DNA from: an uncultured Pseudomonadota bacterium
GTDB lineage: Bacteria > Pseudomonadota > Alphaproteobacteria > Rs-D84
Length of the DNA: 64,000 nt
Assembly: GCA_947307295.1 (NCBI GenBank)
Contig: CAMZIQ010000002.1
Location: 80,621-144,620 of the forward strand
Direction of reading: 5' to 3'
Shown: piece after piece, positions 1 through 64,000 of the stretch
Layout: each line of letters opens with the position of its first letter
How positions within the stretch are numbered: the first letter of the stretch is position 1
Translations under genes and position numbers: made by a program
The notes under the pieces: model-generated
The model's database searches: none
The model's input: the letters and a program-made list of their open reading frames with translations, nothing else
What the model was told of the DNA's origin: nothing

Positions 1-367
1 CACAGATTCAAAAATAACAGTTAAATTTTTTGTGCCCTTTAAAATTTTCATAACAGATTCATGATAAAAATCTCTGTCTATTTGTGCGCGCAAAGCCTGG
101 GTAGCAGCGCCATGCGTGGCGTTAAGGGTTCGCCAATGAATACCCGAAGAATCCGCTGCATTTGGCATAACACCACCGAATACAGCCATTTCGGCAACCA
201 TTTGCGATTTTCCTGGTCCACCGATGGATGGATTACAAGACATCGCACCTATATCACTTTCGCGCATGGTTAATAACAATGTTTTTGCGCCACGACGTGC
301 AGCGGCTGTTGCAGCTTCAACACCCGCGTGTCCACCACCAATAACAATCACATCATAGTTTTTCATT
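1..367 (-). CDS. mnmG: tRNA uridine 5-carboxymethylaminomethyl modification enzyme MnmG (GidA), N-terminal ~122 aa only; gene runs off window start
   Basis: Reverse complement of 300-367 reads MKNYDVIVIGGGHAGVEAATAAARRGAKTLLL (FAD GxGxxG N-terminus typical of MnmG). No stop before the window edge, so it is absent from the ORF track. The antisense ORF 61..273(+) is spurious. Confidence 0.85.
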
Positions 368-370
368 TTT

Positions 371-1096
371 CTAGAATCGTCCCATACCACCATTGATATG
401 AATAGTTTGTCCGTTAATATATGATGCTTCATCACTTGCCAAAAATACACAAGCATTTGCAATATCCACAGGTTCACCAAAACGACCAGCCGGAATTTGT
501 TCAAGATATTTCTTTTTCAATTCTTCTGGCAAAACATCTGTCATAGGTGTTTTTATAAAGCCCGGAGCAATCGCATTTGCCGTGATTCCACGCGAAGCAA
601 CTTCTGCGGCAATAGATTTTGTCATCGCAATAATTGCGCCCTTAGATGCGGCATAATTTGTTTGACCTGCACCACCAACAACGCCAACAATGGAAGCCAT
701 ATTTATAATGCGACCACCTCTTTGTTTCATCATAGGCATTAAACACGCACGACAAAGTTTAAAAGTTGCGCGCAAGTTCGTATTCAAAACATTGTCAAAT
801 TGTTCATCAGTCATACGCATCATCAAAGTATCTGCTGTAATACCGGCATTATTAATCAAAACATCAATACGCCCTGCTTTTTCAATGGTGTCGGTAATCA
901 ATTTTTCTGCTGCGCCTTCTTGTGATAAATCAGCCGCGATTTTTATATAAGAATCATCAAACCCAGCAAGTTTTTCCGTGCTGCGTCCAGTCACAACAAC
1001 CTTTGCACCTGCTTCTTTCATCTGTTGTGCGATTGCGCCACCAATACCGCCTGTGGCACCTGTGATTAAAACAACTTTGTCTGTTAAATCGAACAT
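371..1096 (-). CDS. fabG: 3-oxoacyl-[acyl-carrier-protein] reductase FabG
   Basis: TGATGGIGGAIA cofactor motif, NAG, and YAASKGA catalytic Y-x3-K of the SDR family. Adjacent to fabD. Confidence 0.9.
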   Translation of the reverse strand: MFDLTDKVVLITGATGGIGGAIAQQMKEAGAKVVVTGRSTEKLAGFDDSYIKIAADLSQEGAAEKLITDTIEKAGRIDVLINNAGITADTLMMRMTDEQFDNVLNTNLRATFKLCRACLMPMMKQRGGRIINMASIVGVVGGAGQTNYAASKGAIIAMTKSIAAEVASRGITANAIAPGFIKTPMTDVLPEELKKKYLEQIPAGRFGEPVDIANACVFLASDEASYINGQTIHINGGMGRF

Positions 1097-1098
1097 GA

Positions 1099-1383
1099 TT
1101 ATCCCTTTTGTGTTGAATTTATTTCTTTTAAATATTTGTTAATTATATGTTGTGTTTTAGTATGTTGATTGTGTGGTATAACCAATGTAATTTTATTAAA
1201 AGGCATTTTAACATTAGTGTGCAAAATATTCGCTAAATTTATCGCTGCTTTTGATGCATCATCTATGCCAATACCTTTTGCTACATCAAATTGTATATAC
1301 TGTTGTGGATATACATAATAAACATAGGTGCCTATAAATCTACCCAGTTCATCGTGATAAACATAATCATTCTTTCCCAACAT
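1099..1383 (-). CDS. hypothetical protein (94 aa) between fabD and fabG
   Basis: ORF in operon position. No recognisable motif (not ACP). Confidence 0.35.
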   Translation of the reverse strand: MLGKNDYVYHDELGRFIGTYVYYVYPQQYIQFDVAKGIGIDDASKAAINLANILHTNVKMPFNKITLVIPHNQHTKTQHIINKYLKEINSTQKG

Positions 1384-1385
1384 AT

Positions 1386-2261
1386 TTATATCTCTAATTT
1401 TTCTGTCCCTATTTTATCGGTTGTGCGCGATATTAAACCCGACAGCACATTCCCGGGTCCAATTTCAATCGCCTTTGTAATGCCCAGGTTTACCATTTCC
1501 AAAACACTTTCACGCCAACGAACACCATGTGTTAATTGATAAATAAGCGCTTCTTTGATTTCATCTGGATTTTCAATAACAGTACAAGTTTTATTAGAAA
1601 TCCATTTTGATTTTGGTGTTTCAATTTTAACTTTTTCAAATTCATGGCGCATAATTTCGACTGATTTTTCTTGGGCGCGACAATGAACAGGTGCGGAAAG
1701 TGCCAATGGCATAACGCGTCTTGCACCCAATTCTTTTAATTTTGCCGTTGCCATTTCTACTGGTTCTTTAAGGCCTGAAATAACAACCTGACCCGGACAG
1801 TTATCGTTCGCCATATCGCAATCAGATTCTGCACAAACAGTACGTACTGTGTCGGCATCCAAACCCAAAACCACAGATGTTAAACCCATACCAACGGGAA
1901 CAGATTCTTGCATCGCATTTCCGCGTGCGCGCAAAAGGCGCGCAGTATCTGCCAAACTAATCGCGCCAGCAACACAAAGTGCGGTATATTCACCCAAACT
2001 GTGTCCAGCGACAAATTCTGGAATTGGTAATCCACTTGCCCGAAACATAGCAATTGATGTTGCCATAATCGCAGGTTGAACATTTTTTGTTAAAGTTAAT
2101 TCTTCCATTGGTCCATTGAAAATTATATTTGATAATTTTTCATTCAATGCTTCATCAACTTCGTCAAACACAGCACGCGCAGCAGAGTTGTTTTTATAAA
2201 GTTCTGCGCCCATACCAACAATTTGAGCACCTTGACCAGGAAAAACATAAATAGTCGACAT
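1386..2261 (-). CDS. fabD: malonyl CoA-ACP transacylase FabD
   Basis: GHSLGEYTAL active-site serine motif. Length 291 aa. Confidence 0.9.
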   Translation of the reverse strand: MSTIYVFPGQGAQIVGMGAELYKNNSAARAVFDEVDEALNEKLSNIIFNGPMEELTLTKNVQPAIMATSIAMFRASGLPIPEFVAGHSLGEYTALCVAGAISLADTARLLRARGNAMQESVPVGMGLTSVVLGLDADTVRTVCAESDCDMANDNCPGQVVISGLKEPVEMATAKLKELGARRVMPLALSAPVHCRAQEKSVEIMRHEFEKVKIETPKSKWISNKTCTVIENPDEIKEALIYQLTHGVRWRESVLEMVNLGITKAIEIGPGNVLSGLISRTTDKIGTEKLEI

Positions 2262-2321
2262 TTTTGACCTTTTTATTCGTTTGGTAAAATTATAGAAAAT
2301 TAAACAAAAAAAGCAAATTTA

Positions 2322-2861
2322 TTATTTGCGCAAAGAAAATTCGCAACCACAGTAATTTTGGCGATAAAATTCAAGTTCACGGTTAATTTCTTGACGCAAT
2401 TGTTCGTTCCATTTAATTGGCAAATATTTTATATCTTCGCAAGACTCGTTCCCCGCACAGTCAACTTGGTTTTGGTCTTTGTGACGCGACACACCGAACA
2501 CACTCGCAATCGCGTTAAAGCCGTGTTTTTTGGCGTATTCGCGTGCCCAGCAAAAACGATAAGCAAAACATTTACTGCAACGCGCGCCACGTTCTGGTTC
2601 GTTTTCCAGACCACAAACAGCCTTTCTCCAATCATCGTGATTATAATCACCAATTACATATTTTACACCCAATTTTTCACAGTATTTTATTTGTTCGTTT
2701 AATCTTTTTTGATATTCTTCTATGGGAAAAATATTAGGATTAAAAAACATAACTATAAATTCATCTATGCCTGGAATTTCGCCGTATACGAGTTGTTTAA
2801 TAGCACCGCATGAACATGGTGCACAACAAGACATTAAAATAAGTTTGGTTTTATCTGTCAT
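2322..2861 (-). CDS. queH: epoxyqueuosine reductase QueH (DUF208 family)
   Basis: N-terminal CCAPCS cysteine cluster and size (~180 aa) typical of QueH. Confidence 0.7.
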   Translation of the reverse strand: MTDKTKLILMSCCAPCSCGAIKQLVYGEIPGIDEFIVMFFNPNIFPIEEYQKRLNEQIKYCEKLGVKYVIGDYNHDDWRKAVCGLENEPERGARCSKCFAYRFCWAREYAKKHGFNAIASVFGVSRHKDQNQVDCAGNESCEDIKYLPIKWNEQLRQEINRELEFYRQNYCGCEFSLRK

Positions 2862-3390
2862 GGCTTATTTCAAACAATTTTCTTAAAACAACAGGTGCAC
2901 GTTTTGTTGCATTTGGCCAAATTTGTTGCAGTTTTTTATCAACAACAATATCTATGTCATTCAATGGACGCCAAATAATAGTAGGTTTATCTTGGCCAGA
3001 TGGAAATAACCTTGCTTCCACAATAGCGGGCGCATTTTTAAAATCAGAACCATATCTTAATTTATCAAAATCATAGGTTGTGCCAAATTTCTTTTCTAAC
3101 CATTTTTCAATATCAAATGGTGTCCAAAATTTATCAATGACTTTAAAGTAGCTTGTATGTGTTTCGTTATAGATACTTTTTGTTCCGTTCATTAAATTAT
3201 CAACACGAAAAACATTGATTTCGTAAAAGTTTTTATCACCATTACGCGCGGTCTTTTCGACATCAGTATTTGCCACAAATGCTTTGATGTCAGATAACGA
3301 TTTAACATCTTGTCGTTTATACCAAAAATCTTCACCAGGATGCATAAAATACATTTCCGTAGCCCAATGAAGTTCTTTATTCAAAGCCAT
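2851..3390 (-). CDS. hypothetical protein (179 aa)
   Basis: ORF between queH and metG on the same strand. No motif recognised. Confidence 0.4.
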   Translation of the reverse strand: MALNKELHWATEMYFMHPGEDFWYKRQDVKSLSDIKAFVANTDVEKTARNGDKNFYEINVFRVDNLMNGTKSIYNETHTSYFKVIDKFWTPFDIEKWLEKKFGTTYDFDKLRYGSDFKNAPAIVEARLFPSGQDKPTIIWRPLNDIDIVVDKKLQQIWPNATKRAPVVLRKLFEISHDR

Positions 3391-3392
3391 TT

Positions 3393-5024
3393 TTATTTAT
3401 CCTCTTTTTCAGCCAATTCTATTCTGTTAAATAAATTTTCTGGGACAACAAATTTTTCGTTCGTTTTGATACGATGTTCGTATTTTGTTGGCCAAGATAA
3501 ATCATGTTTATTTTCAAATATATTTTGCATTTTTTCTGCGGCGTCTGGAATAAAAGGCGCTGATATACGTGCAAACAAATCTATCATTTGAAAACATTCA
3601 TTTAACGCACGTGCAGCCCCATTTGTGTCACCGTTTTTAACCAATGCCCAAGGTTCTTTGACGGTCATATATTCATTAGCAATCGCCCACAAAGAACGTA
3701 GTGCAAATACAGAATCTCTGAATTCACATTTTTCCATCGCATTTGTTAAATCAGATAGTTTTTCGTCTATTCTGTTTGCCAAATCTTCATCAATGCCATC
3801 ACCGTTTGGGACGATGTCGCCGAAATTTTTCGCGGACAGTTTGCAAACACGTGATACGAAATTACCAAGCATACCATTTAAATCTTTATTTACCACATCA
3901 GCAAAACGTGCCATTGTAAAATCTGTATCATCAGTTTCTGGTGCAGAAGACATTAAAGCGTATCTCCAACAATCACTGGGTGCTATATTTAATGCTTCGT
4001 CCAAAAATATTCCGTTTCCTGTTGATTTTGCGACTTTGCCACCTTCAAAATTTAAAAAATTAACAGCCTTTAATAAATCTACTGTTTTCCAGTTATCGTG
4101 CATTGCTAATTCTTGTTCTGGGAAAAACACAGAATGGAATTTAACGTTGTCTTTACCCATAAATTGTGCATAAAAACAATCTGGGTTTTTCCACCAAGAC
4201 TCCCAATCTTTATTTGCTGCCTGGGAAATGGACACATATCCCCAAGGTGCATCAAACCAAACATAAAAAACCTTGTTTTCATATCCAGGCTTATTCACAG
4301 GTATTCCCCACGACAAATCGCGTGTAATGGATGTATCGTGTAATCCTTCGTTTGCCCAACCCATAGCGATAGCAGAGGCAGTTTTTGACCATTTTGGTGC
4401 ATGTTCTAATAACCATTTACGCCATTCATCTTGCATTTTTGATGCCAGGAAAAACAGGTTTTTTGTTGGTCTCATTTCGATATTTGTTGAACCAGAAATT
4501 GTAGAGTGCGGATTTTTTAATTCTGTTGCTTCGTATGTGGCACTGCAATTATCACATTGGTCACCGCGCGCCTTTTCATAACCACATTTTGGGCAAGTCC
4601 CTTCGAGTTGTCTGTCTGCCAAAAACATATTATCATCTACAGAAAATGGTTGAACAGTTTCACGTTCTTCAATTAAACCTTGGTTTTCAAGACGAATAAA
4701 TAAATCTTGAACTAATTTTTCCTGTAATTCAGTATGTGTGCGACCATATAAATCAAAAGACAATTTAAAATCAGATACAGCACGCAAATGTTTTTCATAG
4801 TATTTATCAGTATATTCTTTGATGGGGATATTTTCTTTTGCTGCACCAACAATAGCAGGTGTTCCATGTTCGTCTGCGCCACAAACATAAAGCACATCAC
4901 GACCCATCGCGCGACAGAATCTGGCGTATACATCGCTTGGCAAATAACAACCAATTAAATGACCGATATGTAATTCACCGTTTATATATGGTAATGCAGA
5001 AGTGATTAAATATTTTTTTCCCAT
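3393..5024 (-). CDS. metG: methionyl-tRNA synthetase (short form without C-terminal tRNA-binding domain)
   Basis: HIGH motif (ELHIGHLIG), Zn knuckle CPKCG/CDNC, and KMSKS-like KVAKSTGNG. Confidence 0.95.
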   Translation of the reverse strand: MGKKYLITSALPYINGELHIGHLIGCYLPSDVYARFCRAMGRDVLYVCGADEHGTPAIVGAAKENIPIKEYTDKYYEKHLRAVSDFKLSFDLYGRTHTELQEKLVQDLFIRLENQGLIEERETVQPFSVDDNMFLADRQLEGTCPKCGYEKARGDQCDNCSATYEATELKNPHSTISGSTNIEMRPTKNLFFLASKMQDEWRKWLLEHAPKWSKTASAIAMGWANEGLHDTSITRDLSWGIPVNKPGYENKVFYVWFDAPWGYVSISQAANKDWESWWKNPDCFYAQFMGKDNVKFHSVFFPEQELAMHDNWKTVDLLKAVNFLNFEGGKVAKSTGNGIFLDEALNIAPSDCWRYALMSSAPETDDTDFTMARFADVVNKDLNGMLGNFVSRVCKLSAKNFGDIVPNGDGIDEDLANRIDEKLSDLTNAMEKCEFRDSVFALRSLWAIANEYMTVKEPWALVKNGDTNGAARALNECFQMIDLFARISAPFIPDAAEKMQNIFENKHDLSWPTKYEHRIKTNEKFVVPENLFNRIELAEKEDK

Positions 5025-5282
5025 GTGTCTATTCCTTTGATTTTAAAATAAATGCGCCGTCACGGGCGCATGAATTTGTTCCCGCAATATTTTGATAAAG
5101 ATTATTTGTACATTCGCATTTATCTAACTTTTACTTATTGGTGTCTTTTGTCCGCCTTCGCTATTTTTAATCGCGTTTTATGAATACTAGTACATATTTG
5201 ACCTTTTTCCGCTGAACACACAGCTACGGCGAGACACTCGATTTTCTTAATTGTGCGCGCAGCGCGCAATAACGAAAATCAG

Positions 5283-5359
5283 TGGTGGGTGGTATTGGGC
5301 TCGAACCAACGACCTCCACGATGTCAACGTGACGCTCTAGCCAACTGAGCTAACCACCC
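5283..5359 (-). tRNA. tRNA-Val (anticodon GAC), CCA encoded
   Basis: Reverse complement folds as a cloverleaf: GGGTGGT acceptor, D-arm TAGCTCAGTTGGCTAGAGC, anticodon stem TCACG/CGTGG with loop TTGACAT, T-arm GGTCGTTGGTTCGAGCC, then ACCACCC-A-CCA. The 5' half is supplied by the left att repeat of the integrated element. Confidence 0.9.
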
Positions 5360-5364
5360 AAAGC
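5317..5364. repeat. att core copy 1 (attL; equals the 5' half of tRNA-Val(GAC) plus 5 bp)
   Basis: Exact 48-bp direct repeat. Forms part of the intact tRNA. Confidence 0.85.
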
Positions 5365-5370
5365 CACTGA

Positions 5371-5398
5371 ATTATAACATCTAAATTCTAGAATGCAA
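5371..5398 (-). promoter_or_regulatory. element-borne sigma70-like promoter for tRNA-Val (TTGCAT-16-TATAAT on the minus strand)
   Basis: Minus strand reads ttgcat-N16-tataat, ending 11 nt before tRNA +1. A homologous native promoter (TTGCAA-16-TATAAT) sits beside the orphan att copy at 23535..23562. Confidence 0.45.
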
Positions 5399-5511
5399 AT
5401 AAAATCGCTTTTTTTTGCTTTGGTGGCTTTTAGATATAATTTGCTATAGCATCCCCTTTTCACCTACAGTATACTCTAGAGCATGCTCCAAATATGCTCC
5501 TAAATGGTGTT

Positions 5512-5721
5512 TTAGTAGTGTTTATTGGCAAATTTATCTATTCTAATTCGTTTTCCCCATGAATTTACAACAATAACATCTTCACCACTATGAAAAACAT
5601 CACGAGGTTTGTGGAATTCGAGTCTTCGACCACCAATTTGTTTGACTATTACATCATCGTCTTTCCAACGGTATCTCAAATTGCTTTTTGTTTGCATGTT
5701 TAAACCTCTTACTATGATCAT
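5512..5721 (-). CDS. hypothetical small protein (69 aa) at the element left end
   Basis: ORF conserved in both element copies. No motif recognised. Confidence 0.35.
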   Translation of the reverse strand: MIIVRGLNMQTKSNLRYRWKDDDVIVKQIGGRRLEFHKPRDVFHSGEDVIVVNSWGKRIRIDKFANKHY

Positions 5722-5823
5722 TAGAACTAAATTTGGTGCAGATTTTTACCATAAAAGGAATAAAAACACACATTTTAGAGTATAAATATTGTGTAAACAC
5801 TGTTTTCGTGTTATAATTGCTAC

Positions 5824-6975
5824 ATGTTTTATGATGTACAACCGATTCAGAATAAAGAAGACTATAAAAGAATGTTGACTCTTGTAGGTCAGCTTTCGAA
5901 TCTTTTTTCTGAGAGCGATTGTCCTTATTTATCTTACAGGGCTCATGAAAATATATTTTGTAGATTTTTGGGAGCAGAGAATTTAGCCAGATCTGATTGT
6001 TCTGCTGATGCCAAGAAAGATAAAGTTGGTGTTGGTTTGAAAACGTGGATGGGTAACAATGATCAGAAGGTTGCAGAATTTGGGCGTTTGAAGAATAGTT
6101 ATGCTAGTCTTTCTGGAATTGAATTAGTAAAGAAAATAGCTGAATACAGGAATGAACGCATCAGAATTACAAAGAGGTTACATGGATTAGATTCTATGAT
6201 ATACCATGTTGTAAAACGTGTTCCCGGAGCTATGCAAATTCTTGAGGGTGTGTTTGACGAGATAAATATAGAAAACATCACATTATTATCAAACACTGGG
6301 AACGATAACAACACATACTTTACTGATGGAAAACACAAATATCATTTTAGCACATCAAAAAACACTCTGTATATGATATTTGATTTTCTTGAACAGTTGG
6401 ATTCTTTTGAGGTAAAAATATTAGAAAATCCTTATGAATGGTTGTCGAAAGCTACAGATAAAAAAACTATTTCCAAAGACATCAAGAAAGTTGTCAAAGC
6501 TATACAAGAGGAATCAGCAAGAAAACCCCAATTATGTTTGAGATTATATTCGGTAAAGAAGGGTGAAAGGTTTGTTGCTGAGAAGAGTGGTTTAAATCAG
6601 TGGAACGCATCAGGAAGAGCAAGGAATCCTAATGAGTTATATATACCATACCCTAAGGAAGACAGAGACAGAATTCCTAATTTCTTTCCACCAAGAGACA
6701 CACCTTTTACACTACATTTGCCAGATGGTACAGCTATTTCTGCTAAAGTGTGCCAAGCAGACAACAAGGCTATAATGAGTAATCCTAACAGTTTATTGGG
6801 CAAATGGCTTTTGCGAGATGTGTTTGAATTGCCAGATAATACTTTAGTAACATATCAAATGTTAGAAAGGTTTGGTATAGATAGTGTGATTTTCACTAGA
6901 AATGCAGAATTAGATTATTCCGTAGAATTTTCAGAATTGGGCACTTATGAACGTTTTTATGAGATTGAAGACTAA
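5824..6975 (+). CDS. candidate Type II restriction endonuclease (383 aa) directly upstream of the C5-MTase
   Basis: Context only: co-oriented and 45 bp upstream of a Dcm-type MTase on a mobile element. No unambiguous PD-(D/E)xK motif. TATAAT (5812-5817) ends 6 nt before the ATG, suggesting a leaderless transcript. Confidence 0.45.
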   Translation: MFYDVQPIQNKEDYKRMLTLVGQLSNLFSESDCPYLSYRAHENIFCRFLGAENLARSDCSADAKKDKVGVGLKTWMGNNDQKVAEFGRLKNSYASLSGIELVKKIAEYRNERIRITKRLHGLDSMIYHVVKRVPGAMQILEGVFDEINIENITLLSNTGNDNNTYFTDGKHKYHFSTSKNTLYMIFDFLEQLDSFEVKILENPYEWLSKATDKKTISKDIKKVVKAIQEESARKPQLCLRLYSVKKGERFVAEKSGLNQWNASGRARNPNELYIPYPKEDRDRIPNFFPPRDTPFTLHLPDGTAISAKVCQADNKAIMSNPNSLLGKWLLRDVFELPDNTLVTYQMLERFGIDSVIFTRNAELDYSVEFSELGTYERFYEIED

Positions 6976-7017
6976 AAGAGTTTTTGGTTTTTTTATTTTA
7001 TTTTTTTTTGTTTTATT

Positions 7018-7035
7018 TTATTGCGGCGTGCCGCA
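7018..7035. promoter_or_regulatory. perfect palindrome ATTGCGGCGTGCCGCAAT between the R and M genes (attenuator or operator candidate)
   Basis: 8-bp arms ttgcggcg/cgccgcaa, preceded by a long T-rich tract and followed by tttat. A TAAAAT -10-like box and RBS aggag for the MTase lie downstream. Confidence 0.35.
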
Positions 7036-8067
7036 ATTTATGATAGAGTAAAATATGGTTACAGACACAGGAGTTTAAATATGTATACAATAGCATCGTT
7101 TTTTGCCGGTGTTGGTGGCATAGACTTAGGTTTTGAACAAACTAATAAATGCAAAACAATCTATGCTAATGAGTTTGATAGTTATGCAAGTGAGACGTTT
7201 GAAAAAAATTTTCCCGATGTCAAAGTTGATCAACGAGATATACATGATGTGCCTGAAAAAGATATACCAAATGTTGATATTTTTATAGGCGGTTTTCCAT
7301 GTCAGGCATTTTCTATAGCCGGCTACAGACGTGGCTTTGAGGACGAGAAAGGTAGAGGAAATTTGTTTTTTGAGCTTGTTCGTATGATGAAGGCAAAAAA
7401 ACCTCGTGTTGCGTTGTTTGAAAATGTAAAAAATTTAGTTAGCCACGACAAAGGGAATACGTTTCGTGTGATTTGTAATGAGTTGGAAAAATTGGGTTAT
7501 TATTATACATATCATGTTTTGAATGCCATGGATTATGGGAATATGGCTCAAAACAGGGAACGTATATATATAGTAGCATTCAAAAATAAGAAAGATTTTA
7601 TAAAATTCAAATGGGCGAAGACGGTACCTCTAACAACAACAGTAAAAGATATTATAGATTTTACTAAGAAGGTAGACGATAGATTTTATTATACAAAGGG
7701 AAAATACAAGGGTGATATATATGAAAGGCTTGTTGAAGCTACAAAAGGTGACGATCCTAAAAATCCGGCAATATACCAATGGCGTAGAAAATATGTTAGA
7801 AAAAACAAAAGTGGAGTGGTGCCAACTCTAACAGCTAATCAAGGTGAAGGTGGTCATAATGTTTGTATTGTAAAAACAAAATATGGTTTGAGAAAAATGA
7901 CCCCTCAAGAATGCTTTAATACCCAAGGCTTTCCAAAAACGTTTTTGTTACCAAAGCAAAGCGATGCACGTTTATATAAGCAGGCTGGCAATTCTGTTTG
8001 TGTACCGGTTATACACAATATAGCAGAAAACATAGTAACAGCTTTGTCTGACGGCGAAGATAGCTAG
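7021..8067 (+). CDS. DNA (cytosine-5)-methyltransferase, Dcm/HhaI-like; true start probably ATG at 7081 (MYTIASFF) after RBS aggag
   Basis: Motif I FAGVGG, motif IV GGFPCQAFS, motif VI ENVKNL, motif VIII QNRERIYIVAF, motif X GNSV. Short TRD (~328 aa total) as in M.HhaI and M.HaeIII. Confidence 0.9.
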   Translation: MRRAAIYDRVKYGYRHRSLNMYTIASFFAGVGGIDLGFEQTNKCKTIYANEFDSYASETFEKNFPDVKVDQRDIHDVPEKDIPNVDIFIGGFPCQAFSIAGYRRGFEDEKGRGNLFFELVRMMKAKKPRVALFENVKNLVSHDKGNTFRVICNELEKLGYYYTYHVLNAMDYGNMAQNRERIYIVAFKNKKDFIKFKWAKTVPLTTTVKDIIDFTKKVDDRFYYTKGKYKGDIYERLVEATKGDDPKNPAIYQWRRKYVRKNKSGVVPTLTANQGEGGHNVCIVKTKYGLRKMTPQECFNTQGFPKTFLLPKQSDARLYKQAGNSVCVPVIHNIAENIVTALSDGEDS

Positions 8068-8224
8068 AGCTCTTAGTGCGTAGCTGAGATTGTGTAATTA
8101 TTGCAGGCACAACAAAAACTTGAAAAATGTAAGTAACGTGGTATATTTAATGTGAGTACTCGTAAGTGTGCTTGTGACATTAGATAGCGGAACGGGTTTG
8201 ATCACCCAAGTACTAGTCTAGATA

Positions 8225-8346
8225 GTGTCCCAACCGAATGGTTGGGATGCCTTGTGCTATACAATAGGTCTTACCGACTAAAAGCCTTGGGGTTCTGTAC
8301 TTGAATTGATCAACATCCCAACCGCCTAATAAAGCGGTTGTTTTTT
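8225..8346 (+). repeat. divergent copy (C) of a CCAACC-N-GGTTGG leader-like repeat ending in hairpin aaccgc-ctaataaa-gcggtt plus T-run, immediately 5' of the Nuc-like gene
   Basis: Same architecture as repeats A (23624..23816) and B (40478..40660): an internal palindrome cccaaccgaatggttggg, about 85 nt, then ccaaccgcc-loop-gcgg plus Ts. Confidence 0.5.
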
Positions 8347-8871
8347 ATGTTGAAAGCTACTGGATGTTTTTTGTTTTTGATTCTTATATTTGAATTGGTT
8401 GCATGTAATCAAAATGCTATACAACCAATTCAAGAAAACCATAATGATATAAAGATATTTTTTACTCCCGGCACAGAATGTGAAAATAATATTATTGAAA
8501 GAATAAACCAATCAAAAAAAGTGGACATAGCTGTTTATTCAATTACAAACCCTGCTATTACAAAGGCTATTATTTCTGCATATAAACATGGGGTAAATGT
8601 AAGAATTGTGACAGATAAAACACAAGCATCAGGAAAAAAATCATTAGTCTCTCAAATACGTGCTGCCGGAATACCTGTTTTGACTAATAAAAAACACAAG
8701 ATAGAACATAATAAGTTTGCTGTTTTTGACGATGTACATGTTGTTTCTGGATCTTATAACTGGACAACAAACGCAACCAACTATAACAGTGAAAATTGCC
8801 TATTCTTTGATCAACCAGACATGGAATATTCTAAAAGATTTGAGTATCTATGGAAGGTTTATAGTGAATAG
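8338..8871 (+). CDS. Nuc-like phospholipase-D-family (HKD) endonuclease with lipoprotein signal peptide; start likely ATG at 8347
   Basis: HNKFAVFDD HxK(x4)D motif followed by SGSYNWT (PLD/Nuc family). N-terminus MLKATGCFLFLILIFELVAC has the lipobox LVAC. Size ~175 aa, as for pKM101 Nuc. Confidence 0.8.
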   Translation: MFFMLKATGCFLFLILIFELVACNQNAIQPIQENHNDIKIFFTPGTECENNIIERINQSKKVDIAVYSITNPAITKAIISAYKHGVNVRIVTDKTQASGKKSLVSQIRAAGIPVLTNKKHKIEHNKFAVFDDVHVVSGSYNWTTNATNYNSENCLFFDQPDMEYSKRFEYLWKVYSE

Positions 8872-8872
8872 C

Positions 8873-10558
8873 CTAGTAGTATATTTTAAATCCATCGTCT
8901 GTACCCAACTCTTCTATCACATTTTGTATTCTTTTTATTGTTATTTGATCTACTGTTTGAAATCCTGCTTTGCCTTCTATGGATTTTGGATCAACTTTTT
9001 CTGGTATCTGAGAGACGATAAAGTTGAAATTTGTACCTTCTTGTTTGTTTTTTAGCAAGCAGGCATGACTAACTACAGATGCTCCACCATACATCTCAAA
9101 TATCACCCCGGATCGTTGCCCAATAAGATCCAAAAGCATAGTTATAAGTTTTACCGGTTTTTTTGATCCACTAAATGATATATGACCTTCATTTTGTAGT
9201 GTTGATTTAGTGTCTGAAACATCCCATATATCACCTAAAATAACAGAATTTTTCAAGGATCCATCTTCTTGTTTTATAAGGCTATCGCTAAAACGCAAAT
9301 ATAAGGCGTTTTTAGAGCCTTTTTCTAGTAACTTGCCCTTGTACTCGAATATAGGGTCTAAATCGTCTCTATGGGCATAAAAAACGCTTTTATAAGCATT
9401 TGATTTGGGGTAAACAGCTTTGTATAGGTCTTTTGCTATAGTATTGTACATATAATGTTTGAATTCTGGCTCTATTTTGATCATTTTTTCTATGTTTTTA
9501 GATAATAGTTCCATGTTGTGCTTTTTGAATAAGTTTATTATATGAGGTTGCTGTTTCAGGTGGTCAATCAAATATATTTTTTCGTGCACTCCAAAAGTCG
9601 AATTTGGTTTTTTGATAAGATGCTTAAAGGAGTTTTGCCAGTAAGTACTAGATGGAGTGTATAAACGTTGCAGGTGATTTACTTTTGATTTGTCTTTTGC
9701 ATATACTAATAAATAGGATTTTAGTCCGGGTAATCTGTATTGAGTCCTAGATACAATAATAGATGCAGGGGTGCTTGTTTTTATGACGATGTTGTTTATA
9801 AAGTTTTCTCTACCGTATACAGAATCCATAAGCACTTTTACATACGCCATTTCGTGCTCACTTACAGATAGAGCAACAAGTCCGTCTGGTTGAAGAAGTT
9901 TTTTTACTAATTCAAGGCGAGGAAAAAGGTGCTCTAAAAGCTGGCACGTTCCGTCAAATGAAGAATTATATGCTAATACAGCTCTGTTTGATGGCATGTT
10001 AAAGGGTATGTCCCCGTATGCAAGTAACAGTTTTCCTGAGTATTCTGGTAAGAGCCATTTACAAGCATCTATATTATCTTTCACTAGAACAAGATTTTTA
10101 GATTTTTCATTATTTGGTAAGGAGTTGAAAGATTTGTTTGGGTGAAATTTGACTTTTGTTGGAGTGTTTGTTAGTTTTTCTGCCCTTTCTCTTCCATTAA
10201 AGTATAGAAATAGTCCGTTTTTGTTTTGTGTTTGTGTGGTGTTGTTTTTAAAGTCTTCTAGCGATCCAATTATTCCTTCGTATCTATACAGTTGCCCCCA
10301 TTTTTTACCATTTTCAACTTTGCTTATAATTCCGGTGTTGCAGAGAAGTTTGAGTGTGTTGGTGATGGTTGGTCTTGGGATTTTTGTTTGTTTGCATAAA
10401 GTTGTGATGTCGAGTTGAGGGGTTTTGCAAAAAGTATCAAATATGGCTAATGCTGTGTTTTTTGATCTACCAATGTTTTCTATTTTTGCTCGATCTGTAG
10501 ATATAATTTCTGTATTGAATGTATTTATTGTTTTTCTGATGGTTTGTTTTTTTATCAT
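8873..10558 (-). CDS. winged-HTH fused to a divergent N6/N4 amino-methyltransferase-like domain (PF01555-like fold with degenerate catalytic and SAM motifs)
   Basis: N-terminal wHTH-like segment AIFDTFCKTPQLDITTLCKQTKIPRPTITNTLKLLCNTGIISK. Motif IV position reads LLLAYGDIPFNMP (DIPF rather than DPPY). Typical post-motif segments: LQPDGLVALSVSEH..., NNIVIKT, YLLVYAKDKSK. C-terminal motif I position reads GVIFEMYGGASVV rather than VLDPFxGSGTT. Confidence 0.65.
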   Translation of the reverse strand: MIKKQTIRKTINTFNTEIISTDRAKIENIGRSKNTALAIFDTFCKTPQLDITTLCKQTKIPRPTITNTLKLLCNTGIISKVENGKKWGQLYRYEGIIGSLEDFKNNTTQTQNKNGLFLYFNGRERAEKLTNTPTKVKFHPNKSFNSLPNNEKSKNLVLVKDNIDACKWLLPEYSGKLLLAYGDIPFNMPSNRAVLAYNSSFDGTCQLLEHLFPRLELVKKLLQPDGLVALSVSEHEMAYVKVLMDSVYGRENFINNIVIKTSTPASIIVSRTQYRLPGLKSYLLVYAKDKSKVNHLQRLYTPSSTYWQNSFKHLIKKPNSTFGVHEKIYLIDHLKQQPHIINLFKKHNMELLSKNIEKMIKIEPEFKHYMYNTIAKDLYKAVYPKSNAYKSVFYAHRDDLDPIFEYKGKLLEKGSKNALYLRFSDSLIKQEDGSLKNSVILGDIWDVSDTKSTLQNEGHISFSGSKKPVKLITMLLDLIGQRSGVIFEMYGGASVVSHACLLKNKQEGTNFNFIVSQIPEKVDPKSIEGKAGFQTVDQITIKRIQNVIEELGTDDGFKIYY

Positions 10559-10577
10559 GGTACGCTCTCTCTTGAAT

Positions 10578-10604
10578 CATTATTTTTTATAGCAGAAAAT
10601 AATG
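10578..10604. promoter_or_regulatory. 9-bp-stem inverted repeat cattatttt-N9-aaaataatg 20 bp upstream of the MTase-like gene
   Basis: Perfect inverted repeat seen directly. Lies in the divergent intergenic region between the MTase-like gene (-) and the AlpA-like gene (+). Confidence 0.3.
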
Positions 10605-10692
10605 AATAATGCCAATCTAAAAAAAATAACAAAGTATACATTTTTATCATAATTTTGAGTTCTAATATACATACAAAAAAGGATCTATACTA

Positions 10693-10875
10693 ATGCTAAC
10701 AAAACCAGAATTCACACAAGAAAAACTATTGACGGTTACAGAGGCAGCTAATATTTTGAATTTAAAACCTTCTACCTTATACCGTATCAAACAAAATGAA
10801 AGGTCTCCCAAAAAGGTCAAAGTTTGTGGCAGGCTTTATTTTACTCTTTCTTCTATAAACAACATAATGGGCTAA
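10693..10875 (+). CDS. AlpA-like HTH DNA-binding protein (prophage regulatory / excisionase family)
   Basis: LLTVTEAANILNLKPSTLYR helix-turn-helix and the GRLYF / SINNI C-terminal pattern of the AlpA family. RBS aagga 8 nt upstream. Convergently overlaps the 3' end of the Rep gene by ~100 bp. Confidence 0.65.
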   Translation: MLTKPEFTQEKLLTVTEAANILNLKPSTLYRIKQNERSPKKVKVCGRLYFTLSSINNIMG

Positions 10876-11709
10876 TCTCTTTTCTAATATCTTTCTCAAT
10901 TTGTTTATGGGGTTTGGTAAGAGTAATTCGCCACGTTGTTTGAGCCATAAAGCAAAGATAATGACGGTTTTCAGTTGCTTTATATCAAAATAATTCACTT
11001 TATGTGGGTTGAATCTCTCTTTGCCAAACCAAGTCTTCATTGTAAACAGCTCACTACCTTCGTTGATATGTGGATCTTCGTTGTCTTTTAATTCTTTGAC
11101 AAGGTAAGCACAAATTCCCTCTTTATCATAAACACATCTCAAATCAAAAACGGTCTTATAAAACTTATATTTATCAACGATTTTACTAATTGCATCACAT
11201 AATCTGTAGCCAATATATTCGTCATGATCTGTACTTTTGAAGAGAATATGAACATGCCACCAAAAATCATTCTTACCATGTTCCATTACACCAACACATT
11301 GTAAAGCGTTTCTAGTCCAATGATTTTTTTGTTCTATGGCAAGAGTTTGAATTTCTTTGAATAATTTTTTATAAGATTTTTTAGCGTCTTCTCTGTTTCT
11401 TGTTCTTCTAAAACCGGATTGGGTGCATCTGGGTAGTTTGATTGTCAAAAGATAAGAATAGTCTTCTTGCATTAGTTGTTTTTGCCAATATTTCCTAGAG
11501 TCTTGATATTCAGTTTGGTGATTCCTATAAAAACCATTCAATTCTTCATTTATCTCATTTGTAAATTTAGACATGATTTCCTCTAGCGTTCTAAACCTTC
11601 TTCTTATTTTCAATCCACGTTCTTCCACATAAAACGTTCTTCTTTTTATTGTTTTACTTAGTTGGGAATGTTGAACATCTAAATTAGAAAATAAATCATA
11701 ACCATTCAT
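10777..11709 (-). CDS. HUH-superfamily rolling-circle Rep / MobT-like relaxase candidate (310 aa)
   Basis: WWHVHILF (HUH motif) followed by Tyr-containing segments (DEYIGYRL, ICAYLVKELK), as in Rep_trans/MobT proteins. Divergent from the regulator gene across a promoter/operator region. Confidence 0.55.
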   Translation of the reverse strand: MNGYDLFSNLDVQHSQLSKTIKRRTFYVEERGLKIRRRFRTLEEIMSKFTNEINEELNGFYRNHQTEYQDSRKYWQKQLMQEDYSYLLTIKLPRCTQSGFRRTRNREDAKKSYKKLFKEIQTLAIEQKNHWTRNALQCVGVMEHGKNDFWWHVHILFKSTDHDEYIGYRLCDAISKIVDKYKFYKTVFDLRCVYDKEGICAYLVKELKDNEDPHINEGSELFTMKTWFGKERFNPHKVNYFDIKQLKTVIIFALWLKQRGELLLPNPINKLRKILEKRLAHYVVYRRKSKIKPATNFDLFGRPFILFDTV

Positions 11710-11971
11710 TTATTACCTTCTTGGTTTACTTTGTTTAATGAATGATCAACACACCTTTTGTTTTGGGTGCTAATCAGTTTGAATCAAAAAGCCCGGATTT
11801 ATAAGGGTTGAAGCGTAATCCAATCCAACAGGAGCGATTTGATTTATTTCCTAGAACTGTTTTTTTTCATAAAGTTGTAAAATTTTTCATTCTTTGTGAT
11901 TTTTTTGAGGAACGATTCGTAAAAAAAGACAAATTCGATACAAAAATAGGTGTTTTTTCTGGCAGGAGGCA

Positions 11972-12029
11972 AGTGTATACACTTTGTGTATAAAAAATAC
12001 TTGACATCGGTACACAAAAAGTGTATACT
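11972..12029 (+). promoter_or_regulatory. switch region: consensus sigma70 promoter (TTGACA 12001-12006, 17 bp spacer, TATACT 12024-12029) with GTGTAYAC operator repeats, including the 12-bp palindrome AGTGTATACACT at 11972-11983
   Basis: Sequence read directly. Operator-like motifs at 11972-83, 11986-93, 12008-15 (inverted) and 12019-29 overlap the -35 and -10 boxes. RBS aaagaggtg then ATG of the HTH regulator. Confidence 0.6.
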
Positions 12030-12058
12030 GTAGCTGTAACAAAAACAAAAGAGGTGTT

Positions 12059-12601
12059 TTGATGGAAAAATATAGAACAAAGTTTGGTACATGGATCTCT
12101 GTATTTTGTGCCAGACATGGATTAAACATCGCAAGGGCTGCTTATGAATTGGGGTTGGCTCCTACTACATTGGCATCTATTGTAGCTGGAAGACATCCTT
12201 TACCGGTGTTCTTGCGTGAAAATATCATAGCGACTTTCGGAAGATATTTGTCCGGAACAGATATTGCCGAAATGGATCAAAGCATTGTTGATACAGAGGC
12301 AGGAGCTGTGATTGTGTCAAGGAACTATAAAAAATACGTCAGTGCACAAACAGTGAATGACAAAGAATGGTGTCTAAAACTGATGGATGTAATGGCTAAA
12401 GCGACCAATAAAATGAACAAGGAGGAATCTGAAGAAATTTATGCTCGTTTGCAAGAGATTGCTGAACGCCCTGCACCAGTATCTATAGAATTAGACAAAG
12501 ATATAGATATTGAAACGCTGAGACAAGATATTCGCAGACGGTATAAAGACCCTGTAAAAACAGAACAAATTGTAGAAAAAATAAAAGAACTGAGACAATA
12601 A
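12059..12601 (+). CDS. XRE/Cro-like HTH transcriptional regulator (element repressor candidate), acidic coiled-coil C-terminus
   Basis: N-terminal HTH WISVFCARHGLNIARAAYELGLAPTTLASIVAGRH. Immediately downstream of the operator-rich promoter. Confidence 0.6.
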   Translation: MMEKYRTKFGTWISVFCARHGLNIARAAYELGLAPTTLASIVAGRHPLPVFLRENIIATFGRYLSGTDIAEMDQSIVDTEAGAVIVSRNYKKYVSAQTVNDKEWCLKLMDVMAKATNKMNKEESEEIYARLQEIAERPAPVSIELDKDIDIETLRQDIRRRYKDPVKTEQIVEKIKELRQ

Positions 12602-12715
12602 AAAATAAAGTGGGTGAACAAGCTGCAACCTGCTCACCCTAACAAACACCAAACGAGTTGGATGTCTGCCACAAAGTCATTTTAGCTCGTTTGGATCAAA
12701 AATCAAGAACCAAAG

Positions 12716-14029
12716 GTGACTAAAATGAGCAAACAAGAAAATATTACACAAACATTAGTAAATAAAATCGTATACAACATCGAAAAAGGCAACACGTCTG
12801 AATTATGTGATGTGTGGGATTCTAAGACATCAGGTTTTGGTATACGAGTTGGCAAAACCAATGCATCTTTTATTTTCAAATATAGAAATAAGGCAAACAA
12901 AGCCCAAACAAAAACATTTGGTAAAATAACCGAAATGTCTGTTGCTGAGGCTAGAAATCTATTGGACGCATTTAAACCAACAATAAAATCTGATCTTGCA
13001 ACAATTCAGAAAACTAATAAGAAATATACGGTGAAAGATTTATGTGAAAAATATCTTGCGGAACACCAAACTCGTGCAACAACGAAAAAACAAGACGAAA
13101 GCAGGATTGAAAGACACGTCTTGCCAACACTTGGCAACATACCATTACATTTATTGACAGCTAAAGATATTATGAATGCACAAACGGCTATTGCAAACGG
13201 TGATAAAAAAATAATTATAGCAGGACATAAAAACCCAAATAATCCACATTCATATATCAAAGTATCTGGCGGTCAAGGTGCTGCTAAAAGGGTTATGGAA
13301 ATGCTGAAAACAATTTTGAATTTTGCAGAAGACGAAGAGTTGATTGAAAAAAATCCTATGAATTCTCGTAAATTCAAAAAAATCAAATACGATAAAAAAG
13401 AAACAGCGTATCTCGAAAACAACAATTATGAAAATCTTGGTTATTTGTTGAAAAAGCATGAACAGCAATCAAAGAAAAGCAATCAAAGTGTGTTGTTTAT
13501 AAAATTATTGGCTTTGACGGGCTGTCGTAAAGGTGAATTATTAGGTCTTACTTGGAATCGAGTAGATTTTACCAACCAATATTTTGTGTTTGCTAAAACA
13601 AAAACTACAGGGGAACAAAAACGATATTTTGGATCTGCAGCAAAAAGATTATTGTTAGATATGCACCAAAAAGCTACATCCAACTACTTGTTCCCTAGTA
13701 TTACAAAAACAGGTACACATAGAAAAGATTGTTTGAGAGCTTTAAAGCAGATTTGTAAAACAGCACAAGAAAACAAAAGTCAATTTGATGCAATACAAAA
13801 ACTAACCCTACATGGTCTTAGACATTCATTTTCAACAATGTGTAACACCCTCTCTTTTCCCGATGTAATTAGAGAAGGACTTATGGGGCACAAGAATGGT
13901 GGTGTACAATATATTTATACACACAATACACATAACACAATGATTGAACATGCAGATAAAGTATCAGAAAGTATCAACACGTTGTTAGATACGGGATGTA
14001 AAAAAGCAGAATTGGAAAACAACAACTAA
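12716..14029 (+). CDS. int: tyrosine recombinase / phage integrase (P4-like, DUF4102 N-terminus); start possibly ATG 12725
   Basis: Box I LTGCRKGELLGLTWNRVD (Arg), box II HGLRHSF (H-x-x-R), and catalytic Tyr in HKNGGVQYIYTH. Adjacent to the tRNA att site. Confidence 0.92.
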   Translation: MTKMSKQENITQTLVNKIVYNIEKGNTSELCDVWDSKTSGFGIRVGKTNASFIFKYRNKANKAQTKTFGKITEMSVAEARNLLDAFKPTIKSDLATIQKTNKKYTVKDLCEKYLAEHQTRATTKKQDESRIERHVLPTLGNIPLHLLTAKDIMNAQTAIANGDKKIIIAGHKNPNNPHSYIKVSGGQGAAKRVMEMLKTILNFAEDEELIEKNPMNSRKFKKIKYDKKETAYLENNNYENLGYLLKKHEQQSKKSNQSVLFIKLLALTGCRKGELLGLTWNRVDFTNQYFVFAKTKTTGEQKRYFGSAAKRLLLDMHQKATSNYLFPSITKTGTHRKDCLRALKQICKTAQENKSQFDAIQKLTLHGLRHSFSTMCNTLSFPDVIREGLMGHKNGGVQYIYTHNTHNTMIEHADKVSESINTLLDTGCKKAELENNN

Positions 14030-14041
14030 AGAGGTAAAAAA

Positions 14042-14263
14042 ATGAAATTTATAACAGAAAGAGAATTAGCTAAATTTTTATCGAATGAATATGGTTTGCC
14101 AACATCGAAAAAATCATTAGAAAAATTACGTGCAAAAGGTAAAGCACCAAATTTTAGAGTTTGGGGTGGAAAAATTGTATATGAAAAGCAAGATGTACAG
14201 ACATGGCTCAACAATCAAATGGCGATTTGTTACAAGTACACAATGCCAAAATATAGCATATAA
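14042..14263 (+). CDS. excisionase-like HTH protein (HTH_17/AlpA-Xis family)
   Basis: ITERELAKFL ... NFRVWGGKIVYEKQDVQTWL pattern. Immediately follows the integrase, with RBS gaggtaaaaaaATG. Confidence 0.55.
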   Translation: MKFITERELAKFLSNEYGLPTSKKSLEKLRAKGKAPNFRVWGGKIVYEKQDVQTWLNNQMAICYKYTMPKYSI

Positions 14264-14273
14264 AAAAAGCAAA

Positions 14274-14291
14274 ATGCTCCCAATATGCTCC
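14274..14291 (+). promoter_or_regulatory. pair of ATGCTCC direct repeats 11 bp apart at the element right end (putative integrase/Xis arm-type sites); equivalent pair at the left end, 5483-5500
   Basis: atgctcc at 14274-80 and 14285-91. atgctcc at 5483-89 and 5494-5500. Same orientation and spacing (one helical turn) at both arms. Confidence 0.35.
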
Positions 14292-14340
14292 AAAATGATA
14301 AAAACCACAAAACTAACACAAACACTAGAGAATCAAAAAA

Positions 14341-14367
14341 CCCCGGAAATCCGGGGTAAATCTTTTT
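14341..14367 (+). terminator. Rho-independent terminator after xis (ccccgg-aaat-ccgggg then T-run)
   Basis: Hairpin and tctttttgtt read directly. Last feature before att. Confidence 0.5.
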
Positions 14368-14398
14368 GTTGGGGGGCTAAAATCTTCATAACGAATTT

Positions 14399-14446
14399 CA
14401 CGATGTCAACGTGACGCTCTAGCCAACTGAGCTAACCACCCAAAGC
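14399..14446. repeat. att core copy 2 (junction between the two element units; partial tRNA-Val 5' half)
   Basis: Exact 48-bp direct repeat. Preceded by the element right end and followed by the element left end. Confidence 0.85.
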
Positions 14447-14593
14447 CACTGAATTATAACATCTAAATTCTAGAATGCAAATAAAATCGCTTTTTTTTGC
14501 TTTGGTGGCTTTTAGATATAATTTGCTATAGCATCCCCTTTTCACCTACAGTATACTCTAGAGCATGCTCCAAATATGCTCCTAAATGGTGTT

Positions 14594-14803
14594 TTAGTAG
14601 TGTTTATTGGCAAATTTATCTATTCTAATTCGTTTTCCCCATGAATTTACAACAATAACATCTTCACCACTATGAAAAACATCACGAGGTTTGTGGAATT
14701 CGAGTCTTCGACCACCAATTTGTTTGACTATTACATCATCGTCTTTCCAACGGTATCTCAAATTGCTTTTTGTTTGCATGTTTAAACCTCTTACTATGAT
14801 CAT
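14594..14803 (-). CDS. hypothetical small protein (copy 2 of 5512..5721)
   Basis: Identical translation at offset +9082. Confidence 0.35.
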   Translation of the reverse strand: MIIVRGLNMQTKSNLRYRWKDDDVIVKQIGGRRLEFHKPRDVFHSGEDVIVVNSWGKRIRIDKFANKHY

Positions 14804-14905
14804 TAGAACTAAATTTGGTGCAGATTTTTACCATAAAAGGAATAAAAACACACATTTTAGAGTATAAATATTGTGTAAACACTGTTTTCGTGTTATAATT
14901 GCTAC

Positions 14906-16057
14906 ATGTTTTATGATGTACAACCGATTCAGAATAAAGAAGACTATAAAAGAATGTTGACTCTTGTAGGTCAGCTTTCGAATCTTTTTTCTGAGAGCGA
15001 TTGTCCTTATTTATCTTACAGGGCTCATGAAAATATATTTTGTAGATTTTTGGGAGCAGAGAATTTAGCCAGATCTGATTGTTCTGCTGATGCCAAGAAA
15101 GATAAAGTTGGTGTTGGTTTGAAAACGTGGATGGGTAACAATGATCAGAAGGTTGCAGAATTTGGGCGTTTGAAGAATAGTTATGCTAGTCTTTCTGGAA
15201 TTGAATTAGTAAAGAAAATAGCTGAATACAGGAATGAACGCATCAGAATTACAAAGAGGTTACATGGATTAGATTCTATGATATACCATGTTGTAAAACG
15301 TGTTCCCGGAGCTATGCAAATTCTTGAGGGTGTGTTTGACGAGATAAATATAGAAAACATCACATTATTATCAAACACTGGGAACGATAACAACACATAC
15401 TTTACTGATGGAAAACACAAATATCATTTTAGCACATCAAAAAACACTCTGTATATGATATTTGATTTTCTTGAACAGTTGGATTCTTTTGAGGTAAAAA
15501 TATTAGAAAATCCTTATGAATGGTTGTCGAAAGCTACAGATAAAAAAACTATTTCCAAAGACATCAAGAAAGTTGTCAAAGCTATACAAGAGGAATCAGC
15601 AAGAAAACCCCAATTATGTTTGAGATTATATTCGGTAAAGAAGGGTGAAAGGTTTGTTGCTGAGAAGAGTGGTTTAAATCAGTGGAACGCATCAGGAAGA
15701 GCAAGGAATCCTAATGAGTTATATATACCATACCCTAAGGAAGACAGAGACAGAATTCCTAATTTCTTTCCACCAAGAGACACACCTTTTACACTACATT
15801 TGCCAGATGGTACAGCTATTTCTGCTAAAGTGTGCCAAGCAGACAACAAGGCTATAATGAGTAATCCTAACAGTTTATTGGGCAAATGGCTTTTGCGAGA
15901 TGTGTTTGAATTGCCAGATAATACTTTAGTAACATATCAAATGTTAGAAAGGTTTGGTATAGATAGTGTGATTTTCACTAGAAATGCAGAATTAGATTAT
16001 TCCGTAGAATTTTCAGAATTGGGCACTTATGAACGTTTTTATGAGATTGAAGACTAA
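14906..16057 (+). CDS. candidate Type II restriction endonuclease (copy 2)
   Basis: Identical translation at offset +9082. Confidence 0.45.
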   Translation: MFYDVQPIQNKEDYKRMLTLVGQLSNLFSESDCPYLSYRAHENIFCRFLGAENLARSDCSADAKKDKVGVGLKTWMGNNDQKVAEFGRLKNSYASLSGIELVKKIAEYRNERIRITKRLHGLDSMIYHVVKRVPGAMQILEGVFDEINIENITLLSNTGNDNNTYFTDGKHKYHFSTSKNTLYMIFDFLEQLDSFEVKILENPYEWLSKATDKKTISKDIKKVVKAIQEESARKPQLCLRLYSVKKGERFVAEKSGLNQWNASGRARNPNELYIPYPKEDRDRIPNFFPPRDTPFTLHLPDGTAISAKVCQADNKAIMSNPNSLLGKWLLRDVFELPDNTLVTYQMLERFGIDSVIFTRNAELDYSVEFSELGTYERFYEIED

Positions 16058-16102
16058 AAGAGTTTTTGGTTTTTTTATTTTATTTTTTTTTGTTTTATTT
16101 TA

Positions 16103-17149
16103 TTGCGGCGTGCCGCAATTTATGATAGAGTAAAATATGGTTACAGACACAGGAGTTTAAATATGTATACAATAGCATCGTTTTTTGCCGGTGTTGGTGG
16201 CATAGACTTAGGTTTTGAACAAACTAATAAATGCAAAACAATCTATGCTAATGAGTTTGATAGTTATGCAAGTGAGACGTTTGAAAAAAATTTTCCCGAT
16301 GTCAAAGTTGATCAACGAGATATACATGATGTGCCTGAAAAAGATATACCAAATGTTGATATTTTTATAGGCGGTTTTCCATGTCAGGCATTTTCTATAG
16401 CCGGCTACAGACGTGGCTTTGAGGACGAGAAAGGTAGAGGAAATTTGTTTTTTGAGCTTGTTCGTATGATGAAGGCAAAAAAACCTCGTGTTGCGTTGTT
16501 TGAAAATGTAAAAAATTTAGTTAGCCACGACAAAGGGAATACGTTTCGTGTGATTTGTAATGAGTTGGAAAAATTGGGTTATTATTATACATATCATGTT
16601 TTGAATGCCATGGATTATGGGAATATGGCTCAAAACAGGGAACGTATATATATAGTAGCATTCAAAAATAAGAAAGATTTTATAAAATTCAAATGGGCGA
16701 AGACGGTACCTCTAACAACAACAGTAAAAGATATTATAGATTTTACTAAGAAGGTAGACGATAGATTTTATTATACAAAGGGAAAATACAAGGGTGATAT
16801 ATATGAAAGGCTTGTTGAAGCTACAAAAGGTGACGATCCTAAAAATCCGGCAATATACCAATGGCGTAGAAAATATGTTAGAAAAAACAAAAGTGGAGTG
16901 GTGCCAACTCTAACAGCTAATCAAGGTGAAGGTGGTCATAATGTTTGTATTGTAAAAACAAAATATGGTTTGAGAAAAATGACCCCTCAAGAATGCTTTA
17001 ATACCCAAGGCTTTCCAAAAACGTTTTTGTTACCAAAGCAAAGCGATGCACGTTTATATAAGCAGGCTGGCAATTCTGTTTGTGTACCGGTTATACACAA
17101 TATAGCAGAAAACATAGTAACAGCTTTGTCTGACGGCGAAGATAGCTAG
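16103..17149 (+). CDS. DNA (cytosine-5)-methyltransferase (copy 2; start probably 16163)
   Basis: Identical translation at offset +9082, with the same m5C motifs. Confidence 0.9.
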   Translation: MRRAAIYDRVKYGYRHRSLNMYTIASFFAGVGGIDLGFEQTNKCKTIYANEFDSYASETFEKNFPDVKVDQRDIHDVPEKDIPNVDIFIGGFPCQAFSIAGYRRGFEDEKGRGNLFFELVRMMKAKKPRVALFENVKNLVSHDKGNTFRVICNELEKLGYYYTYHVLNAMDYGNMAQNRERIYIVAFKNKKDFIKFKWAKTVPLTTTVKDIIDFTKKVDDRFYYTKGKYKGDIYERLVEATKGDDPKNPAIYQWRRKYVRKNKSGVVPTLTANQGEGGHNVCIVKTKYGLRKMTPQECFNTQGFPKTFLLPKQSDARLYKQAGNSVCVPVIHNIAENIVTALSDGEDS

Positions 17150-17306
17150 AGCTCTTAGTGCGTAGCTGAGATTGTGTAATTATTGCAGGCACAACAAAAA
17201 CTTGAAAAATGTAAGTAACGTGGTATATTTAATGTGAGTACTCGTAAGTGTGCTTGTGACATTAGATAGCGGAACGGGTTTGATCACCCAAGTACTAGTC
17301 TAGATA

Positions 17307-17428
17307 GTGTCCCAACCGAATGGTTGGGATGCCTTGTGCTATACAATAGGTCTTACCGACTAAAAGCCTTGGGGTTCTGTACTTGAATTGATCAACATCC
17401 CAACCGCCTAATAAAGCGGTTGTTTTTT
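17307..17428 (+). repeat. leader-like repeat C (copy 2) ending in a terminator hairpin at the Nuc-like start
   Basis: Identical to 8225..8346 at +9082. Confidence 0.5.
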
Positions 17429-17953
17429 ATGTTGAAAGCTACTGGATGTTTTTTGTTTTTGATTCTTATATTTGAATTGGTTGCATGTAATCAAAATGCT
17501 ATACAACCAATTCAAGAAAACCATAATGATATAAAGATATTTTTTACTCCCGGCACAGAATGTGAAAATAATATTATTGAAAGAATAAACCAATCAAAAA
17601 AAGTGGACATAGCTGTTTATTCAATTACAAACCCTGCTATTACAAAGGCTATTATTTCTGCATATAAACATGGGGTAAATGTAAGAATTGTGACAGATAA
17701 AACACAAGCATCAGGAAAAAAATCATTAGTCTCTCAAATACGTGCTGCCGGAATACCTGTTTTGACTAATAAAAAACACAAGATAGAACATAATAAGTTT
17801 GCTGTTTTTGACGATGTACATGTTGTTTCTGGATCTTATAACTGGACAACAAACGCAACCAACTATAACAGTGAAAATTGCCTATTCTTTGATCAACCAG
17901 ACATGGAATATTCTAAAAGATTTGAGTATCTATGGAAGGTTTATAGTGAATAG
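17420..17953 (+). CDS. Nuc-like PLD-family endonuclease lipoprotein (copy 2)
   Basis: Identical translation at offset +9082. Confidence 0.8.
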   Translation: MFFMLKATGCFLFLILIFELVACNQNAIQPIQENHNDIKIFFTPGTECENNIIERINQSKKVDIAVYSITNPAITKAIISAYKHGVNVRIVTDKTQASGKKSLVSQIRAAGIPVLTNKKHKIEHNKFAVFDDVHVVSGSYNWTTNATNYNSENCLFFDQPDMEYSKRFEYLWKVYSE

Positions 17954-17954
17954 C

Positions 17955-19640
17955 CTAGTAGTATATTTTAAATCCATCGTCTGTACCCAACTCTTCTATC
18001 ACATTTTGTATTCTTTTTATTGTTATTTGATCTACTGTTTGAAATCCTGCTTTGCCTTCTATGGATTTTGGATCAACTTTTTCTGGTATCTGAGAGACGA
18101 TAAAGTTGAAATTTGTACCTTCTTGTTTGTTTTTTAGCAAGCAGGCATGACTAACTACAGATGCTCCACCATACATCTCAAATATCACCCCGGATCGTTG
18201 CCCAATAAGATCCAAAAGCATAGTTATAAGTTTTACCGGTTTTTTTGATCCACTAAATGATATATGACCTTCATTTTGTAGTGTTGATTTAGTGTCTGAA
18301 ACATCCCATATATCACCTAAAATAACAGAATTTTTCAAGGATCCATCTTCTTGTTTTATAAGGCTATCGCTAAAACGCAAATATAAGGCGTTTTTAGAGC
18401 CTTTTTCTAGTAACTTGCCCTTGTACTCGAATATAGGGTCTAAATCGTCTCTATGGGCATAAAAAACGCTTTTATAAGCATTTGATTTGGGGTAAACAGC
18501 TTTGTATAGGTCTTTTGCTATAGTATTGTACATATAATGTTTGAATTCTGGCTCTATTTTGATCATTTTTTCTATGTTTTTAGATAATAGTTCCATGTTG
18601 TGCTTTTTGAATAAGTTTATTATATGAGGTTGCTGTTTCAGGTGGTCAATCAAATATATTTTTTCGTGCACTCCAAAAGTCGAATTTGGTTTTTTGATAA
18701 GATGCTTAAAGGAGTTTTGCCAGTAAGTACTAGATGGAGTGTATAAACGTTGCAGGTGATTTACTTTTGATTTGTCTTTTGCATATACTAATAAATAGGA
18801 TTTTAGTCCGGGTAATCTGTATTGAGTCCTAGATACAATAATAGATGCAGGGGTGCTTGTTTTTATGACGATGTTGTTTATAAAGTTTTCTCTACCGTAT
18901 ACAGAATCCATAAGCACTTTTACATACGCCATTTCGTGCTCACTTACAGATAGAGCAACAAGTCCGTCTGGTTGAAGAAGTTTTTTTACTAATTCAAGGC
19001 GAGGAAAAAGGTGCTCTAAAAGCTGGCACGTTCCGTCAAATGAAGAATTATATGCTAATACAGCTCTGTTTGATGGCATGTTAAAGGGTATGTCCCCGTA
19101 TGCAAGTAACAGTTTTCCTGAGTATTCTGGTAAGAGCCATTTACAAGCATCTATATTATCTTTCACTAGAACAAGATTTTTAGATTTTTCATTATTTGGT
19201 AAGGAGTTGAAAGATTTGTTTGGGTGAAATTTGACTTTTGTTGGAGTGTTTGTTAGTTTTTCTGCCCTTTCTCTTCCATTAAAGTATAGAAATAGTCCGT
19301 TTTTGTTTTGTGTTTGTGTGGTGTTGTTTTTAAAGTCTTCTAGCGATCCAATTATTCCTTCGTATCTATACAGTTGCCCCCATTTTTTACCATTTTCAAC
19401 TTTGCTTATAATTCCGGTGTTGCAGAGAAGTTTGAGTGTGTTGGTGATGGTTGGTCTTGGGATTTTTGTTTGTTTGCATAAAGTTGTGATGTCGAGTTGA
19501 GGGGTTTTGCAAAAAGTATCAAATATGGCTAATGCTGTGTTTTTTGATCTACCAATGTTTTCTATTTTTGCTCGATCTGTAGATATAATTTCTGTATTGA
19601 ATGTATTTATTGTTTTTCTGATGGTTTGTTTTTTTATCAT
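17955..19640 (-). CDS. wHTH plus degenerate amino-MTase-like protein (copy 2)
   Basis: Identical translation at offset +9082. Confidence 0.65.
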   Translation of the reverse strand: MIKKQTIRKTINTFNTEIISTDRAKIENIGRSKNTALAIFDTFCKTPQLDITTLCKQTKIPRPTITNTLKLLCNTGIISKVENGKKWGQLYRYEGIIGSLEDFKNNTTQTQNKNGLFLYFNGRERAEKLTNTPTKVKFHPNKSFNSLPNNEKSKNLVLVKDNIDACKWLLPEYSGKLLLAYGDIPFNMPSNRAVLAYNSSFDGTCQLLEHLFPRLELVKKLLQPDGLVALSVSEHEMAYVKVLMDSVYGRENFINNIVIKTSTPASIIVSRTQYRLPGLKSYLLVYAKDKSKVNHLQRLYTPSSTYWQNSFKHLIKKPNSTFGVHEKIYLIDHLKQQPHIINLFKKHNMELLSKNIEKMIKIEPEFKHYMYNTIAKDLYKAVYPKSNAYKSVFYAHRDDLDPIFEYKGKLLEKGSKNALYLRFSDSLIKQEDGSLKNSVILGDIWDVSDTKSTLQNEGHISFSGSKKPVKLITMLLDLIGQRSGVIFEMYGGASVVSHACLLKNKQEGTNFNFIVSQIPEKVDPKSIEGKAGFQTVDQITIKRIQNVIEELGTDDGFKIYY

Positions 19641-19774
19641 GGTACGCTCTCTCTTGAATCATTATTTTTTATAGCAGAAAATAATGAATAATGCCAATCT
19701 AAAAAAAATAACAAAGTATACATTTTTATCATAATTTTGAGTTCTAATATACATACAAAAAAGGATCTATACTA

Positions 19775-19957
19775 ATGCTAACAAAACCAGAATTCACACA
19801 AGAAAAACTATTGACGGTTACAGAGGCAGCTAATATTTTGAATTTAAAACCTTCTACCTTATACCGTATCAAACAAAATGAAAGGTCTCCCAAAAAGGTC
19901 AAAGTTTGTGGCAGGCTTTATTTTACTCTTTCTTCTATAAACAACATAATGGGCTAA
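19775..19957 (+). CDS. AlpA-like HTH protein (copy 2)
   Basis: Identical translation at offset +9082. Confidence 0.65.
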   Translation: MLTKPEFTQEKLLTVTEAANILNLKPSTLYRIKQNERSPKKVKVCGRLYFTLSSINNIMG

Positions 19958-20791
19958 TCTCTTTTCTAATATCTTTCTCAATTTGTTTATGGGGTTTGGT
20001 AAGAGTAATTCGCCACGTTGTTTGAGCCATAAAGCAAAGATAATGACGGTTTTCAGTTGCTTTATATCAAAATAATTCACTTTATGTGGGTTGAATCTCT
20101 CTTTGCCAAACCAAGTCTTCATTGTAAACAGCTCACTACCTTCGTTGATATGTGGATCTTCGTTGTCTTTTAATTCTTTGACAAGGTAAGCACAAATTCC
20201 CTCTTTATCATAAACACATCTCAAATCAAAAACGGTCTTATAAAACTTATATTTATCAACGATTTTACTAATTGCATCACATAATCTGTAGCCAATATAT
20301 TCGTCATGATCTGTACTTTTGAAGAGAATATGAACATGCCACCAAAAATCATTCTTACCATGTTCCATTACACCAACACATTGTAAAGCGTTTCTAGTCC
20401 AATGATTTTTTTGTTCTATGGCAAGAGTTTGAATTTCTTTGAATAATTTTTTATAAGATTTTTTAGCGTCTTCTCTGTTTCTTGTTCTTCTAAAACCGGA
20501 TTGGGTGCATCTGGGTAGTTTGATTGTCAAAAGATAAGAATAGTCTTCTTGCATTAGTTGTTTTTGCCAATATTTCCTAGAGTCTTGATATTCAGTTTGG
20601 TGATTCCTATAAAAACCATTCAATTCTTCATTTATCTCATTTGTAAATTTAGACATGATTTCCTCTAGCGTTCTAAACCTTCTTCTTATTTTCAATCCAC
20701 GTTCTTCCACATAAAACGTTCTTCTTTTTATTGTTTTACTTAGTTGGGAATGTTGAACATCTAAATTAGAAAATAAATCATAACCATTCAT
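19859..20791 (-). CDS. HUH Rep/MobT-like protein (copy 2)
   Basis: Identical translation at offset +9082. Confidence 0.55.
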   Translation of the reverse strand: MNGYDLFSNLDVQHSQLSKTIKRRTFYVEERGLKIRRRFRTLEEIMSKFTNEINEELNGFYRNHQTEYQDSRKYWQKQLMQEDYSYLLTIKLPRCTQSGFRRTRNREDAKKSYKKLFKEIQTLAIEQKNHWTRNALQCVGVMEHGKNDFWWHVHILFKSTDHDEYIGYRLCDAISKIVDKYKFYKTVFDLRCVYDKEGICAYLVKELKDNEDPHINEGSELFTMKTWFGKERFNPHKVNYFDIKQLKTVIIFALWLKQRGELLLPNPINKLRKILEKRLAHYVVYRRKSKIKPATNFDLFGRPFILFDTV

Positions 20792-21053
20792 TTATTACCT
20801 TCTTGGTTTACTTTGTTTAATGAATGATCAACACACCTTTTGTTTTGGGTGCTAATCAGTTTGAATCAAAAAGCCCGGATTTATAAGGGTTGAAGCGTAA
20901 TCCAATCCAACAGGAGCGATTTGATTTATTTCCTAGAACTGTTTTTTTTCATAAAGTTGTAAAATTTTTCATTCTTTGTGATTTTTTTGAGGAACGATTC
21001 GTAAAAAAAGACAAATTCGATACAAAAATAGGTGTTTTTTCTGGCAGGAGGCA

Positions 21054-21111
21054 AGTGTATACACTTTGTGTATAAAAAATACTTGACATCGGTACACAAA
21101 AAGTGTATACT
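21054..21111 (+). promoter_or_regulatory. switch region copy 2 (TTGACA 21083-21088, TATACT 21106-21111, GTGTAYAC operators)
   Basis: Identical to 11972..12029 at +9082. Confidence 0.6.
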
Positions 21112-21140
21112 GTAGCTGTAACAAAAACAAAAGAGGTGTT

Positions 21141-21683
21141 TTGATGGAAAAATATAGAACAAAGTTTGGTACATGGATCTCTGTATTTTGTGCCAGACAT
21201 GGATTAAACATCGCAAGGGCTGCTTATGAATTGGGGTTGGCTCCTACTACATTGGCATCTATTGTAGCTGGAAGACATCCTTTACCGGTGTTCTTGCGTG
21301 AAAATATCATAGCGACTTTCGGAAGATATTTGTCCGGAACAGATATTGCCGAAATGGATCAAAGCATTGTTGATACAGAGGCAGGAGCTGTGATTGTGTC
21401 AAGGAACTATAAAAAATACGTCAGTGCACAAACAGTGAATGACAAAGAATGGTGTCTAAAACTGATGGATGTAATGGCTAAAGCGACCAATAAAATGAAC
21501 AAGGAGGAATCTGAAGAAATTTATGCTCGTTTGCAAGAGATTGCTGAACGCCCTGCACCAGTATCTATAGAATTAGACAAAGATATAGATATTGAAACGC
21601 TGAGACAAGATATTCGCAGACGGTATAAAGACCCTGTAAAAACAGAACAAATTGTAGAAAAAATAAAAGAACTGAGACAATAA
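21141..21683 (+). CDS. XRE-like HTH regulator (copy 2)
   Basis: Identical translation at offset +9082. Confidence 0.6.
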   Translation: MMEKYRTKFGTWISVFCARHGLNIARAAYELGLAPTTLASIVAGRHPLPVFLRENIIATFGRYLSGTDIAEMDQSIVDTEAGAVIVSRNYKKYVSAQTVNDKEWCLKLMDVMAKATNKMNKEESEEIYARLQEIAERPAPVSIELDKDIDIETLRQDIRRRYKDPVKTEQIVEKIKELRQ

Positions 21684-21797
21684 AAAATAAAGTGGGTGAA
21701 CAAGCTGCAACCTGCTCACCCTAACAAACACCAAACGAGTTGGATGTCTGCCACAAAGTCATTTTAGCTCGTTTGGATCAAAAATCAAGAACCAAAG

Positions 21798-23111
21798 GTG
21801 ACTAAAATGAGCAAACAAGAAAATATTACACAAACATTAGTAAATAAAATCGTATACAACATCGAAAAAGGCAACACGTCTGAATTATGTGATGTGTGGG
21901 ATTCTAAGACATCAGGTTTTGGTATACGAGTTGGCAAAACCAATGCATCTTTTATTTTCAAATATAGAAATAAGGCAAACAAAGCCCAAACAAAAACATT
22001 TGGTAAAATAACCGAAATGTCTGTTGCTGAGGCTAGAAATCTATTGGACGCATTTAAACCAACAATAAAATCTGATCTTGCAACAATTCAGAAAACTAAT
22101 AAGAAATATACGGTGAAAGATTTATGTGAAAAATATCTTGCGGAACACCAAACTCGTGCAACAACGAAAAAACAAGACGAAAGCAGGATTGAAAGACACG
22201 TCTTGCCAACACTTGGCAACATACCATTACATTTATTGACAGCTAAAGATATTATGAATGCACAAACGGCTATTGCAAACGGTGATAAAAAAATAATTAT
22301 AGCAGGACATAAAAACCCAAATAATCCACATTCATATATCAAAGTATCTGGCGGTCAAGGTGCTGCTAAAAGGGTTATGGAAATGCTGAAAACAATTTTG
22401 AATTTTGCAGAAGACGAAGAGTTGATTGAAAAAAATCCTATGAATTCTCGTAAATTCAAAAAAATCAAATACGATAAAAAAGAAACAGCGTATCTCGAAA
22501 ACAACAATTATGAAAATCTTGGTTATTTGTTGAAAAAGCATGAACAGCAATCAAAGAAAAGCAATCAAAGTGTGTTGTTTATAAAATTATTGGCTTTGAC
22601 GGGCTGTCGTAAAGGTGAATTATTAGGTCTTACTTGGAATCGAGTAGATTTTACCAACCAATATTTTGTGTTTGCTAAAACAAAAACTACAGGGGAACAA
22701 AAACGATATTTTGGATCTGCAGCAAAAAGATTATTGTTAGATATGCACCAAAAAGCTACATCCAACTACTTGTTCCCTAGTATTACAAAAACAGGTACAC
22801 ATAGAAAAGATTGTTTGAGAGCTTTAAAGCAGATTTGTAAAACAGCACAAGAAAACAAAAGTCAATTTGATGCAATACAAAAACTAACCCTACATGGTCT
22901 TAGACATTCATTTTCAACAATGTGTAACACCCTCTCTTTTCCCGATGTAATTAGAGAAGGACTTATGGGGCACAAGAATGGTGGTGTACAATATATTTAT
23001 ACACACAATACACATAACACAATGATTGAACATGCAGATAAAGTATCAGAAAGTATCAACACGTTGTTAGATACGGGATGTAAAAAAGCAGAATTGGAAA
23101 ACAACAACTAA
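21798..23111 (+). CDS. int: tyrosine integrase (copy 2)
   Basis: Identical translation at offset +9082. Confidence 0.92.
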   Translation: MTKMSKQENITQTLVNKIVYNIEKGNTSELCDVWDSKTSGFGIRVGKTNASFIFKYRNKANKAQTKTFGKITEMSVAEARNLLDAFKPTIKSDLATIQKTNKKYTVKDLCEKYLAEHQTRATTKKQDESRIERHVLPTLGNIPLHLLTAKDIMNAQTAIANGDKKIIIAGHKNPNNPHSYIKVSGGQGAAKRVMEMLKTILNFAEDEELIEKNPMNSRKFKKIKYDKKETAYLENNNYENLGYLLKKHEQQSKKSNQSVLFIKLLALTGCRKGELLGLTWNRVDFTNQYFVFAKTKTTGEQKRYFGSAAKRLLLDMHQKATSNYLFPSITKTGTHRKDCLRALKQICKTAQENKSQFDAIQKLTLHGLRHSFSTMCNTLSFPDVIREGLMGHKNGGVQYIYTHNTHNTMIEHADKVSESINTLLDTGCKKAELENNN

Positions 23112-23123
23112 AGAGGTAAAAAA

Positions 23124-23345
23124 ATGAAATTTATAACAGAAAGAGAATTAGCTAAATTTTTATCGAATGAATATGGTTTGCCAACATCGAAAAAATCATT
23201 AGAAAAATTACGTGCAAAAGGTAAAGCACCAAATTTTAGAGTTTGGGGTGGAAAAATTGTATATGAAAAGCAAGATGTACAGACATGGCTCAACAATCAA
23301 ATGGCGATTTGTTACAAGTACACAATGCCAAAATATAGCATATAA
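23124..23345 (+). CDS. excisionase-like HTH protein (copy 2)
   Basis: Identical translation at offset +9082. Confidence 0.55.
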   Translation: MKFITERELAKFLSNEYGLPTSKKSLEKLRAKGKAPNFRVWGGKIVYEKQDVQTWLNNQMAICYKYTMPKYSI

Positions 23346-23422
23346 AAAAAGCAAAATGCTCCCAATATGCTCCAAAATGATAAAAACCACAAAACTAACA
23401 CAAACACTAGAGAATCAAAAAA

Positions 23423-23449
23423 CCCCGGAAATCCGGGGTAAATCTTTTT
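23423..23449 (+). terminator. Rho-independent terminator after xis (copy 2)
   Basis: Identical to 14341..14367. Confidence 0.5.
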
Positions 23450-23480
23450 GTTGGGGGGCTAAAATCTTCATAACGAATTT

Positions 23481-23528
23481 CACGATGTCAACGTGACGCT
23501 CTAGCCAACTGAGCTAACCACCCAAAGC
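23481..23528. repeat. att core copy 3 (attR; orphan tRNA-Val 5' half next to the native upstream flank)
   Basis: Exact 48-bp direct repeat. Downstream sequence diverges from the element (gaaagtattataacaactt...). Confidence 0.85.
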
Positions 23529-23623
23529 GAAAGTATTATAACAACTTATTTTGGATTTGCAAATAAAAAACCAGAATTATTAGTTTTTATCTTGATGATT
23601 TTTTTAAAGTTTGCTAGACTTGT

Positions 23624-23816
23624 CTTGTCAGGAAGAGTTTTTCTGATGGGGTGTCGAAACCCGTTTAAGAGCGTCAAAACGTTCCTATTGTTTTGATGAA
23701 AAATCTCCAACCAAAATGGTTGGAGGGCTGTCGAATAATATCGTTTATGATAAAATAAGACGCACAATTCTCTTAAATTGTTTCGAACCTCCAACCGCCT
23801 GTAATTCATCAGGCGT
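23624..23816 (+). repeat. leader-like repeat A (~190 nt), ending in hairpin cgcctg-taattcat-caggcg plus TTTTT, 22 nt upstream of the OMP gene start
   Basis: About 85% identical to the reverse complement of 40478..40660. Contains the palindrome ctccaaccaaaatggttggag. A putative promoter ttgatg-17-tagact lies at 23591-23619. Confidence 0.6.
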
Positions 23817-23842
23817 TTTTAATATAAACAAAGGATAAAACA

Positions 23843-24493
23843 ATGAAAAAATTTTTTATGACAAGTTCTTGTGTGGCTTTGGCTTTGACAAGTTTTTCTG
23901 CGTATGCCGCAGATATTAAACCTTTTATCGGTGTTAATGCATCTCTTAGTGGCGTTGCTTATTCTGATGATGTAAAAACAGCAACTGATGATTTAGGTGT
24001 TAAATTGCCAGAATCTTTTTTCGGTGTTGGGGCGGAAGCTGGTTTAAAAATCGAAACGGATAGAGTTTATAGTGCGGGGTTTACATTCGCATATGATTAT
24101 GCTGTTGATTCAGAAGCAGATATTGATGCTATCGCGGATGATTATGTGTCTTCTGTAGAATTGGGTTTTTCGGCTTGGAGTTTAACATTTGATAACTATC
24201 TTCGCGTTTCTGGTGCTGCGAAACATCGTCAAGATATTGTTTTGGGGGTTGGTTTTGGGAATGCAAAAGAAAGATTTAAAATGGATGCCACGTATTTAGG
24301 AGAATCATACGGTTTATATGATATAGATGAATCTGATGATGGTAATGTTGTTGTTTTCAAAGTCGGGTATATTTATAATGTGGGTGAACATGCGGATTTA
24401 GTTTTAAATGGGCGTTTTTTTGTGCCGACAGATTCCGAAACAGATGTAGATGTTTTGTTTAATATGAGTGCTGGAGTAAGAGTTGTATTCTGA
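23843..24493 (+). CDS. outer-membrane beta-barrel protein (OmpW/OmpA-barrel-like) with signal peptide
   Basis: Signal peptide MKKFFMTSSCVALALTSFSAYA. Alternating amphipathic strands and a C-terminal ...VRVVF aromatic terminus typical of OMPs. Confidence 0.6.
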   Translation: MKKFFMTSSCVALALTSFSAYAADIKPFIGVNASLSGVAYSDDVKTATDDLGVKLPESFFGVGAEAGLKIETDRVYSAGFTFAYDYAVDSEADIDAIADDYVSSVELGFSAWSLTFDNYLRVSGAAKHRQDIVLGVGFGNAKERFKMDATYLGESYGLYDIDESDDGNVVVFKVGYIYNVGEHADLVLNGRFFVPTDSETDVDVLFNMSAGVRVVF

Positions 24494-24499
24494 TAAAAA

Positions 24500-24560
24500 A
24501 AAGCCGGCGATTTTATCGCGGCTTTGCTGTTGCAAAGACGGATGCCGGCTTTTTCTTAAA
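24500..24560. terminator. bidirectional terminator region between the OMP gene (+) and mreB (-): GC hairpins gccggcga/tcgcggc and gccggc plus T-runs
   Basis: Hairpins and T tracts read directly between convergent genes. Confidence 0.45.
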
Positions 24561-24569
24561 TTTTTTATT

Positions 24570-25715
<1,146 letters not shown>

Positions 25716-25739
25716 TTATATTCTGGTAATATTAGCCTT

Positions 25740-26093
25740 ATGAAAAGAAAAACTATACGTAATCACAAAGATTTTTATGTGTCACCAGATGGTTTTACGG
25801 TGTCGTCTGATTGCTTTATGATAAAGGCCAAGTCTGCAAAAATAGATGGTGATGCTAGATATGGTTTGATTGCATCAAAACGAACCTTTAAATTGGCGGT
25901 GCAACGCAATCGCGCCAAAAGATTGATACGTGATTGGATTGCTGCAAATGAAGATTTAATGTTGCCAGAATTAGATTATGTTTTCATTTTGCGTAATTCT
26001 ATATTGTCAATCAATCGTGATTTGGGGCGCAAAAAAATGTCAATTGCGTTGAAAAAAGTGTCAAAGCAATATAACAATGCAAAACAATCATAA
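25740..26093 (+). CDS. rnpA: ribonuclease P protein component
   Basis: [15 protein letters not shown] resembles the RnpA RNR motif. Size 117 aa and position directly upstream of yidD. Confidence 0.7.
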
Positions 26094-26316
26094 TGATTTT
26101 TTTTCAAAGTGCGGATGCAGGTTGGTACGGCTATATCAAATATGTATATCACCGTTTATTGGTGGTCGTGCAGCATGCAGATTTACTCCAACTTGCAGCG
26201 AATATACAAAGCAAGCAATCGAAAAATATGGTCTTTTTCATGGGGTGTGGTTGGGTATGAAACGTATATCTCGGTGCAGACCTGGCGGTGGGTATGGATA
26301 CGACCCTGTTCCTTGA
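26077..26316 (+). CDS. yidD: membrane protein insertion efficiency factor YidD
   Basis: [19 protein letters not shown] signature, 79 aa. Confidence 0.9.
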
Positions 26317-26378
26317 CATAGGAAATCAATGTGGTAAAATTATAGTAATAAGTATGTTATTAAAAAGGATTTATAATT

Positions 26379-26831
26379 ATGGCATCTTTTCGTTCAACAG
26401 TTGAGAATATGTCCAAATTAATGGATGAAATGGGCATAACTGAATTAGATTTGGAACGTCAACTGTTATTAGGTTTATATCGTAAACATATTCATTTATC
26501 TAAACAACAAACTGTGGCGGCCCCATCGGCAACTTTTGTTCCGCAGTCTAAGACAAATGGTGAAGACAAAATATCTGGTCATGCGTTAAAGTCACCAATG
26601 GTTGGTGTGCTGTATTTGGCACCAGAACCTGGCGCAAAACCTTTTGTAAAGGTTGGTGCATCGGTCAAGGCTGGGGATACTGTCGCATTGGTTGAAGCAA
26701 TGAAAACTTTTAATCCGATAAAATCAGATATTGATGGTGTTGTTAAAGAAATATTGGTGGCAGACGGTGCGGCTGTTGAATTTGATACACCAATTGTTGT
26801 AATAGAACAGGTTTCAAATGACGCAGATTAA
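26379..26831 (+). CDS. accB: acetyl-CoA carboxylase biotin carboxyl carrier protein
   Basis: Biotinyl-lysine motif EAMKTFN in a C-terminal lipoyl-like domain. Followed by accC. Confidence 0.85.
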   Translation: MASFRSTVENMSKLMDEMGITELDLERQLLLGLYRKHIHLSKQQTVAAPSATFVPQSKTNGEDKISGHALKSPMVGVLYLAPEPGAKPFVKVGASVKAGDTVALVEAMKTFNPIKSDIDGVVKEILVADGAAVEFDTPIVVIEQVSNDAD

Positions 26832-28209
26832 GAAAGTTTTAATCGCCAATCGTGGCGAAATAGCACTGCGTATTATTCGTGCTTGTCGTGATATGGGTAT
26901 AAGAACTGTCGCGGTATATTCTACTGCGGACAGAGAAGCGATGCATGTTAAATTGGCTGATGAATCGGTATGTATCGGACCCGCACAAAGCGCAGAATCC
27001 TATTTAAATGAATCTGCGATATTAACGGCGGCATTGTTAACTAATGCAGATGCAATTCATCCGGGTTATGGATTTTTGTCTGAACGTGCGGACTTTGTGG
27101 ATAAAGTTGAACAGCATGGGTTGATATGGATTGGCCCCAGTGCTGATATGATTCGTAAAATGGGCGACAAAGTTAATGCTAAAAAAACAGCAATTAAATG
27201 CGGTTTGCCGGTTGTTCCTGGGTCTGACGGCGCAATAAAAACAATCGAAGACGCAACTATTTGGGCTGATAAAATCGGATATCCTGTAATGATAAAGGCT
27301 GCTGCGGGTGGTGGTGGCCGTGGCATGCGCGCAATAAACAATGCTAATGAATTACGCGAAGCTTTCCCGCTTGTAAAAGCCGAATCAAAAACTGCTTTTG
27401 GTGATGACACTCTTTATATGGAAAAATTGTTATTACATCCGCGTCATATTGAATTCCAGGTTTTGGGTGATAAGCACGGTAATGTGGTGATTTTCGGTGA
27501 ACGTGATTGTTCTTTGCAAAGAAAAAATCAAAAAGTTATGGAAGAATGTCCGGCTGCAATTTTAACACAAAAGCAACGCGATGATATGATTGAAATTTGC
27601 AAAACTGCCGCAAAAAAGATGAAATATACAAATGCTGGAACTTTTGAATTTATGTTCGAAGACGGCAAATTTTATTTCTTGGAAATGAATACGCGGTTGC
27701 AGGTGGAACATCCTGTGACAGAAATGGTTTACGGCATAGATTTGGTGCGCGAACAAATACGTATAGCGGCTGGTGAAAAATTGGGCTATACACAATCTAA
27801 TCTGGTTGCACATGGACATGCGATTGAATTTCGTGTTAATGCCGAAGATCCAGAAACTTTTATCCCAAACCCAGGCAAAATAACATTATATGCGCCGGCG
27901 GGTGGATTGGGGGTTCGTGTGGATTCCGCCGTATACAGTGGATATACAATACCGCCAACATACGATTCAATGATTGCTAAATTGGTTGTGCATGCTCAAT
28001 CAAGACCTGCTTGCATTATGCGTGCCCAGCGTGCGCTGGATGAATTCGTAATCGAAGGCATCAAAACAACCATACCATTGCAAAAGAAATTATTGGAAAA
28101 CAGCGATGTTCGCCAATTAAAAACAGATAATCATTGGTTGGAAAAATTCTTGGAATCTGAAAAGAAAAAAGAAGAAATAAAATCAGAAACAATCGAAGAT
28201 AAAGAATAA
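26818..28209 (+). CDS. accC: acetyl-CoA carboxylase biotin carboxylase subunit
   Basis: ATP-grasp motifs KAAAGGGGRGMR, EMNTRLQVEHPVTE and others. Confidence 0.92.
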   Translation: MTQIKKVLIANRGEIALRIIRACRDMGIRTVAVYSTADREAMHVKLADESVCIGPAQSAESYLNESAILTAALLTNADAIHPGYGFLSERADFVDKVEQHGLIWIGPSADMIRKMGDKVNAKKTAIKCGLPVVPGSDGAIKTIEDATIWADKIGYPVMIKAAAGGGGRGMRAINNANELREAFPLVKAESKTAFGDDTLYMEKLLLHPRHIEFQVLGDKHGNVVIFGERDCSLQRKNQKVMEECPAAILTQKQRDDMIEICKTAAKKMKYTNAGTFEFMFEDGKFYFLEMNTRLQVEHPVTEMVYGIDLVREQIRIAAGEKLGYTQSNLVAHGHAIEFRVNAEDPETFIPNPGKITLYAPAGGLGVRVDSAVYSGYTIPPTYDSMIAKLVVHAQSRPACIMRAQRALDEFVIEGIKTTIPLQKKLLENSDVRQLKTDNHWLEKFLESEKKKEEIKSETIEDKE

Positions 28210-28211
28210 AA

Positions 28212-28236
28212 AACACCGGCATTTGCCGGTGTTTTT
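28212..28236. terminator. bidirectional Rho-independent terminator caccggc-attt-gccggtg plus T-run (recurrent hairpin family)
   Basis: Perfect 7-bp GC-rich stem flanked by A-run and T-run, between accC (+) and rpsO (-). Confidence 0.7.
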
Positions 28237-28239
28237 GTA

Positions 28240-28512
28240 TTATTTACGCAGACCTAATTTTTTAATCAAATCTTCGTATTCAGAAACATCATTCTTTTTG
28301 ATATAAGCCAACAATTTTTTGCGGCGATTAACCATCAACAACAATCCACGTTTAGAATGTTCATCTTTGTGATTGTTTTTCATGTGTTCTGTTAAATTGC
28401 GGATACGTTCTGTTAAAATTGCAACCTGAGATGCAGCAGAACCACCATTGTCGCGTTCACTTGTTTTGAACGCAGCGACCAATTCGCTTTTCTTTTGTTT
28501 AGTCACGGACAT
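28240..28512 (-). CDS. rpsO: 30S ribosomal protein S15
   Basis: 90 aa. Conserved S15 segments [26 protein letters not shown]. Confidence 0.9.
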
Positions 28513-28529
28513 TGTTAATCCTTATTGTT

Positions 28530-29399
28530 TTAAAGTGTTCGTTTTGGATGCAAAGTCTTGTCTTTTATGCGCCCTATTCCGACGAAAGTTTTATCGCAAT
28601 AAACCCGCACAAAACCGTCGCTTGCATCGACTTTGATAAAGCCACCATTTTTATATAATTTGGTATCTTTATCGTCCAAATTGATTACCGGAATGTCCCC
28701 CAGCGCACAATCTGATGCCATCAAATATTTCATGACAGCGGTATTATTATTAACTAGATTTTCCAAAAAATCAAGTTTTACAGCGTTTTTTATATCAAAC
28801 CCATTTGTTTTAATTCTGCGGATATAAGTTGTAGTTGCAATTGCACCGCACAATTTTGCAATATCACGGACAATTGAACGAACATAAGTCCCGCGTGAAC
28901 ACACCACGCGAAAATTATATTCTTTATCATTTTTACCAGTATATTCTAATTCATAAATAGTTATTTTGCGTGGTTGCAAATCAATTTCTTTCCCATCACG
29001 TGCCAATTCATAAGCGCGTTTTCCGTTTACGTGAATTGCGGAAAATATCGGCGGAATTTGTTCTGTTGTTTTAGATATCTGTTCGCATGCTTTTTTTATA
29101 TTTTCTTCATCAGGAATAATATCGTTGGTTTCAATAGTTTTTCCGGTTATATCCAAAGAATCTGTTTCTGTTCCAAATTTTAATCCGAACAAATATTCTT
29201 TTTTGTTTTCGTTTTCTTCCTCAATAAAAGGAATCATCTTTGTTGCATTTCCAATTGCTATGGGTAAAACACCACTAGCCATAGGATCCAGCGTTCCGAT
29301 GTGTCCGAATTTTTTGTTTCCGAATATCTTAGCAACGCGCCAGCCAGCTTTTCTGCTGTATACGCCACTTTCTTTGTCTAAGATTATAATTCCATCCAT
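28530..29399 (-). CDS. truB: tRNA pseudouridine(55) synthase TruB
   Basis: GHIGTLDPMASGVLPI catalytic Asp motif. Confidence 0.9.
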   Translation of the reverse strand: MDGIIILDKESGVYSRKAGWRVAKIFGNKKFGHIGTLDPMASGVLPIAIGNATKMIPFIEEENENKKEYLFGLKFGTETDSLDITGKTIETNDIIPDEENIKKACEQISKTTEQIPPIFSAIHVNGKRAYELARDGKEIDLQPRKITIYELEYTGKNDKEYNFRVVCSRGTYVRSIVRDIAKLCGAIATTTYIRRIKTNGFDIKNAVKLDFLENLVNNNTAVMKYLMASDCALGDIPVINLDDKDTKLYKNGGFIKVDASDGFVRVYCDKTFVGIGRIKDKTLHPKRTL

Positions 29400-29401
29400 A
29401 T

Positions 29402-31915
29402 CTATCCAAATAATGATAATTGTGATTTGTTTTTTGGTTCTTCAACAACAGGTTTTACAGACGGTTTTTCTTTTTTTATCTGAATCGTTTGAGTTTCTGT
29501 ATTACCAGATTCAAGATTTGATAAAACCTGTTCCGCCCTAGCAACAATTTTTTCAGGCATGCCAGCCATTTTTGCAACTGCGATACCATATGAACGATTT
29601 GCAACACCTGGTATAATCTTATGCAAAAACACTATGTCATTATTATGTTCGCGAACATCAATTGTTAAACATGAAACATTATCCAGATTTTCATCAGTTA
29701 CCAATCTGGTTAATTCGTGATAATGTGTCGCAAAAAGTGTGCGTGGCGCCAATGTGTTCAAATATTCTAATACAGCCTGGGCAATAGCCATACCATCAAA
29801 AGTTGACGTCCCCCGCCCTATTTCATCAAAAATGATAAAAGATTTTTTGGTTGCGCGATTCAGTATATTTGAAGTTTCAACCATTTCAACCATAAATGTA
29901 GATTGACCTGCGGCTAAATTATCTGAAGCCCCAACGCGAGAAAATAATTGATCACATATCCCAATCGTAGCTTTTGTTGCTGGCACAAACGAACCAAGAT
30001 GAGCAAGGACGACCAAAATAGCGTTCTGACGCAAATATGTTGATTTACCAGCCATATTAGGTCCAGTTAACAATGCAATTGGACTTTCGTTCAAATTACA
30101 ATCGTTTTTAACAAAATTTCCACCATTATGACGAAGAACAAATTCTATAACCGGATGTCGACCACCAACAATGTCAAATTTATTATCTTCTGTGATATTT
30201 GGACGAACCCAAGAGTATAAATCTGCACATTCTGCCAAAGACAACCAAACATCAACATCCGCGATTAAATCGGCAGTATTCATTAAATCTGTAGACACAT
30301 CGCGAATTTTTTCTATGAATTTTTCAATGATTTCGTTTTCTATTGCGCTGGCTTTTTCCGAAGCACTTCGAATATCATTATCTAAATCAATCAATCGTGA
30401 TGTTGTAAATCGCATATTGCCAGCCATTGTTTGACGGTGTATAAAACCAGATTCTGGCGCCATTAAAACATCTGCGCGTGCAGAAGGAACCTCTATAAAA
30501 TAACCCAATATATTATTATATTTAATTTTCAAAGTGTTAACATTTGTTTGATTTATATACTGAGCCTGTAATTCAGCAATAGTTTCAATCGCACCATTTG
30601 ATAAATTTCGCATGTTATCCAAAGATAAATCAAATCCAGTTTTTATAACATTGCCATCCCTGAAAAAAGTGGGTAAATCTTCATTCAGCGCGCGTTGCAA
30701 TTCATTAGTAAGTGCATCATGAGTATTTATATCTGCAAATTTTTCCGATAAACCAATATCTAATTTTTTGCCAAAATTTTTTGCAGAATCTAACATAGAT
30801 AAAAATTCAGAAACATTACGTAAATCACGTGGAGTTCCGCGACCCGACAATAAACGCGATATTGCACGATTCACATCGGGTATCCGTGTTAAAACAGATG
30901 TAATTTCTGCCATCAAAGAATGATTAGATAACAAATGACCAATATGTGATTGACGTGATAAAATTACGTCTTTATCGCCCGGTAAAGTACGTAAATAAGA
31001 ACGCAATTTTCGTGCACCTGATGCTGTTTTTGTTTTATCAATTACATCTAATAAACATGTTCCGCCATCATTAAGCGAAGAATCTATTTCTAAACTTTTC
31101 CAAGTTGATGAATCTATGATTAATTGTCGACCTGATTTAAATGCGTACGGTGCGCGGAAAGATATATTTGCACCACGTTGAGTATTAAATAAATATCCCG
31201 CCAATAATCGTATTGCTGAAACATCTGTTTGATTATCTGATGGCGCATTTCCGCCGAATACATGTGAAACAATTACGTTTATATCAGAACGTAAATATAA
31301 TTTTTCATATACTGGCGTAGTTTTATATATTTCACGTAAATTTTTAATTATTTGGTGTTCCGCATTTTGTTCTGGATAGATAATTTCAGCAGGATTTATA
31401 CGAATCATATCATCAACAATACAGTCTGATTGCCCGATAAAAAATTCACCCGTAGAAATATCACAACCAGCCAAATCAAATTTAGCATTACCAATCGGAA
31501 CAATAGAAATTAAAAAATTAGAATTTTTTGGTGTTAATAAATTATCATCTGTCAAAGTTCCAGGCGTTAAAACACGTACAACTTTGCGTTCAATGAATTT
31601 GTGCCCGCGTTGTTTTGCCTGTTGCGGTGTTTCCATTTGTTCAACCAGTGCCACTTTGAATCCGGATTTTACCAATCTTCCGAAATAGTTATCTGCTGCA
31701 TGCCACGGAATCCCACACATAGGAACATCTACGCCAAAACCATCTGTTCCACGATGTGTTAAAACCAGACTTAAAGCTTCGCTTACAGTTTTTGCATCTT
31801 CAAAAAAAGCCTCATAAAAATCGCCCAAACGAAAAAGCAAAAGCGCATCTGGGTTTTCAGATTTCATATCAACATATTGTTGCATAACTGGCGAAAGTTT
31901 ATTTTTTTCAGCCAT
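29402..31915 (-). CDS. mutS: DNA mismatch repair protein MutS
   Basis: Walker A GPNMAGKST, Walker B IIFDEIGRGTS, length 837 aa, N-terminal mismatch-binding domain. Confidence 0.92.
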   Translation of the reverse strand: MAEKNKLSPVMQQYVDMKSENPDALLLFRLGDFYEAFFEDAKTVSEALSLVLTHRGTDGFGVDVPMCGIPWHAADNYFGRLVKSGFKVALVEQMETPQQAKQRGHKFIERKVVRVLTPGTLTDDNLLTPKNSNFLISIVPIGNAKFDLAGCDISTGEFFIGQSDCIVDDMIRINPAEIIYPEQNAEHQIIKNLREIYKTTPVYEKLYLRSDINVIVSHVFGGNAPSDNQTDVSAIRLLAGYLFNTQRGANISFRAPYAFKSGRQLIIDSSTWKSLEIDSSLNDGGTCLLDVIDKTKTASGARKLRSYLRTLPGDKDVILSRQSHIGHLLSNHSLMAEITSVLTRIPDVNRAISRLLSGRGTPRDLRNVSEFLSMLDSAKNFGKKLDIGLSEKFADINTHDALTNELQRALNEDLPTFFRDGNVIKTGFDLSLDNMRNLSNGAIETIAELQAQYINQTNVNTLKIKYNNILGYFIEVPSARADVLMAPESGFIHRQTMAGNMRFTTSRLIDLDNDIRSASEKASAIENEIIEKFIEKIRDVSTDLMNTADLIADVDVWLSLAECADLYSWVRPNITEDNKFDIVGGRHPVIEFVLRHNGGNFVKNDCNLNESPIALLTGPNMAGKSTYLRQNAILVVLAHLGSFVPATKATIGICDQLFSRVGASDNLAAGQSTFMVEMVETSNILNRATKKSFIIFDEIGRGTSTFDGMAIAQAVLEYLNTLAPRTLFATHYHELTRLVTDENLDNVSCLTIDVREHNNDIVFLHKIIPGVANRSYGIAVAKMAGMPEKIVARAEQVLSNLESGNTETQTIQIKKEKPSVKPVVEEPKNKSQLSLFG

Positions 31916-31917
31916 TT

Positions 31918-32124
31918 TTATTCACCGGTATTAGCTATTTTCAACGTTTCAATTTTTAATTCTGCTTCTTTTAATAACTGTTCACAATATGCTTTTAATT
32001 TAATTCCTTGTTCATACGCAGCAACAGAATCAGCCAAAGGCATTTCCCCGCTTTCCATTTTTTTTACCAATTCAGTTAATTGTTTGTACGCATCTTCAAA
32101 AGAAAGTTTATTTGTATCCATCAA
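31918..32124 (-). CDS. xseB: exodeoxyribonuclease VII small subunit
   Basis: 68 aa. FEDAYKQLTELVKKMESGEMPL...YEQGIKL XseB pattern. Confidence 0.8.
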   Translation of the reverse strand: MMDTNKLSFEDAYKQLTELVKKMESGEMPLADSVAAYEQGIKLKAYCEQLLKEAELKIETLKIANTGE

Positions 32125-32228
32125 AATATCCTTTTGTTTTTAACAAAATCAAGATACAGCATAAAATCATTTTTTGCAACAAATAAACTTTGTATATGTA
32201 TAAAAAAACCGCCCTTTTGGGCGGAATT

Positions 32229-32741
32229 TTATTTTGCTGGGGCAATTATAATTGATTTAGTTCTTTCATCGGGTTTCGATTTGGATTCCAGCGTTCCACG
32301 TTCGCCGACCAATTCAACAATATGAGCAAATAATTGTGGAATTGCATCACGACCACGTGCCAGAACTTTTTTTGCACCCTTGGTCATAATAGCGATTTTT
32401 ACTTTGTTGCCTTCGTCCAAGAATTCAAAAACTTTTTTCATTTTGATGTTTAAATCGTTTTCTTCGATAAAAGGTTTAACCCAAACTTCTTTTAATTCTA
32501 TGGTTTTTTGTTTTTTACGTGCTTCGCTAGCGCGTTTTTTCTGTTCGTATTTATATTTGCCATAATCCATAATTTTGACCAATACAGGCGTAGCTTGTGC
32601 GTTTATTTCTACCAAATCTAAATTTGCATCAAAAGCCATATTTAATGCATCGCTTGTATTCATGACACCGAGATTTTGACCATCCTGACTAATTACTTGG
32701 ACAGTTTTTGCAAATATCTTTTCGTTTATACGTGGGCCCAT
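32229..32741 (-). CDS. infC: translation initiation factor IF-3
   Basis: RINEKI...VISQDGQNLGVM N-domain and IMDYGKYKYEQ linker, 170 aa. Confidence 0.88.
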   Translation of the reverse strand: MGPRINEKIFAKTVQVISQDGQNLGVMNTSDALNMAFDANLDLVEINAQATPVLVKIMDYGKYKYEQKKRASEARKKQKTIELKEVWVKPFIEENDLNIKMKKVFEFLDEGNKVKIAIMTKGAKKVLARGRDAIPQLFAHIVELVGERGTLESKSKPDERTKSIIIAPAK

Positions 32742-32820
32742 ATCACGAGCCTTGTTATTTGTATTATTCGTTTTAATAGTAATGCTCCTTTAATAACTAC
32801 AGGCGCATTATTAAATATTT

Positions 32821-33621
32821 TTAAGAGTTTTTCAACAATTTTTGAACATTTTGCAAAGCAACCCATACATCTTTTTTTGCGCTTGGTTTCAAAATCAAAT
32901 AATTTGGGTGATACATAGGTACAACTATACTTCCGTTATCGCTGATGATTTCGCTTCCGTGGACATCACTAAGGTTGCTTTTAGTGATTTCTGTTGTAGC
33001 CATTGTTCCAAAAGTAATAATTACGCGTGGCGACAACATTTCTATTATTTTATTAACAAAAGGCAAAGATAAATCTAATTCTTCACGAGATGGGCTGCGA
33101 CCACCAGGTGTTCGCCAAAATAGCAATGGTATAATAGAAACGTTTTTGCGCGACATACCTATGGCAGATAACATTTTATCTGTCATTTCACCGGCGTTCC
33201 CAGATAAAATTTGTCCTGATAAATCATCGTCTGTACTTGGCAAATCAGTAATGATTAATAAACCATTTGGCTCAGTTGCTATATTTGGTAAAACAACATT
33301 TGTCGCCCCATTTCGCAAAGGATGATTAAATTCACCAATCATACGAATCAGAGAATTTATATCAGTTGGTCGCAAAACCATGGATTTTACAGTATCTAAA
33401 TTTATTGGTGCAGAAGGTGGAATAATGGATGGCTTTTCTGAACCGGGCCGATTCGTTTGAAAAGTTTGTTGAACAGGCGGACGTTTATAATCGTGCTTTA
33501 CCGGCGTTTCTGTCAGTTCCCAACGCACCCCAGCCATATTCAAATCTTGTAAAGCATGTATTTCCATGTTTTTTCCTTGATTTTTAAATAATCTTATTAT
33601 ACAATATACCCTGAGCAACAA
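32821..33621 (-). CDS. uracil-DNA glycosylase superfamily protein (family 4/5-like C-terminal domain) with ~120-aa N-terminal extension
   Basis: C-terminal half has the UDG-fold pattern (ITDLPS..., VVPMYHPNYL as the HPS-like motif). N-terminal region is Pro-rich and unassigned. Confidence 0.5.
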   Translation of the reverse strand: MLLRVYCIIRLFKNQGKNMEIHALQDLNMAGVRWELTETPVKHDYKRPPVQQTFQTNRPGSEKPSIIPPSAPINLDTVKSMVLRPTDINSLIRMIGEFNHPLRNGATNVVLPNIATEPNGLLIITDLPSTDDDLSGQILSGNAGEMTDKMLSAIGMSRKNVSIIPLLFWRTPGGRSPSREELDLSLPFVNKIIEMLSPRVIITFGTMATTEITKSNLSDVHGSEIISDNGSIVVPMYHPNYLILKPSAKKDVWVALQNVQKLLKNS

Positions 33622-33641
33622 AAACTCAAGGGAGTATTTTC

Positions 33642-34058
33642 ATGAAAATAGTAAACTTTGCTTTGTTAGCTGGTGTTGCTGGAATGCTTGCTGCTTGCGG
33701 CGGTTCCAGTGTTGTTGAACCAACTGATTTGAATGATCAACGTGTTTTCTTTGCTTTTAATTCAGCAGAAATTTCTGACGAAGCAGAAAACAATTTGTTG
33801 GGTCAATCTTTGTATTTGAAAAATCACGAAGACACAAAAATCCAAATAGCTGGTAATTGTGACGAACGTGGTTCCACAGAATACAACTTGGCTTTGGGTG
33901 CACGTCGTGCAAACGCTGCCAAAAGAGTGTTGGTTAATGATGGTATAGATGCATCTCGTATCTCTACAATCTCTTACGGTAAAGAACGTCCATTGGTCAA
34001 AGGTACTGGTGAAGACGTTTGGAAATATAACCGTAACGCAACAACAACAGTTAAATAA
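33642..34058 (+). CDS. pal: peptidoglycan-associated lipoprotein (OmpA-like)
   Basis: Lipobox LAACGG and the OmpA_C motif NCDERGSTEYNLALGARRANAAKRVL. Confidence 0.85.
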   Translation: MKIVNFALLAGVAGMLAACGGSSVVEPTDLNDQRVFFAFNSAEISDEAENNLLGQSLYLKNHEDTKIQIAGNCDERGSTEYNLALGARRANAAKRVLVNDGIDASRISTISYGKERPLVKGTGEDVWKYNRNATTTVK

Positions 34059-34068
34059 TAACTTTGTT

Positions 34069-34093
34069 ATTCAAAAAACACCGGCAAATGCCG
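34069..34093. terminator. Rho-independent terminator caccggc-aaat-gccggtg plus T7
   Basis: Perfect hairpin plus T-run directly after pal. Same hairpin family as at 28212. Confidence 0.7.
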
Positions 34094-34147
34094 GTGTTTT
34101 TTTATAAAAATACATTGTTTTAATTTTTTGTTTTTGGTAAAATATTT

Positions 34148-34759
34148 TTGATTAGAAAAGCAGGTAATAACATGATTCTTTTGTTGTATTTTTTATATGT
34201 ATTGGTTGCGATAGTTTTTGTTTTAGATTGTTATTTAATATTGAAATTTATTGAATTTGTCTATTGTGCGCATGTTCTTAAACAACCACCTATGGCAGCA
34301 AGTGTTAAAGATTTAAGAAAAACTGTTGTCAAAGAAATAAATAAATATTATAAAAACGCTAAAAATATTTGTGATTTTGGTTCTGGATTTGGTGGCTTGG
34401 CGCGTTATATTTCTAAAAATACTGGGGCAAATGTATATGGTCTGGAAAATATGCCGTTCAGCGTGTTTATATCAAAATTGTCTGATTATTTTTGCAAGAC
34501 AACTAATAAAACAATTTGGTGTAATGGTTTTGATTACATGGATAAAACCAAGACAAAATTTGATGTTATTGTTGCCTATCTTGGACCTGATTTAACACCG
34601 CATTTATTAAAGTATAAAAATAAAATGCGTGTATTGATATCTTTAGATTTTAAAATCAAAGGTTTAAAACCAACCCGTATAACAAAGGTTGGTTCTGGCG
34701 CAACGATTTATTGGGGTAAATTATATCCGCACAGGTTATACGTATATGAATTTAAATAA
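34148..34759 (+). CDS. class I SAM-dependent methyltransferase with N-terminal transmembrane helix (start probably internal Met, MILLLYF)
   Basis: Motif I ICDFGSGFGGLARYI and the post-I acidic residue YGLEN. Hydrophobic N-terminus. Confidence 0.55.
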   Translation: MIRKAGNNMILLLYFLYVLVAIVFVLDCYLILKFIEFVYCAHVLKQPPMAASVKDLRKTVVKEINKYYKNAKNICDFGSGFGGLARYISKNTGANVYGLENMPFSVFISKLSDYFCKTTNKTIWCNGFDYMDKTKTKFDVIVAYLGPDLTPHLLKYKNKMRVLISLDFKIKGLKPTRITKVGSGATIYWGKLYPHRLYVYEFK

Positions 34760-34764
34760 AAAAA

Positions 34765-34788
34765 CACCGGCATTTACCGGTGTTTTCT
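34765..34788. terminator. bidirectional terminator caccgg-cattta-ccggtg plus T-run between the methyltransferase (+) and parB (-)
   Basis: Hairpin family variant, flanked by A-run and T-run. Confidence 0.6.
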
Positions 34789-34795
34789 AATATTT

Positions 34796-35671
34796 TTATT
34801 TGGATAATTTATTTATCAAATCTTCCATTTGAATGCGATTCGAAAAAGATATTATAAATTGCCCTGCTCCACCCTTTTTTTCGCGTAATTTAACATCTGA
34901 ATCTAATTTTGATGATAATTTAGATTCTATTTTTGCTACATACGCCTTATCCAATGTATTCTTATTAAAAGACCGGCTGTTTTGTGAACGAGTTGTATTT
35001 TTTACACGTTTTTGTGTTTCTGCTACGGACAATTTGTTGTTTATAATATCGTGAGCCATTTGTTCTGGGTTATCAGAAACTGCGATTGTGCGTGCATGAG
35101 ATGCTGATATTTTACCTTCTTTGATTAAATTTTTGACAGATTCAGGCAAAGAAACAATACGCATAAGGTTTCTGATATAACTTTCTGATTTTCCGATTAA
35201 TCTTGAAACGTCTTGCAAAGAATATTGACATTTTTCCATCAAATTCTTATAACCTTCGGCTTCTTCGACTGGATTAAGATTTTCGCGTTGCACGTTTTCA
35301 ATCAAAGCAATTTCCATTGCATTTTTGTCGTCCAATGTTTTTACCAGCGCAGGAATTTCGCTTAAACCAGCTAATTGAGCAGCACGAAAACGTCTTTCGC
35401 CAGCAACAATTTCGTACAAATAAGGCTTGTTTTTAACACTACGCAAAATGATAGGGACTAAAACCCCCTGCTCTTTAATGGATTTTGCCAGTTCTTGTAA
35501 TTCTTCTTCATTAAAAGTTTTGCGTGGCTGATCAGGATTAGGACTTATTTGTGCCAAAGGGATAGGTTTTACGACAACGCGTTCCGTGCCAGTTAATACA
35601 GAAATATCTGGGATTTGTCCCATTTCTTCATTTAATTCTGCCAAACCTTTGCCTAAAAATTTAGATGCCAT
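34796..35671 (-). CDS. parB: chromosome partitioning protein ParB
   Basis: GERRFRAA motif (IVAGERRFRAAQLAGL) and HTH region. Confidence 0.92.
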   Translation of the reverse strand: MASKFLGKGLAELNEEMGQIPDISVLTGTERVVVKPIPLAQISPNPDQPRKTFNEEELQELAKSIKEQGVLVPIILRSVKNKPYLYEIVAGERRFRAAQLAGLSEIPALVKTLDDKNAMEIALIENVQRENLNPVEEAEGYKNLMEKCQYSLQDVSRLIGKSESYIRNLMRIVSLPESVKNLIKEGKISASHARTIAVSDNPEQMAHDIINNKLSVAETQKRVKNTTRSQNSRSFNKNTLDKAYVAKIESKLSSKLDSDVKLREKKGGAGQFIISFSNRIQMEDLINKLSK

Positions 35672-35672
35672 A

Positions 35673-36446
35673 TTATATCCTTTTTTCTAATGCGTTCACA
35701 ACTTCGGTGGCTACGCGTAAATAAGCCTGGGCGCCAGAAGATTTAAAATCATAGAATAGGGCAGGTTTTCCATGACTTGGCGCTTCTGAGATACGAACGT
35801 TGCGTGGAACAACAGTTTTAAATACTTTGTCCCCAAATGTTTTTCTAACATCCTCTTCCACAGCGCGAGTTAAACCCAATTTTTTGTCGTACATTGTTAA
35901 AACCATACCCAATATATCTAATTTTGGATTCCATTTTTGTTGAATTGCTTTGATTGTAGACAGCAAATGTTGTACACCTTCTAATGCAAAAAATTCACAT
36001 TGTAATGGAATTATAACATAATCTGAAGCCGTTAAAGCGTTTATAGTTATCATACCCAAATTTGGCGGACAATCTATTAGTATATAATCATAATTATTTT
36101 TTACAGAATCCAAAGCATCGCGCAAACGATATTCGCGTTTGTCTAAATCCAGCATATCTAATTCCGCGCCAGCTAATTTAGCAGAAGCCGGCAATAAATG
36201 CATATTTGGTACAGCCGTAGTTAAAATGTTTTCAGCAACCGTTGCAGTGCCCATTAAAACACCATATACGCTTTGTTTGTGGGATGCACGAACAAAACCT
36301 AAACCTGTACCTGCGTTGCCCTGGGAATCTAAATCTATTAACAAAACGCGTTTTTTTATTGCAGCCAAAGATGTAGCGATATTTATCGCGGTCGTTGTTT
36401 TTCCTACACCACCTTTTTGATTTGCAAAAGATATTATTTTTGTCAT
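35673..36446 (-). CDS. parA: chromosome partitioning ATPase ParA (Soj)
   Basis: Deviant Walker A KGGVGKTT. Directly upstream of parB. Confidence 0.92.
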   Translation of the reverse strand: MTKIISFANQKGGVGKTTTAINIATSLAAIKKRVLLIDLDSQGNAGTGLGFVRASHKQSVYGVLMGTATVAENILTTAVPNMHLLPASAKLAGAELDMLDLDKREYRLRDALDSVKNNYDYILIDCPPNLGMITINALTASDYVIIPLQCEFFALEGVQHLLSTIKAIQQKWNPKLDILGMVLTMYDKKLGLTRAVEEDVRKTFGDKVFKTVVPRNVRISEAPSHGKPALFYDFKSSGAQAYLRVATEVVNALEKRI

Positions 36447-36561
36447 TTATTCGCCTTTCTTGATAGAAAACAGCATATAAAATAGAAAAAAATTAGTCAA
36501 TACAAATATTAAAATCGTGTAAAAACAATAAGTTATATGTTATTTCATATGAAATATTGGA

Positions 36562-37122
36562 TTATTTTAAGTTATAGATATATGCGATATAACCATCGCC
36601 TGTTTCAGATTTGTATAATTTATAATCAAACTTATAACCGGCTTTTGCGATTAGAATTTCGCTATCAATTTCCCGGCCTTTTAATAGAAAAAGCCGGCAT
36701 TTTGTTTTGTGTGTATAATCAAAAATTTTTATTAATGGTGCAAATGCCCGTGCGGTGAATACAAAATCCCCGGCCTTTACCGGTGTTTTCGATAAAAAAT
36801 TTTCAATCCTGTCATTAATAATTGTCAGATTTGGTAAATCTAGTTTTTCTTTTAATTCAGACAAAAATTTTGTTTTTTTGCCAATCGATTCGATACATGT
36901 CACATTCCAACCCAAAATTGCCAAAACAACGCCAGGAAAACCAGCACCGCTACCCAAATCAATAATGTTTACATCTTTTGGGATATATTTAGCCAATTGA
37001 GCGCTGTCGTTTATGTGTCTTTGGCGTATGTTTGTTAAGGTGCTAGGGGCCACCAAGTTCATTTTGGTTGACCATTCTTTGAGTAATTTTTCGTATTCAA
37101 TAAATTTTTCTTCTATTTTCAT
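36562..37122 (-). CDS. rsmG: 16S rRNA (guanine527-N7)-methyltransferase RsmG (GidB)
   Basis: SAM motif DLGSGAGFPGVVLAI. Operon rsmG-parA-parB. Confidence 0.85.
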   Translation of the reverse strand: MKIEEKFIEYEKLLKEWSTKMNLVAPSTLTNIRQRHINDSAQLAKYIPKDVNIIDLGSGAGFPGVVLAILGWNVTCIESIGKKTKFLSELKEKLDLPNLTIINDRIENFLSKTPVKAGDFVFTARAFAPLIKIFDYTHKTKCRLFLLKGREIDSEILIAKAGYKFDYKLYKSETGDGYIAYIYNLK

Positions 37123-38767
37123 AATATTTATTCTAACATATCTGATTATGAAAGAAACGAAAAAATTTTATGTTGGTGTGTTTTTGGCAATCGCGATTGT
37201 CTGTTGCTTTTGTTTTGTTGGCTATAAAATGCTTAACAACAGGGCGTATGAATCTGCATCAGACAATATTGTCACGGATACTGATTTTGGTTATTTTCTT
37301 GCTGCACAGCATGCGCTGTATGTTAATGATTTTGATAATGCAGAAAAAATGGTTAATTCAATTAAAACTGATAACAAAACCATAGCCAAAGTTCAAAGTT
37401 TAACAGATTTTTTTAATGGTAAAATGCCAAAAAGCGCAAAAACTTTTAAAGATTCAAAAGATTTGGTTAACAGATTAATTTACGATGCGTATCTAATTCA
37501 ACAAGATGATTGGAAATCGGTATATGCCAGACATGAAAAGGAAACAAGTATGCTGGCTGCGCCATTGCGCATATTTTCTGGTGTAAAGCAGGGCAAAACG
37601 AAAGAAATTACAAAGTTCATAGATTCTTTAAAAGTTAGCGATTCTTGGAAATCTTTTGTGCGTGGTCAAATCGCTGTGTTGAACAATGATATTGACAAGG
37701 CTGCCAAAGAATTTGCTAATGTGCATCCAGATTTTATGAATGTTAATGATTATCTGTATTTGATGTCTTTCTATAAAGAAAATGGTATGACTAAAGATAT
37801 GGAAATATTGCGCAATGATTTTTTGGCTAAACCTGGCGGAATGTACATAGTTAATTATCCTGATATTCCAGATTGGTCAAATTATGCTGGGTATAAAAAT
37901 AATTTAGTTTTTTCGATGATACAAAATGTTTCTCATACTCAGGTTATGCTTTATACAGACTTGTCTTTGATGTTTTTAAGATTTGCGCAAATTATATCTA
38001 GTGATGCGAATTTAGATGCAGTAAATTATTATCTGGGACAATATTATTTTTATAATTCAGGCGATTATAAAACATGTTTTAATAGCATTAAAAAATCAAG
38101 TCCATTATATCTGTTTGGCAAATTAAACATCGCTGAACGAGATAATGATTTTAAAACGATAAAAAAGATTGTGCGTGACAATCCTTTGTTTATGCCAGCG
38201 GTTCAAAAAATCGTTCGTGAAAGCATAAAAAATGGCTATAAGCATGATGCGTTAAAGGTTGTAAATCGTGCATTAAAACAAAAGGGTTTGCCTGACGAAG
38301 CCAGGGCATATTTTTTAAAGCAGCGCGCATATATTTATCTGATGTTTAGTGACGGAAAGCGTGCACAGAAAGATTTGTATACTATAAAATCTATGACAGA
38401 TAATATGACACCAGATATTATGGCATTACAGGCACACGCATGGCTTTTGCAAAATCGCAATTTAGAAGAAGCGTATAATTATTCTATGTTGCTGATAAAA
38501 AATAATACCTCGGATATGCATGCGTGGGACATGGTGGCACAGATTGTTGCAAAGAAAGAAAGTTTAGAAAACGGTTTAGAACTGATGGAATCTGTCAGCA
38601 GAACTGCTGGAAATACATCTTCGCTATTTGAACATTTGGGTGATTTATATAAGCAGCAAGGCGACAAAGAAAAGGCATTGCGTGCATATCAACAGGCACT
38701 AGATTTATCTGAAGATGCTTTGATAGTTGTGCCGTTTGTTCAGAAAAAAATAAGGAATTTAAAATGA
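37013..38767 (+). CDS. TPR-repeat membrane-anchored protein; real start most likely ATG at 37148 (MKETKKFYVGVFLAIAIV...), as the upstream part overlaps rsmG
   Basis: N-terminal TM helix. Helical repeat regions with TPR-like LGDLYKQQGDKEKALRAYQQALDL. Confidence 0.5.
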   Translation: MCLWRMFVKVLGATKFILVDHSLSNFSYSINFSSIFIIFILTYLIMKETKKFYVGVFLAIAIVCCFCFVGYKMLNNRAYESASDNIVTDTDFGYFLAAQHALYVNDFDNAEKMVNSIKTDNKTIAKVQSLTDFFNGKMPKSAKTFKDSKDLVNRLIYDAYLIQQDDWKSVYARHEKETSMLAAPLRIFSGVKQGKTKEITKFIDSLKVSDSWKSFVRGQIAVLNNDIDKAAKEFANVHPDFMNVNDYLYLMSFYKENGMTKDMEILRNDFLAKPGGMYIVNYPDIPDWSNYAGYKNNLVFSMIQNVSHTQVMLYTDLSLMFLRFAQIISSDANLDAVNYYLGQYYFYNSGDYKTCFNSIKKSSPLYLFGKLNIAERDNDFKTIKKIVRDNPLFMPAVQKIVRESIKNGYKHDALKVVNRALKQKGLPDEARAYFLKQRAYIYLMFSDGKRAQKDLYTIKSMTDNMTPDIMALQAHAWLLQNRNLEEAYNYSMLLIKNNTSDMHAWDMVAQIVAKKESLENGLELMESVSRTAGNTSSLFEHLGDLYKQQGDKEKALRAYQQALDLSEDALIVVPFVQKKIRNLK

Positions 38768-39627
38768 AAATAGGTGTTTTTGGTGCTGGTGCATGGGGCA
38801 CAGCCTTGGCTTATACGTGCGCAAAATCTGATAATGATGTTATACATTGGGGGTACGGTGGTATCTTTGATGGTTTACCTGATTTGCAAAAACCAGAAAA
38901 TGTATCAAGAACAGATAAAATATCTGATTTAAGTGGTTGTGAATATTGGTTAATTGTCACGCCTGCGGCTTTTTTTAGGGAAACTGTGCGAAAAATGCGT
39001 GATGTTTATAATGGTCAACCGATTTTGATTTGTACCAAGGGGATGGAAGCGGAATCGGGTGAATTTATGTCTGAAATTTTAAATACAGAAATCCCAGAAT
39101 GTAAAGATTTTGGTATATTGTCAGGACCGCAATTTGCACGCGAAGTCGCAAGCGGTGTCCCAACAGGCTCTACATTGGCAGGTAATAAAAAGGTTAGGGC
39201 AGGTGGACACAAGGCTTTATCTACGCTTTATTTGCAAGACTGTGAAGATGTAATTGGAACACAACTTTGCGGTGTCGGTAAAAACGCAGTATCTTTAATT
39301 TCTGGATTTTTAACTATTAAATCAGGTGGTGAAAATGAACGTGCATTAGTTTTTACTCGTGCTTGGGATGAAATCGCAGAATTAGGTGTAAAAATGGGCG
39401 CAGAATGTGGAACATTTCTTGGGCTTTGCGGTATAGGTGATTTGTTTTTGTCTGCCACATCACCAACCAGTCGTAATTTTTCAGCGGGTGAATTAATCGC
39501 ACGTGGTGAACAATATACCGGCACAGTCGAAGGGATATTCGCCCTGCGCGGTTTGATTAGACGCGCAGAAAAACTGGGTGTAAAAACCCCAATATTATGT
39601 GAAATGAAAGAAAAAATGGGGTTGTAA
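38764..39627 (+). CDS. gpsA: NAD(P)H-dependent glycerol-3-phosphate dehydrogenase (short form)
   Basis: MKIGVFGAGAWGTALA Rossmann N-terminus and the C-terminal LCGIGDLFLSATSPTSRN GpsA motif. Confidence 0.7.
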   Translation: MKIGVFGAGAWGTALAYTCAKSDNDVIHWGYGGIFDGLPDLQKPENVSRTDKISDLSGCEYWLIVTPAAFFRETVRKMRDVYNGQPILICTKGMEAESGEFMSEILNTEIPECKDFGILSGPQFAREVASGVPTGSTLAGNKKVRAGGHKALSTLYLQDCEDVIGTQLCGVGKNAVSLISGFLTIKSGGENERALVFTRAWDEIAELGVKMGAECGTFLGLCGIGDLFLSATSPTSRNFSAGELIARGEQYTGTVEGIFALRGLIRRAEKLGVKTPILCEMKEKMGL

Positions 39628-39641
39628 TAATTTCTTGTTTA

Positions 39642-40514
39642 TTACTGAATCGCTGGTCCCGCAACAAATGTTCCGCCACCAGCATTTGTAAAAAATGTTT
39701 GACTAACAGTATCATACATTCCCAAAACATTATCAGAATTGCGCTTTGCTGGAATCATATTACGAACTGGTGAACCGTTGTCTGACAATGTAAAATAATA
39801 AATTCTGATTCTAGTATTGCTTGAACCTGTTGTTGTGCCACGATTCCAAAAGAATAAATAACACGAACGTTGTCCTTGATAAGATGTATACCATCCAGTT
39901 GTATATGCAGTACCATTGATTGTCACCGTATTTTTATTCATTGTGACAGTATAATCTGTTTTTGGACTAAACGCTGGTCCTGGTCGTACTAACGCACTGC
40001 TGGTATTTGAAGTTGGATATACAACATCAAAAAGACTCTCGTAATTAATTTTGTAATAAAACAATGCGATTTCCCCGCCATTCCAAGCACTTCCATTACC
40101 TGCCCCGAATATTGCACGATTTCCATTATCGCTTTGAACATTGAATTTTACTGATATATTTGAATTTGCATTTAATGTCACACCAGTATCTATGTACGCG
40201 TAATCGGTGTTTTCTAGATATTCTAAATATGTATATTCTTCTTTTATCGTCCAGCCATCGAATATATAACCTTGGGCGGGCGGTGTTGGTTCTGGTGGCA
40301 AAGTCAAAGTTCCACCATATTCACAAGATTGTGCATCATTTGGTACTGACAATTGTGTATTACCATTATACCAACTAAGCGGAACTGTTGTAGCAAACAA
40401 CGATGTACAAAAAATACTAGCCACGGATAATGTCCAAAATAATTTCATGTTATTTGCCCCCTTTGCCTTTAACAAATAACCGCCGAAAATCAGGCGGTTG
40501 GAGGTTCGAAACAA
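39642..40514 (-). CDS. secreted protein with a Listeria-Bacteroides (Flg_new)-like repeat motif; start most likely ATG at 40448 (MKLFWTLSVASIFCTSLFA) after RBS aggggg
   Basis: Signal peptide and the GYIFDGWT (GYxFxGW) motif. The N-terminal 22 codons of the track ORF run through repeat B and its terminator hairpin, so they are probably not translated. Confidence 0.5.
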   Translation of the reverse strand: MFRTSNRLIFGGYLLKAKGANNMKLFWTLSVASIFCTSLFATTVPLSWYNGNTQLSVPNDAQSCEYGGTLTLPPEPTPPAQGYIFDGWTIKEEYTYLEYLENTDYAYIDTGVTLNANSNISVKFNVQSDNGNRAIFGAGNGSAWNGGEIALFYYKINYESLFDVVYPTSNTSSALVRPGPAFSPKTDYTVTMNKNTVTINGTAYTTGWYTSYQGQRSCYLFFWNRGTTTGSSNTRIRIYYFTLSDNGSPVRNMIPAKRNSDNVLGMYDTVSQTFFTNAGGGTFVAGPAIQ

Positions 40515-40660
40515 TTCAACTGAAATTGTGTGCTTATTTTATCGTAAACGATATTATTCACATCCCTCCAACCATGCTTGGTTGGAGATTTTTAACGTCA
40601 ATCCCTTGACGCAGTTGAAAGGGTTTCGACACCCCATCAGAAAAACTCTTTCTGACAAAT
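40478..40660 (-). repeat. leader-like repeat B (reverse orientation), ending on the minus strand in hairpin ccgcc-tgattttc-ggcgg about 30 nt before the 40448 start codon
   Basis: About 85% identical to repeat A. A TATAAT box lies on the minus strand just upstream (40667-40672). Confidence 0.6.
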
Positions 40661-40879
40661 TGATTGTTTCAAAAATTATAATTTAAAACAAGGAAAAAAT
40701 ATTTAAAAAAATCCTAATAAAAACCGGCTTTTTTGTTGCAAATAAATAAATATATTTTATAATTCGCAAAGATGTCGCGAAGAAGGAATTGTTCTTTCTT
40801 GTATTTTTGAACGGAATACAAAAACGAATAATTTTTCTTCGCATAGAATAATAACTAATTAAAAAATGGAGAAAAATAT

Positions 40880-43048
40880 ATGTTTGGTATATTTAAAAAA
40901 TCAAAAGACGAAGAACATGTTTTAAACAATCCTGTTGCGGTTGAATTTCAATACGGTGGTGAAACAGTTCGTTTGGAAACAGGTCGTTATGCGAAACAGG
41001 CAACTGGTGCAGTAATGGCTACAATGGGTGGCACAATGGTTTTGGCAACTGTGTGCGCTGAAAAAACAGCAGTCGAAGGGCAAGATTTCTTTCCTTTGAC
41101 CGTAGATTATCAGGAAAAATACGCATCTGCTGGTCGTATTCCAGGTTCCCGCGATAGACGCGAAGGAAAATCTAGCGTAAATGAAACTTTGACAGCGCGC
41201 CTTATTGACAGACCTATACGTCCGCTTTTCCCAGAAACATTTAAGAACAAAGTTCAAATTATTGCCCAGGTTTTTTCTTATGATAAAAAGAATCAGCCTG
41301 ATATTTTGGCAATGATTGCGTCATCTGCGGCATTGGCAATATCTGGTGTTCCTTTCCAAGGGCCAATTGGTGCTGCGCGTGTTGGATACAAAGACGGGCA
41401 ATATGTTTTAAATCCTTCTAAGAAAGAAGTTGAAGATTCTCAAATGGATTTGGTTGTTGCTGCGACCAAAGACGGTGTTTTGATGGTAGAATCTGAAATC
41501 GGTGAATTGGATGAAAAAACAACTTTGGGTGCTGTGAAGTTTGGTTTTGATGAACAACAAACTGTTATCAAAGCAATTAACGAATTCGTTGAAAAGGCTG
41601 GTAAAGAACGTTGGGAAATTCCAACTAACAGCGAAGAATATGTTGTTATGGAAAAAGATTTCGAACAATTCGCAAACGAAATCACAGATGCTTTGTTGAT
41701 TAAGGAAAAATTGGTTCGCCTTGATACATTGGCTGAAATTCATGCAAAAGCAAAAGCACGTATTCCAGAATTGTTCCCAGAAACCACAACGGCTACATCT
41801 ACATTGGAATCATGGGCTGATGAAATAGTTGAAAATATTACTGCACGTATTATGCGTGGAAATATTTTGGCTGGAAAACCTCGTATAGACGGTCGTGATA
41901 CAAAGACAGTTCGTCCAATTGAAATTGAATTGGGTGTATTGCCACGCGCACACGGTTCTGCATTGTTTACACGTGGTGAAACTCAGGCTTTGGTTTCATT
42001 GACTTTGGGTGGTGGCAAAGATGCGTTGCCAATCGAAGCTTTGGACGGTGACAGCGAACGTGATTTCATTTTGAATTATAATTTCCCAGGTTATTCAGTC
42101 GGCGAAGCCAAAGGTTTAAAAGCCCCAGGTCGTCGTGAACTTGGCCATGGTAATTTGGCATGGCGTGCTGTGCATCCAATGGTCCCAACTCGTGAAGAAT
42201 TTGATTATGTAATTCGCGTATGTTCTGACATTTTGGAATCTAATGGTTCTTCATCTATGGCGACAACATGTGGCGCTACATTGGCGATGATGGACGGTGG
42301 CGTTCCTATGAAAAGACCGGTTGCAGGTATCGCAATGGGATTGATTAAAGAAGGTGATGATTACGCAATCTTGACTGATATTTTGGGTGACGAAGATCAC
42401 TTGGGCGACATGGATTTCAAAGTGACAGGAACAAACAAAGGTATCACAGCTTTGCAGATGGATATTAAAATCACATCAATCACTTTTGAAATTATGGAAC
42501 ATGCGCTGGCCCAGGCTAAAGATGGTCGTATGCATATTTTGGGTAAAATTGAAAAAGCGATTAAGGCACCAAGAAAATCTGTGTCTGAATATGCGCCACA
42601 AAGTTATGCTATGAAAATCAATCCTGATAAAGTTCGCGAAGTAATCGGCAAAGGTGGTTCGGTTATTCAGGCTTTGACACGTGATACAAATACTCAAATC
42701 GAATTAGAAGACGATGGCAGTATTAAAATTATGGCTGTATCCAAAGAAGATGCAGATGCTGCAATCGCACGTATCAAAGAAATAGTTGCAGAACCAGAAG
42801 TTGGCGAAATCTATGAAGGTGTCGTTTCTGGTGTTAAAGATTTTGGTTTGTTTGTAAAGATTTTGAAAAATTTTGAATCTATGGTTCATATTTCTGAAAT
42901 CACAGGTGAAAGATTAAACAAAATCGAAGATGCTAAAATCAAAGAAGGCGATAAAGTTTTTGTAAGATATTTGGGCACAGATAAACGCGGTAAAACACGT
43001 ATGTCTATGGTTGGTATCGATCAAAAAACTGGTAAAGAAACGAAATAA
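40880..43048 (+). CDS. pnp: polyribonucleotide nucleotidyltransferase (PNPase)
   Basis: Two RNase PH domains, KH (VIGKGGSVIQ) and S1 C-terminus, 722 aa. Confidence 0.95.
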   Translation: MFGIFKKSKDEEHVLNNPVAVEFQYGGETVRLETGRYAKQATGAVMATMGGTMVLATVCAEKTAVEGQDFFPLTVDYQEKYASAGRIPGSRDRREGKSSVNETLTARLIDRPIRPLFPETFKNKVQIIAQVFSYDKKNQPDILAMIASSAALAISGVPFQGPIGAARVGYKDGQYVLNPSKKEVEDSQMDLVVAATKDGVLMVESEIGELDEKTTLGAVKFGFDEQQTVIKAINEFVEKAGKERWEIPTNSEEYVVMEKDFEQFANEITDALLIKEKLVRLDTLAEIHAKAKARIPELFPETTTATSTLESWADEIVENITARIMRGNILAGKPRIDGRDTKTVRPIEIELGVLPRAHGSALFTRGETQALVSLTLGGGKDALPIEALDGDSERDFILNYNFPGYSVGEAKGLKAPGRRELGHGNLAWRAVHPMVPTREEFDYVIRVCSDILESNGSSSMATTCGATLAMMDGGVPMKRPVAGIAMGLIKEGDDYAILTDILGDEDHLGDMDFKVTGTNKGITALQMDIKITSITFEIMEHALAQAKDGRMHILGKIEKAIKAPRKSVSEYAPQSYAMKINPDKVREVIGKGGSVIQALTRDTNTQIELEDDGSIKIMAVSKEDADAAIARIKEIVAEPEVGEIYEGVVSGVKDFGLFVKILKNFESMVHISEITGERLNKIEDAKIKEGDKVFVRYLGTDKRGKTRMSMVGIDQKTGKETK

Positions 43049-43054
43049 AAATTC

Positions 43055-43090
43055 TCTCGGGCGGGGGGATAACTCGCCCGAGATTTTTTC
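43055..43090 (+). terminator. Rho-independent terminator after pnp (tctcgggcg-N11-cgcccgaga plus T6)
   Basis: 9-bp GC stem plus T-run read directly. Confidence 0.7.
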
Positions 43091-43104
43091 AAAAGGATAA
43101 AATT

Positions 43105-43398
43105 ATGGATATGGAAGCTTTGATGGCGCAAGCCCAAGATTTGCAATCAAAAATATCATCTGCCCAAGATTCTCTTGGCAATATGCATGTCAAAGGGATT
43201 GCAGAAAACGGTGCTGTGGTTGTTGATATGACCGGAAAATATGATATAGTTTCTGTGAATATCAATCCAAATGCTTTGTCTTTTGGTGCGGAAAAATTGT
43301 CTAAATTGGTTTTTGATGCGTATAAAGATGCAAAAGAAAAAGCCGATGTTTTAATAGATAAAACAATGTCTGCAATTACTGGTGGATTGACAGACTGA
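43105..43398 (+). CDS. ybaB: nucleoid-associated protein YbaB/EbfC
   Basis: 97 aa. MxxLMxQAQxLQ N-terminus and conserved core VKGIAENGAVVVDMTGKYDIVSVNIN. Confidence 0.85.
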   Translation: MDMEALMAQAQDLQSKISSAQDSLGNMHVKGIAENGAVVVDMTGKYDIVSVNINPNALSFGAEKLSKLVFDAYKDAKEKADVLIDKTMSAITGGLTD

Positions 43399-43427
43399 CG
43401 CAAATTACGTTTAGTTAAGTTAAAAAT

Positions 43428-43452
43428 AAAACCGGGGTAAAACCCGGTTTGA
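43428..43452. terminator. bidirectional hairpin accggg-gtaaaa-cccggt flanked by A/T runs (terminates tRNA-Val(TAC) on minus and ybaB on plus)
   Basis: Read directly. T-run on the minus strand after the tRNA 3' end. Confidence 0.5.
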
Positions 43453-43457
43453 ATCTT

Positions 43458-43534
43458 TGGTGGACGTTAAGAGACTTGAACTCCTGACCCTCTGCGTGTA
43501 AAGCAGATGCTCTAGCCAACTGAGCTAAACGTCC
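43458..43534 (-). tRNA. tRNA-Val (anticodon TAC), CCA encoded
   Basis: RC: GGACGTT-TA-GCTCAGTTGGCTAGAGC-A-TCTGC-TTTACAC-GCAGA-GGGTC-AGGAGTTCAAGTCTCTT-AACGTCC-ACCA. D-arm identical to that of tRNA-Val(GAC). Confidence 0.88.
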
Positions 43535-43640
43535 AAAGCGATACACATAATACCTTAATTTTTTAATTTGTCCAGAAAAAACTGCATTTCAATTTGAAAT
43601 ACGGTCAAAAATATGATACAATTCGGGTAAGAATAGGGGG

Positions 43641-44051
43641 GTGTCTGTGAAAAAGTATATTTTTCCCATATTGATGATATTTGCATTTTTATGTGAAGCT
43701 GATGCAGCGGTAAAGATTAAAAATTCCACAGAAACGCGTTATGAAGAACAATATTATGAAACTTCTGGGGACGCGGAAGATGCTGGTGATATCGCTACGT
43801 TGGAAAACGATATTCGTATATTAGACGAAGAAATTGCAAAGTGTAAAAAGCAAAAGAAAGGCTGGATAGCTGCAACCGTTATCGGTGCTGCTGGAACGGT
43901 GGCTACGGGTGTTGCCGCCGGTGTTCAGGGTGTAAAGCTTCGTGATAAAAAAGACGATTATAGGGAACAAGCCACAGAATTGGGCAAATTAGACAGACAA
44001 AAAGCAGAACTGGATAAACAGATAAAAGCAGAAGAGGCGAAGAAAAAATGA
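43641..44051 (+). CDS. secreted/membrane glycine-zipper coiled-coil protein (136 aa; GTG start, possibly at 43647)
   Basis: Signal peptide, Gly-zipper segment GWIAATVIGAAGTVATGVAAGVQG, and a K/E-rich coiled coil. Paralogous N-terminal architecture to the next gene. Confidence 0.5.
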   Translation: MSVKKYIFPILMIFAFLCEADAAVKIKNSTETRYEEQYYETSGDAEDAGDIATLENDIRILDEEIAKCKKQKKGWIAATVIGAAGTVATGVAAGVQGVKLRDKKDDYREQATELGKLDRQKAELDKQIKAEEAKKK

Positions 44052-45889
44052 GAAAATATTTTCTGATTGGATTATTGGTTTCTTTGATGCCGAATATTTG
44101 TTTGGCATACGGTCCACGTTATACACAATTGGTGCGTGAAAAAGAACGCAAAATGGCTGAATTGGAAAAATGTATGGGTTCGACCAAGGGATTAAAGATA
44201 GCGGGCGTATCCACGTTGGGATTGACTGCCGCCGGGGTTGCGGGCAATATCGCAGAAGCCAGCGCGATAAAAAGTTATGATAAAAAGATAGATAAAGCCA
44301 AAGACGATATTAAAAAGGCACAAAAAGCCGTAGATGAAAAAGATGCCGAATTAAATAATTTAAAACAACAAAATCAGCAACCTAATCAAAACCAACAAGG
44401 TAATGCACAAGCATCAAGCGCGAATAATCCATCCAACAGCGAATGTCCAGAATTTGCAAATACACCAAATGTGGTAAAGACAGAAAAGAAAGAAGATAAA
44501 TGCGTAATTACCGAATGTGCCGAAAATTTTAAACCCGCCGAAAACGGACAAATTTGCGTGCCAGCGAAAGATTGTGGTCCAATAAAATTATTGTACGGTG
44601 ATTATTGTGTAGATTTTTGTCCAGATGGTACAAAAGAATATATGCGCGTTTGTCAAGATGAAGAAACAGCAAAACATAATTTAGAATTTGATAAAAAAGT
44701 TAAAGAATGTCTTAAACACGGCGCTGCTGGTTATTCAGAAGGAAAAGGTTGTTTGTGTCAAAATGAGAACACACATCAATGGGATGAAAACAAAAAACAA
44801 TGTGTCGAAAAAACAGACGAGTCTGAAAATAAAAAATCTGAAGAGTGTCATAATAAAGTTGCTCATGAATTTATAAATGGTATACCAAGCAAATATGATA
44901 CCTTATACCAAAATAATTTATCTGCATTGCGAAACCGTACTGCTGATGCGGATGGAACTATAGATTTTGTTTGTACTTGTAACAAAACAGCAGTATGTGA
45001 AAAAGGGAAAAACTGGTCAGAATGTAAATATGCTTATGATGTTTTACCAGATATCGCAAGACATTACACAAAAATGCATGCCTTAAATGAAGAATGTGGT
45101 GAAACAAATGACGACACTATGCAATATTTGAAAATTAAGCCAACAACAGAACAAACAAAGAAAGACCAAAAAGACTGTATAAAGGAAGTTGCGCAAAGTT
45201 TTAAAAATGAGATACCTGATGGGTACAAAACCCATTATAACGAACTTTTGGGACAGTTAAAAAGTCAAACAGCAGAAGAAGCTGGTTTTGTAAATCCTGT
45301 GATGAATGGTATAACAATAACTTGTAAAAAAGGTCAAAAGTTTGAAAAATGTGAAAATGGTAAAGATGGTTTGGCAGCTATAGCGAAAGACTATACCATG
45401 AATTATGCAAAAAATGATAAATGTGGAACAAATCATCCAACAGTTCCAACACTTACAATTCATCCAACAAAAGAAAGTGAAAAATCAAATCGTCCAGAAA
45501 AAGCGGAAGACGATATAGATTGTAAAAAAAATGTAGAATATTACGCCAAGCAGAAATGGTATTTTGATGTAAATTCGAGTGAGATTGGCAACGAGTATGA
45601 ATTAGCGGTTAGAAACGATATTGATGTTTATAATAAGTACAAAGCAAAGGTGCAAGAAATATACGAAAAAGAAAAGACGGAATTTGATAAACATATAATA
45701 CAAGAAGGTGAAACGAAACAATGCGATGCTTATAGTGTATCGTATAAAAAATGTCCAGATAAAACATATGAAGCATGTGATAAGAATTATTATATTTGTA
45801 GTTTAGCATTGGTGGCGGACGCCATACAAAAACAAGTAGGACCACAGTATATAAACGAAATGGTAGAAGTAATATGTAAAAATAAATAA
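44048..45889 (+). CDS. secreted Cys-rich protein: signal peptide, Gly-zipper, coiled coil, Q/N-rich linker, then Cys-rich region with two tandem ~110-aa repeats
   Basis: Internal repeat ECHNKVAHEFINGIPSKYDTLYQNN... versus DCIKEVAQSFKNEIPDGYKTHYNEL.... Multiple CxxxC/CxC spacings. No homolog recognised. Confidence 0.5.
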   Translation: MRKYFLIGLLVSLMPNICLAYGPRYTQLVREKERKMAELEKCMGSTKGLKIAGVSTLGLTAAGVAGNIAEASAIKSYDKKIDKAKDDIKKAQKAVDEKDAELNNLKQQNQQPNQNQQGNAQASSANNPSNSECPEFANTPNVVKTEKKEDKCVITECAENFKPAENGQICVPAKDCGPIKLLYGDYCVDFCPDGTKEYMRVCQDEETAKHNLEFDKKVKECLKHGAAGYSEGKGCLCQNENTHQWDENKKQCVEKTDESENKKSEECHNKVAHEFINGIPSKYDTLYQNNLSALRNRTADADGTIDFVCTCNKTAVCEKGKNWSECKYAYDVLPDIARHYTKMHALNEECGETNDDTMQYLKIKPTTEQTKKDQKDCIKEVAQSFKNEIPDGYKTHYNELLGQLKSQTAEEAGFVNPVMNGITITCKKGQKFEKCENGKDGLAAIAKDYTMNYAKNDKCGTNHPTVPTLTIHPTKESEKSNRPEKAEDDIDCKKNVEYYAKQKWYFDVNSSEIGNEYELAVRNDIDVYNKYKAKVQEIYEKEKTEFDKHIIQEGETKQCDAYSVSYKKCPDKTYEACDKNYYICSLALVADAIQKQVGPQYINEMVEVICKNK

Positions 45890-45912
45890 AACCGGCATTT
45901 GCCGGTTTTAAT
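45890..45912. terminator. bidirectional terminator aaccggc-attt-gccggtt plus T-run (recurrent hairpin family)
   Basis: Read directly between convergent genes. Confidence 0.6.
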
Positions 45913-45955
45913 TTTTTCTGTGACGGTTAGAGACGAGAACGAAGGAGTTCAACAA

Positions 45956-46708
45956 TTATCTTTTCTTTTGCCAAGCGTTTGCACGGCGGACATAACCTTT
46001 GGCAAGTTCGGTATCAAACAATGCTTTTTCGCTGAACATGGTTTGTGATTTTAATTTTCCTTCGGCGTCTATCCAGATATCGCGATGTTCAGGGACAACA
46101 GCGTTTATTTTGTTCAAATTTTCAATAACGTTATCTGGGGACATTCCACCACTGTATCCCATTGGGTGAGTTTCGTAAATTGGTTTTTGCCACGCCTTTG
46201 GTGCGATGCCATTTCCGCCGCTGGCATCAAAAAGCAAAGAAAATTTTGCACCGGTATTATGCATTTTTTCTATTGCTGATTTCGTGTTATCATTATATTG
46301 AAAAATAAATTCATGGTGCGGGAAATCGTGTATAATCTTAGCCAGCCCGTCTGTATCTATATTTGTGGCTGTTATTTTTGGCATATTTAATTGAATACGT
46401 TTGATAAGTGGTTTATTATGAGATTTTTCAAGTTTTATCCAATCTAGGACAATATTTGGAATTTTAGCCCCAGCACAAATATCATTTGCCCATTCTTGAT
46501 TAATATGGATTGCTAAACTGATACGGCTGCCTTGGTTAACCGCATATAATAAATCATTAAACCAAACATTTCGTGGCATACCTTCACTCATTTTCGAAGG
46601 GTGGCATTGAACAGCGACTTCTGCATGGGGCAAATGCGCCAAATCTATGATAGACTTTATTGAATTGTGTTCACGTGGGTCAGAACAAGTTATATATCTT
46701 AATTTCAT
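45956..46708 (-). CDS. phosphoribosylanthranilate isomerase (TrpF)-like TIM-barrel protein
   Basis: LLFDASGGNGIAPKAW and GYSGGMSPDNV resemble the PRAI D-x-GGxG...FDW and AGGLxxxNV motifs. No other trp genes in the window. Confidence 0.45.
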   Translation of the reverse strand: MKLRYITCSDPREHNSIKSIIDLAHLPHAEVAVQCHPSKMSEGMPRNVWFNDLLYAVNQGSRISLAIHINQEWANDICAGAKIPNIVLDWIKLEKSHNKPLIKRIQLNMPKITATNIDTDGLAKIIHDFPHHEFIFQYNDNTKSAIEKMHNTGAKFSLLFDASGGNGIAPKAWQKPIYETHPMGYSGGMSPDNVIENLNKINAVVPEHRDIWIDAEGKLKSQTMFSEKALFDTELAKGYVRRANAWQKKR

Positions 46709-46713
46709 AATAT

Positions 46714-47811
46714 TTACCCTTTTTTAGCATTTTTTAATCTTAATTGTCCACATGCAGAACCTATATCTGCGCCACGTTCACGTCTTATTCGTGTATGTAT
46801 CCCATTTTTTATCAAAATATCTTGGAATCGATGCACTGCGTTTCCAGAAATTGATGCGAAATCACGTTCGTCTACGCTGTTCCATGGAATAAGGTTTACC
46901 ATAACATTATGTCCATGTAATAATTCTACCAATTTTTCAGCATGTTCGTTATTCGCGTTATAAAGCGTCACAGAATCGTTTTTATCTTTTTTACCCAGCA
47001 ATATATATTCAATCATTAATTGGCGATTGTGCGTGTCTGAAAATGCGAAAGCAGCATCCAATACTTCGCCTAATTTATATTTATTATTTATCGGCATGAT
47101 AGATGAACGTAATTCATCTGTTGGTGCGTGCAAAGATATCGCCAAATTTATCGGGCGACCCCATTCGTTTAATTTTTTAATACCAGGCACTATGCCACAC
47201 GTAGAAACAGTTATTCTGCGCCAAGATATGTTTAATTCGCTGTTTGCACGTTCCAAAAATCCAATCACGTTTTCTGTGTTTTGCAATGGTTCGCCCGTCC
47301 CCATAACGACTATGTGAGAAACATCGTCATTATTTGGATCGCCGTTCGGATGAATATCGCGGGTTTTATCACCACGTAATTCCCAAGCTGCCACCAAAAG
47401 TTGCGCATACATTTCATTCACAGTCAGATTGCGTTTAAGCCCCAATAATGTCGAAGCACAAAATTTACAACCCATTGCACAACCGGCCTGGCTTGATACA
47501 CAAACGCTATTTCCATACGTGGTTCGCATCAAAACACATTCTATTTGTTCGCCATCATTTAATTCCAGCAAAAATTTAGTTGTTTGATTATCAGAACTTT
47601 CTAATTTTTTTACAACCTTTAATGGCAAAGTTTCAGCAGTTTCGTTTAATTTTTCCCTTAATTCAGCAGGCAAATTTTTCATCACACTAAAATCAGGCGC
47701 ACCACGATTAAGCCATTCGCGAATTTGTTTCGCACGGAAACGTGGCAATCCTGCATCAGTCACAAATTTTTCCAGTTCTGAATCTGTTAAATTAAACAAT
47801 ATAGTTTTCAT
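46714..47811 (-). CDS. rlmN: 23S rRNA/tRNA m2A methyltransferase RlmN (radical SAM)
   Basis: CxxxCxxC cluster GCAMGCKFCAS and the downstream cysteine motif, 365 aa. Confidence 0.9.
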   Translation of the reverse strand: MKTILFNLTDSELEKFVTDAGLPRFRAKQIREWLNRGAPDFSVMKNLPAELREKLNETAETLPLKVVKKLESSDNQTTKFLLELNDGEQIECVLMRTTYGNSVCVSSQAGCAMGCKFCASTLLGLKRNLTVNEMYAQLLVAAWELRGDKTRDIHPNGDPNNDDVSHIVVMGTGEPLQNTENVIGFLERANSELNISWRRITVSTCGIVPGIKKLNEWGRPINLAISLHAPTDELRSSIMPINNKYKLGEVLDAAFAFSDTHNRQLMIEYILLGKKDKNDSVTLYNANNEHAEKLVELLHGHNVMVNLIPWNSVDERDFASISGNAVHRFQDILIKNGIHTRIRRERGADIGSACGQLRLKNAKKG

Positions 47812-48632
47812 AATTTATACCTGTCATCGTTTATGATAATTACAGCCTTTCTGCGTAATTGTTTTAATTGCTGGTCAGCAATCGAAGAAGCTTTTTTAAA
47901 TTCTGCATTTTGTTTTATTATGTTATCCAGATTTTTATATTCTTTGCCTTTCTTTTCGCTGCACACCAAAACAACAGAACTGTTTTCAACTTTTGACCAA
48001 GTTAAAAGCGGTAATCCAGAAATTCTTTCGCGTATCTCTGGCGCTAATTCATAGTGCATAGCAGTAATTTTTTGCGGATATCCACCTAAATCTTCAACCA
48101 TTTTTTCAGCTGCGTCACAGCTTTTGGGTTTTGTTAATTTTTGTGCAATTTCGGATGGAATATCAGTTAATCTTATCATTGTAATTTCGATTGGTAAACC
48201 ATGTTCGCGGGCTATGGCAGATTTTTCTTCGGCTATGTCAGATGTTGACACTTCAATTGTAGGAATGATTGTTCGGCTGGTGATAACTTGCCATGCTATA
48301 TCAGAACGAACAGCTAAACGCGCCATAGAACGCATAGTTGGACTTAATTCACCCAAATTCATACGCTTTAATTCTTTGTCAGCATCAGCATCTGTAGGCT
48401 TTACATTAAACTTTGCCGCATAATCTAATTTAACATAATCATCAATGATGTTTTGAAAAGCTTGTTTGCGGTTTGTTGTGGAAACTTTACCTTGGCGCGC
48501 CATTAATTCTGTGCGTGCAGTTATATCCGAATCTGTTATTGGATTACCATTTACTGTGCCAACCACAGTTGCACTATTTGCACATTCAATACTAAAAAAT
48601 AATATTGTGAAAATACTAAATATTTTTTTCAT
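47808..48632 (-). CDS. SurA-like periplasmic chaperone (N-terminal domain only, no obvious PPIase domain)
   Basis: Signal peptide. Position directly downstream of lptD as in lptD-surA operons. Helical chaperone-domain-like sequence. Confidence 0.45.
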   Translation of the reverse strand: MKKIFSIFTILFFSIECANSATVVGTVNGNPITDSDITARTELMARQGKVSTTNRKQAFQNIIDDYVKLDYAAKFNVKPTDADADKELKRMNLGELSPTMRSMARLAVRSDIAWQVITSRTIIPTIEVSTSDIAEEKSAIAREHGLPIEITMIRLTDIPSEIAQKLTKPKSCDAAEKMVEDLGGYPQKITAMHYELAPEIRERISGLPLLTWSKVENSSVVLVCSEKKGKEYKNLDNIIKQNAEFKKASSIADQQLKQLRRKAVIIINDDRYKL

Positions 48633-48644
48633 TGTCCTTTCCTT

Positions 48645-50681
48645 TTAATAATGTTTGCCATCAATACTCATACCGAATTTAAAACTGTAAGTAGTATTTC
48701 CGACATAGTCACTTTTGATAGTGTTATCACGATAATATTCCAAAGAAAAATGATAACACGGATGTTCGTAAAAAATACCACCACCATGCCCATGAACAAT
48801 GTGTTCATACGCATTGTAAATCACAGATTCACGCGCAAATATACGTCTGGTTAGTTTTAATCCAACGCCTGCAGAAATTTCGTGAGTATTTTGATCGTCA
48901 GCAGAAAAAACATCAATAGGCTGAGTGTCCCAAATATGCCCGACTGTTAAATAATATCCGTCTTTACCAACATAAAGCGAATTTTCAATATGGCTTAATG
49001 ATGCATCTTCCCGGTCAAAACGAAAGCGACTGGATATTTGAAAATATTTCCTTGAATAAGCAACACGCCCAACATAATCTGAAAAACCGTTTCTAAATCC
49101 GTTTTCATTAAAATCTTTATCAGCAGATTCGGTATTAAAATCGTATGTCTGACCCAAAAATATTTCAATGTTGTTATTATCGTTAAACGCAGCCCATCTT
49201 GCACCATAATCAATAAAATTGCCGTTTTCCCAAACGTCCAGACCAGCAAATCTATTGTCTGAAAATAATGTCGTATCCGATAAAAATCGACCAGCAGAAT
49301 CATTGTTAACAGAAAACACAGCATCTTTGCTGGAATGTTCCATAATTGTTAAACGTGCGCGCGGTTCAATGATATAAGTCCAATCATTTTTCACGCTGTA
49401 TAACGGCAGTCCCCATTCTAAATAACCGTTTGGTAAAAACCTGGACTTTATCCCAGAATAAGATTCTACTATTTGATTATCATCATACACAGGTGTTTTG
49501 TTAAAATTATAAATATCATAACGAGTAGCCACGCTGGCAGTAAAACGATTTCCACCCCATAATGTCCAAGGGGAAATTATGCGTGTTTCACCAATAACAC
49601 GTTGACTGTCTGAATTATGCCCGGATACGCCCAATATATCACCAGAAATACTTAAATAAGTTTCTTTGAAAAATGGGTCTGTTTGATATGTCCCACGAAT
49701 ATTAGGCAATATGTTTCCAGAAATCGAATGTTGATTACCTGCGGCTTGACGTAATTCTTGGAATATGTGCGCATCCGCAACAGCATAACTGGTTTGACCG
49801 AATAATTCTACCTTAGCACCAGAATCTAAGTACGGTTGATTATCGTAAAAACCATATTTCTGCAAATATGTTTTATCAGATGTTCTGGCAACATAAATCG
49901 ATGCGCGAGCATTTTCGCCCAATTCTATTTTATCATTGTTATAAAGATGCCAACGATTTTCACCTTCGGTGTTATGCGTAAAAGAACCATTTGTTCTGAA
50001 TTCTGAATGAGTCAGATTTAAACGATGTTCCAATTGAAATAATGGGTTTTCTTTGGTTAAATAAGAAACCGTTGTTGTCATATCGTGGGTTTCAGAAAAA
50101 TTAATATAAAATGGAACGTTGATTTGTAATCCCATTTCATTAGTAGAATTAAAACTGGGGTTTAAAAATCCCGTTTTATATTTAACAGACGGATCTGGCA
50201 TCTCATAATACGGCAACCATAAAATAGGAAAAGTATCATTATAAATCCAAAACGATGCGTTATGAAAATATAGCATCTTTTCTTCTGAATCATGAATTAT
50301 TTTATAACTGAAAATTTCCCACGCGTTTCCATAATCATCGCATCCATCACAAGCGGTAAATTCTGCGTGTTTTGCAATGGTTTCATTGCCTTCTCGCGTT
50401 ATTTCTTCGGCGCGAATATATACATGACTGCCCAACCATAATTCAATATTTTCAGCAGCAACACTATCATGGTCTTTGGACATGGTAAGGCTGTTTAATT
50501 TTACGCGTTGCCCAGAAGAGTTTGTCATTTCAGTATTGCCAGACGCTTTCATTTCTTCTGTTTTTATATCGTATTCAATTACGTCAGATTTTATTGTTTT
50601 TGGTTCATCCATTTTAACACCTAATGCAAAGGCACTAGATGTAAACAAATATGCTGATAAAAATGATACAAAATATCTCAT
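48645..50681 (-). CDS. lptD: LPS-assembly outer-membrane protein LptD
   Basis: 678-aa signal-peptide protein with beta-barrel character and aromatic C-terminus. Synteny with the surA-like gene and lptF/G. Confidence 0.65.
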   Translation of the reverse strand: MRYFVSFLSAYLFTSSAFALGVKMDEPKTIKSDVIEYDIKTEEMKASGNTEMTNSSGQRVKLNSLTMSKDHDSVAAENIELWLGSHVYIRAEEITREGNETIAKHAEFTACDGCDDYGNAWEIFSYKIIHDSEEKMLYFHNASFWIYNDTFPILWLPYYEMPDPSVKYKTGFLNPSFNSTNEMGLQINVPFYINFSETHDMTTTVSYLTKENPLFQLEHRLNLTHSEFRTNGSFTHNTEGENRWHLYNNDKIELGENARASIYVARTSDKTYLQKYGFYDNQPYLDSGAKVELFGQTSYAVADAHIFQELRQAAGNQHSISGNILPNIRGTYQTDPFFKETYLSISGDILGVSGHNSDSQRVIGETRIISPWTLWGGNRFTASVATRYDIYNFNKTPVYDDNQIVESYSGIKSRFLPNGYLEWGLPLYSVKNDWTYIIEPRARLTIMEHSSKDAVFSVNNDSAGRFLSDTTLFSDNRFAGLDVWENGNFIDYGARWAAFNDNNNIEIFLGQTYDFNTESADKDFNENGFRNGFSDYVGRVAYSRKYFQISSRFRFDREDASLSHIENSLYVGKDGYYLTVGHIWDTQPIDVFSADDQNTHEISAGVGLKLTRRIFARESVIYNAYEHIVHGHGGGIFYEHPCYHFSLEYYRDNTIKSDYVGNTTYSFKFGMSIDGKHY

Positions 50682-51910
50682 TTCTTTAACAACAAACCAA
50701 TTAAACCGAATAAAACAACAAAGACACCCCCCGCAACAAGACCCACGTCAGTCAAACTTGATACCATATTGGATGCAGACATGTATAATGACATAATCAA
50801 AGCCATTGATAATACAGACATTGCCGGCGCAAAACTAGCGCGTCTGCGCAATAACGATGTTTTTAACAATATTAATGTGCAAACAATAGCCAATATTAAA
50901 TTCATAAATGGATTGATTAATCTGGTGCATATTTCTACCAAAGTTAATTTATGATGTCTGGCATTTTCTTGTGAAAAAACAGATTCTAGTAATGTATATG
51001 TTGGAACACGACGTACGCGAAAAGTCATATCAGAATCATTTTCAACCAAATTTAAATCCATGTCTAAACTATCAAAAGTTCCAGTCGTAAAACCATTTTT
51101 TCCAAACATCTGCAAAGAACCGTTGTTCGTCACAATAGAAAGTCCGTGAATAGTAGATACCAATTTACCACGTTCTGCAAATACCAGCATTTGGTTTTTT
51201 TCTTCACGCATATCAGATATCATTAATTGATTTAAATCATTTCCTGATACATTGTCTACATAAACAACCAAACCATTTGCCAGCTTTGTAAACGCGCCTT
51301 CTTGTAATTTTAAATGTGCCAATCCATAACGCAAATTCCATTGAGTGCTGTAAAACATGGATTGACTGGCTGGCACAATCCAAATGTTTAATACCAGGTG
51401 CAATGCTGTTAAAATAGCCGCAAATTTAATAGCAGGTTTTGCGATTTGCCATGGAGATAAGCCAGAAGCTGCCATAACTGTCACTTCATTTTCTGAAATC
51501 ATTTTATTATAAACAAAAATCGTAGTGATAAATGTCACAAAAGGAACAATGATAGACATTATAAATGGAATCATCAGAGAAGTCAGATATACAAAACTGG
51601 AAAAATCAACACCATAAGTCAGTAAAAATTTCATCATGGTCATAATCTGCATCATCCATGCAACCCCGACAAGGATTAACAATAACATGATGAAGATACC
51701 CAGCAATTGATTCCTAAAATATTTATTAATTATTTTCATAAGAACAAGTATAAAGCCCAAAACTATAACCGTCAAGCAACAATACATTAGATGACGAGAG
51801 TATTGTAAAATTATAATTTTTTTCTTGCTTTTTAACGATTCGGGCATAATAATAGAGCGTGTTCTTAAAAAAGTTTTTAAGGGCGGGGTTAAAAAACCCC
51901 GCTCTTTCAA
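50678..51910 (-). CDS. LPS export ABC transporter permease, LptF/LptG (YjgP/YjgQ) family
   Basis: Three N-terminal TM helices, a periplasmic beta-jellyroll-like domain, and three C-terminal TM helices. Adjacent to lptD. Confidence 0.65.
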   Translation of the reverse strand: MKERGFLTPPLKTFLRTRSIIMPESLKSKKKIIILQYSRHLMYCCLTVIVLGFILVLMKIINKYFRNQLLGIFIMLLLILVGVAWMMQIMTMMKFLLTYGVDFSSFVYLTSLMIPFIMSIIVPFVTFITTIFVYNKMISENEVTVMAASGLSPWQIAKPAIKFAAILTALHLVLNIWIVPASQSMFYSTQWNLRYGLAHLKLQEGAFTKLANGLVVYVDNVSGNDLNQLMISDMREEKNQMLVFAERGKLVSTIHGLSIVTNNGSLQMFGKNGFTTGTFDSLDMDLNLVENDSDMTFRVRRVPTYTLLESVFSQENARHHKLTLVEICTRLINPFMNLILAIVCTLILLKTSLLRRRASFAPAMSVLSMALIMSLYMSASNMVSSLTDVGLVAGGVFVVLFGLIGLLLKK

Positions 51911-51941
51911 TAAAAGGCAATGTAAATTAAGGAGAAAGTAA

Positions 51942-53483
51942 ATGTCTTTTGAATCTATGCCACGTCAGGATTTATTGCTAGCCATTGATTCTTTGGCGCA
52001 AGAAAAAATGATAGACAGGGAAACTGTTATTGAATCTTTAGAAGCTGCGATTGCTAAAATTGCGAAACATAAATACGGTGAAGAATTTAATATTGTTGCA
52101 CAAATAGACCGTAAAAATGGCGCAATACATGTAAAACGTTTGTTCGAAGTTATTGAATCCCCTGAATCTAAGGGTGATGAATATGATGCAAACACTATGT
52201 TGACTGTTAATCAAGCAAAAAAGTATTCAAAAAATCCAGTCGTTGGTGAAATGGTTGAAGATATGTTGCCAGAACCTGAATTTGGTCGTATGGCTTTTCA
52301 AACAGCTCGTCAAATCATGTCTGCAAGGGTCAGGGATGCAGAAAAAGGCAGACAATACGAAGAATTCAAAGAAAACATCGGTGATATTGTTAACGGTGTT
52401 GTTAAACGTATTGAATTTGGTAGTGTTTTTGTTGATATTAACGGCAAAGCCGAAGGTTATATTAAAAATACTGAATTAATCCCAGGCGAAAGATTGGCTG
52501 TTGGTGACCGTGTTCGCGCATTGATTATGGACGTTGTTCGTTCTAATTCTGGGCCACAAATCTTTTTAACAAGAACACATCCTATGTTTATGGAAAAATT
52601 GTTTACCCAAGAAGTTCCAGAAATATACGAAGGTATTATTAAAATTAAATCTGTATCTCGTGCGCCTGGTTCTCATGCTAAAATAGCTGTTGAAACCCAA
52701 GACCCATCTATTGATGCAGTTGGTATGACAGTTGGTATCAAAGGAACACGTATTCAACCTGTGATAAATGAATGTCATGGTGAAAAAATCGACGTTATTT
52801 TGTATTCCGAAGACCCAGCAGTATTTATCGTCAATGCTATGCAACCTGCGAAAGTTGCAAAAATTATTGTTGATGAAGATACTCATACAGCGGCTGTTGT
52901 TGTCACCGAAGATCAACAATCTTTGGCAATAGGTCGTCGTGGTCAAAATGTTCGTTTGGCTTCTCAGTTAACTGGTTGGAATATTGATGTTATGAGTGAA
53001 GCCGAAGAACAAGAACGTCGTGCAAAAGAATTCAAAGAAAAAACAGAATTGTTTACAACTGCGCTGGACGTTGATGAAACAATTGCTCAATTGTTGATAA
53101 CAGAAGGTTTCAGAACTATCGAAGAAATTGCTTATGTTGAACAAAAAGAATTAGAATCTATCGAAGGGTTTAATCCTGAATTGGCAACAGAATTGCAAAA
53201 TCGTGCAAAGGCATATCTTGCAAAGATAGAACAAGATTATTTTGATAATGGACATAAAATTGGTATGAGTGATGATTTGTTAAAATTTGATTTTATCAAA
53301 CGTCCAATTATCATGAAACTAGGCGAAGCAGATATTAAATCTTTATCTGATTTAGCAGATTTGGCTTCTGATGAATTAGTTGAAATTTTGGGCGAAGATA
53401 ATATGTCACCACGTTTAGCAGAACGTGTAATTATGAAAGCACGTGAATTGGCATATGGTATCGTTCCAGAAGAAGCGGAATAA
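51942..53483 (+). CDS. nusA: transcription termination/antitermination factor NusA
   Basis: NusA N-terminal domain, S1 and two KH domains (GRRGQNVRLASQLTG), 513 aa. Followed by infB. Confidence 0.92.
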   Translation: MSFESMPRQDLLLAIDSLAQEKMIDRETVIESLEAAIAKIAKHKYGEEFNIVAQIDRKNGAIHVKRLFEVIESPESKGDEYDANTMLTVNQAKKYSKNPVVGEMVEDMLPEPEFGRMAFQTARQIMSARVRDAEKGRQYEEFKENIGDIVNGVVKRIEFGSVFVDINGKAEGYIKNTELIPGERLAVGDRVRALIMDVVRSNSGPQIFLTRTHPMFMEKLFTQEVPEIYEGIIKIKSVSRAPGSHAKIAVETQDPSIDAVGMTVGIKGTRIQPVINECHGEKIDVILYSEDPAVFIVNAMQPAKVAKIIVDEDTHTAAVVVTEDQQSLAIGRRGQNVRLASQLTGWNIDVMSEAEEQERRAKEFKEKTELFTTALDVDETIAQLLITEGFRTIEEIAYVEQKELESIEGFNPELATELQNRAKAYLAKIEQDYFDNGHKIGMSDDLLKFDFIKRPIIMKLGEADIKSLSDLADLASDELVEILGEDNMSPRLAERVIMKARELAYGIVPEEAE

Positions 53484-53507
53484 GTTAACTTAACCAAAGG
53501 TTAAAAT

Positions 53508-55910
53508 ATGGCAACATTAACACTGGGAAAATCAGTAACGATTGGTGCAGTACAAAGCAAAAAAGGTGATGCTGTTTTTGTAGAACGTCGTCGCCGTATT
53601 GTTGCACCTGGCAGCAAAGAATTACGAGAAGAACCTAAAAAGGTTGAAACTGTGCGCAGCGTCGCAGATGAAAAATTGCGTGCTGTGTTGGCTGCTGCTA
53701 AGGCCAGAGAAGAAGAACGTAAAAAACGTGAAGCAGAAGAGGAAGCAGCGCGTCTTGCACGCGAAGCGGAAATTGAACGCGAAAATCGTGAATACGAAGC
53801 AGTTAAAGAACAACTGGCTCAACGTGAAACCAGCACAGAACAACAACCTGTTGAAGAAATTGTTAATACTGTGCCACGTGAAAATACTCACGAATCTAAA
53901 AAGAATAATGTTGCTTTTCAAAATCATAATAATCGCCGTGATAATGATGAAGAAGATACGCGTTTTGGCAAACAAAATCGCTTTAAAAAAGATTTCAAAA
54001 AGGGCGGAAAAATTTCTATCCACGATATTGTAATTGGTGGCGGCGAAGATGACGATGATGATGAAATCGGATTGCGTGGTGCTAACCGCAGACGTAGCGA
54101 AGCTTCATTAAAACGTTTTCGTGAAAAAGCACGTGCTGTGTTTACTGCACCACAAAAAGTTGAACATGTTGTCACATTGGGTGATACCATAACAGTTAAA
54201 GATTTGGCGGCTGCGATGGCAGAAAAGGTTGGTAATGTTATTAAAAAATTGATGGAAATGGGTATGATGGCATCACAAAACCAATCTATTGACGCAGATA
54301 CAGCTGAATTAATCGCAACTGAATTTGGTGCTACGGTTAAACGTGTGGTTGTAAAACCTTATGCTGATATTTTGGAAGCACAACCAAACCCAGAAAGATT
54401 ACAACCACGTTGTCCTGTTGTGACTGTTGTTGGACACGTTGATCATGGTAAAACTTCGTTGTTAGATGCTTTTCGTAATGCGAATGTTGTTGCTGGCGAA
54501 GCAGGCGGAATCACACAGCATATATCTTCTTATGAAGTTAAAACTAAATCTGGTGCTGTGATTACTTTCTTAGATACGCCGGGTCACGAAACATTTACAG
54601 CAATGCGTGCACGTGGTGCGCAAATCGCGGACATAGTTGTTTTAGTGGTTGCGGCTAATGATTCTATAATGCCACAAACAATCGAAGCAATTAATCACAT
54701 TCGTGCGGCTAAGGTTCCGTTTATAGTTGCAATTAATAAATGTGATTTACCCGAAGCTGACCCGCAACGTGTAAAAACTGATTTATTGCAACAAGAAGTC
54801 CAAGTTGAAGAAATGGGTGGTGATGTTCAATGCGTTGAAATATCTGCTAAAACAAAAATGGGATTGGATAAATTAGAAGAAGCAATTCTTTTACAAGCTG
54901 AAATTATGGATTTAAAAGCTGACCCAGAAATGTTGGCATCTGCCTATGTTGTCGAAGCAAAAATGGAAAAAGGTTTGGGTGCTGTCGCAACTGTTTTGAT
55001 AAGACAAGGAACATTGTCTGTTGGTGATGTTTTTGTTGTTGGTGAAACTTTTGGACGTGTGCGTGGGCTTATTAATTCTGCTGGCGTTCGTGTTAAATCA
55101 GTTAAACCAGGTCAACCAGCAATGGTTTTAGGATTGGAATCTGTGCCAAGTGCGGGTGATGAATTGCATGTTATGGAAACCGAAGCGCAAACACGTGAAG
55201 TCGCTGCTTACCGTGTGCAAAAGGCAAAGGATAAAGCAAACGCAGTTAAACGTTCAACACTTGAAGAATTGTTTGCTAAACGTGATGAAACAAAGAAATT
55301 AACTTTGCCAATTATTTTGCGTGCGGACGTACAGGGTTCTGTCGAAGCAATTTCTGATATGTTGCATGGATTTAATTCTGAAAAGGCTGGCGTAGAATTG
55401 TTGTCTGCTGGCGTAGGTCAAATTACCGAAGGTGACATCAGATTAGCCACAGCATCAGGTGCGGTTATAATCGCGTTTAATGTACGTGCTGATTCTGCTG
55501 TGCGCGATATGGCGCGTAATAATGGTGTTGATATCAGATATCACAGTGTTGTTTATCGTATCACAGACGAAATCAAAGAAATTTTGTCTGGTAAATTGGC
55601 ACCAGAACACAAAGAAAACTTTATCGGATATGCAGACGTTATTGCTTTGTTTACTGTTGGCAAAGGCACCAAGGTTGCGGGCTGTCGCGTTAGCGAAGGC
55701 ACAATTAAAAAATCTGCTTTCGTGCGTTTGTTGCGCAACAATGTTGTGATATATGACGGTAAAATCGGTGAACTGCGCCGCGAAAAGAACGAAGTTAGTG
55801 AAGTGTCAAATGGTGTAGAATTTGGTATGAGTTTTGACAAATACAACGACCTTAAAGAAGGTGACCGTGTTGAATGTTATGAAGTTCAAGAAGTCAAAGC
55901 CGAATTGTAA
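53508..55910 (+). CDS. infB: translation initiation factor IF-2
   Basis: G-domain [28 protein letters not shown]-rich N-terminal region. 800 aa. Confidence 0.95.
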
Positions 55911-55937
55911 AATACATAATATGTAAAAGGATGACAA

Positions 55938-56237
55938 ATGAAATACATTTTGCAATTAAAGACAGCTGTGGATATGTTAAAGTTGTTGAAAAAATCTATC
56001 ACCAGCAAAATTATCTGTGATGATAAAATAAGTTATCGTCTTTGTGATAAAGAATATAAAATATCTTGTATTGTTCAATGTGAAGCTACGAAGAACAAAA
56101 CAATTTACAGTTTCTTAACAAAACAAGATGATAAACTGTTAAATGTAAATATGAATCAAAATTTAAATAGGTTTTTATATAACAAGGTTGCTCAAACGCA
56201 TGAGCTTAACAGTAGAAAATTATCAACACAAAGATAA
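55938..56237 (+). CDS. hypothetical protein in the position normally occupied by rbfA (possibly a very divergent RbfA)
   Basis: 99 aa. Only faint resemblance to the RbfA pattern. Followed by a strong terminator. Confidence 0.3.
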   Translation: MKYILQLKTAVDMLKLLKKSITSKIICDDKISYRLCDKEYKISCIVQCEATKNKTIYSFLTKQDDKLLNVNMNQNLNRFLYNKVAQTHELNSRKLSTQR

Positions 56238-56257
56238 AGATAATAACTATAAAAAAA

Positions 56258-56285
56258 CACCGCCAATTTTGGCGGTATTTTTTTA
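56258..56285. terminator. bidirectional Rho-independent terminator caccgcc-aatttt-ggcggt plus T-run
   Basis: Read directly between the infB-operon end (+) and skp (-). Confidence 0.7.
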
Positions 56286-56296
56286 GTGCTTTATTT

Positions 56297-56956
56297 TTAT
56301 AAACCTTTTGGGGTTGCCATTTTAATTGATGAAATTTTCTTGTTCAATGCTTTGACAACTTCGTCTGTGATATCCAATCCGTTTATATTTGTCCCAACAC
56401 GAGCCATACGACCGTCAATCACCAAATCTAAATTTTTCTTTGCGATTATGCCTTCGATAAGTGGGTCCAAATGTTTTTTCTGTATCGTTGACAATGCTTC
56501 TTGATAAGAAGCTTCGATTGCTTGTGCGCTTTCAGACAAATCACGTTGGAATTGATTTACGCGACGTTGATATTCAACAACACGACGTTGCAAAGCTTCC
56601 TGAGATAATACGTCTTGAGATTTTTCAATATCAGCTTTTTCTTTTTCTATCGCTTTTTGTTCTTTTTCCAGTTTAGATTTTAATTTGCTTTCAAAAGAAG
56701 CGCGTTGTTTGTGCAAATCTTCCAACACAGTTGCTTCTGTTTGGATTTTATCCATACTGATTACAGCGACGCGCAAATCTGCAGCGGTGACCGCTGTTTC
56801 AGATACTTCTTTTAATGCGGTTGCAGTATCTACGCCCTTTTTAAGACCGGAAATTGCAAATATTCCAGCCACAGCCACAACCACTACAGCCGTAGCAATA
56901 ATGCCCATTTTTGAATATTTTTTTAACATTGGATTTAATTCTTTGGTTTGAGTCAT
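56297..56956 (-). CDS. OmpH/Skp-like periplasmic chaperone
   Basis: N-terminal TM/signal, long K/E-rich coiled coil, and C-terminal NLDLVIDG pattern typical of Skp. Confidence 0.5.
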   Translation of the reverse strand: MTQTKELNPMLKKYSKMGIIATAVVVVAVAGIFAISGLKKGVDTATALKEVSETAVTAADLRVAVISMDKIQTEATVLEDLHKQRASFESKLKSKLEKEQKAIEKEKADIEKSQDVLSQEALQRRVVEYQRRVNQFQRDLSESAQAIEASYQEALSTIQKKHLDPLIEGIIAKKNLDLVIDGRMARVGTNINGLDITDEVVKALNKKISSIKMATPKGL

Positions 56957-57031
56957 TTTTTCTTCCTTTTAGTTATTAGTTAATTATTAACTGCTTAAGA
57001 ATATAGCAAGATTTCCACAAAAAATCAATGA

Positions 57032-57712
57032 TTATCTGGCTGGGCTTAATCTTATTTCTATGCGGCGATTCATTAATCGACCCATGTCATCTTGGGCTGC
57101 AATCGGGCGCGCTGAACCACGACCAACTATGAACATGCGTGATGTAGAAACATCGTGTTGTGCCAGATATACGCCGACACGTTCAGCCATATCTAATGAT
57201 AATGCACCTGCGGCACTTTTATCTTTCATAGAATCTGTGTATCCCGCAATTTCCATAAATGTCGCGTTATATTTATTTAATATTTTTGAAATGATTTTTA
57301 ATGTGTCTGCACCATCTGATGAAATATCTGCGATATCATCCCGCATAATTGCACCACGTACCAAAATTATAACAACATCAGTTCCGGCGCGTTGGACAGA
57401 TAACCCGGGTTTGCGTAATGCATCATACAATTCATATTCTAATCCAGACATATATTTTACAAGCACCGTATTATCGATATTATTTTTATCACCATATTGC
57501 ATCTTTTCGGATAATTCACCTGATGCGGTGACTATTTTTCCACCATGTCCCATGTATATAGGTAATTTTGCGGTTTTGGCAGTTTCTGTCATATCCATAA
57601 AAGATGCACCATACAAATATTGATTCCATGTATTACGAGCAGGACTGTGGTATTGCAAACATCCTGATAATAAAATTGATAAAGCAACAAAAATTATTTT
57701 ATTCATTTTCAT
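57032..57712 (-). CDS. OmpA-family lipoprotein (OmpA_C / MotB-like peptidoglycan-binding domain)
   Basis: Lipobox LLSGC. C-terminal AGYTDS...SLDMAERVGVYL...GRGSARPIA...GRLMNRRIEI motif set. Confidence 0.75.
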   Translation of the reverse strand: MKMNKIIFVALSILLSGCLQYHSPARNTWNQYLYGASFMDMTETAKTAKLPIYMGHGGKIVTASGELSEKMQYGDKNNIDNTVLVKYMSGLEYELYDALRKPGLSVQRAGTDVVIILVRGAIMRDDIADISSDGADTLKIISKILNKYNATFMEIAGYTDSMKDKSAAGALSLDMAERVGVYLAQHDVSTSRMFIVGRGSARPIAAQDDMGRLMNRRIEIRLSPAR

Positions 57713-57715
57713 ATT

Positions 57716-58171
57716 TTATTGCGCAAAGAACGATATCATATTGTCGCCAGATTTCATACAATACGAAGAATCTGAAGAATCATAACCGTTCACATTTATA
57801 CGTGTTGCCCAATTAAATTTTTTTGTTGTAAAATATGCACATTCTGAAAAAGACAATCCTACTAAATTAATCGAAAATTCTGTGCCTTCAAAATTACTTG
57901 TCACAGACCAATCTTCACCACCAGCTGGTGCCCGATTATCATTAATCACGCCTGCTTCAATTAAATAGTCGACAGATACAGGCGTATATCCAGAATATTC
58001 CAACAAAGTTTTTGTTTTTTGTGCAATGTCTTTTAATTCTTCACTGGCAATTAAACGCTTTTGTTTTTCATTAGTGGTATGATAAATACTGTACGTTGCA
58101 GATATCATTAAAGCACCGATTGCCAAAACACCGATAATTTCTATTAAAGAACGTCCTGATTGCTCTCTCAT
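57716..58171 (-). CDS. type IV prepilin-like (pseudopilin) protein, 151 aa
   Basis: Class III signal MREQSG|RSLIEIIGVLAIGALMISA with Glu at +5 after the predicted cleavage site. Small pilin-size body with Cys pair. Confidence 0.6.
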   Translation of the reverse strand: MREQSGRSLIEIIGVLAIGALMISATYSIYHTTNEKQKRLIASEELKDIAQKTKTLLEYSGYTPVSVDYLIEAGVINDNRAPAGGEDWSVTSNFEGTEFSINLVGLSFSECAYFTTKKFNWATRINVNGYDSSDSSYCMKSGDNMISFFAQ

Positions 58172-58182
58172 TTTTATCCCTT

Positions 58183-59715
58183 TTATTTAGATATATTTAC
58201 AATTTCTGCATCTTTGAATAAATCCATTGCGCTGGCAACCATAGGGTCTGCCGCAATTTCAGATTTATTGTGTTCAGATATAGTTTGTTGATGTGGTGTT
58301 TCATCTACGCGTTCCAGAACCCAATCATTGCCAGTATTATCTTTTAACCATAATGCTAATTTTTGAGTAAAATTTTTATCATTTTGTCTATCAAAATATT
58401 TTATTTTATTGTTGCCAAATTCAATTATTTCAAGATTAGAACTGAAATAAGAATACAACAATAATTCGCGCGCTTTCTGTAATTCTTCAACCAACATTTC
58501 TGCAGAAGTTATGTTTAAAAATTTTGGTTTTTCAACCACAGGAGCCTCTGGTTGTTTTACAGGTGTTTTTTCGGGCTGTTGTTTTAATAGTTCTGGAATA
58601 GATGGCATGTCTGCAATGTGCATCAAACGTATAACCAGCATATCAAAACATTGTTTTTGATTACCAGATGCCTGTAATTCAGGTACAGCTGCAACCATAA
58701 CTTGCCATATTCTTGATAATGTATTCAAAGAAATTGTTTCGTCTATCTTTTTTATAGTTTCGCGTTGATCCGCAGTATATGGTGAAGATACAACATCTTG
58801 TAATCTTAAAGATTGGTGCATACGTGTTGCCCAATGAGTCCATTCCATCATATCATTTAACAACATCGTTAAATCTGCGCCATTAGAATAAATTTCGTCT
58901 AATTTATTCAAAGCGGCACTTACATCACCAGATAAAACAACCTTCATAAAATTAACAACTGTACCCCTGTCTGTTCGTTTAAGCATATCCAATACAGCGC
59001 CTTCGTCAACGTGACCACCTGTTTGCGCGATTGCTTGGTCAAGCAAAGACAATCCATCGCGGACAGAACCATCTGCCGCACGTGCCAACAATTCGTTGGC
59101 TTCAGCAGATAATTCGATTTTTTCTTGTTCTGCAACCCATGCAAAATGTTTTTTCAAAGTTTCAACAGGAACGCGAGCCAAATCAAACCGTTGGCAACGT
59201 GATAAAATAGTGACAGGAACCTTTCTTATTTCTGTTGTAGCCAAAATAAATATAACATGTGCAGGAGGTTCTTCCAGGGTTTTCAGCAACGCGTTAAATG
59301 CGCTGGGCGATAGCATGTGAACTTCGTCAATAATATATACTTTGTATCGTGCGTTTGTGGGACGATAAAGTGCTGCATCTAATATTTCACGCATATTATC
59401 AACGCCAGTATGCGAAGCCGCATCGATTTCCATAACGTCAATATGTTGACCCGCCGCAATAGCCCGACAATTTTCACATTCACCACATGGCTTTGATGTT
59501 GCCTTATCGGACGATAAACAATTCAAAGCTTTTGCCAAAATACGCGCGGTACTGGTTTTTCCAGTTCCGCGAATACCAGTAAAAATATAAGCGTGTGCAA
59601 TACGCCCAGTATTAATGGCAGTTGTTAAAGTTTTGACCAAAACATCTTGACCAATAAGAGTTTCGAAATTTTGGCTGCGATATTTGCGTGCTAAAACGGT
59701 ATAATTATTTTCCAT
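58183..59715 (-). CDS. dnaX: DNA polymerase III subunits gamma/tau
   Basis: AAA+ Walker A GIRGTGKTS, zinc module CGECENC, sensor motifs, 510 aa. Confidence 0.92.
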   Translation of the reverse strand: MENNYTVLARKYRSQNFETLIGQDVLVKTLTTAINTGRIAHAYIFTGIRGTGKTSTARILAKALNCLSSDKATSKPCGECENCRAIAAGQHIDVMEIDAASHTGVDNMREILDAALYRPTNARYKVYIIDEVHMLSPSAFNALLKTLEEPPAHVIFILATTEIRKVPVTILSRCQRFDLARVPVETLKKHFAWVAEQEKIELSAEANELLARAADGSVRDGLSLLDQAIAQTGGHVDEGAVLDMLKRTDRGTVVNFMKVVLSGDVSAALNKLDEIYSNGADLTMLLNDMMEWTHWATRMHQSLRLQDVVSSPYTADQRETIKKIDETISLNTLSRIWQVMVAAVPELQASGNQKQCFDMLVIRLMHIADMPSIPELLKQQPEKTPVKQPEAPVVEKPKFLNITSAEMLVEELQKARELLLYSYFSSNLEIIEFGNNKIKYFDRQNDKNFTQKLALWLKDNTGNDWVLERVDETPHQQTISEHNKSEIAADPMVASAMDLFKDAEIVNISK

Positions 59716-59781
59716 GATGCTTCCTTATGTCAGAAAGCATAGCAAATAAATATATGATTTCAATTAAAAAACGCAGTTAAA

Positions 59782-60108
59782 TTATTTTAAATTTGTGATG
59801 AAATCAGGAAATCCCATTTCTTCATCTTCGCCAGAATCATTTGTTTCGCCCGCATCAGTTGAATCTGTTGTTTCAGCGATTTCTTCGGGAACCACAGTTT
59901 TATCTTTGGGATCGCGCTGAGAATCAATTTTCATTTGTTCTTCGTTTGCGATACGACAATAGTGTTCAGCCGCCTGCAATAAACGTTCACGTTCAACTTC
60001 ATCGCTAGTTTGACGAGCCTGGTCAATATATTGTTTTCTTTTCTGACGCCATTTATGACAGCGTTGAATCATCTGTCCCACAGGGGTTTGATTTTTTTTA
60101 TTAGCCAT
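59782..60108 (-). CDS. DUF4167-like conserved alphaproteobacterial protein
   Basis: QAAEHYCRIANEE resembles the DUF4167 QHAEHYFRI signature. Basic N-terminus, acidic C-terminus. Confidence 0.45.
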   Translation of the reverse strand: MANKKNQTPVGQMIQRCHKWRQKRKQYIDQARQTSDEVERERLLQAAEHYCRIANEEQMKIDSQRDPKDKTVVPEEIAETTDSTDAGETNDSGEDEEMGFPDFITNLK

Positions 60109-60232
60109 TTTGTTTCTTTTGTTAAAGGAAATATTCTTTCTCTAAGCAGTAATTTTTATTACCACCTAACGTTTCAACAGTAGATATGTTATAACATCTT
60201 AAAACTGATTGCAATAATTTTTTTCAATTGCT

Positions 60233-61612
60233 ATGCTTAACGACATAAGGGGGGATTTTTTGCAAAATCAACGGGGTAATTTTCTATTGCAGGCTTTGTT
60301 GGCGTTGACTTTGGTCTTTGCTTTTATGCCGTTTTTTGCTAATAAATTGTCTTCGCGTGATACTGCGGCACAAATGTATACGGCAACAGAACAAATTGAA
60401 ACTGCGTATAACGCAGCGCGTATATATTTACGCGAAGAAAAAGACAATCTGCCATATAAAAAGCAAGAATTATCAGAAAGCGCTTTTGTAGATGTATTAG
60501 AAAGTTATGGTTTGCCACTCGGTTTTGTCCCAGAAACCAGTTTTAAGCAAAAGATATCTTTGGTCATAGATAAAAACCAAGATGGCATAAGGGGATATAT
60601 TAAAATAGATGGTGGAAAATTATCAAAAATACAAATCGCAGAAATGGCACGAAGAATTGGTTTTTACGCCGTGGCTAATAGTTCTGGCATAGAAGTTAAT
60701 ATTCCGATTGATACGATGTATTCTGATATTGTGTCAAAAAAGGAAACTGATGAAAATATTGGTTTCTTGGCAGAATTAGACATGAATGGAAACTCTATAG
60801 ACAAAGCCGGTGTTTTGTTTGCGCGTAATGGCAATTTTGAAACGGCTCAGTTTAATACATTGGTGCTTTATGGGGTAGAATCAAATCGTAAAGAAAAAAA
60901 TAAAATATCTGACATATATGCAAACAGGACTGTTTTTCAAAGTGCGGATGGTGGCGCAGCATTATCTATGGCCAAGGGCGAATTAAATGTTAGTGATTTA
61001 TCTTTGCGTACAATTTCTAAATTTGGTGTGGCGGGCGGTTTTGAATCTAATTCTGCCGCGGTTTATGATTTTTCAATGGCAGAAGGCAAAGCTGGATTTG
61101 TTGGTCCATCTGATTGGCAAGTACACGGTTCTGTACGTTCTGATAATTTTAGCTTTGTGGTGGATAGGTTAGATATAGGTTCTTATTTTGATGCTTCTCG
61201 TGGTCAAGATGTTTATATTGATTCAGACACTTTGTCGTACAATACAAAAATGGGTGTCGAAGTAAACAATATCTATGCTGCCAACATATCTTTACGTGAT
61301 CAAACATCGTATGGTTTATTAAACGGTCAAAGTGGCGCGCTATTAATAGATATTCGTCCGGCTGGAACATCTGTTTTGCCAGATGTTCTTATAGATACAA
61401 TAAATAATGATTCTTTTGATATTATTGCGAATGCAAAAGATATGGATGGTAAAACTGTATCTTGTCGAGATATTATCTCAGGATTAAATGTTGAATATAA
61501 TAATAAATCTTTGGTGCAAAATATTGTTTGTCAGTATGTTTTTTGGCAAAGATTAGAAGCGAGGATAGATATAAAACAATGTATGGTAAATGGTAGAAAT
61601 GACTGTCTATAA
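60233..61612 (+). CDS. large (≈450 aa) type IV prepilin-like protein; probable TTG start at 60260 giving MQNQRG|NFLLQALLALTLVFAF
   Basis: Short basic leader ending Q-R-G, followed by a ~20-aa hydrophobic helix. RBS aagggggg 60250-60257. Confidence 0.5.
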   Translation: MLNDIRGDFLQNQRGNFLLQALLALTLVFAFMPFFANKLSSRDTAAQMYTATEQIETAYNAARIYLREEKDNLPYKKQELSESAFVDVLESYGLPLGFVPETSFKQKISLVIDKNQDGIRGYIKIDGGKLSKIQIAEMARRIGFYAVANSSGIEVNIPIDTMYSDIVSKKETDENIGFLAELDMNGNSIDKAGVLFARNGNFETAQFNTLVLYGVESNRKEKNKISDIYANRTVFQSADGGAALSMAKGELNVSDLSLRTISKFGVAGGFESNSAAVYDFSMAEGKAGFVGPSDWQVHGSVRSDNFSFVVDRLDIGSYFDASRGQDVYIDSDTLSYNTKMGVEVNNIYAANISLRDQTSYGLLNGQSGALLIDIRPAGTSVLPDVLIDTINNDSFDIIANAKDMDGKTVSCRDIISGLNVEYNNKSLVQNIVCQYVFWQRLEARIDIKQCMVNGRNDCL

Positions 61613-62795
61613 AAAACATTTTAATCGTGCAAGCTTGCTCGCACAACGCGGGGCTTCGATGACAGAAGTAATTCTGGCAGTAGCTGTCGTTATCGTTGTG
61701 TCGCCTTTTTTATACAATCAAATTATAGATATGGTGCATGAATCTACAGATATAGCGATGGCGAATCAAATTGTTAATTTACGTGGTGGAATTATAAATT
61801 TTTTACGCATAAACCAAACAGAATGGGCAGATACGGTCGAAATAAAAATGACTGAAGAGCAAATTAAAGAAATCGCCCCATTTGCTCACAGTGGGTTTAT
61901 TGATAAATACAAAGTAAATGGTGCATCGATTACAGATGTGTATCTGGCTTTTGATATAGATGCGCCAGATTATAGAATTGCCAGTATTGCTAAACAAATT
62001 GGTGAAGATGCTGCGGTGGTTCGCGAAGACGGAATTGCTTATTCACAAAGTTGGGCTGTGTCTGCCCCAGAAGATTTTTATGTCGGCGATTTGATTTATA
62101 GAATTTCTCGTGATTTTGAAGGTGCAGACAGAACGCGATTTTTACATCGTGGAACGATGGGCGAAGATGGTTTAAATCAAATGCAACGTGATTTACATTT
62201 AAACAATTATAACATATTTAATGTAAGTACCATTGATGCAGTATCTGCCAAAATCATAGACGTTGATGCAGTATTTCTGGATTCAGATGTTATCGATGCA
62301 AATAGTGTATATTTTTCTTCTGGTGCGAATATGAATTCTGCAAATATTGCTGTTAATTCGATGCGTGTGACTGGCGATACGAACGGTTTTAAGATGATAA
62401 GTGCAGATAAATTAAATGGTGATAAATACACTACAAATGGACGTATTGTGGCAGACAGAGCAACTGTTGGAAAATCAATAAATGTATCTGGTAATTTGAT
62501 TTTAAAATCTTCTGGGGCGCAGACTATTAATGGTTTTGGTGGAATATCCATGAATAAACTTTTGACACCTTATATATCGGCTACGGATATGGCATTTTTT
62601 GAAAATTTTGGTGTGACAGTATCGGGCGAATTACTGTTGGCTGGCGAAGCACCTTTGAAAATAGGTTCTTGGTATTTTCCTTCGACAACGCCACCATCTT
62701 TTTCAAAGTTTATATTGACGCGTGCGACAATACCATCTGTGCCGGATGCATCTGAGTTTAAAGCAATCATACAAAAAAATTGGCAGAATAAGTAA
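61590..62795 (+). CDS. large (≈390 aa) type IV prepilin-like protein; possible in-frame TTG start at 61635 giving MLAQRG|ASMTEVILAVAVVIVV
   Basis: Leader ending Q-R-G with Glu at +5 and a hydrophobic helix. Overlaps the stop of the upstream gene. Confidence 0.5.
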   Translation: MVEMTVYKKHFNRASLLAQRGASMTEVILAVAVVIVVSPFLYNQIIDMVHESTDIAMANQIVNLRGGIINFLRINQTEWADTVEIKMTEEQIKEIAPFAHSGFIDKYKVNGASITDVYLAFDIDAPDYRIASIAKQIGEDAAVVREDGIAYSQSWAVSAPEDFYVGDLIYRISRDFEGADRTRFLHRGTMGEDGLNQMQRDLHLNNYNIFNVSTIDAVSAKIIDVDAVFLDSDVIDANSVYFSSGANMNSANIAVNSMRVTGDTNGFKMISADKLNGDKYTTNGRIVADRATVGKSINVSGNLILKSSGAQTINGFGGISMNKLLTPYISATDMAFFENFGVTVSGELLLAGEAPLKIGSWYFPSTTPPSFSKFILTRATIPSVPDASEFKAIIQKNWQNK

Positions 62796-64000
62796 TGATA
62801 AAAAAACGTACTTTTCTTTATCGAAATATGCAACATGGCGGGATGCTGGTTGAATTGATGATGACAATAGCATTGGCTGCGATAATAATTCCTTTTGTTT
62901 TCAGATATCAGCAAACCGCAGTTGTTCGTGCAAGAAATGTTGCAATAGCAAAACAAATGGAAAATGTGCAAAGTGTTTTGGAAAGATATATTATTGAAAA
63001 CAAAACAGAATTAATGAAGCCGACTGGTAAAAATATATCGCGTGTAAAAATATCTGATTTGGTTAATTATGGATTGCCTGAATATATTGCCACAGATTAC
63101 AAAGACGATTACCAATTGCGTGTATTAAAAACAGCAGATAAAAATAATAAATCTGTATTGCAAGGAATTGTAATTTTATCCAACAGCGAAATTACCCCGC
63201 TTCGTACACGCGAAATAGTAAATCTTGGTGGTGGACAAATAGGTTTTACAGAAAACGGCATAACACATGGTGGTTTTGGTGCTTTTCGTACAAATACATC
63301 TGAATTTGGTATCAAAGATGCCAAAGGCTTGATTGGAACGACTGCGACTACACGTGGTAATACAGAATATTTATGGCGACTGCCATCAGAAAACGAAAGT
63401 GATGCGACAATGTTATCGCCTTTGAATATTGATGGACATGATATAACCAAAGTAAATTTTTTTGATGCCAGCAAAGCGCAATTTGAAGAAAGATTAAAAG
63501 TCAGTAAAATTGCGACAGATTCATTAATGTTTTCTAATCGTGCAACCATAGATGCGATTTTTGCTACTAATACAGCGGTAGTAAATGGGGCTTTTACATC
63601 GGATTCGCGTAATTTAAATGTGGGTGGAACATTGGCTTTGGCAGATTCAGCAAAATTTTCTACATTTTATACAAATGATTTGTACGTGAACACATTAACG
63701 TTAAGTGGGTTTAGTATATCATCAACATCTGGCAAATCTTCAACTTTGCAAATTATTGGCGATATGGATTTAATTTTGGGTCGTATAACTGCGGCATATG
63801 TTTCTGTTGGATATACAGGTTCTGTGACACCGCAATTAACAGTCACTAATAAAATTCAAGACCCAAAAGATTCATCTTATTACTGGGATATCGGGAATAA
63901 AAAAGCACGTTTTTCAGATGTGAATTTCCCTGATTTGTCGCGAATGGCATCTCAGATAGTAAGGCTAGAATCTGTATCTGGCACGGTTGCAACGACTGTA
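62796..64000 (+). CDS. large type IV prepilin-like protein, 5' part (≥401 aa; runs off window end; not in ORF track)
   Basis: ATG at 62796 overlaps the upstream stop (taATG). N-terminus MIKKRTFLYRNMQHGGMLVELMMTIALAAIIIPFVF is a classic prepilin signal. The frame stays open to position 64000. Confidence 0.6.

Follow-up and report, generated by a model that had tools for sequence, protein, structure and literature searches.

A structured leader RNA before the gene of a probably lipid-anchored Nuc-family nuclease on a tandemly duplicated integrative island of an Rs-D84 alphaproteobacterium

RESULTS

A duplicated integrative island carries the nuclease gene

The window, by which we mean the whole 64,000-nucleotide stretch of DNA analyzed here, contains an integrative island inserted at a tRNA-Val gene. 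Self-comparison of the window found the island twice in perfect tandem, with an offset of 9,082 bp and zero mismatches, and the nuclease gene therefore has a second, identical copy. The features of this region are as follows.

5283..5359, minus strand: tRNA-Val(GAC), the integration target (ARAGORN; Rfam tRNA, 63.9 bits)
5317..14398, no strand: integrative island, unit 1, 9,082 bp, with an att copy at 5317-5364 (self-comparison offset, 9082)
5824..6975, plus strand: Type II restriction endonuclease with an NgoFVII_C B3-like DNA-binding domain (Pfam RE_NgoFVII_C, E 4.3e-13; PADLOC REase_II, E 3.9e-89)
7021..8067, plus strand: C5 cytosine DNA methyltransferase (Pfam, E 8e-86; TIGR00675)
8347..8871, plus strand: PLD/Nuc-like nuclease gene, copy 1, 174 amino acids plus stop (ORF and translation, PLDc_2 and 1BYR matches, homologue alignment)
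8873..10558, minus strand: 561-aa N6/N4 DNA methyltransferase, Type III Mod-like (Pfam N6_N4_Mtase; PADLOC MTase_III, E 8e-43)
10777..11709, minus strand: 310-aa protein, candidate partner nuclease of the 561-aa methyltransferase (homologue in L001, L002, and L006)
12716..14029, plus strand: tyrosine integrase with Arm-DNA-bind_3, SAM-like, and catalytic domains (Pfam)
14399..23528, no strand: unit 2 of the integrative island together with the terminal att copy (att copies, 14399-14446 and 23481-23528)
17429..17953, plus strand: second copy of the PLD/Nuc-like nuclease gene, identical to the first through the tandem duplication (100% tblastn match, 9,082-bp offset)

Two R-M-like modules flank the PLD gene, and the gene for the 561-aa methyltransferase is convergent with it. 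The 310-aa protein had no match in Pfam, NCBIfam, PADLOC, or PHROG; at the corresponding position in L085-87, an unannotated 283-aa ORF lies beside a 556-aa N6_N4 methyltransferase. The NgoFVII_C-type restriction enzyme was considered as an HKD partner forming a heterodimer with the nuclease and was rejected, as it has no HxK motif anywhere, a PLD similarity of only E 3.4, and no PDB sequence match.

The three copies of the 48-bp att repeat consist of nucleotides 1 to 43 of the tRNA-Val plus 5 nucleotides; the use of the 5' half of a tRNA is atypical. A near-identical island occurs in single copy at the same tRNA in another species (L001), with 98% identity compared to 68 to 78% in the flanks. 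An integrase, tRNA-derived direct repeats, and recurrence of the element elsewhere mark it as a tRNA-targeting tyrosine-integrase island. A first-pass annotation, made from the sequence alone, had described the gene as riding on an integrase element with an R-M system, and this carriage was established here by recovery of the integrase, the att repeats, the tRNA, and the R-M genes. The tandem duplication had gone unnoticed in that annotation. Between the window and L001, the nuclease gene has 28 nonsynonymous and 11 synonymous codon differences, concentrated in its 5' part. Diversifying selection on the leader and 5' PLD region was considered, but the elevated divergence there is more simply, if tentatively, explained as a recombination junction beside swapped left-hand cargo.

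The open frame of copy 1 spans 8338 to 8871 on the plus strand, and the first-pass annotation began the gene at TTG 8338. This codon is rejected as a start: it lies within the stem and T-run of the upstream hairpin/terminator, and all homologues begin at the Met (MxK...) corresponding to ATG 8347, which is thus the true start. The same annotation held that the gene lacks an SD and begins directly after a terminator hairpin, and both points stand: none of GGAG, GAGG, or AGGA was found upstream of the ATG, and the hairpin (8319-8340) and its T6 tract (8341-8346) abut ATG 8347. Only 12 of 36 genes have a strong SD core, so the absence of one is not unusual here. An exact-protein lookup with the nuclease sequence returned no record.

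The gene product is a single-HKD protein of the Nuc family with a conserved export signal

Two segments of the coding sequence define the protein.

8347..8406, plus strand: signal peptide (amino acids 1-19) and lipobox L17-V18-A19-C20 (invariant Cys20, lipobox counts in homologues)
8707..8760, plus strand: HKD catalytic motif, H121 to N138 (HxK(x)4D(x)6GSxN, the same in all 42 aligned homologues; lines up with the motif of Nuc)

The single HKD motif of the chain reads H121-N-K123-FAVF-D128-DVHVVS-G135-S136-Y-N138, the canonical HxK(x)4D(x)6GSxN, and H121, K123, D128, G135, S136, and N138 are invariant in the 42 aligned homologues. Pfam PLDc_2 matched over its full length (profile positions 1-132 of 132) with 88.8 bits against a cut-off of 27 and an E value of 3.5e-25, which excludes a chance match and agrees with the original assignment to the single-HKD PLD family. 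The best PDB relative by sequence was Nuc of pKM101 (1BYR, E 4.9e-17), which was also the top Foldseek match of an AF2 model with a mean pLDDT of 82 (E 7e-13, TMt 0.79, rmsd 2.4 Å, 30% identity). Zucchini and NucT were the next solved relatives. Neither structure search returned BfiI, so the "Nuc/BfiI clade" first named for this protein is more accurately called the "Nuc/Zucchini/NucT clade." The protein is not a NucT orthologue, since the NCBIfam NucT equivalog models (PRK13912) scored 29 to 49 bits against cut-offs of 211 to 351 (best, 48.9 versus 297). Motif, fold, and family membership are established by these matches.

In the N terminus (MLKATGCFLFLILIFELVAC), Lys3 is followed by a hydrophobic core and then by LVAC, the Cys of which (Cys20) is invariant across the family. 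A loose lipobox rule ([LVI][ASTVI][GAS]C with the Cys at position 15 to 35 and K or R among the first seven residues) was satisfied by 106 of 120 homologues, and by the window protein through L17-V18-A19-C20 and Lys3. The strict PROSITE PS51257-type lipoprotein pattern, which excludes charged residues from -4 to -10, accepted 89 of the 120. The window copy fails it solely through Glu16 (GAA) at -4, while P0001, which is 98% identical, has Val16 and passes. The lipoprotein signal ending in LVAC that had been noted at the outset is therefore a conserved property of the family, with the qualification that the window copy itself breaks the strict rule. The residue at +2 is N, S, V, or G in the family. 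More distant relatives bear Ala-x-Ala signal peptides, which makes export a family trait. Residues 1-27 have low pLDDT in the AF2 model, consistent with a flexible tether, and the invariant pair Cys45 and Cys151 in the alignment fits an oxidizing compartment, where the two may form a disulfide. On its sequence, the nuclease is most likely lipid modified at Cys20 and membrane tethered. The product is very probably an exported, probably lipid-anchored Nuc-family nuclease.

Homologues are almost confined to uncultured gut and rumen Alphaproteobacteria (Rs-D84 and Ca. Enterousia MAGs), a lineage with genomes of <1 Mbp that lack nucleotide biosynthesis (PMC12306168). Related genes lie on islands with MmeI-like and N6_N4 methyltransferase systems, beside serine recombinases, and next to a phosphorothioation-like cluster and a prophage; the 111 ORFs neighboring them include 9 DNA methyltransferases and 5 resolvases. 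Relatives also occur in one PHROG and on nine IMG/VR contigs. Nuc-like genes were found on at least 5,000 plasmid records, at least 4,091 of them conjugative, as expected from the initial remark that Nuc homologues travel with conjugative plasmids. No competence genes adjoin the nuclease gene in the 15 loci surveyed.

A covarying leader RNA with its own promoter-like site precedes the gene

The sequence between the methyltransferase and nuclease genes has these features, the leader being repeated in island unit 2.

8120..8147, plus strand: promoter-like site of the leader, TTGAAA-16-TATATT with TG (consensus scan)
8153..8346, plus strand: structured leader RNA, copy 1, about 190 nucleotides (CM match, 144.8 bits)
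17235..17428, plus strand: structured leader RNA, copy 2, tandem duplicate (CM search)

In each of the 14 related loci compared, a -10 box is situated 194 to 208 nucleotides before the ATG. The leader opens with a 5' hairpin, followed by a hairpin formed by GGG (8194-8196) and CCC (8205-8207) whose loop (8198-8204) pairs with 8307-8313 as a pseudoknot. Helix P2 (8229-8235/8240-8246) comes next, and the leader closes with a terminator (8319-8325/8334-8340 plus T6 at 8341-8346) ending 0 nucleotides before the ATG. An alternative helix of 8 bp, 8240-8247 with 8316-8323, can be paired in 18 of 18 leader sequences. In a covariation test, 96.7% of cells were paired compared to 31 to 43% in slid controls, and 18 of the 41 base pairs had double-sided changes; the predicted structure and its alternative pairing are thus shown by covariation. 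The minimum free energy was -60.3 kcal/mol (z = -3.26). A covarying structure whose terminator and alternative helix exclude each other is the arrangement of a terminator-based attenuator or riboswitch-like element.

Searches against 4,227 Rfam families gave no match at the gathering threshold for the leader or for its paralogue at 40.5 kb (described below), and a GcvB match to the leader (21.4 bits versus a threshold of 42) was taken as noise. A metagenome scan with the pattern CCCGACN{2,9}GGTCGGGATG yielded, among the matches listed, chance matches only, mostly to unrelated environmental contigs, and none of those listed had the leader's downstream box and terminator. The hairpin before the gene had been attributed to a repeat family. 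It does belong to a recurring element, but that element is a family of structured leader RNAs, in which the hairpin forms the 3' end, and not a simple repeat; a dispersed REP/MITE-like repeat was rejected because the copies are always oriented upstream of genes, have their own promoter, and carry compensatory changes.

Paralogous leaders precede genes for envelope and secreted proteins

Two further members of the leader family lie in the window, outside the island.

23625..23820, plus strand: paralogous leader before an OMP-beta-barrel-like gene (23843-24493, plus strand) (weak CM match; sequence close to the 40.5-kb copy)
40472..40658, minus strand: paralogous leader before the gene of a secreted 268-aa protein (ORF 39642-40447, minus strand) (CM 26.8 bits, E about 3e-6 to 6e-5)

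The pseudoknot of the leader at 23625..23820 is TCGAAAC/GTTTCGA, and the L026 homologue of the OMP-beta-barrel-like gene is also preceded by a leader match. A signal peptide and a Flg_new repeat were identified in the 268-aa protein. The products of genes that follow a leader of this family include an OMP-like protein, a PMP-repeat adhesin, and further secreted proteins, and this shared leader would place the nuclease in an envelope-protein regulon.

DISCUSSION

Relation to known nucleases and regulatory RNAs

The protein itself is ordinary, another member of the Nuc family, and the leader RNA is the interesting part. With Nuc of the IncN plasmid pKM101/R46 (1BYR/1BYS) the window protein shares a single HKD motif, a mature domain of about 150 amino acids, the alpha/beta PLD fold, and a signal for export at the N terminus, and both are encoded on mobile elements. 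Nuc is soluble and periplasmic with an ordinary signal peptide, whereas the window protein has a lipobox and a linker of about 15 residues; Nuc has Ala/Ala in place of the invariant Cys45/Cys151; and the window gene lies on an integrative island instead of a plasmid, behind a structured leader and with no SD. NucT of H. pylori (HP0323, 6EHI) is likewise an exported, membrane-associated, cation-independent PLD nuclease (PMC5714352) and matched the fold with a probability of 1.0, but it is only about 25% identical and is chromosomal with an extra basic loop. Zucchini/MitoPLD (PLD6; 4GGJ, 4GEL) is a membrane-tethered, single-HKD dimeric nuclease of the same fold; it differs in belonging to the outer membrane of eukaryotic mitochondria, in having an N-terminal TM anchor and a zinc-finger insertion, and in acting in piRNA biogenesis, and it is about 24% identical. 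DISARM DrmC and Dpd DpdK are also small PLD-domain proteins near DNA-modification genes. They are cytoplasmic, unlike the window protein with its export signal, which scored 25.8 bits against a cut-off of 133 for DrmC and 19.4 against 100 for DpdK, and the island has no drmA/B/D/E or dpd genes. Membership in a DISARM-, Dpd-, or Mokosh-type defense system was rejected on this weak, generic PLD similarity and the lack of partner genes.

The leader resembles intrinsic-terminator attenuators and riboswitch expression platforms in its promoter, pseudoknotted domain, terminator with U-tract, and mutually exclusive helix. It departs from them in that the U-tract touches the start codon of the PLD gene with no SD, the family precedes envelope-protein genes and not metabolic genes, and no Rfam family matched. 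These leaders may represent an undescribed class of pseudoknotted cis-regulatory RNA, either a riboswitch or a protein- or RNA-responsive attenuator, governing an envelope and secreted-protein regulon in Rs-D84, a host-type leader that mobile islands would have captured to bring their nuclease cargo under the same control. Its proposed regulon would comprise OMP-like proteins, PMP-repeat adhesins, small lipoproteins, and Nuc-like nucleases in the reduced-genome gut Alphaproteobacteria of the order Rs-D84. We judge this reading, regulon included, to fall just short of an even chance.

Proposed mechanism and role

We propose that the preprotein is exported via Sec and lipid modified at Cys20, and that the flexible linker would tether it to the periplasmic or outer face of a membrane. 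By analogy with Nuc, NucT, and Zucchini, it would form a homodimer, the HKD motifs of the two chains together making up a single active site, and, as in Nuc and NucT, it would cleave DNA and RNA at their phosphodiester bonds with no need for metal ions, by way of a phospho-histidine intermediate at His121. We infer this dimerization, chemistry, substrate range, and topology from the relatives. The leader, with its own promoter, would gate expression: its default fold would be a pseudoknotted multi-helix domain followed by the intrinsic terminator, and the 8240-8247/8316-8323 helix would break both P2 and the terminator and so allow read-through. The lack of an SD before the ATG counts against this account, in which translation would have to start after read-through without one.

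In the role that we favor, the tethered enzyme would degrade nucleic acids outside the cell or in the periplasm and so supply nucleotide salvage in a host lineage unable to make nucleotides, with the gene as beneficial cargo of R-M-bearing islands. Nuc and NucT are dimeric, cation-independent nucleases with periplasmic signal peptides, and H. pylori, a host dependent on purine salvage, is described in that account as using NucT to salvage purines from extracellular DNA (PMC5714352). Between DNA defense on one side and uptake or nutrition on the other, a host without nucleotide synthesis (PMC12306168) tilts the balance towards nutrition. As a whole, the explanation that a tethered, leader-gated Nuc-like nuclease serves nutritional scavenging is about evenly poised between right and wrong, and the nutritional role judged by itself is tentative, possible rather than probable. 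For a nutritional gene that an auxotroph cannot do without, one would expect a place in the core genome and not on islands. A DNA barrier would account at least as naturally for the consistent association with DNA methyltransferases, restriction genes, and recombinases and for the many Nuc genes on conjugative plasmids. For plasmid-borne Nuc itself, no clear biological function has to our knowledge been assigned since the 1970s.

Such a barrier would act at the envelope, where the tethered nuclease would destroy phage, conjugative, or transforming DNA on its arrival in the periplasm; the barrier would protect both island and host, complement the cytoplasmic R-M systems, and serve as superinfection-exclusion cargo. 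The position of the gene between two R-M-like modules speaks for it, as do the settings of related genes near MmeI-like/N6_N4 methyltransferase systems, serine recombinases, a phosphorothioation-like cluster, and a prophage, the 9 methyltransferases and 5 resolvases in 111 neighboring ORFs, the at least 4,091 conjugative plasmids, and the relatives in a PHROG and on nine IMG/VR contigs. We nevertheless consider it rather unlikely, though it is the chief rival. Experimental precedent for Nuc as an entry barrier was not found, the NucT literature favors salvage and transformation (PMC5714352), the PADLOC similarity is weak and generically PLD (DrmC, E 3.5e-10) without partner genes, the leader is common to ordinary host surface-protein genes and not defense genes, and the host lineage is a nucleotide auxotroph (PMC12306168). 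A helper in DNA uptake, processing incoming double-stranded DNA for natural transformation as first proposed for NucT, is quite improbable. Its homologue NucT (6EHI) is implicated in competence, but the effect of NucT on transformation is modest (PMC5714352), competence genes are absent beside the gene in 15 loci, and the NucT equivalog score is far too low (48.9 versus 297).

Still less probable is activity on lipids, in which the enzyme would hydrolyze or transphosphatidylate membrane phospholipids, as once proposed for MitoPLD, and not attack nucleic acids. The PDB matches ranking second carry the annotation "mitochondrial cardiolipin hydrolase," JGI names two homologues PS/PGP/cardiolipin-synthase-like, and a cardiolipin synthase matched weakly (E 4e-4); against this, the closest relatives of demonstrated activity (Nuc, NucT, and Zucchini) are nucleases, the protein is small, single-HKD, and Nuc-sized, and lipid PLDs and cardiolipin synthases rank far lower in the searches. 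The least probable reading is that the change from Val to Glu at position 16 blocks export or lipidation and the tandem copies are decaying cargo. Glu16 does break the strict pattern that 98%-identical P0001 satisfies with Val, and the 28 nonsynonymous against 11 synonymous differences from L001 are concentrated 5', yet the ORF is intact with all catalytic and Cys residues kept, Glu16 comes after 12 uncharged, hydrophobic residues (residues 4-19 average 2.4 on the Kyte-Doolittle scale), and the leader is intact.

The tethered, leader-gated nuclease that we favor extends the Nuc/NucT family to a probably lipid-anchored clade of several hundred unnamed proteins in uncultured, nucleotide-auxotrophic gut and rumen Alphaproteobacteria. 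The clade is a concrete candidate for nucleotide acquisition by genomes of <1 Mbp or for mobile elements policing incoming DNA. If the signal sensed by the leader were a nucleotide or nucleoside, nuclease export would be coupled directly to nucleotide starvation. The leader family offers a starting point for the search for new riboswitches or attenuators and for mapping an envelope regulon of an unculturable lineage.

Identity of the nuclease

The open reading frame at 8338 to 8871 (+) reported in the first-pass annotation is present, but its TTG at 8338 lies inside the upstream hairpin and T-run, and all close homologues in the alignment start at the Met of the ATG at 8347 (M-x-K...). TTG 8338 was therefore ruled out as the start codon, and the gene was assigned to 8347 to 8871, encoding 174 aa. 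The HKD motif claimed in that annotation was confirmed; H121-N-K-F-A-V-F-D128-D-V-H-V-V-S-G135-S-Y-N138 is the canonical HxK(x)4D(x)6GSxN and is invariant in a 42-sequence alignment. The Pfam PLDc_2 search proposed there as a check gave a full-length match (88.8 bits versus a cut-off of 27, E = 3.5e-25).

In a PDB sequence search, Nuc of pKM101 ranked first (1BYR, E = 4.9e-17), ahead of Zucchini/MitoPLD and then H. pylori NucT. An AlphaFold2 model made from the family alignment (mean pLDDT of 82, residues 1 to 27 disordered) also matched 1BYR first when compared with the PDB by Foldseek (E = 7e-13, TM score of 0.79 on the target, rmsd of 2.4 Å, 30% identity), with Zucchini and NucT after it. 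BfiI appeared in neither search, so a Nuc/Zucchini/NucT clade describes the protein more accurately than the suggested Nuc/BfiI clade. The protein scored far under the cut-offs of the NCBIfam NucT equivalogs, DISARM DrmC, and DpdK. It is placed as a Nuc-like family member orthologous to no named protein.

Export signal and conserved cysteines

Lys3 and a hydrophobic core precede L-V-A-C20 in the N terminus (MLKATGCFLFLILIFELVAC-NQ). In the 42-sequence alignment Cys20 never varies; among 120 retrieved homologues, 106 have a lipobox ahead of the conserved FFTPG strand and 89 pass a strict PROSITE-like lipoprotein rule. The residue following the lipobox Cys is N, S, V, or G, and Asp only once. 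The window protein fails the strict rule solely through Glu16 at lipobox position -4 (GAA, 8392 to 8394; 17474 to 17476 in the second gene copy), where P0001, a 98%-identical metagenomic homologue, has Val. This single-base change may affect signal-peptide processing. The lipoprotein signal described in the first pass, ending in LVAC, is thus well supported for the family and imperfect in this copy.

In more distant relatives (under ∼55% identity), the signal peptide is of the ordinary Ala-x-Ala type or is followed by an additional N-terminal domain. The prediction is therefore export for the entire group and lipid anchoring for the nuclease's own clade. Several relatives of 340 to 370 aa (loci L012, L013, L019 to L023, L026, L031, and L033) consist of a signal peptide and an unannotated ∼200-aa N-terminal domain fused to the PLD domain. 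Cys45 (8479 to 8481) and Cys151 (8797 to 8799) are invariant in the family; the aligned residue in Nuc is Ala in each case. This suggests a likely family-specific disulfide, which would fit an oxidizing extracytoplasmic compartment. We conclude with high confidence that the protein is an exported Nuc-like HKD enzyme; what is new is an uncharacterized lipoprotein clade within the known Nuc-like nucleases.

A structured leader RNA

Upstream DNA of related loci is alignable for ∼190 nt, a stretch that runs from a -35/-10 promoter, itself conserved, to a terminator, and the -10 box lies 194 to 208 nt 5' of the ATG in the 14 loci examined. The T-run touching the ATG is conserved, and over-extended homologue ORFs read "...KVVFFM." The earlier observation that the gene lacks a Shine-Dalgarno sequence and starts directly after a terminator-like hairpin holds.

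The RNAalifold prediction was a fold of multiple helices in which 10 pairs covary. Covariation was assessed on a hand-refined structure of eight helices, including a pseudoknot, in 18 sequences. In this structure, 96.7% of cells were paired, versus 31 to 43% with partners slid, double-sided changes occurred in 18 of 41 pairs, and none of 500 shuffles reached the observed score. The pseudoknot helix was 100% paired, and four of its five pairs covary. An 8-bp alternative helix (8240 to 8247 with 8316 to 8323) can form in all 18 sequences and is mutually exclusive with both the P2 hairpin (8229 to 8235/8240 to 8246) and the terminator; the four interacting positions have all changed in concert in the lineage of the window and L001, a yak-omasum MAG. 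Termination looks like the default state because the minimum-energy fold of the window leader (-60.3 kcal/mol, z = -3.26) includes P2 and the terminator.

A covariance model found the PLD-type leader solely before PLD genes (140 to 183 bits), together with weaker but significant paralogues ahead of other genes. Copies in the window are as follows.

Leader copies in the window
8153-8346: leader copy 1, preceding the nuclease gene at 8347
17235-17428: leader copy 2, tandem duplicate
23625-23820, plus: paralogue preceding an OMP-beta-barrel-like protein
40472-40658, minus: paralogue preceding a secreted Flg_new-repeat protein

Outside the window, paralogues precede a Chlamydia-PMP-repeat protein, small lipoproteins, secreted Cys-rich and transmembrane proteins, and distant PLDs. 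In Rs-D84 gut Alphaproteobacteria (the window and loci among L001 to L087), the family lies upstream of secreted, outer-membrane, surface-protein, and PLD nuclease genes. Across paralogues, the pairing of the hairpin loop with downstream sequence is preserved and is built from at least eight different sequences. In the non-PLD paralogues that were read over their full length, the two in the window among them, the terminator is followed by a ∼20-nt spacer with a G-rich Shine-Dalgarno-like stretch; the PLD-type leader has no such spacer 3' of its terminator. No Rfam family matches any leader copy, and we found no published description. The "repeat family" of the first-pass annotation is therefore real, not as a plain repeat but as a structured cis-regulatory RNA family. 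The leader would be the part of interest to specialists.

A tandem integrative island

Self-comparison of the window showed that 5317 to 14446 is identical to 14399 to 23528, with zero mismatches, so the window contains two head-to-tail copies of a 9,082-bp unit.

Features of the island
5283-5359, minus: tRNA-Val(GAC), source of the att repeat
5317-5364, 14399-14446, and 23481-23528: identical 48-bp att repeats bounding and separating the two units
5399-5371, minus: promoter-like site facing the reconstituted tRNA, TTTGCA-17-TATAAT with TG
17429-17953: nuclease gene copy 2, in the second unit
Each unit: Type II restriction enzyme with an NgoFVII_C DNA-binding domain (PADLOC REase_II, E = 4e-89)
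Each unit: C5 methyltransferase
Each unit: leader and nuclease gene
Each unit: 561-aa HTH-N6/N4 methyltransferase, Type III Mod-like by PADLOC, convergent with the nuclease gene
Each unit: 310-aa protein without a family match
Each unit: 180-aa protein
Each unit: tyrosine integrase

This content bears out the reported carriage of the nuclease with restriction-modification genes on an integrase element. No HxK motif is present in the NgoFVII_C-type restriction enzyme. The att repeat comprises nt 1 to 43 of the tRNA plus five upstream bases, that is, the tRNA 5' half, and the integrase lies at the island end far from the tRNA. Islands that target tRNA genes usually have att at the 3' end, and the 5'-half orientation is atypical. 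The perfect tandem may reflect genuine integration or amplification in tandem, or may be an artefact of assembly caused by an excised circular form. It and the 5'-half use are apparent oddities.

The stop codons of the nuclease gene (TAG, 8869 to 8871) and the 561-aa methyltransferase gene (CTA, 8873 to 8875) are 1 nt apart with no terminator between the genes, and their transcripts probably overlap. The methyltransferase is paired (8873 to 11709 for the two together) with the ∼310-aa protein, which had no match in Pfam, NCBIfam, PADLOC, or PHROG and is possibly its undescribed restriction partner. Methyltransferase homologues occur in L001, L010, and L017 and homologues of the 310-aa protein in L001, L002, and L006; in L085 to L087, a similar 556-aa methyltransferase adjoins an unannotated 283-aa ORF.

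L001 carries the same island as a single copy at the same tRNA. The right 6.3 kb of the island is 98% identical to that in the window, versus just 68 to 78% for the chromosomal flanks, and the left cargo comprises three ORFs of 462, 292, and 357 aa instead of the restriction enzyme and C5 methyltransferase. These comparisons mark the island as mobile and modular. The two islands are ∼99.5% identical across most of 5.7 kb, and 72 of their 116 differences fall within 8100 to 8700 (L001 6227 to 6820), adjoining the cargo-swap boundary. This segment takes in the leader plus the first two-thirds of the nuclease gene, with 28 non-synonymous and 11 synonymous codon changes.

Distribution and proposed role

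Relatives in a protein search numbered 594; they are almost all metagenomic, unnamed, and ∼175 aa in length. With one genome per species, 80 loci were recovered, and nearly all belong to uncultured Alphaproteobacteria of the gut or rumen, Ca. Enterousia and CAG:495-type MAGs among them. Contexts include a large serine recombinase element and an island that combines a resolvase and an MmeI-like system with a 556-aa HTH-N6_N4 methyltransferase, an unannotated 283-aa ORF, and an Arm-DNA-bind_3 integrase. In a further context (L082 to L084, ∼6700 to 8525), the gene lies with a phosphorothioation-like cluster on one side and the tail module of a P2-like prophage on the other. There, P0026 (65% identical) begins 5 nt after the cysteine-desulfurase gene of the cluster (Aminotran_5, DUF4007, PAPS_reduct, and SNF2+PLDc helicase), and the covariance model found no leader. 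Within 5 kb at 15 loci (111 ORFs), DNA methyltransferases (9) and resolvases (5) were commonest, amid housekeeping genes. Among viral sequences, relatives occur on nine contigs in IMG/VR and in six phage records in GenBank, and one PHROG of unknown function also contains relatives. That Nuc homologues travel on conjugative plasmids, as the first pass stated, holds at <40% identity, with at least 4,091 conjugative among at least 5,000 plasmid records.

By analogy with Nuc and NucT (PMC5714352), the enzyme would cleave nucleic acids as a metal-independent homodimer, with a phospho-histidine as the intermediate. It would be tethered to the membrane by its lipid anchor and a linker, and its expression would be gated by the terminator/antiterminator leader. 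An impaired copy, to which Glu16 in the signal peptide points, a DNA-uptake helper, and a lipid-directed PLD are minor alternatives. The main rival role is an envelope barrier to incoming DNA, for which the persistent company of restriction-modification, recombinase, and mobile-element genes argues. Genomes of the host order Rs-D84 and of the genus Enterousia are reported to be <1 Mbp and to lack nucleotide, amino-acid, and lipid biosynthesis (PMC12306168; L006 is a contig from a MAG of that study). Given the NucT precedent, and because membership in a proposed envelope-protein regulon fits, we favor as the physiological role the scavenging of nucleic acids to supply salvage in a host that is auxotrophic, which would be compatible with a barrier function.

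Follow-up and report, generated by a model that had tools for sequence, protein, structure and literature searches.

The open reading frame at 8873..10558 on the minus strand raises the question of whether a methyltransferase (MTase) with unusual catalytic and cofactor motifs is a dead enzyme or a working one. The ORF has an ATG start and encodes 561 aa. It lies in the window, i.e., the whole stretch of 64,000 nucleotides that was analysed, and was assigned as a wHTH-Mod-like DNA methyltransferase gene (wHTH-MTase), where wHTH stands for the winged helix. An identical second copy is placed at 17955..19640 (-), at an offset of 9082 (tblastn, 100%). The first-pass annotation had read the protein as a winged helix fused to an amino-MTase fold with eroded motifs, in which methyl transfer was lost or altered.

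The MTase fold was recognized by profile and structure searches. The 561-aa protein matched PF01555 (N6_N4_Mtase) significantly, at 54.3 bits (cutoff 26.7), as did 36/36 homologs, and matched the PADLOC MTase_III model at 7.9e-43. The structure was modelled with AF2 (pLDDT 80.7), and the top 40 Foldseek matches of the model were all beta-class MTases (40/40). The top PDB matches were the Mods of EcoP15I (4zcf), H. pylori (6k0w) and Mbo45V (7dsu), with 3.4e-22 by sequence and 1e-24 by fold, and EcoP15I Mod was the best match in both ways. The motif order, i.e., IV ... TRD ... X-I-II, is that of the beta class according to phmmer alignment and translation check. In phmmer alignments with the EcoP15I and 6k0w Mods, DIPF was aligned with DPPY, 'VIFEMYGGASVVSHA' with 'IVLDFFAGSGTTAHT', and 'FIVSQIPE' with 'FITVQLDE'. 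More precisely, the wHTH-MTase is most closely related to Type III Mod subunits. No informative MTase family was found in NCBIfam or PHROGs, whose weak matches were wHTH-like or replication-initiator-like at residues 50-160.

The fused winged helix was located at residues 33-93 (10280..10462, -) by the AF2 model and by Pfam matches of homologs. The predicted secondary structure is H33-45, E48-50, H51-58, H62-75, E78-81 and E90-93, i.e., an H-beta-H-H-beta-beta topology, and residues 62-75, 'RPTITNTLKLL', form the predicted recognition helix. Winged helix Pfam models (HTH_IclR, MarR_2, HTH_24) were matched in 11-12 of 36 family members. The 561-aa protein itself showed weak matches, i.e., MarR_2 at 0.011 and the C-terminus of PADLOC SoFic at 3.6e-7. 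The fusion of a winged helix to a beta-class amino-MTase, as first annotated, was thus confirmed by PF01555, the AF2 topology and the homolog matches.

The protein shares with Type III Mods the order IV-VIII, TRD, X, I-III, the N-lobe with GDN...D-x-P-aromatic, the KKP motif and Q[LI]PE. The TRD of the family is full and Type III-like, with 47% mean identity. Type III Mods work as dimers with a division of labour, and the wHTH-MTase probably does likewise. However, the parts that serve restriction differ. The alignment with EcoP15I Mod stops at residue ~510 of 644, and therefore the Res-contacting C-terminal domain (CTD) is missing. The N-terminal domain PF12564 is replaced by a long helix and the winged helix. 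Both PF18273, i.e., the CTD, and PF12564 were absent from the 561-aa protein and 52 close homologs but are found in true Mods at a greater distance. There is no Res gene nearby, and no helicase or Res gene was found in the 9,082-bp element that holds the gene. The Res-like genes beside homologs in loci L002 and L005 belong to separate cargo that includes an MTase of its own. Other differences from Type III Mods are Ile at motif IV position 2, the motif I E-x-Y-G-G-A-S-V-V and the lack of phase-variation repeats. Because no simple-sequence repeats were found in the ORF, a phase-variable mod gene (phasevarion) was ruled out. By comparison of domains, the protein appears to be a Type III Mod that was stripped of its Res-binding parts and acquired a winged helix at its N-terminus. 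Other amino-MTases of mobile elements without a cognate nuclease are known among the beta-class orphans (PMC7544214), e.g., the prophage-borne M.EcoGII, but the wHTH-MTase has in addition a full Type III-like TRD and the winged helix.

Motif IV, at residues 183-186 (10001..10012, -), reads DIPF at the DPPY position, by alignment to EcoP15I and 6k0w and by translation check. Compared with the consensus (D/N/S)-P-P-(Y/F/W), Ile replaces the first P, and the other three residues, i.e., D, P and the aromatic residue, are present. The consensus admits F as the last residue (PMC7544214). In 36 homologs, position 2 was P, I, V or S, D183 was invariant and the last residue was always Y or F; the family variants were DPPY, DIPY, DVPY, DSPY and DILY. 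Two active N6-adenine MTases also deviate at position 2, i.e., Erm with NIPY (PMC9386465) and KsgA with NLPY (bioRxiv 2021.09.15.460497). It is reasonable to consider DIPx to be the family norm at motif IV, not decay.

The other catalytic and cofactor residues were also conserved. The xDN element, D161-N162 (10073..10078, -), is placed 22 residues upstream of motif IV and aligns with the GDN of EcoP15I and 6k0w; judged by its spacing, in comparison with D8/A9 of M1.HpyAVI (PMC5173035), it may contact the SAM adenine. Motif X is K466-K467-P468 (9155..9163, -); its K466 and K467 were aligned with EcoP15I residues 417-418, and K418 of EcoP15I touches the flipped adenine. Motif II, QIPE at residues 517-520 (8999..9010, -), belongs to the type 'Q[LI]PE', the canonical motif II in 147 related Mod C-lobes. 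D161, N162, D183, K466, K467, G492, Q517 and E520 were invariant in 36 homologs.

Contacts in the SAM pocket were assigned solely from motif alignment with M1.HpyAVI and EcoP15I as described in the literature. In M1.HpyAVI, SAM binding is abolished by D29A and E216A, and G197 was reported as crucial, whereas G199A has no effect and S198A and T200A weaken Kd only about 6-fold (PMC5173035). The equivalents of D29, G197 and E216, assigned by motif alignment and not from a solved complex, are D183, G492 and E520, which are all invariant here. By this yardstick, the 561-aa protein would deviate only at tolerant positions.

Motif I is the most unusual part. It reads EMYGGASVV at residues 488-496 (9071..9097, -), in which alignment and translation check place G492 as the invariant first Gly. 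When the loop Y-G-G-A-S is compared with F-x-G-x-G, the aromatic residue and the first Gly are present, but the flanking changes, S-to-A and TT-to-VV, are rare. The rarity was estimated by an exhaustive HMMER scan of 1.84 billion representative proteins, judged from the best 150 matches. Of the 147 nearest Mod C-lobes, two had Ala at motif position 6, four had Val at position 8 and two had Glu at position 1. The hydroxyl residues that are replaced here (S493A, T495V, T496V) were present in more than 90% of them. The second Gly is Ser here, which is ordinary (G 74, A 43, S 23, C 7 of 147). Outside the wHTH-MTase family, none of the best 150 matches showed the variant loop.

Within the family, two states of motif I were found, i.e., the canonical D-x-F-A-G-S-G-T-T and the variant E-[PM]-Y-G-G-A-S-V-V. 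The core E-x-Y-G-G-A-S-V is common to seven proteins that are only about 45-70% identical, with 28% invariant columns. The columns that separate variant from canonical proteins all lie within residues 488-515 (8/8), i.e., the cofactor loop, its helix and beta2. No columns specific to the variant carriers were found in the TRD and motif IV. An origin of the motif I variant by random erosion was ruled out, because the variant is identical in seven diverged proteins and the discriminating columns are clustered. The loop is identical in 7/7 carriers and is therefore under selection for a specific conformation. The DNA of family members P0018 and P0020, of which P0020 has the canonical loop, was 86-100% identical except for two tracts, at aa ~472-532 and ~173-263; by this pattern, the variant loop moves between lineages by short-tract recombination. 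On these comparisons, E-[PM]-Y-G-G-A-S-V-V is best described as an alternative allele of the cofactor loop that is under selection, and not as a product of decay. The claim of deviating motifs was supported, and that of erosion was not. Motifs IV and I are off the textbook consensus and the motif I state is rare, but they are conserved family variants.

A pseudo-methyltransferase has to be weighed at this point. In this explanation, the variant lineage lost SAM binding or catalysis, and the protein was kept to bind DNA and to regulate or repress the element, by the winged helix and perhaps by the base-flipping pocket. Motif I lacks the Ser/Thr hydroxyls that contact the SAM carboxylate in M1.HpyAVI, the loop substitutions are very rare among the 147 related Mods, and two changes, P489M and Y186F, are private to the 561-aa protein. 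The winged helix, with a conserved operator-like palindrome in the leader, would offer a plausible non-catalytic job. Beta-class pseudo-MTases are also known, i.e., METTL14 (EPPL) and ciliate MTA9 (NALW), which share the fold and non-consensus motifs. However, METTL14 and MTA9 lost the motif IV chemistry, i.e., the acid or the aromatic residue, and are obligate partners of an active paralog. The wHTH-MTase keeps the motif IV Asp, Pro and aromatic residue, the motif I Gly and the motif II Glu. All seven variant carriers keep D183, P185, aromatic 186, K466, K467, Y490, G492, Q517 and E520, and the chance of nine key residues all being kept was roughly estimated at about 1e-5. No diverged MTase paralog was found in the 64-kb window, where only the two identical copies are present, and a heterodimer partner was thus ruled out within it. 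Spread of the variant by recombination into otherwise canonical genes would be hard to explain for a loss-of-function allele.

The gene itself is under purifying selection, with dN/dS of about 0.15, i.e., 0.16 against L001 and 0.15 against L005. Ten of 12 nucleotide differences from L009 were at third codon positions. In view of this constraint, the invariant key residues and the loop shared by all carriers, the pseudo-enzyme of the first-pass annotation is not supported, and we consider a pseudo-methyltransferase unlikely.

The variant would change the part of the loop that touches the SAM carboxylate in M1.HpyAVI, i.e., S to A and T to V, with Ser one position later. By this analogy, the variant loop probably tunes SAM affinity rather than abolishing binding. 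The combined S-to-A and T-to-V changes could cost more affinity than the 6-fold of single mutants.

Another explanation is altered chemistry. A remodelled methionine-carboxylate side of the cofactor pocket might accept another cofactor or SAM analogue, or might shift the target from adenine N6 to cytosine N4, and a different DNA mark would result. The discriminating residues all lie in the cofactor loop, helix and beta2, the two loop states behave like exchangeable alleles, and the variant state was not found outside the family in the scan. In addition, characterised m4C Type III Mods were described with an 'FGG' motif I and DPPY/F, and the variant reads [FY]-G-G. However, this explanation is purely inferential. 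Gly at motif position 4 also occurs in 11/147 ordinary Mods, no cofactor-biosynthesis gene is linked in the loci examined, and the carriers have no columns of their own in the TRD or motif IV. Altered chemistry is thus regarded as highly improbable. A related idea is that the two motif I states are functionally different alleles shuffled between near-identical genes, in which the variant would bring a different cofactor, a different mark (e.g., m4C instead of m6A) or resistance to a SAM-directed counter-measure. This was also given little credence.

The preferred reading is therefore a working enzyme, and the winged helix may give it a second role. Upstream of the MTase gene, a palindrome, TCATTATTTT-N9-AAAATAATGA, was found at 10577..10605, i.e., 19-47 nt upstream of the start codon, and is a candidate operator. 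The inverted repeat had been noticed before with a stem of 9 bp; its stem is in fact a perfect 10 bp. The position of the palindrome is conserved in eight diverged loci with symmetric compensatory changes. Pairing in these loci was found in 88.8% of cells, compared with 45-59% in slid controls, and three pairs were changed on both sides. The class of recognition helix tracks the type of leader. The leader repeat has no terminator-like site, so an intrinsic terminator was ruled out, and promoter-like matches were at chance level.

A similar arrangement is known in M.SsoII, of which two protein molecules bind a site in its own promoter, and negative autoregulation follows (PMC3978073). M.SsoII and M.Ecl18kI share with the wHTH-MTase an N-terminal HTH fused to an MTase and a (quasi)palindrome that lies between divergent genes, in the promoter or leader of the MTase gene itself. 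However, M.SsoII is a C5-cytosine MTase of a Type II R-M system with an Xre-like HTH of about 70 aa, and its divergent partner is the restriction enzyme. The wHTH-MTase is an orphan beta-class amino-MTase with a winged helix, its palindrome binding is only predicted, and its divergent partner is an AlpA-like regulator. By this analogy, the conserved palindrome with compensatory changes suggests M.SsoII-like autoregulation. The link between winged helix and palindrome is correlative, as the leader and the N-terminal coding region adjoin and are co-inherited. Alternatively, AlpA or a 180-aa HTH protein of the element might bind the palindrome, or it could act as an RNA hairpin. A regulatory role of the winged helix, in line with the regulator suggested first, is plausible and is backed by the conserved leader palindrome.

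Downstream of the MTase gene, a PLD/NucT-like nuclease gene of 177 aa is encoded convergently at 8338..8871 (+), with PF13091 at 3.5e-25, matches to NucT models and the HKD motif. A two-gene defence module had been proposed, in which the MTase-like protein is the sensor or partner of the adjoining nuclease. The two genes adjoin in the window, DISARM (DrmC) and Dpd systems include PLD proteins, and the arrangement was found again in other loci. In L022, a PLD homolog (63% identical) lies directly downstream of a distant (38% identical) MTase family member, and L009 also carries the gene. However, these are the only such loci besides the window, i.e., three of about 25, and the PLD gene was absent from about 22 of 25 loci. 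Among those without it is L001, which holds the closest MTase homolog outside this element lineage (71% identical) at the same insertion site. In other loci the position is held by unrelated defence cargo. In L009, the PLD shows only 84% identity within a flanking backbone that is 98-100% identical, and the PLD thus behaves as variable cargo. The protein has a lipoprotein-type signal with an 'LVAC' lipobox and its best matches are exported NucT-type nucleases; therefore, it should not meet cytoplasmic DNA. The locus context and this signal rule out the partnership, and the module is hardly credible.

The MTase gene belongs to an integrative element of 9,082 bp. By direct comparison, copy 1 occupies 5317..14398 and copy 2 occupies 14399-23480. 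The two copies are identical and in tandem in this assembly, and the independent 98%-identical assembly L009 appears single-copy. A 48-bp att repeat was found at 5317-5364, 14399-14446 and 23481-23528, and overlaps tRNA-Val(GAC) at 5283-5359(-). By ORF calls and profile searches, the element also encodes the 180-aa HTH-like protein (12059-12601, +), a tyrosine integrase (12716-14029, +) and a second HTH_17 protein (14042-14263, +). The AlpA/excisionase-like HTH_17 gene is placed at 10693..10875 (+), with PF12728 at 1.8e-6 and a PHROG excisionase/regulator match. It is divergent from the MTase gene, as first described, and overlaps in antisense the 3' end of a Rep gene. The same arrangement was seen in L001-L007, L009-L014, L017, L032 and L033. 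The Rep-like gene, of the HUH rolling-circle type and 310 aa (10777..11709, -), precedes the MTase gene in the same orientation. Its motifs 'IKLP', 'WHxH' (H152, H154) and 'CxYxVKE' (Y202, K205, E206) were invariant in nine homologs, and PF23343 (REP_ORF2-G2P) was matched in 7/9 Rep homologs, at best 1.4e-5.

The triad of HUH Rep, antisense AlpA-like HTH and wHTH-MTase recurs in about 17 loci, and the recombinase and cargo differ between the elements. Swappable defence cargo is inserted just downstream of the MTase gene. In this element, it includes a Type II R-M system, i.e., an NgoFVII-like REase at 5824-6975 (+) (PF20731; PADLOC REase_II, 3.9e-89) and a C5 cytosine MTase at 7021-8067 (+) (PF00145; PADLOC MTase_II, 4e-117). 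This R-M cargo shows 96% nucleotide identity to that of L001, whereas the backbones are only 76% identical. The hosts of the family are all uncultured MAGs of gut and rumen Alphaproteobacteria (Ca. Enterousia and relatives). In uncultured gut Alphaproteobacteria, small mobile elements carry the wHTH-MTase gene as a regular part of their backbone.

Taken with moderate confidence from these sequence comparisons, the protein would be a working DNA amino-methyltransferase, an orphan that belongs to the lineage of Type III Mods, and the product of an autoregulating backbone gene of small integrative elements. From Mod structures, a dimer would bring the flipped target base to the D-x-P-[YF] pocket and transfer the methyl group from SAM, which, judged by conservation, may be held by D161, Y490, G492, E520 and D183. 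The most likely product is N6-methyladenine, and N4-methylcytosine is also possible. By analogy to M.SsoII, the two winged helices of the dimer would bind the leader palindrome, TnATTTT-N9-AAAATnA, and repress transcription of the MTase gene; this binding may also affect the divergent AlpA promoter. As the genomic context suggests, methylation of element or host DNA might serve as a self-mark that protects or regulates the element on its way from host to host.

The locus is a cautionary case, since deviations from textbook motifs that resemble a dead enzyme were conserved family variants once homologs were compared. The family, with about 50 proteins from uncultured gut and rumen Alphaproteobacteria, is previously undescribed and would consist of orphan MTases derived from Type III Mods and equipped with a winged helix. 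Its gene is a hallmark and a convenient marker of small HUH-Rep integrative elements with a defence-system hotspot. The recombining loop with two states offers a test, made by nature, of which residues of the SAM loop a beta-class MTase can do without. A difference in activity between the loop states would be an unusual case of a mobile element with alleles that vary at a cofactor site, and if the alleles differ in function, mobile elements would carry a switchable epigenetic writer.

The ORF at 8873-10558(-) encodes a 561-aa protein (the query) that had been read in the first-pass annotation as a winged helix-turn-helix (wHTH) fused to an amino-methyltransferase (MTase) fold. This reading was borne out. 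PF01555 was matched by residues 180-506 above the Pfam threshold (54.3 bits, cutoff 26.7), and the Type III MTase models of PADLOC were matched at up to 7.9e-43. In the AlphaFold2 model (built on 36 homologs, mean pLDDT 80.7), residues 33-93 adopted a winged-helix topology ahead of the MTase core, and the motif I segment was modelled confidently as strand 483-488, loop 489-494, and helix 495-507. The wHTH Pfam families were matched in 11-12 of the 36 homologs. When the model was compared with the PDB by Foldseek, EcoP15I Mod (1e-24), 6k0w, and 7dsu ranked first, and CcrM, MboIIA, PvuII, and other beta-class MTases came next. Profile, fold, and motif order are thus those of a beta-class amino-MTase.

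Best solved-structure matches in sequence search were the Mod (MTase) subunits of Type III restriction-modification (R-M) systems, i.e., EcoP15I Mod 4zcf (3.4e-22), H. pylori Mod 6k0w (1.8e-19), and Mbo45V Mod 7dsu (2.8e-13). In the residue alignment to these structures, LLLAYGDIPFNMPS of the query was paired with VKMIYIDPPYNTGK, GVIFEMYGGASVVSHA with GIVLDFFAGSGTTAHT, and FIVSQIPE with FITVQLDE. The aligned segments, with coordinates verified, place DIPF at motif IV, the catalytic tetrapeptide, and EMYGGASVV at motif I, the SAM loop. The query is of Type III Mod descent. However, unlike Mod of Type III R-M systems, it has no Res (restriction subunit) gene and no PF12564 N-terminal domain, and it lacks the Res-contacting C-terminal domain, ending at EcoP15I residue ~510 of 644. 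Phase-variation repeats were looked for in the gene and none were found.

About 52 full-length homologs (38-99% identity, 534-598 aa) were obtained from 5.8 billion proteins, and 36 of them were aligned. The motif IV consensus was D-I-P-Y-N-M-P-S. Its second position varied among clades (DPPY, DIPY, DVPY, and DSPY, with DILY in two proteins), D183 was invariant, and the last residue was always aromatic, being F in the query alone. In beta-class MTases, catalysis falls to the first residue of this motif and stacking against the base to the last, which may be Y, F, or W (PMC7544214). Active N6-adenine MTases carry NIPY in the Erm family (PMC9386465) and NLPY in the KsgA family (bioRxiv 2021.09.15.460497). 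Therefore, DIPF is no evidence of inactivity.

The motif I consensus was fully canonical, V-L-D-x-F-A-G-S-G-T-T, and two discrete states were present in the alignment, i.e., canonical D-x-[FY]-A-G-S-[GA]-T-[TM] and variant E-[PM]-Y-G-G-[AV]-S-V-[VM]. The variant was carried by the query and six homologs (P0002, P0003, P0004, P0009, P0018, and P0022). Only columns 488, 489, 491, 493, 494, 495, 500, and 515 separated the states; they cover the motif I loop, its helix, and strand beta2, with none elsewhere in the 561 residues. Only 28% of columns were invariant among the seven carriers, and D183, P185, N187, K466, K467, P468, Y490, G492, Q517, and E520 were identical in all of them.

Rarity of the loop was assessed by an exhaustive HMMER scan of the C-terminal 107 aa against 1.84 billion representative proteins, whose best 150 matches gave 147 informative Mod C-lobes. 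The first Gly of motif I was present in 147/147. The 'second Gly' position was G in 74, A in 43, S in 23, and C in 7, so Ser is ordinary there, and Q[LI]PE was the canonical motif II. E, A, and V were rare at positions 1, 6, and 9, respectively (2/147 each), as was V at position 8 (4/147), and the complete variant state occurred, among these best 150 matches, only in the family of the query. Judged by these comparisons, the variant loop is genuinely unusual, yet conserved and not decayed. An altered cofactor or target chemistry is improbable. The motif erosion claimed in the first-pass annotation was upheld only as an unusual motif I loop; the variant is conserved in seven carriers, and the second position of motif IV varies across the family.

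Mutagenesis of the beta-class enzyme M1.HpyAVI provides a yardstick (PMC5173035). There, D29A (motif IV) and E216A (end of beta2) abolished SAM binding, and G197, the first Gly of F-M-G-S-G-T, was reported to be crucial as well. M196A and G199A had no effect, and S198A and T200A, which replace residues that contact the SAM carboxylate, weakened Kd only ~6-fold. In the query, as mapped by motif alignment, all essential residues are retained (D183, G492, E520, and the aromatic Y490), and the differences fall at the tolerant positions G491, A493, S494, and V495. A true pseudo-enzyme or regulator is rather unlikely, because these essential residues are kept and because the query, in contrast to METTL14 and MTA9, does not qualify as a pseudo-MTase.

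Selection was evaluated against locus L009, an independent 98%-identical assembly from a yak-omasum MAG. The MTase genes differed at 12 nucleotides, 10 of them at third codon positions, with two amino-acid changes (S304R and S310A). The dN/dS was 0.16 versus locus L001 and 0.15 versus L005. Between P0018 (variant) and P0020 (canonical), DNA was 86-100% identical over most of the gene, starting at -200, but identity dropped to 54-64% over nt 1416-1595 (aa ~472-532, motifs X-I-II) and to 67-73% over nt 519-788 (aa ~173-263). These tracts indicate that short-tract recombination has carried the motif I state from one lineage to another, with both states retained. Such movement and persistence are expected of functional alleles, not of a degenerating site. 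The intragenic mosaic was located at L006:8001-9725 versus L033:3120-4823, where the MTase genes are otherwise 86-100% identical. The second tract corresponds to the side of the pocket with motifs IV-VI, and both tracts line the active site.

The inverted repeat described earlier in the leader was found at 10577-10605 as TCATTATTTT-N9-AAAATAATGA, the same in L009. Diverged homologs had a palindrome at the same upstream position with symmetric changes, i.e., CCTTTATTTT-N9-AAAATAAAGG in L032, CCTTTATTT-N11-AAATAAAGG in L002, L010, and L013, (CCA)TGATTTT-N9-AAAATCA(AGG) in L005, and (CG)TTATTTT-N9-AAAATAA(TG) in L030. In an 8-sequence alignment, 88.8% of palindrome cells were paired versus 45-59% in slid controls, and three pairs had changed on both sides. 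The recognition-helix class of the wHTH tracked the leader type, a correlation confounded by physical linkage: RPT[IV]TNT went with the window-type palindrome, SRQx[VI]TK with the ACTTTTGCA-type leader (L006, L007, L008, L031, and L033), and ARKNVINS with a different palindrome (L029). For M.SsoII, a quasi-palindrome in the promoter of its gene is bound by the N-terminal HTH region with a 2:1 stoichiometry, and that gene is repressed (PMC3978073); the correlation fits autoregulation of this type. Alternatively, AlpA or the 180-aa HTH protein may bind the palindrome, or it may act as an RNA hairpin. No terminator-like site was present in the leader.

The MTase gene lies in a 9,082-bp element present as two identical tandem copies (5317-14446 = 14399-23528), copy 1 at 5317-14398 and copy 2, 100% identical, at 14399-23480. 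They are bounded by a 48-bp att repeat, CACGATGTCAACGTGACGCTCTAGCCAACTGAGCTAACCACCCAAAGC, at 5317-5364, 14399-14446, and 23481-23528, the first overlapping tRNA-Val(GAC) at 5283-5359(-). As this tRNA gene reads from the minus strand, its repeated part is the 5' portion, not the usual 3' portion, so the intact tRNA would be transcribed from inside the element. L009 appears to carry a single copy. Integrated rolling-circle elements such as CTXphi make progeny DNA from tandem arrays; hence the tandem copies could be biologically meaningful, or they could be an assembly artefact.

Besides the wHTH-MTase, the element encodes a 69-aa ORF without family match at its tRNA-proximal end (5512-5721(-) and 14594-14803(-)), NgoFVII-like REase and C5 MTase as cargo, a PLD/NucT-like nuclease, an AlpA-like HTH_17 protein (10693-10875(+)), a 310-aa Rep-like protein (10777-11709(-)), a 180-aa HTH-like protein, a tyrosine integrase, and a second HTH_17. 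In L012-L017 and L024, homologs of the 69-aa ORF (36-43% identity) recurred, either close to the MTase gene or at an end of the element. Three HUH Rep motifs, IKLP, WHxH, and CxYxVKE, were invariant in nine homologs of the 310-aa protein and read IKLP, WHVH, and CAYLVKE in the window. PF23343 (REP_ORF2-G2P) was matched by 7/9 homologs, and the window protein itself had no Pfam match. The HTH_17 gene overlaps the Rep 3' end in antisense by ~100 nt, and the overlap is conserved in ~17 loci, an unusual, conserved antisense gene pair.

In the metagenomic and GTDB-genome loci compared, Rep, the antisense HTH_17, and the wHTH-MTase formed a recurrent triad (L001-L007, L009-L014, L017, L032, and L033), and the recombinase was a tyrosine integrase or serine recombinase depending on locus. 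Directly downstream of the MTase gene, unrelated defence systems were found locus by locus, e.g., NgoFVII R-M, ResIII + Eco57I, Res + Mod and UvrD/PDDEXK, GmrSD + Type IIG enzyme, AAA_15/21, YjiT/YjiV, and MmeI-like + SNF2. The R-M cargo was 96% nt identical to that of L001 (window 5283-8221 versus L001:11728-14673), but the backbone only 76%; in L009, the backbone was 98% identical and R-M was replaced by another 3.5-kb cargo (L009:10448-13917). This slot is a hotspot of defence-cargo exchange. P0078 (182 aa, from an ENA contig of 1,022 bp) has ~70 residues 97-99% identical to the C-terminal cofactor module of the query and a UvrD-helicase Pfam match; it may result from chimeric ORF calling on so short a contig, or reflect a different junction that follows the MTase gene in some other variant of the element. 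All hosts were uncultured gut or rumen Alphaproteobacteria, i.e., Ca. Enterousia and relatives. A CcrM-like MTase (PF01555 + RAMA domain) was seen just outside the element (L032:3862-4989), and so the hosts own a canonical beta-class adenine MTase besides the element-borne one.

A defence module of the wHTH-MTase with the adjacent PLD nuclease (8338-8871(+)) had also been proposed. When the same fusion was sought beside Nuc-like genes, it was found so placed in L009 and the distant L022 besides the window, and the PLD gene was absent from L001 and ~22 other loci. The L009 PLD shared 84% aa identity with that of the window, while its flanks were 98-100% identical. In L022, a 63%-identical PLD homolog held the same convergent position beside a distant family member. 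With its HKD motif intact (HNKFAVFD) and a lipoprotein-type signal with lipobox LVAC, the protein is probably a nuclease exported as a lipoprotein; its best matches were NucT-type nucleases. Given this signal and the absence from so many loci, the proposed module is highly improbable, and the PLD gene is element cargo, not a partner of the wHTH-MTase.

The direct results are the fold and lineage of the protein, the positions of its motifs, the patterns of conservation, the selection and recombination acting on the gene, its context, and the conservation of the palindrome. From them, it is reasonable to favor, with some reserve, a DNA MTase of Mod descent that is active, orphan, and self-regulating and whose gene belongs to the backbone of an HUH-Rep integrative element carrying defence genes. 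Such a protein would bind SAM and transfer methyl to its target base, would dimerise and bind its operator, and may serve to methylate element or host DNA as a self-mark, the conserved alternative state of its cofactor loop probably tuning, not abolishing, SAM binding.

Follow-up and report, generated by a model that had tools for sequence, protein, structure and literature searches.

A divergent single-tyrosine HUH initiator-like protein with a convergent HTH partner gene in a tandem integrative island of an uncultured gut alphaproteobacterium

The 310-aa protein encoded at positions 10777..11709 (-) of the analysed stretch of 64,000 nucleotides (the window) is, judged by its sequence, a very divergent and rare HUH rolling-circle initiator-like protein, in the following called Rep. 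The gene lies on an integrative island of 9,082 bp, which is inserted as two identical tandem copies in a tRNA-Val gene of an uncultured gut alphaproteobacterium, and an identical second rep copy is found in tandem unit 2 at 19859..20791 (-). With moderate confidence, Rep is regarded as the divergent single-tyrosine HUH rolling-circle initiator of this island, which would replicate the island in its excised state.

According to this reading, the tyrosine integrase of the island, probably with the adjoining 73-aa HTH protein, would excise and integrate the element at a 48-bp core in tRNA-Val(GAC). On the circularised island, Rep would introduce a single-strand nick at an origin, which most probably lies within a conserved block of about 220 bp just upstream of rep, and the nick would prime rolling-circle replication, by which the excised element could be kept or amplified. 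The resulting ssDNA or multimers would then be available for reintegration or for passing on. A 60-aa HTH_17 protein encoded convergently to Rep would serve as a dedicated DNA-binding partner of the replication module, either controlling the promoters of Rep and the methyltransferase or acting as an accessory factor at the origin, and would not be the excisionase of the integrase.

Motifs, fold and family placement of Rep

The Rep open reading frame contains GKNDFWWHVHILFKSTD, including the string WWHVHILF with H152-V-H154, and the tyrosine stretch VY194DKEGICAY202LVK205E following HVH. The earlier note had pointed out WWHVHILF and the downstream tyrosine motifs in a 310-aa frame, and both are present, as features of an HUH-type initiator-like protein. 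Motif 1 corresponds to LLTIKLP (residues 87-93), in which I90, K91 and P93 are invariant, while motif 2 (H152-V-H154), motif 3 (Y202-L-V-K205) and E143 showed no variation among the 11 close sequences. Even among 44 distant relatives, HxH and YxxK are conserved to at least 90%. A comparison of five diverged homologs showed a normal coding periodicity with pairwise differences per site of 0.27, 0.20 and 0.45 for codon positions 1, 2 and 3, and by this pattern the gene is under purifying selection, as a functional gene would be.

Together with the HUH motif, motif 1 and the catalytic Tyr motif, the alpha/beta nuclease fold places Rep in the HUH superfamily (Rep class). The top PDB matches of the fold in Foldseek were the origin-binding domains of MVM NS1 and AAV2 Rep, and the modelled fold appears nearest to the nuclease domains of AAV/parvovirus Rep proteins. 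In BFVD, matches were obtained down to an E-value of 1e-6, and the named ones among them were microvirus and phage replication initiators.

Concerning sequence families, the profile PF23343 (REP_ORF2-G2P) was matched by 6 of the 11 close and 33 of the 44 distant relatives (39/55 in all, at a relaxed E-value). The scores of 27.9 (P0009), 25.9 (P0008) and 19.6 bits (P0016) lie around the gathering cutoff of 27.8 bits, compared to 76 bits for the prototype SpV4 ORF2, and the window Rep itself gave no match to PF23343 at E<=1. By these scores, the relatives of Rep would stand at the edge of PF23343, the microvirus SpV4 ORF2-type initiators. The 'ORF2' of SpV1 was also considered as the prototype and was rejected, because that frame encodes a Zot-like ATPase. 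A kinship with the gene II protein (gpII) of Ff/IKe was dropped as well, as hhalign against IKe gpII gave a probability of 0.3% and hmmsearch with the close and distant alignments returned nothing.

The window Rep matched no sequence model of Pfam, NCBIfam, PHROG or PDB, PADLOC likewise reported nothing, and an exact look-up found no record of the sequence. The whole family comprises 50 clusters among 1.84 billion proteins, and tblastn with Rep gave no hits among 50,697 phage genomes or among 72,556 plasmids.

The earlier note had placed the protein in the Rep_trans (PF02486)/MobT clade of initiators and relaxases. The only point in favour of this placement is a general resemblance, namely that a protein of rolling-circle type is encoded by an integrative element. 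In the profile search, PF02486 matched neither the window Rep nor 10 close relatives (both E<=1) nor the 44 distant ones (E<=0.01), and the fold was not found to be similar to solved Rep_trans/MobT structures. Since profile and fold comparison both speak against it, membership in this clade was rejected and is given hardly any probability. For annotation, the case illustrates that HUH is not equal to Rep_trans.

The convergent HTH gene and the 3'-3' overlap

The partner gene of rep at 10693..10875 (+), with its second copy at 19775-19957, encodes a 60-aa HTH_17 protein (excisionase/MerR-like winged helix). The protein passes the Pfam model HTH_17 (PF12728) with 28.5 bits at a cutoff of 27 and matches PHROG 66 'excisionase and transcriptional regulator' with 7.7e-6, while it remains below the cutoffs of Phage_AlpA (PF05930; 14.8 vs 21 bits) and TIGR01764 (21 vs 28.8). 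The gene is separated from int by 1.8 kb containing rep and the gene of a 180-aa protein, so the integrase linkage characteristic of AlpA was not found. Hence, the description as 'AlpA-family' in the earlier note is too narrow: the protein is an HTH_17 with an excisionase/AlpA-like winged HTH, but the Phage_AlpA score and the position relative to int do not agree with that family. A paralogous relationship of the 60-aa protein to the HTH_17-like 73-aa protein was rejected due to the absence of sequence similarity.

In all 20 elements examined, which carry Tyr or Ser recombinases, rep is linked with the convergent HTH gene and usually with an N6/N4 methyltransferase gene. The HTH gene is always linked to rep, including in the elements with serine recombinases, and its conservation in homologous elements, a point on which the earlier note had made its proposal depend, is therefore observed in 20 of 20 cases. 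Moreover, the gene was called independently by NCBI in a related MAG and by other gene callers in related contigs, and outside the overlap with rep it showed codon-position differences of 0.12, 0.11 and 0.42. From these patterns, both frames are taken to be more than chance ORFs.

The overlap of the last 33 Rep codons with the opposite-strand HTH frame was correctly described before; it comprises 99 nt at 10777..10875, where Rep residues 279-310 and HTH residues 29-60 are in exact codon-to-codon antisense register. Among the 20 elements examined, 19 have such an overlap, always in the same register, and the overlap length across relatives is 108, 99, 90, 42, 21 or 0 nt. In locus L020, the two genes do not overlap and are separated by a hairpin.

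A regulatory function of the overlap itself would imply that convergent transcription or antisense pairing over 10777-10875 makes the expression of Rep and HTH mutually exclusive or couples it. This would fit with the convergence kept in 20 of 20 elements, the constant register in the 19 overlapping ones and the finding that the HTH Leu/Ser codons in the long-overlap loci are never TTA, CTA or TCA despite synonymous variation, although these sequences are non-independent. Since no intrinsic terminator was predicted in 10400-12200, the transcripts of Rep and HTH must also run into each other. The substitutions within the overlap point in another direction. For Rep codon positions 1, 2 and 3 they amount to 0.34, 0.11 and 0.18, which is an inverted periodicity mirroring the HTH frame, while the third-position divergence of HTH is hardly reduced in the overlap (0.35 vs 0.42 outside). 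Because the substitutions track the codon periodicity of HTH and not that of Rep, the Rep tail appears to be without independent constraint, and it is predicted to be disordered with a pLDDT of about 30. A dual coding constraint on the tail was rejected due to the inverted periodicity, the only hint to the contrary being the avoidance of antisense stops in the non-independent sequences. Considering also the variable overlap length and the separated genes of L020, a regulatory role of the overlap is judged to be rather improbable.

Altogether, the overlap looks like a by-product rather than a proven regulatory device. In this clade, the Rep frame would read on through the antisense strand of HTH up to the first TTA, CTA or TCA codon, so that the C-terminus would be prolonged by a disordered stretch that varies in length. 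As a second lesson for annotation, a seemingly conserved C-terminal tail can just mirror a constrained gene on the opposite strand.

Island architecture, candidate origin and spread

The 48-bp att core, which corresponds to the 5' half of tRNA-Val(GAC) (5283-5359 (-)), occurs in three identical copies at 5317..5364 (attL), 14399-14446 (attP-like junction) and 23481-23528 (attR). They delimit the two identical 9,082-bp units, in agreement with the tandem dimer assumed in the earlier note. The dimer may have arisen from rolling-circle concatemers, as that note suggested. The tyrosine integrase (Arm-DNA-bind_3, SAM-like and catalytic domains) is encoded at 12716..14029 (+), directly followed by the gene of the 73-aa HTH_17-like protein at 14042..14263 (+). 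With 23.4 bits the latter stays below the HTH_17 cutoff. Its gene next to int is also conserved in related elements, and from this arrangement the 73-aa protein would be a better excisionase candidate than the 60-aa one. Two pairs of ATGCTCCNAA direct repeats, at 14274..14294 (+) and 14565-14585, lie on either side of the att core and may serve as arm sites of the integrase.

Divergent from rep, the gene of the 180-aa protein occupies a conserved position at 12059..12601 (+). The protein shows a weak HTH signal at its N-terminus and is a candidate repressor. Upstream of its gene, a promoter TTGACA-17-TATACT (12001-12029 (+)) is embedded in an inverted repeat with 18-nt arms (11975-11992 and 12011-12028). 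Both are conserved in the loci L012, L014 and L015 and are probably the operator/promoter of the 180-aa/int operon.

The non-coding block 5' of rep (11710..11927 (-)) is conserved in 19 loci, and its conservation exceeds that of the protein; it is the candidate origin or regulatory region. Within this block lie the invariant GTTCT(A) box at 11852-11857, a hairpin with arms at 11752-11755 and 11766-11769, and a GTTGAT box abutting the hairpin (11745-11750). The hairpin, located 32-43 nt before the Rep ATG and with clade-specific arms, scored 38 compared to 23.1 ± 4.4 for shuffled sequences and was reached in 1 of 1000 shuffles. It could equally be a feature of the 5'-UTR. For a hairpin enclosing the GTTCT box, the summed stems gave 62 compared to 52.7 ± 3.8, yet an arbitrary offset gave 67, so this candidate was rejected as no better than the controls. 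The GTTCT box as a gpII-like nick site was dropped too, because IKe gpII belongs to Phage_CRI and the IKe nick loop has no GTTCT. RNAalifold returned no pairs and no consensus structure for the region upstream of rep, the Rfam search found only the tRNA, and a single-strand origin, a helicase gene and an SSB gene were not found.

The backbone further encodes an N6/N4 (Mod-like) DNA methyltransferase (8873..10558 (-)), which carries a winged HTH at its N-terminus and whose gene runs divergently to that of the 60-aa HTH, and a NucT-like nuclease of the PLD family with a lipobox-like N-terminus (8338..8871 (+)). The cargo is a Type II restriction-modification pair at 5824..8067 (+), consisting of an NgoFVII-like restriction endonuclease (5824-6975) and a C5 cytosine methyltransferase (7021-8067). 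In locus L001, the island backbone is 98% identical while the chromosomal flanks share 68-78% and the cargo is different. Sister elements carry other cargo in the restriction-modification slot, and by this comparison the cargo appears swappable. The tRNA-Val site is common to L001, L012-L014 and L024-L028, and the same element is present in other samples. The recombinase, the att repeats at a conserved target and the horizontal mobility characterise the island as an integrative element. A 16-nt terminal overlap of contig L030 was rejected as proof of a circle, because a k=31 unitig ending at the att core gives the same result.

A relaxase role has been shown for MobT in ICEBs1 and Tn916 and proposed for the RCR-initiator-type proteins of streptococcal IMEs. 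Rep could likewise be mainly relaxase-like, in which case the island would be an IME whose oriT is nicked by Rep in the excised form, with Rep piloting the ssDNA through the T4SS of a co-resident conjugative element. The horizontal spread of the island without transfer genes of its own agrees with this, and the orphan-like methyltransferase and the nuclease of the backbone would suit the entry into new hosts. In addition, IMEs with phage-type RCR initiators (PHA00330, Viral_Rep), some of them without a coupling protein, have been described (PMC5704250). However, RCR-type relaxases have been shown experimentally in Firmicutes only, according to the same review (PMC5704250), and Rep is neither of the Rep_trans/MobT type nor has it relatives among the plasmids searched. 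A coupling protein, a T4SS gene or a known oriT was found neither in the element, the gene content of which is restricted to the restriction endonuclease, two methyltransferases, the PLD nuclease, HTH proteins, Rep and integrase, nor in the window, and the relatives likewise have no conjugation module. Mobilisation as the main role of Rep is therefore considered unlikely.

The tandem arrangement allows another explanation, in which Rep nicks in successive copies and frees a unit-length ssDNA circle without excision, as in CTXphi/RS1. The dimer would then be the substrate and not the product of replication, and a helper ssDNA phage might package the circle. The putative origins of the two identical units are exactly 9,082 bp apart across the attP-like junction, the nearest relatives of Rep in sequence and structure are ssDNA-phage initiators, and for CTXphi tandem prophages are required for the RstA-driven release (PMC8265649). 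Against this stands the complete integrase module with arm repeats, due to which ordinary excision is available to the element. The sister elements found at this site are single copies, so the tandem dimer does not occur regularly, and it might also reflect an assembly path running through integrated and circular forms. Virion and packaging genes are absent, as are relatives in the phage genomes searched. Release from a tandem array is thus assigned a low probability. Similarly speculative is a wider proposal, in which Rep, HTH and methyltransferase would form a portable 'replicative release' module for islands with Tyr or Ser recombinases; pre-methylated unit-length ssDNA circles, from the tandem or the excised circle, would be carried along from one species of uncultured gut Alphaproteobacteria to another, and the overlap would switch the element between quiescence and replication.

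If replication of the excised island by Rep is the right reading, a rare unannotated HUH branch joins the rolling-circle proteins of small integrative elements, and the theme, known from Firmicutes and Actinobacteria, would take in uncultured gut Alphaproteobacteria as well. The island would be a compact vehicle that moves interchangeable restriction-modification cargo across species, and a defined protein with a candidate origin of about 220 bp would be at hand for studying 'transfer-gene-less' islands.

Comparison with known systems

With SpV4 ORF2 (PF23343), the Rep family shares the order of motif 1, HUH and motif 3 as well as the context E-x-G...[WP]HxH, while the hhalign alignment covers only the HUH stretch with a probability of 0.8%. 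SpV4 ORF2 has a Y-x3-Y pair. Since Gly replaces the first Tyr of this pair in the Rep family, a single Tyr in YxxK is left. Unlike the microvirus initiators, the rep gene is chromosomal and island-borne. Comparable initiator genes are also found in small integrative elements (PMC5704250). The PHA00330 class of streptococcal IMEs would probably be of the PF23343 type. For the phage-type RCR initiators of IMEs (PHA00330, Viral_Rep), a function in maintenance of the excised element, transfer or both has been proposed (PMC5704250). With the gpII of Ff/IKe (Phage_CRI, PF05144), Rep would share the character of a rolling-circle initiator of an ssDNA replicon. In M13, gpII cleavage occurs at a site that starts with GTTCT (bioRxiv 10.1101/2023.12.22.573028), and the likeness of this start to the box upstream of rep is treated as coincidental.

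MobT/Rep_trans proteins of ICEBs1 and Tn916 embody the same idea of a single rolling-circle protein that could serve transfer as well as replication after excision (PMC5704250), but belong to a different family by sequence and fold, and the island has no coupling protein or T4SS. AlpA (CP4-57) and phage Xis-like HTH_17 proteins resemble the 60-aa HTH in being winged helices of about 60 aa on an integrative element, whereas the latter does not adjoin int, is linked to Rep and the methyltransferase, and is kept with serine recombinases. RstA of CTXphi/RS1 (Vibrio cholerae) is comparable with regard to the HUH-type initiator and the small integrated tandem with origins one unit apart (PMC8265649). 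In contrast to the island with its own integrase and att sites, CTXphi relies on XerCD of the host for integration and depends on the array to be released; the island further differs by the absence of phage morphogenesis genes and by single sister copies.

Among integrative elements, the pSAM2-type AICEs carry int/xis, integrate into tRNA genes and encode an RCR Rep resembling phage Reps (PMC2440964). Their organisation (int-xis-repSA) is similar to that of the island in the size of about 10 kb, the tRNA site, the tyrosine integrase with excisionase and the phage-like rolling-circle Rep (PMC2440964). Compared to this type, FtsK-like Tra and spread genes are missing from the island, which resides in a Gram-negative alphaproteobacterial host and encodes a Rep of another family. 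The partners of this Rep are the convergent HTH and a DNA methyltransferase, and the cargo is a restriction-modification system.

Family placement of the 310-aa HUH protein

The 310-aa open reading frame on the minus strand (10777..11709), referred to as Rep, carries ...GKNDFWWHVHILFKSTD..., and ...VYDKEGICAYLVKE... is found 40 residues further on; the coordinates and the WWHVHILF-type motif reported in an earlier note were confirmed by reading the frame. The alignment of the close set showed an invariant LLTIKLP (motif 1), E143, H152-V-H154 (motif 2) and Y194...Y202-x-x-K205 (motif 3), and since these blocks occur in the expected order, the protein fits an HUH enzyme. For the 44 distant relatives, the columns with a conservation of at least 90% comprise, start Met aside, only the W, the E, HxH and Y..K. 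While the initiator of the microvirus SpV4 contains Y-x3-Y, Rep has a Gly at the first of these positions, 4 residues ahead of Y202, which indicates a single-tyrosine YxxK enzyme. Pairwise differences at codon positions 1, 2 and 3 amounted to 0.27, 0.20 and 0.45 (5 homologs); judged by its codons, the gene is under purifying selection.

Rep itself gave no match in Pfam, NCBIfam, PHROGs, PADLOC or PDB sequences, including Rep_trans. Only ten homologs were found among 5.8 billion clustered proteins, and a profile run against 1.84 billion representatives yielded 50 relatives, 20 of them below 1e-10. PF23343 (REP_ORF2-G2P) was matched by 6 of the 11 close and 33 of the 44 distant relatives, Rep_trans by none of either set (0/11 and 0/44). 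At the level of profile matches, the nearest Pfam model to the family is accordingly PF23343, not Rep_trans. The SpV4 ORF2 replication initiator reached 76 bits on this model and two Rep relatives, P0009 and P0008, 27.9 and 25.9 bits (cutoff 27.8), with the window Rep remaining without match; by these scores the family sits at the edge of the model. Two other proteins were rejected as representatives of PF23343: the IKe gene II protein belongs to a different family (Phage_CRI) and was unrelated to the Rep family by hhalign, and an SpV1 ORF spanning the record origin encodes a Zot-like ATPase.

The AlphaFold model, built on an 11-sequence alignment, showed a mean pLDDT of 66, with 75-90 for the core (residues ~70-210) and about 30 for the final 36 residues. 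In Foldseek searches against the PDB, the origin-binding domains of MVM NS1 and AAV2 Rep ranked first; against viral models, E-values went down to 1e-6, the named matches being a microvirus replication initiator and a 'replication gene A protein'. Rep_trans or MobT structures were absent from every list, and these rankings agree with the sequence-based placement. Altogether, motif order, PF23343 relatives and predicted fold support an HUH rolling-circle-type initiator. The observation of the earlier note is thus real and its interpretation right in part: the HUH assignment stands, and the Rep_trans/MobT clade is abandoned in view of the profile searches and fold matches. Rep represents a rare, previously unannotated HUH branch.

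The convergent HTH gene and its overlap with Rep

The small 60-aa HTH gene on the plus strand (10693..10875) passed the HTH_17 cutoff of 27 with 28.5 bits and stayed under the cutoffs for AlpA (14.8 vs 21) and the TIGR01764 excisionase (21 vs 28.8), so that the AlpA-family label proposed before is too narrow. Outside the overlap its codon positions differ by 0.12, 0.11 and 0.42, a 98%-identical homolog is annotated by NCBI in a yak-rumen MAG, and homologs were also called by other gene callers in the related loci L015, L017, L018 and L020; it is therefore a real gene. Across loci ranging from 99% Rep identity down to distant profile-only relatives, an HTH homolog lies convergent to Rep in every readable case. 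In L017-L020, Rep and HTH, usually with an MTase, adjoin one or two large serine recombinases and no tyrosine integrase. This argues for the 60-aa protein as part of the Rep module and against a role as excisionase of the tyrosine integrase, and it implies that the replication module has been swapped between integrative elements that differ in their type of recombinase.

The 3' ends of both genes overlap by 99 nt, matching the ~33 codons reported before. This length was also determined for L001 and L012-L016, compared to 108 nt in L019, 90 nt in L017 and L018, 42 nt in L002-L007, L010 and L011, and 21 nt in L008 and L009. L020 has no overlap; a 38-nt gap between its convergent genes is filled by a perfect, bidirectional-terminator-like hairpin (AATCCTATGGC...GTCATAGGATT, 4419-4455). 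In all overlapping loci the frames lie in exact codon-to-codon antisense register, and Rep stops where the HTH gene has its first TTA, CTA or TCA codon (Leu29, TTA, in the window). Inside the overlap, the HTH codon positions differ by 0.19, 0.09 and 0.35. As substitutions follow the HTH periodicity, the Rep tail varies more at its own first (0.34) than third positions (0.18), opposite to the Rep body. Due to this reversal and the disorder predicted for the tail in the AlphaFold model, the conservation of ...NFDLFGRPFILFDTV can be regarded as only apparent, and largely mirrors the HTH wing, which is under constraint. In L002 and L010, whose Reps are shorter, tblastn likeness to the window Rep tail runs on beyond the in-frame stop (about 10808-10909), which would follow if the opposite-strand HTH gene keeps the tail sequence in place or if the stop is recent.

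The sole hint of a Rep frame kept open is found in the long-overlap loci, where HTH Leu and Ser codons vary synonymously but never to TTA, CTA or TCA, in few and related sequences. Since no terminators were predicted between or within the two genes, the converging transcripts must meet. A regulatory function of the overlap, which could coexist with other readings, is nevertheless considered rather improbable, and the overlap is most readily explained as an incidental run-on of the Rep C-terminus.

Structure, relatives and cargo of the element

The 9,082-bp unit is present twice in tandem, and both units (5308-23471) differ at 3 bases only; these (5313, 5314, 5316) lie at the chromosomal/element flank of attL. 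Such near-identity points to a very recent duplication, tandem integration, or an assembly path via integrated and circular forms; the dimer as such is compatible with double integration, dimer integration or the same assembly path. SGI1 is a case in which an IME forms tandem arrays upon transfer (PMC5704250). A CTXphi-like replicative release from the tandem array (PMC8265649) is regarded as highly improbable, and all sister loci contain single copies.

Each unit comprises an NgoFVII-like REase, a C5 MTase, a PLD/NucT-like nuclease (8338-8871), a Mod-like N6/N4 MTase (8873-10558, minus), the 60-aa HTH (plus), Rep (minus), a 180-aa protein, the tyrosine integrase and a 73-aa HTH_17-like protein. 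The latter, adjoining int and unrelated in sequence to the 60-aa HTH, is the better excisionase candidate. The PLD nuclease showed NucT-like (E 5.5e-13) and DrmC-like (E 3.6e-10) matches, both under family cutoffs; its N-terminus MFFMLKATGCFLFLILIFELVAC resembles a lipoprotein signal with lipobox, which suggests export. The N6/N4 MTase shows weak MarR_2/TrmB/SoFic_C matches in an N-terminal winged HTH; a 134-bp intergenic region separates it from the divergently oriented 60-aa HTH gene, and it is found with Rep and HTH in nearly every relative.

The 48-bp att core (5317-5364, 14399-14446, 23481-23528) corresponds to the 5' half of tRNA-Val(GAC); the target (5283-5404, 14370-14486, 23452-23568) thereby differs from the 3' end, the more usual one. 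The tRNA is intact at attL only, with a clean attP-like hybrid at the middle junction. As the element-supplied upstream of the attL tRNA (5365-5404) is ~84% similar to the native upstream stranded at attR, the element seems to supply the tRNA with a substitute promoter region. The att core lies between two ATGCTCCNAA direct-repeat pairs with 11-nt spacing (14274-14294, 14565-14585), which are candidates for arm-type binding of the integrase. Ahead of the 180-aa/int operon, an 18-nt-arm inverted repeat rich in GTGTATAC encloses a near-consensus sigma-70 promoter (TTGACA-17-TATACT, 11975-12029). This promoter is kept in L012, L014 and L015 and probably drives the 180-aa/integrase/73-aa operon under operator control.

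Judged by the related loci, the host falls among Alphaproteobacteria MAGs from gut and rumen, with Ca. Enterousia as one of them. Compared to L001 (7228-13598), the backbone (window 8111-14480) is 98% identical, whereas the flanking chromosome shows 68-78% and the cargo differs; on the basis of these identities, this is direct evidence of recent horizontal transfer of the island between species of gut and rumen Alphaproteobacteria. Contigs with 99%-identical Rep are single integrated copies carrying two D12 MTases and a 462-aa protein, and one 9,097-bp contig carries the window cargo at 97% identity. A constant backbone of 73-aa HTH, int, ~180-aa protein, Rep, HTH, MTase and PLD is combined with swappable cargo. 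On 97-99% identical backbones (window 5776-8110 vs L001 13598-17067, L024-L031), the cargo consists of the NgoFVII-like REase and C5 MTase in the window and L030, and of two D12-class MTases with the 462-aa protein in L001, L024-L029 and L031; more distant relatives carry ResIII-helicase systems. This island family resembles a vehicle that shuttles defence systems.

Candidate origin and proposed mode of replication

A non-coding block of ~220 bp upstream of Rep (11710-11927) is conserved in all loci, in the most distant elements more strongly than the Rep protein. It contains an invariant GTTCT(A) box (11852-11857), preceded at 17-18 nt by a -35-like TTtaCA. In the search for a nick site or inverted repeat near Rep, suggested previously, a hairpin seemingly enclosing the GTTCT box was not better than controls, whereas another one (arms 11752-11755 and 11766-11769, 32-43 nt before the ATG), abutting a GTTGAT-like box, exceeded them. 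Its arms are CACC/GGTG, CCGTC/GACGG or CCG/CGG depending on the clade, and over 8 lineages the summed stem was 38 compared to 23.1±4.4 for shuffles (reached by 1 of 1000) and 3-29 for offset controls. RNAalifold gave no consensus RNA structure in the block. According to the AICE review, the pC194-family nick consensus is CTTGAT, and in any one Rep family the rolling-circle nick sites show high conservation, the binding sites variation (PMC2440964); the block can therefore be considered a reasonable candidate double-strand origin. A promoter/operator with 5'-UTR fits equally well.

We lean towards Rep-driven rolling-circle replication of an Int-excised circle. Int would excise the island as a circle, which Rep would nick at an origin within the upstream block; the resulting rolling-circle replication could maintain or amplify the element and yield ssDNA or multimers, with the 60-aa HTH protein acting as a DNA-binding regulator or accessory factor of the Rep module. 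IMEs with phage-type rolling-circle initiators are known, and for these initiators a part in maintenance, in transfer or in both has been proposed (PMC5704250); a relaxase-like mobilisation role of Rep is considered unlikely here. The island is a small integrative element with a rolling-circle initiator, probably replicative or mobilisable. In this respect it resembles AICEs of the pSAM2 type, which combine int/xis and tRNA integration with a rolling-circle Rep resembling phage Reps (PMC2440964). Nothing categorically new is described; a rare HUH branch and a conserved convergent HTH partner are added to a known type of island.
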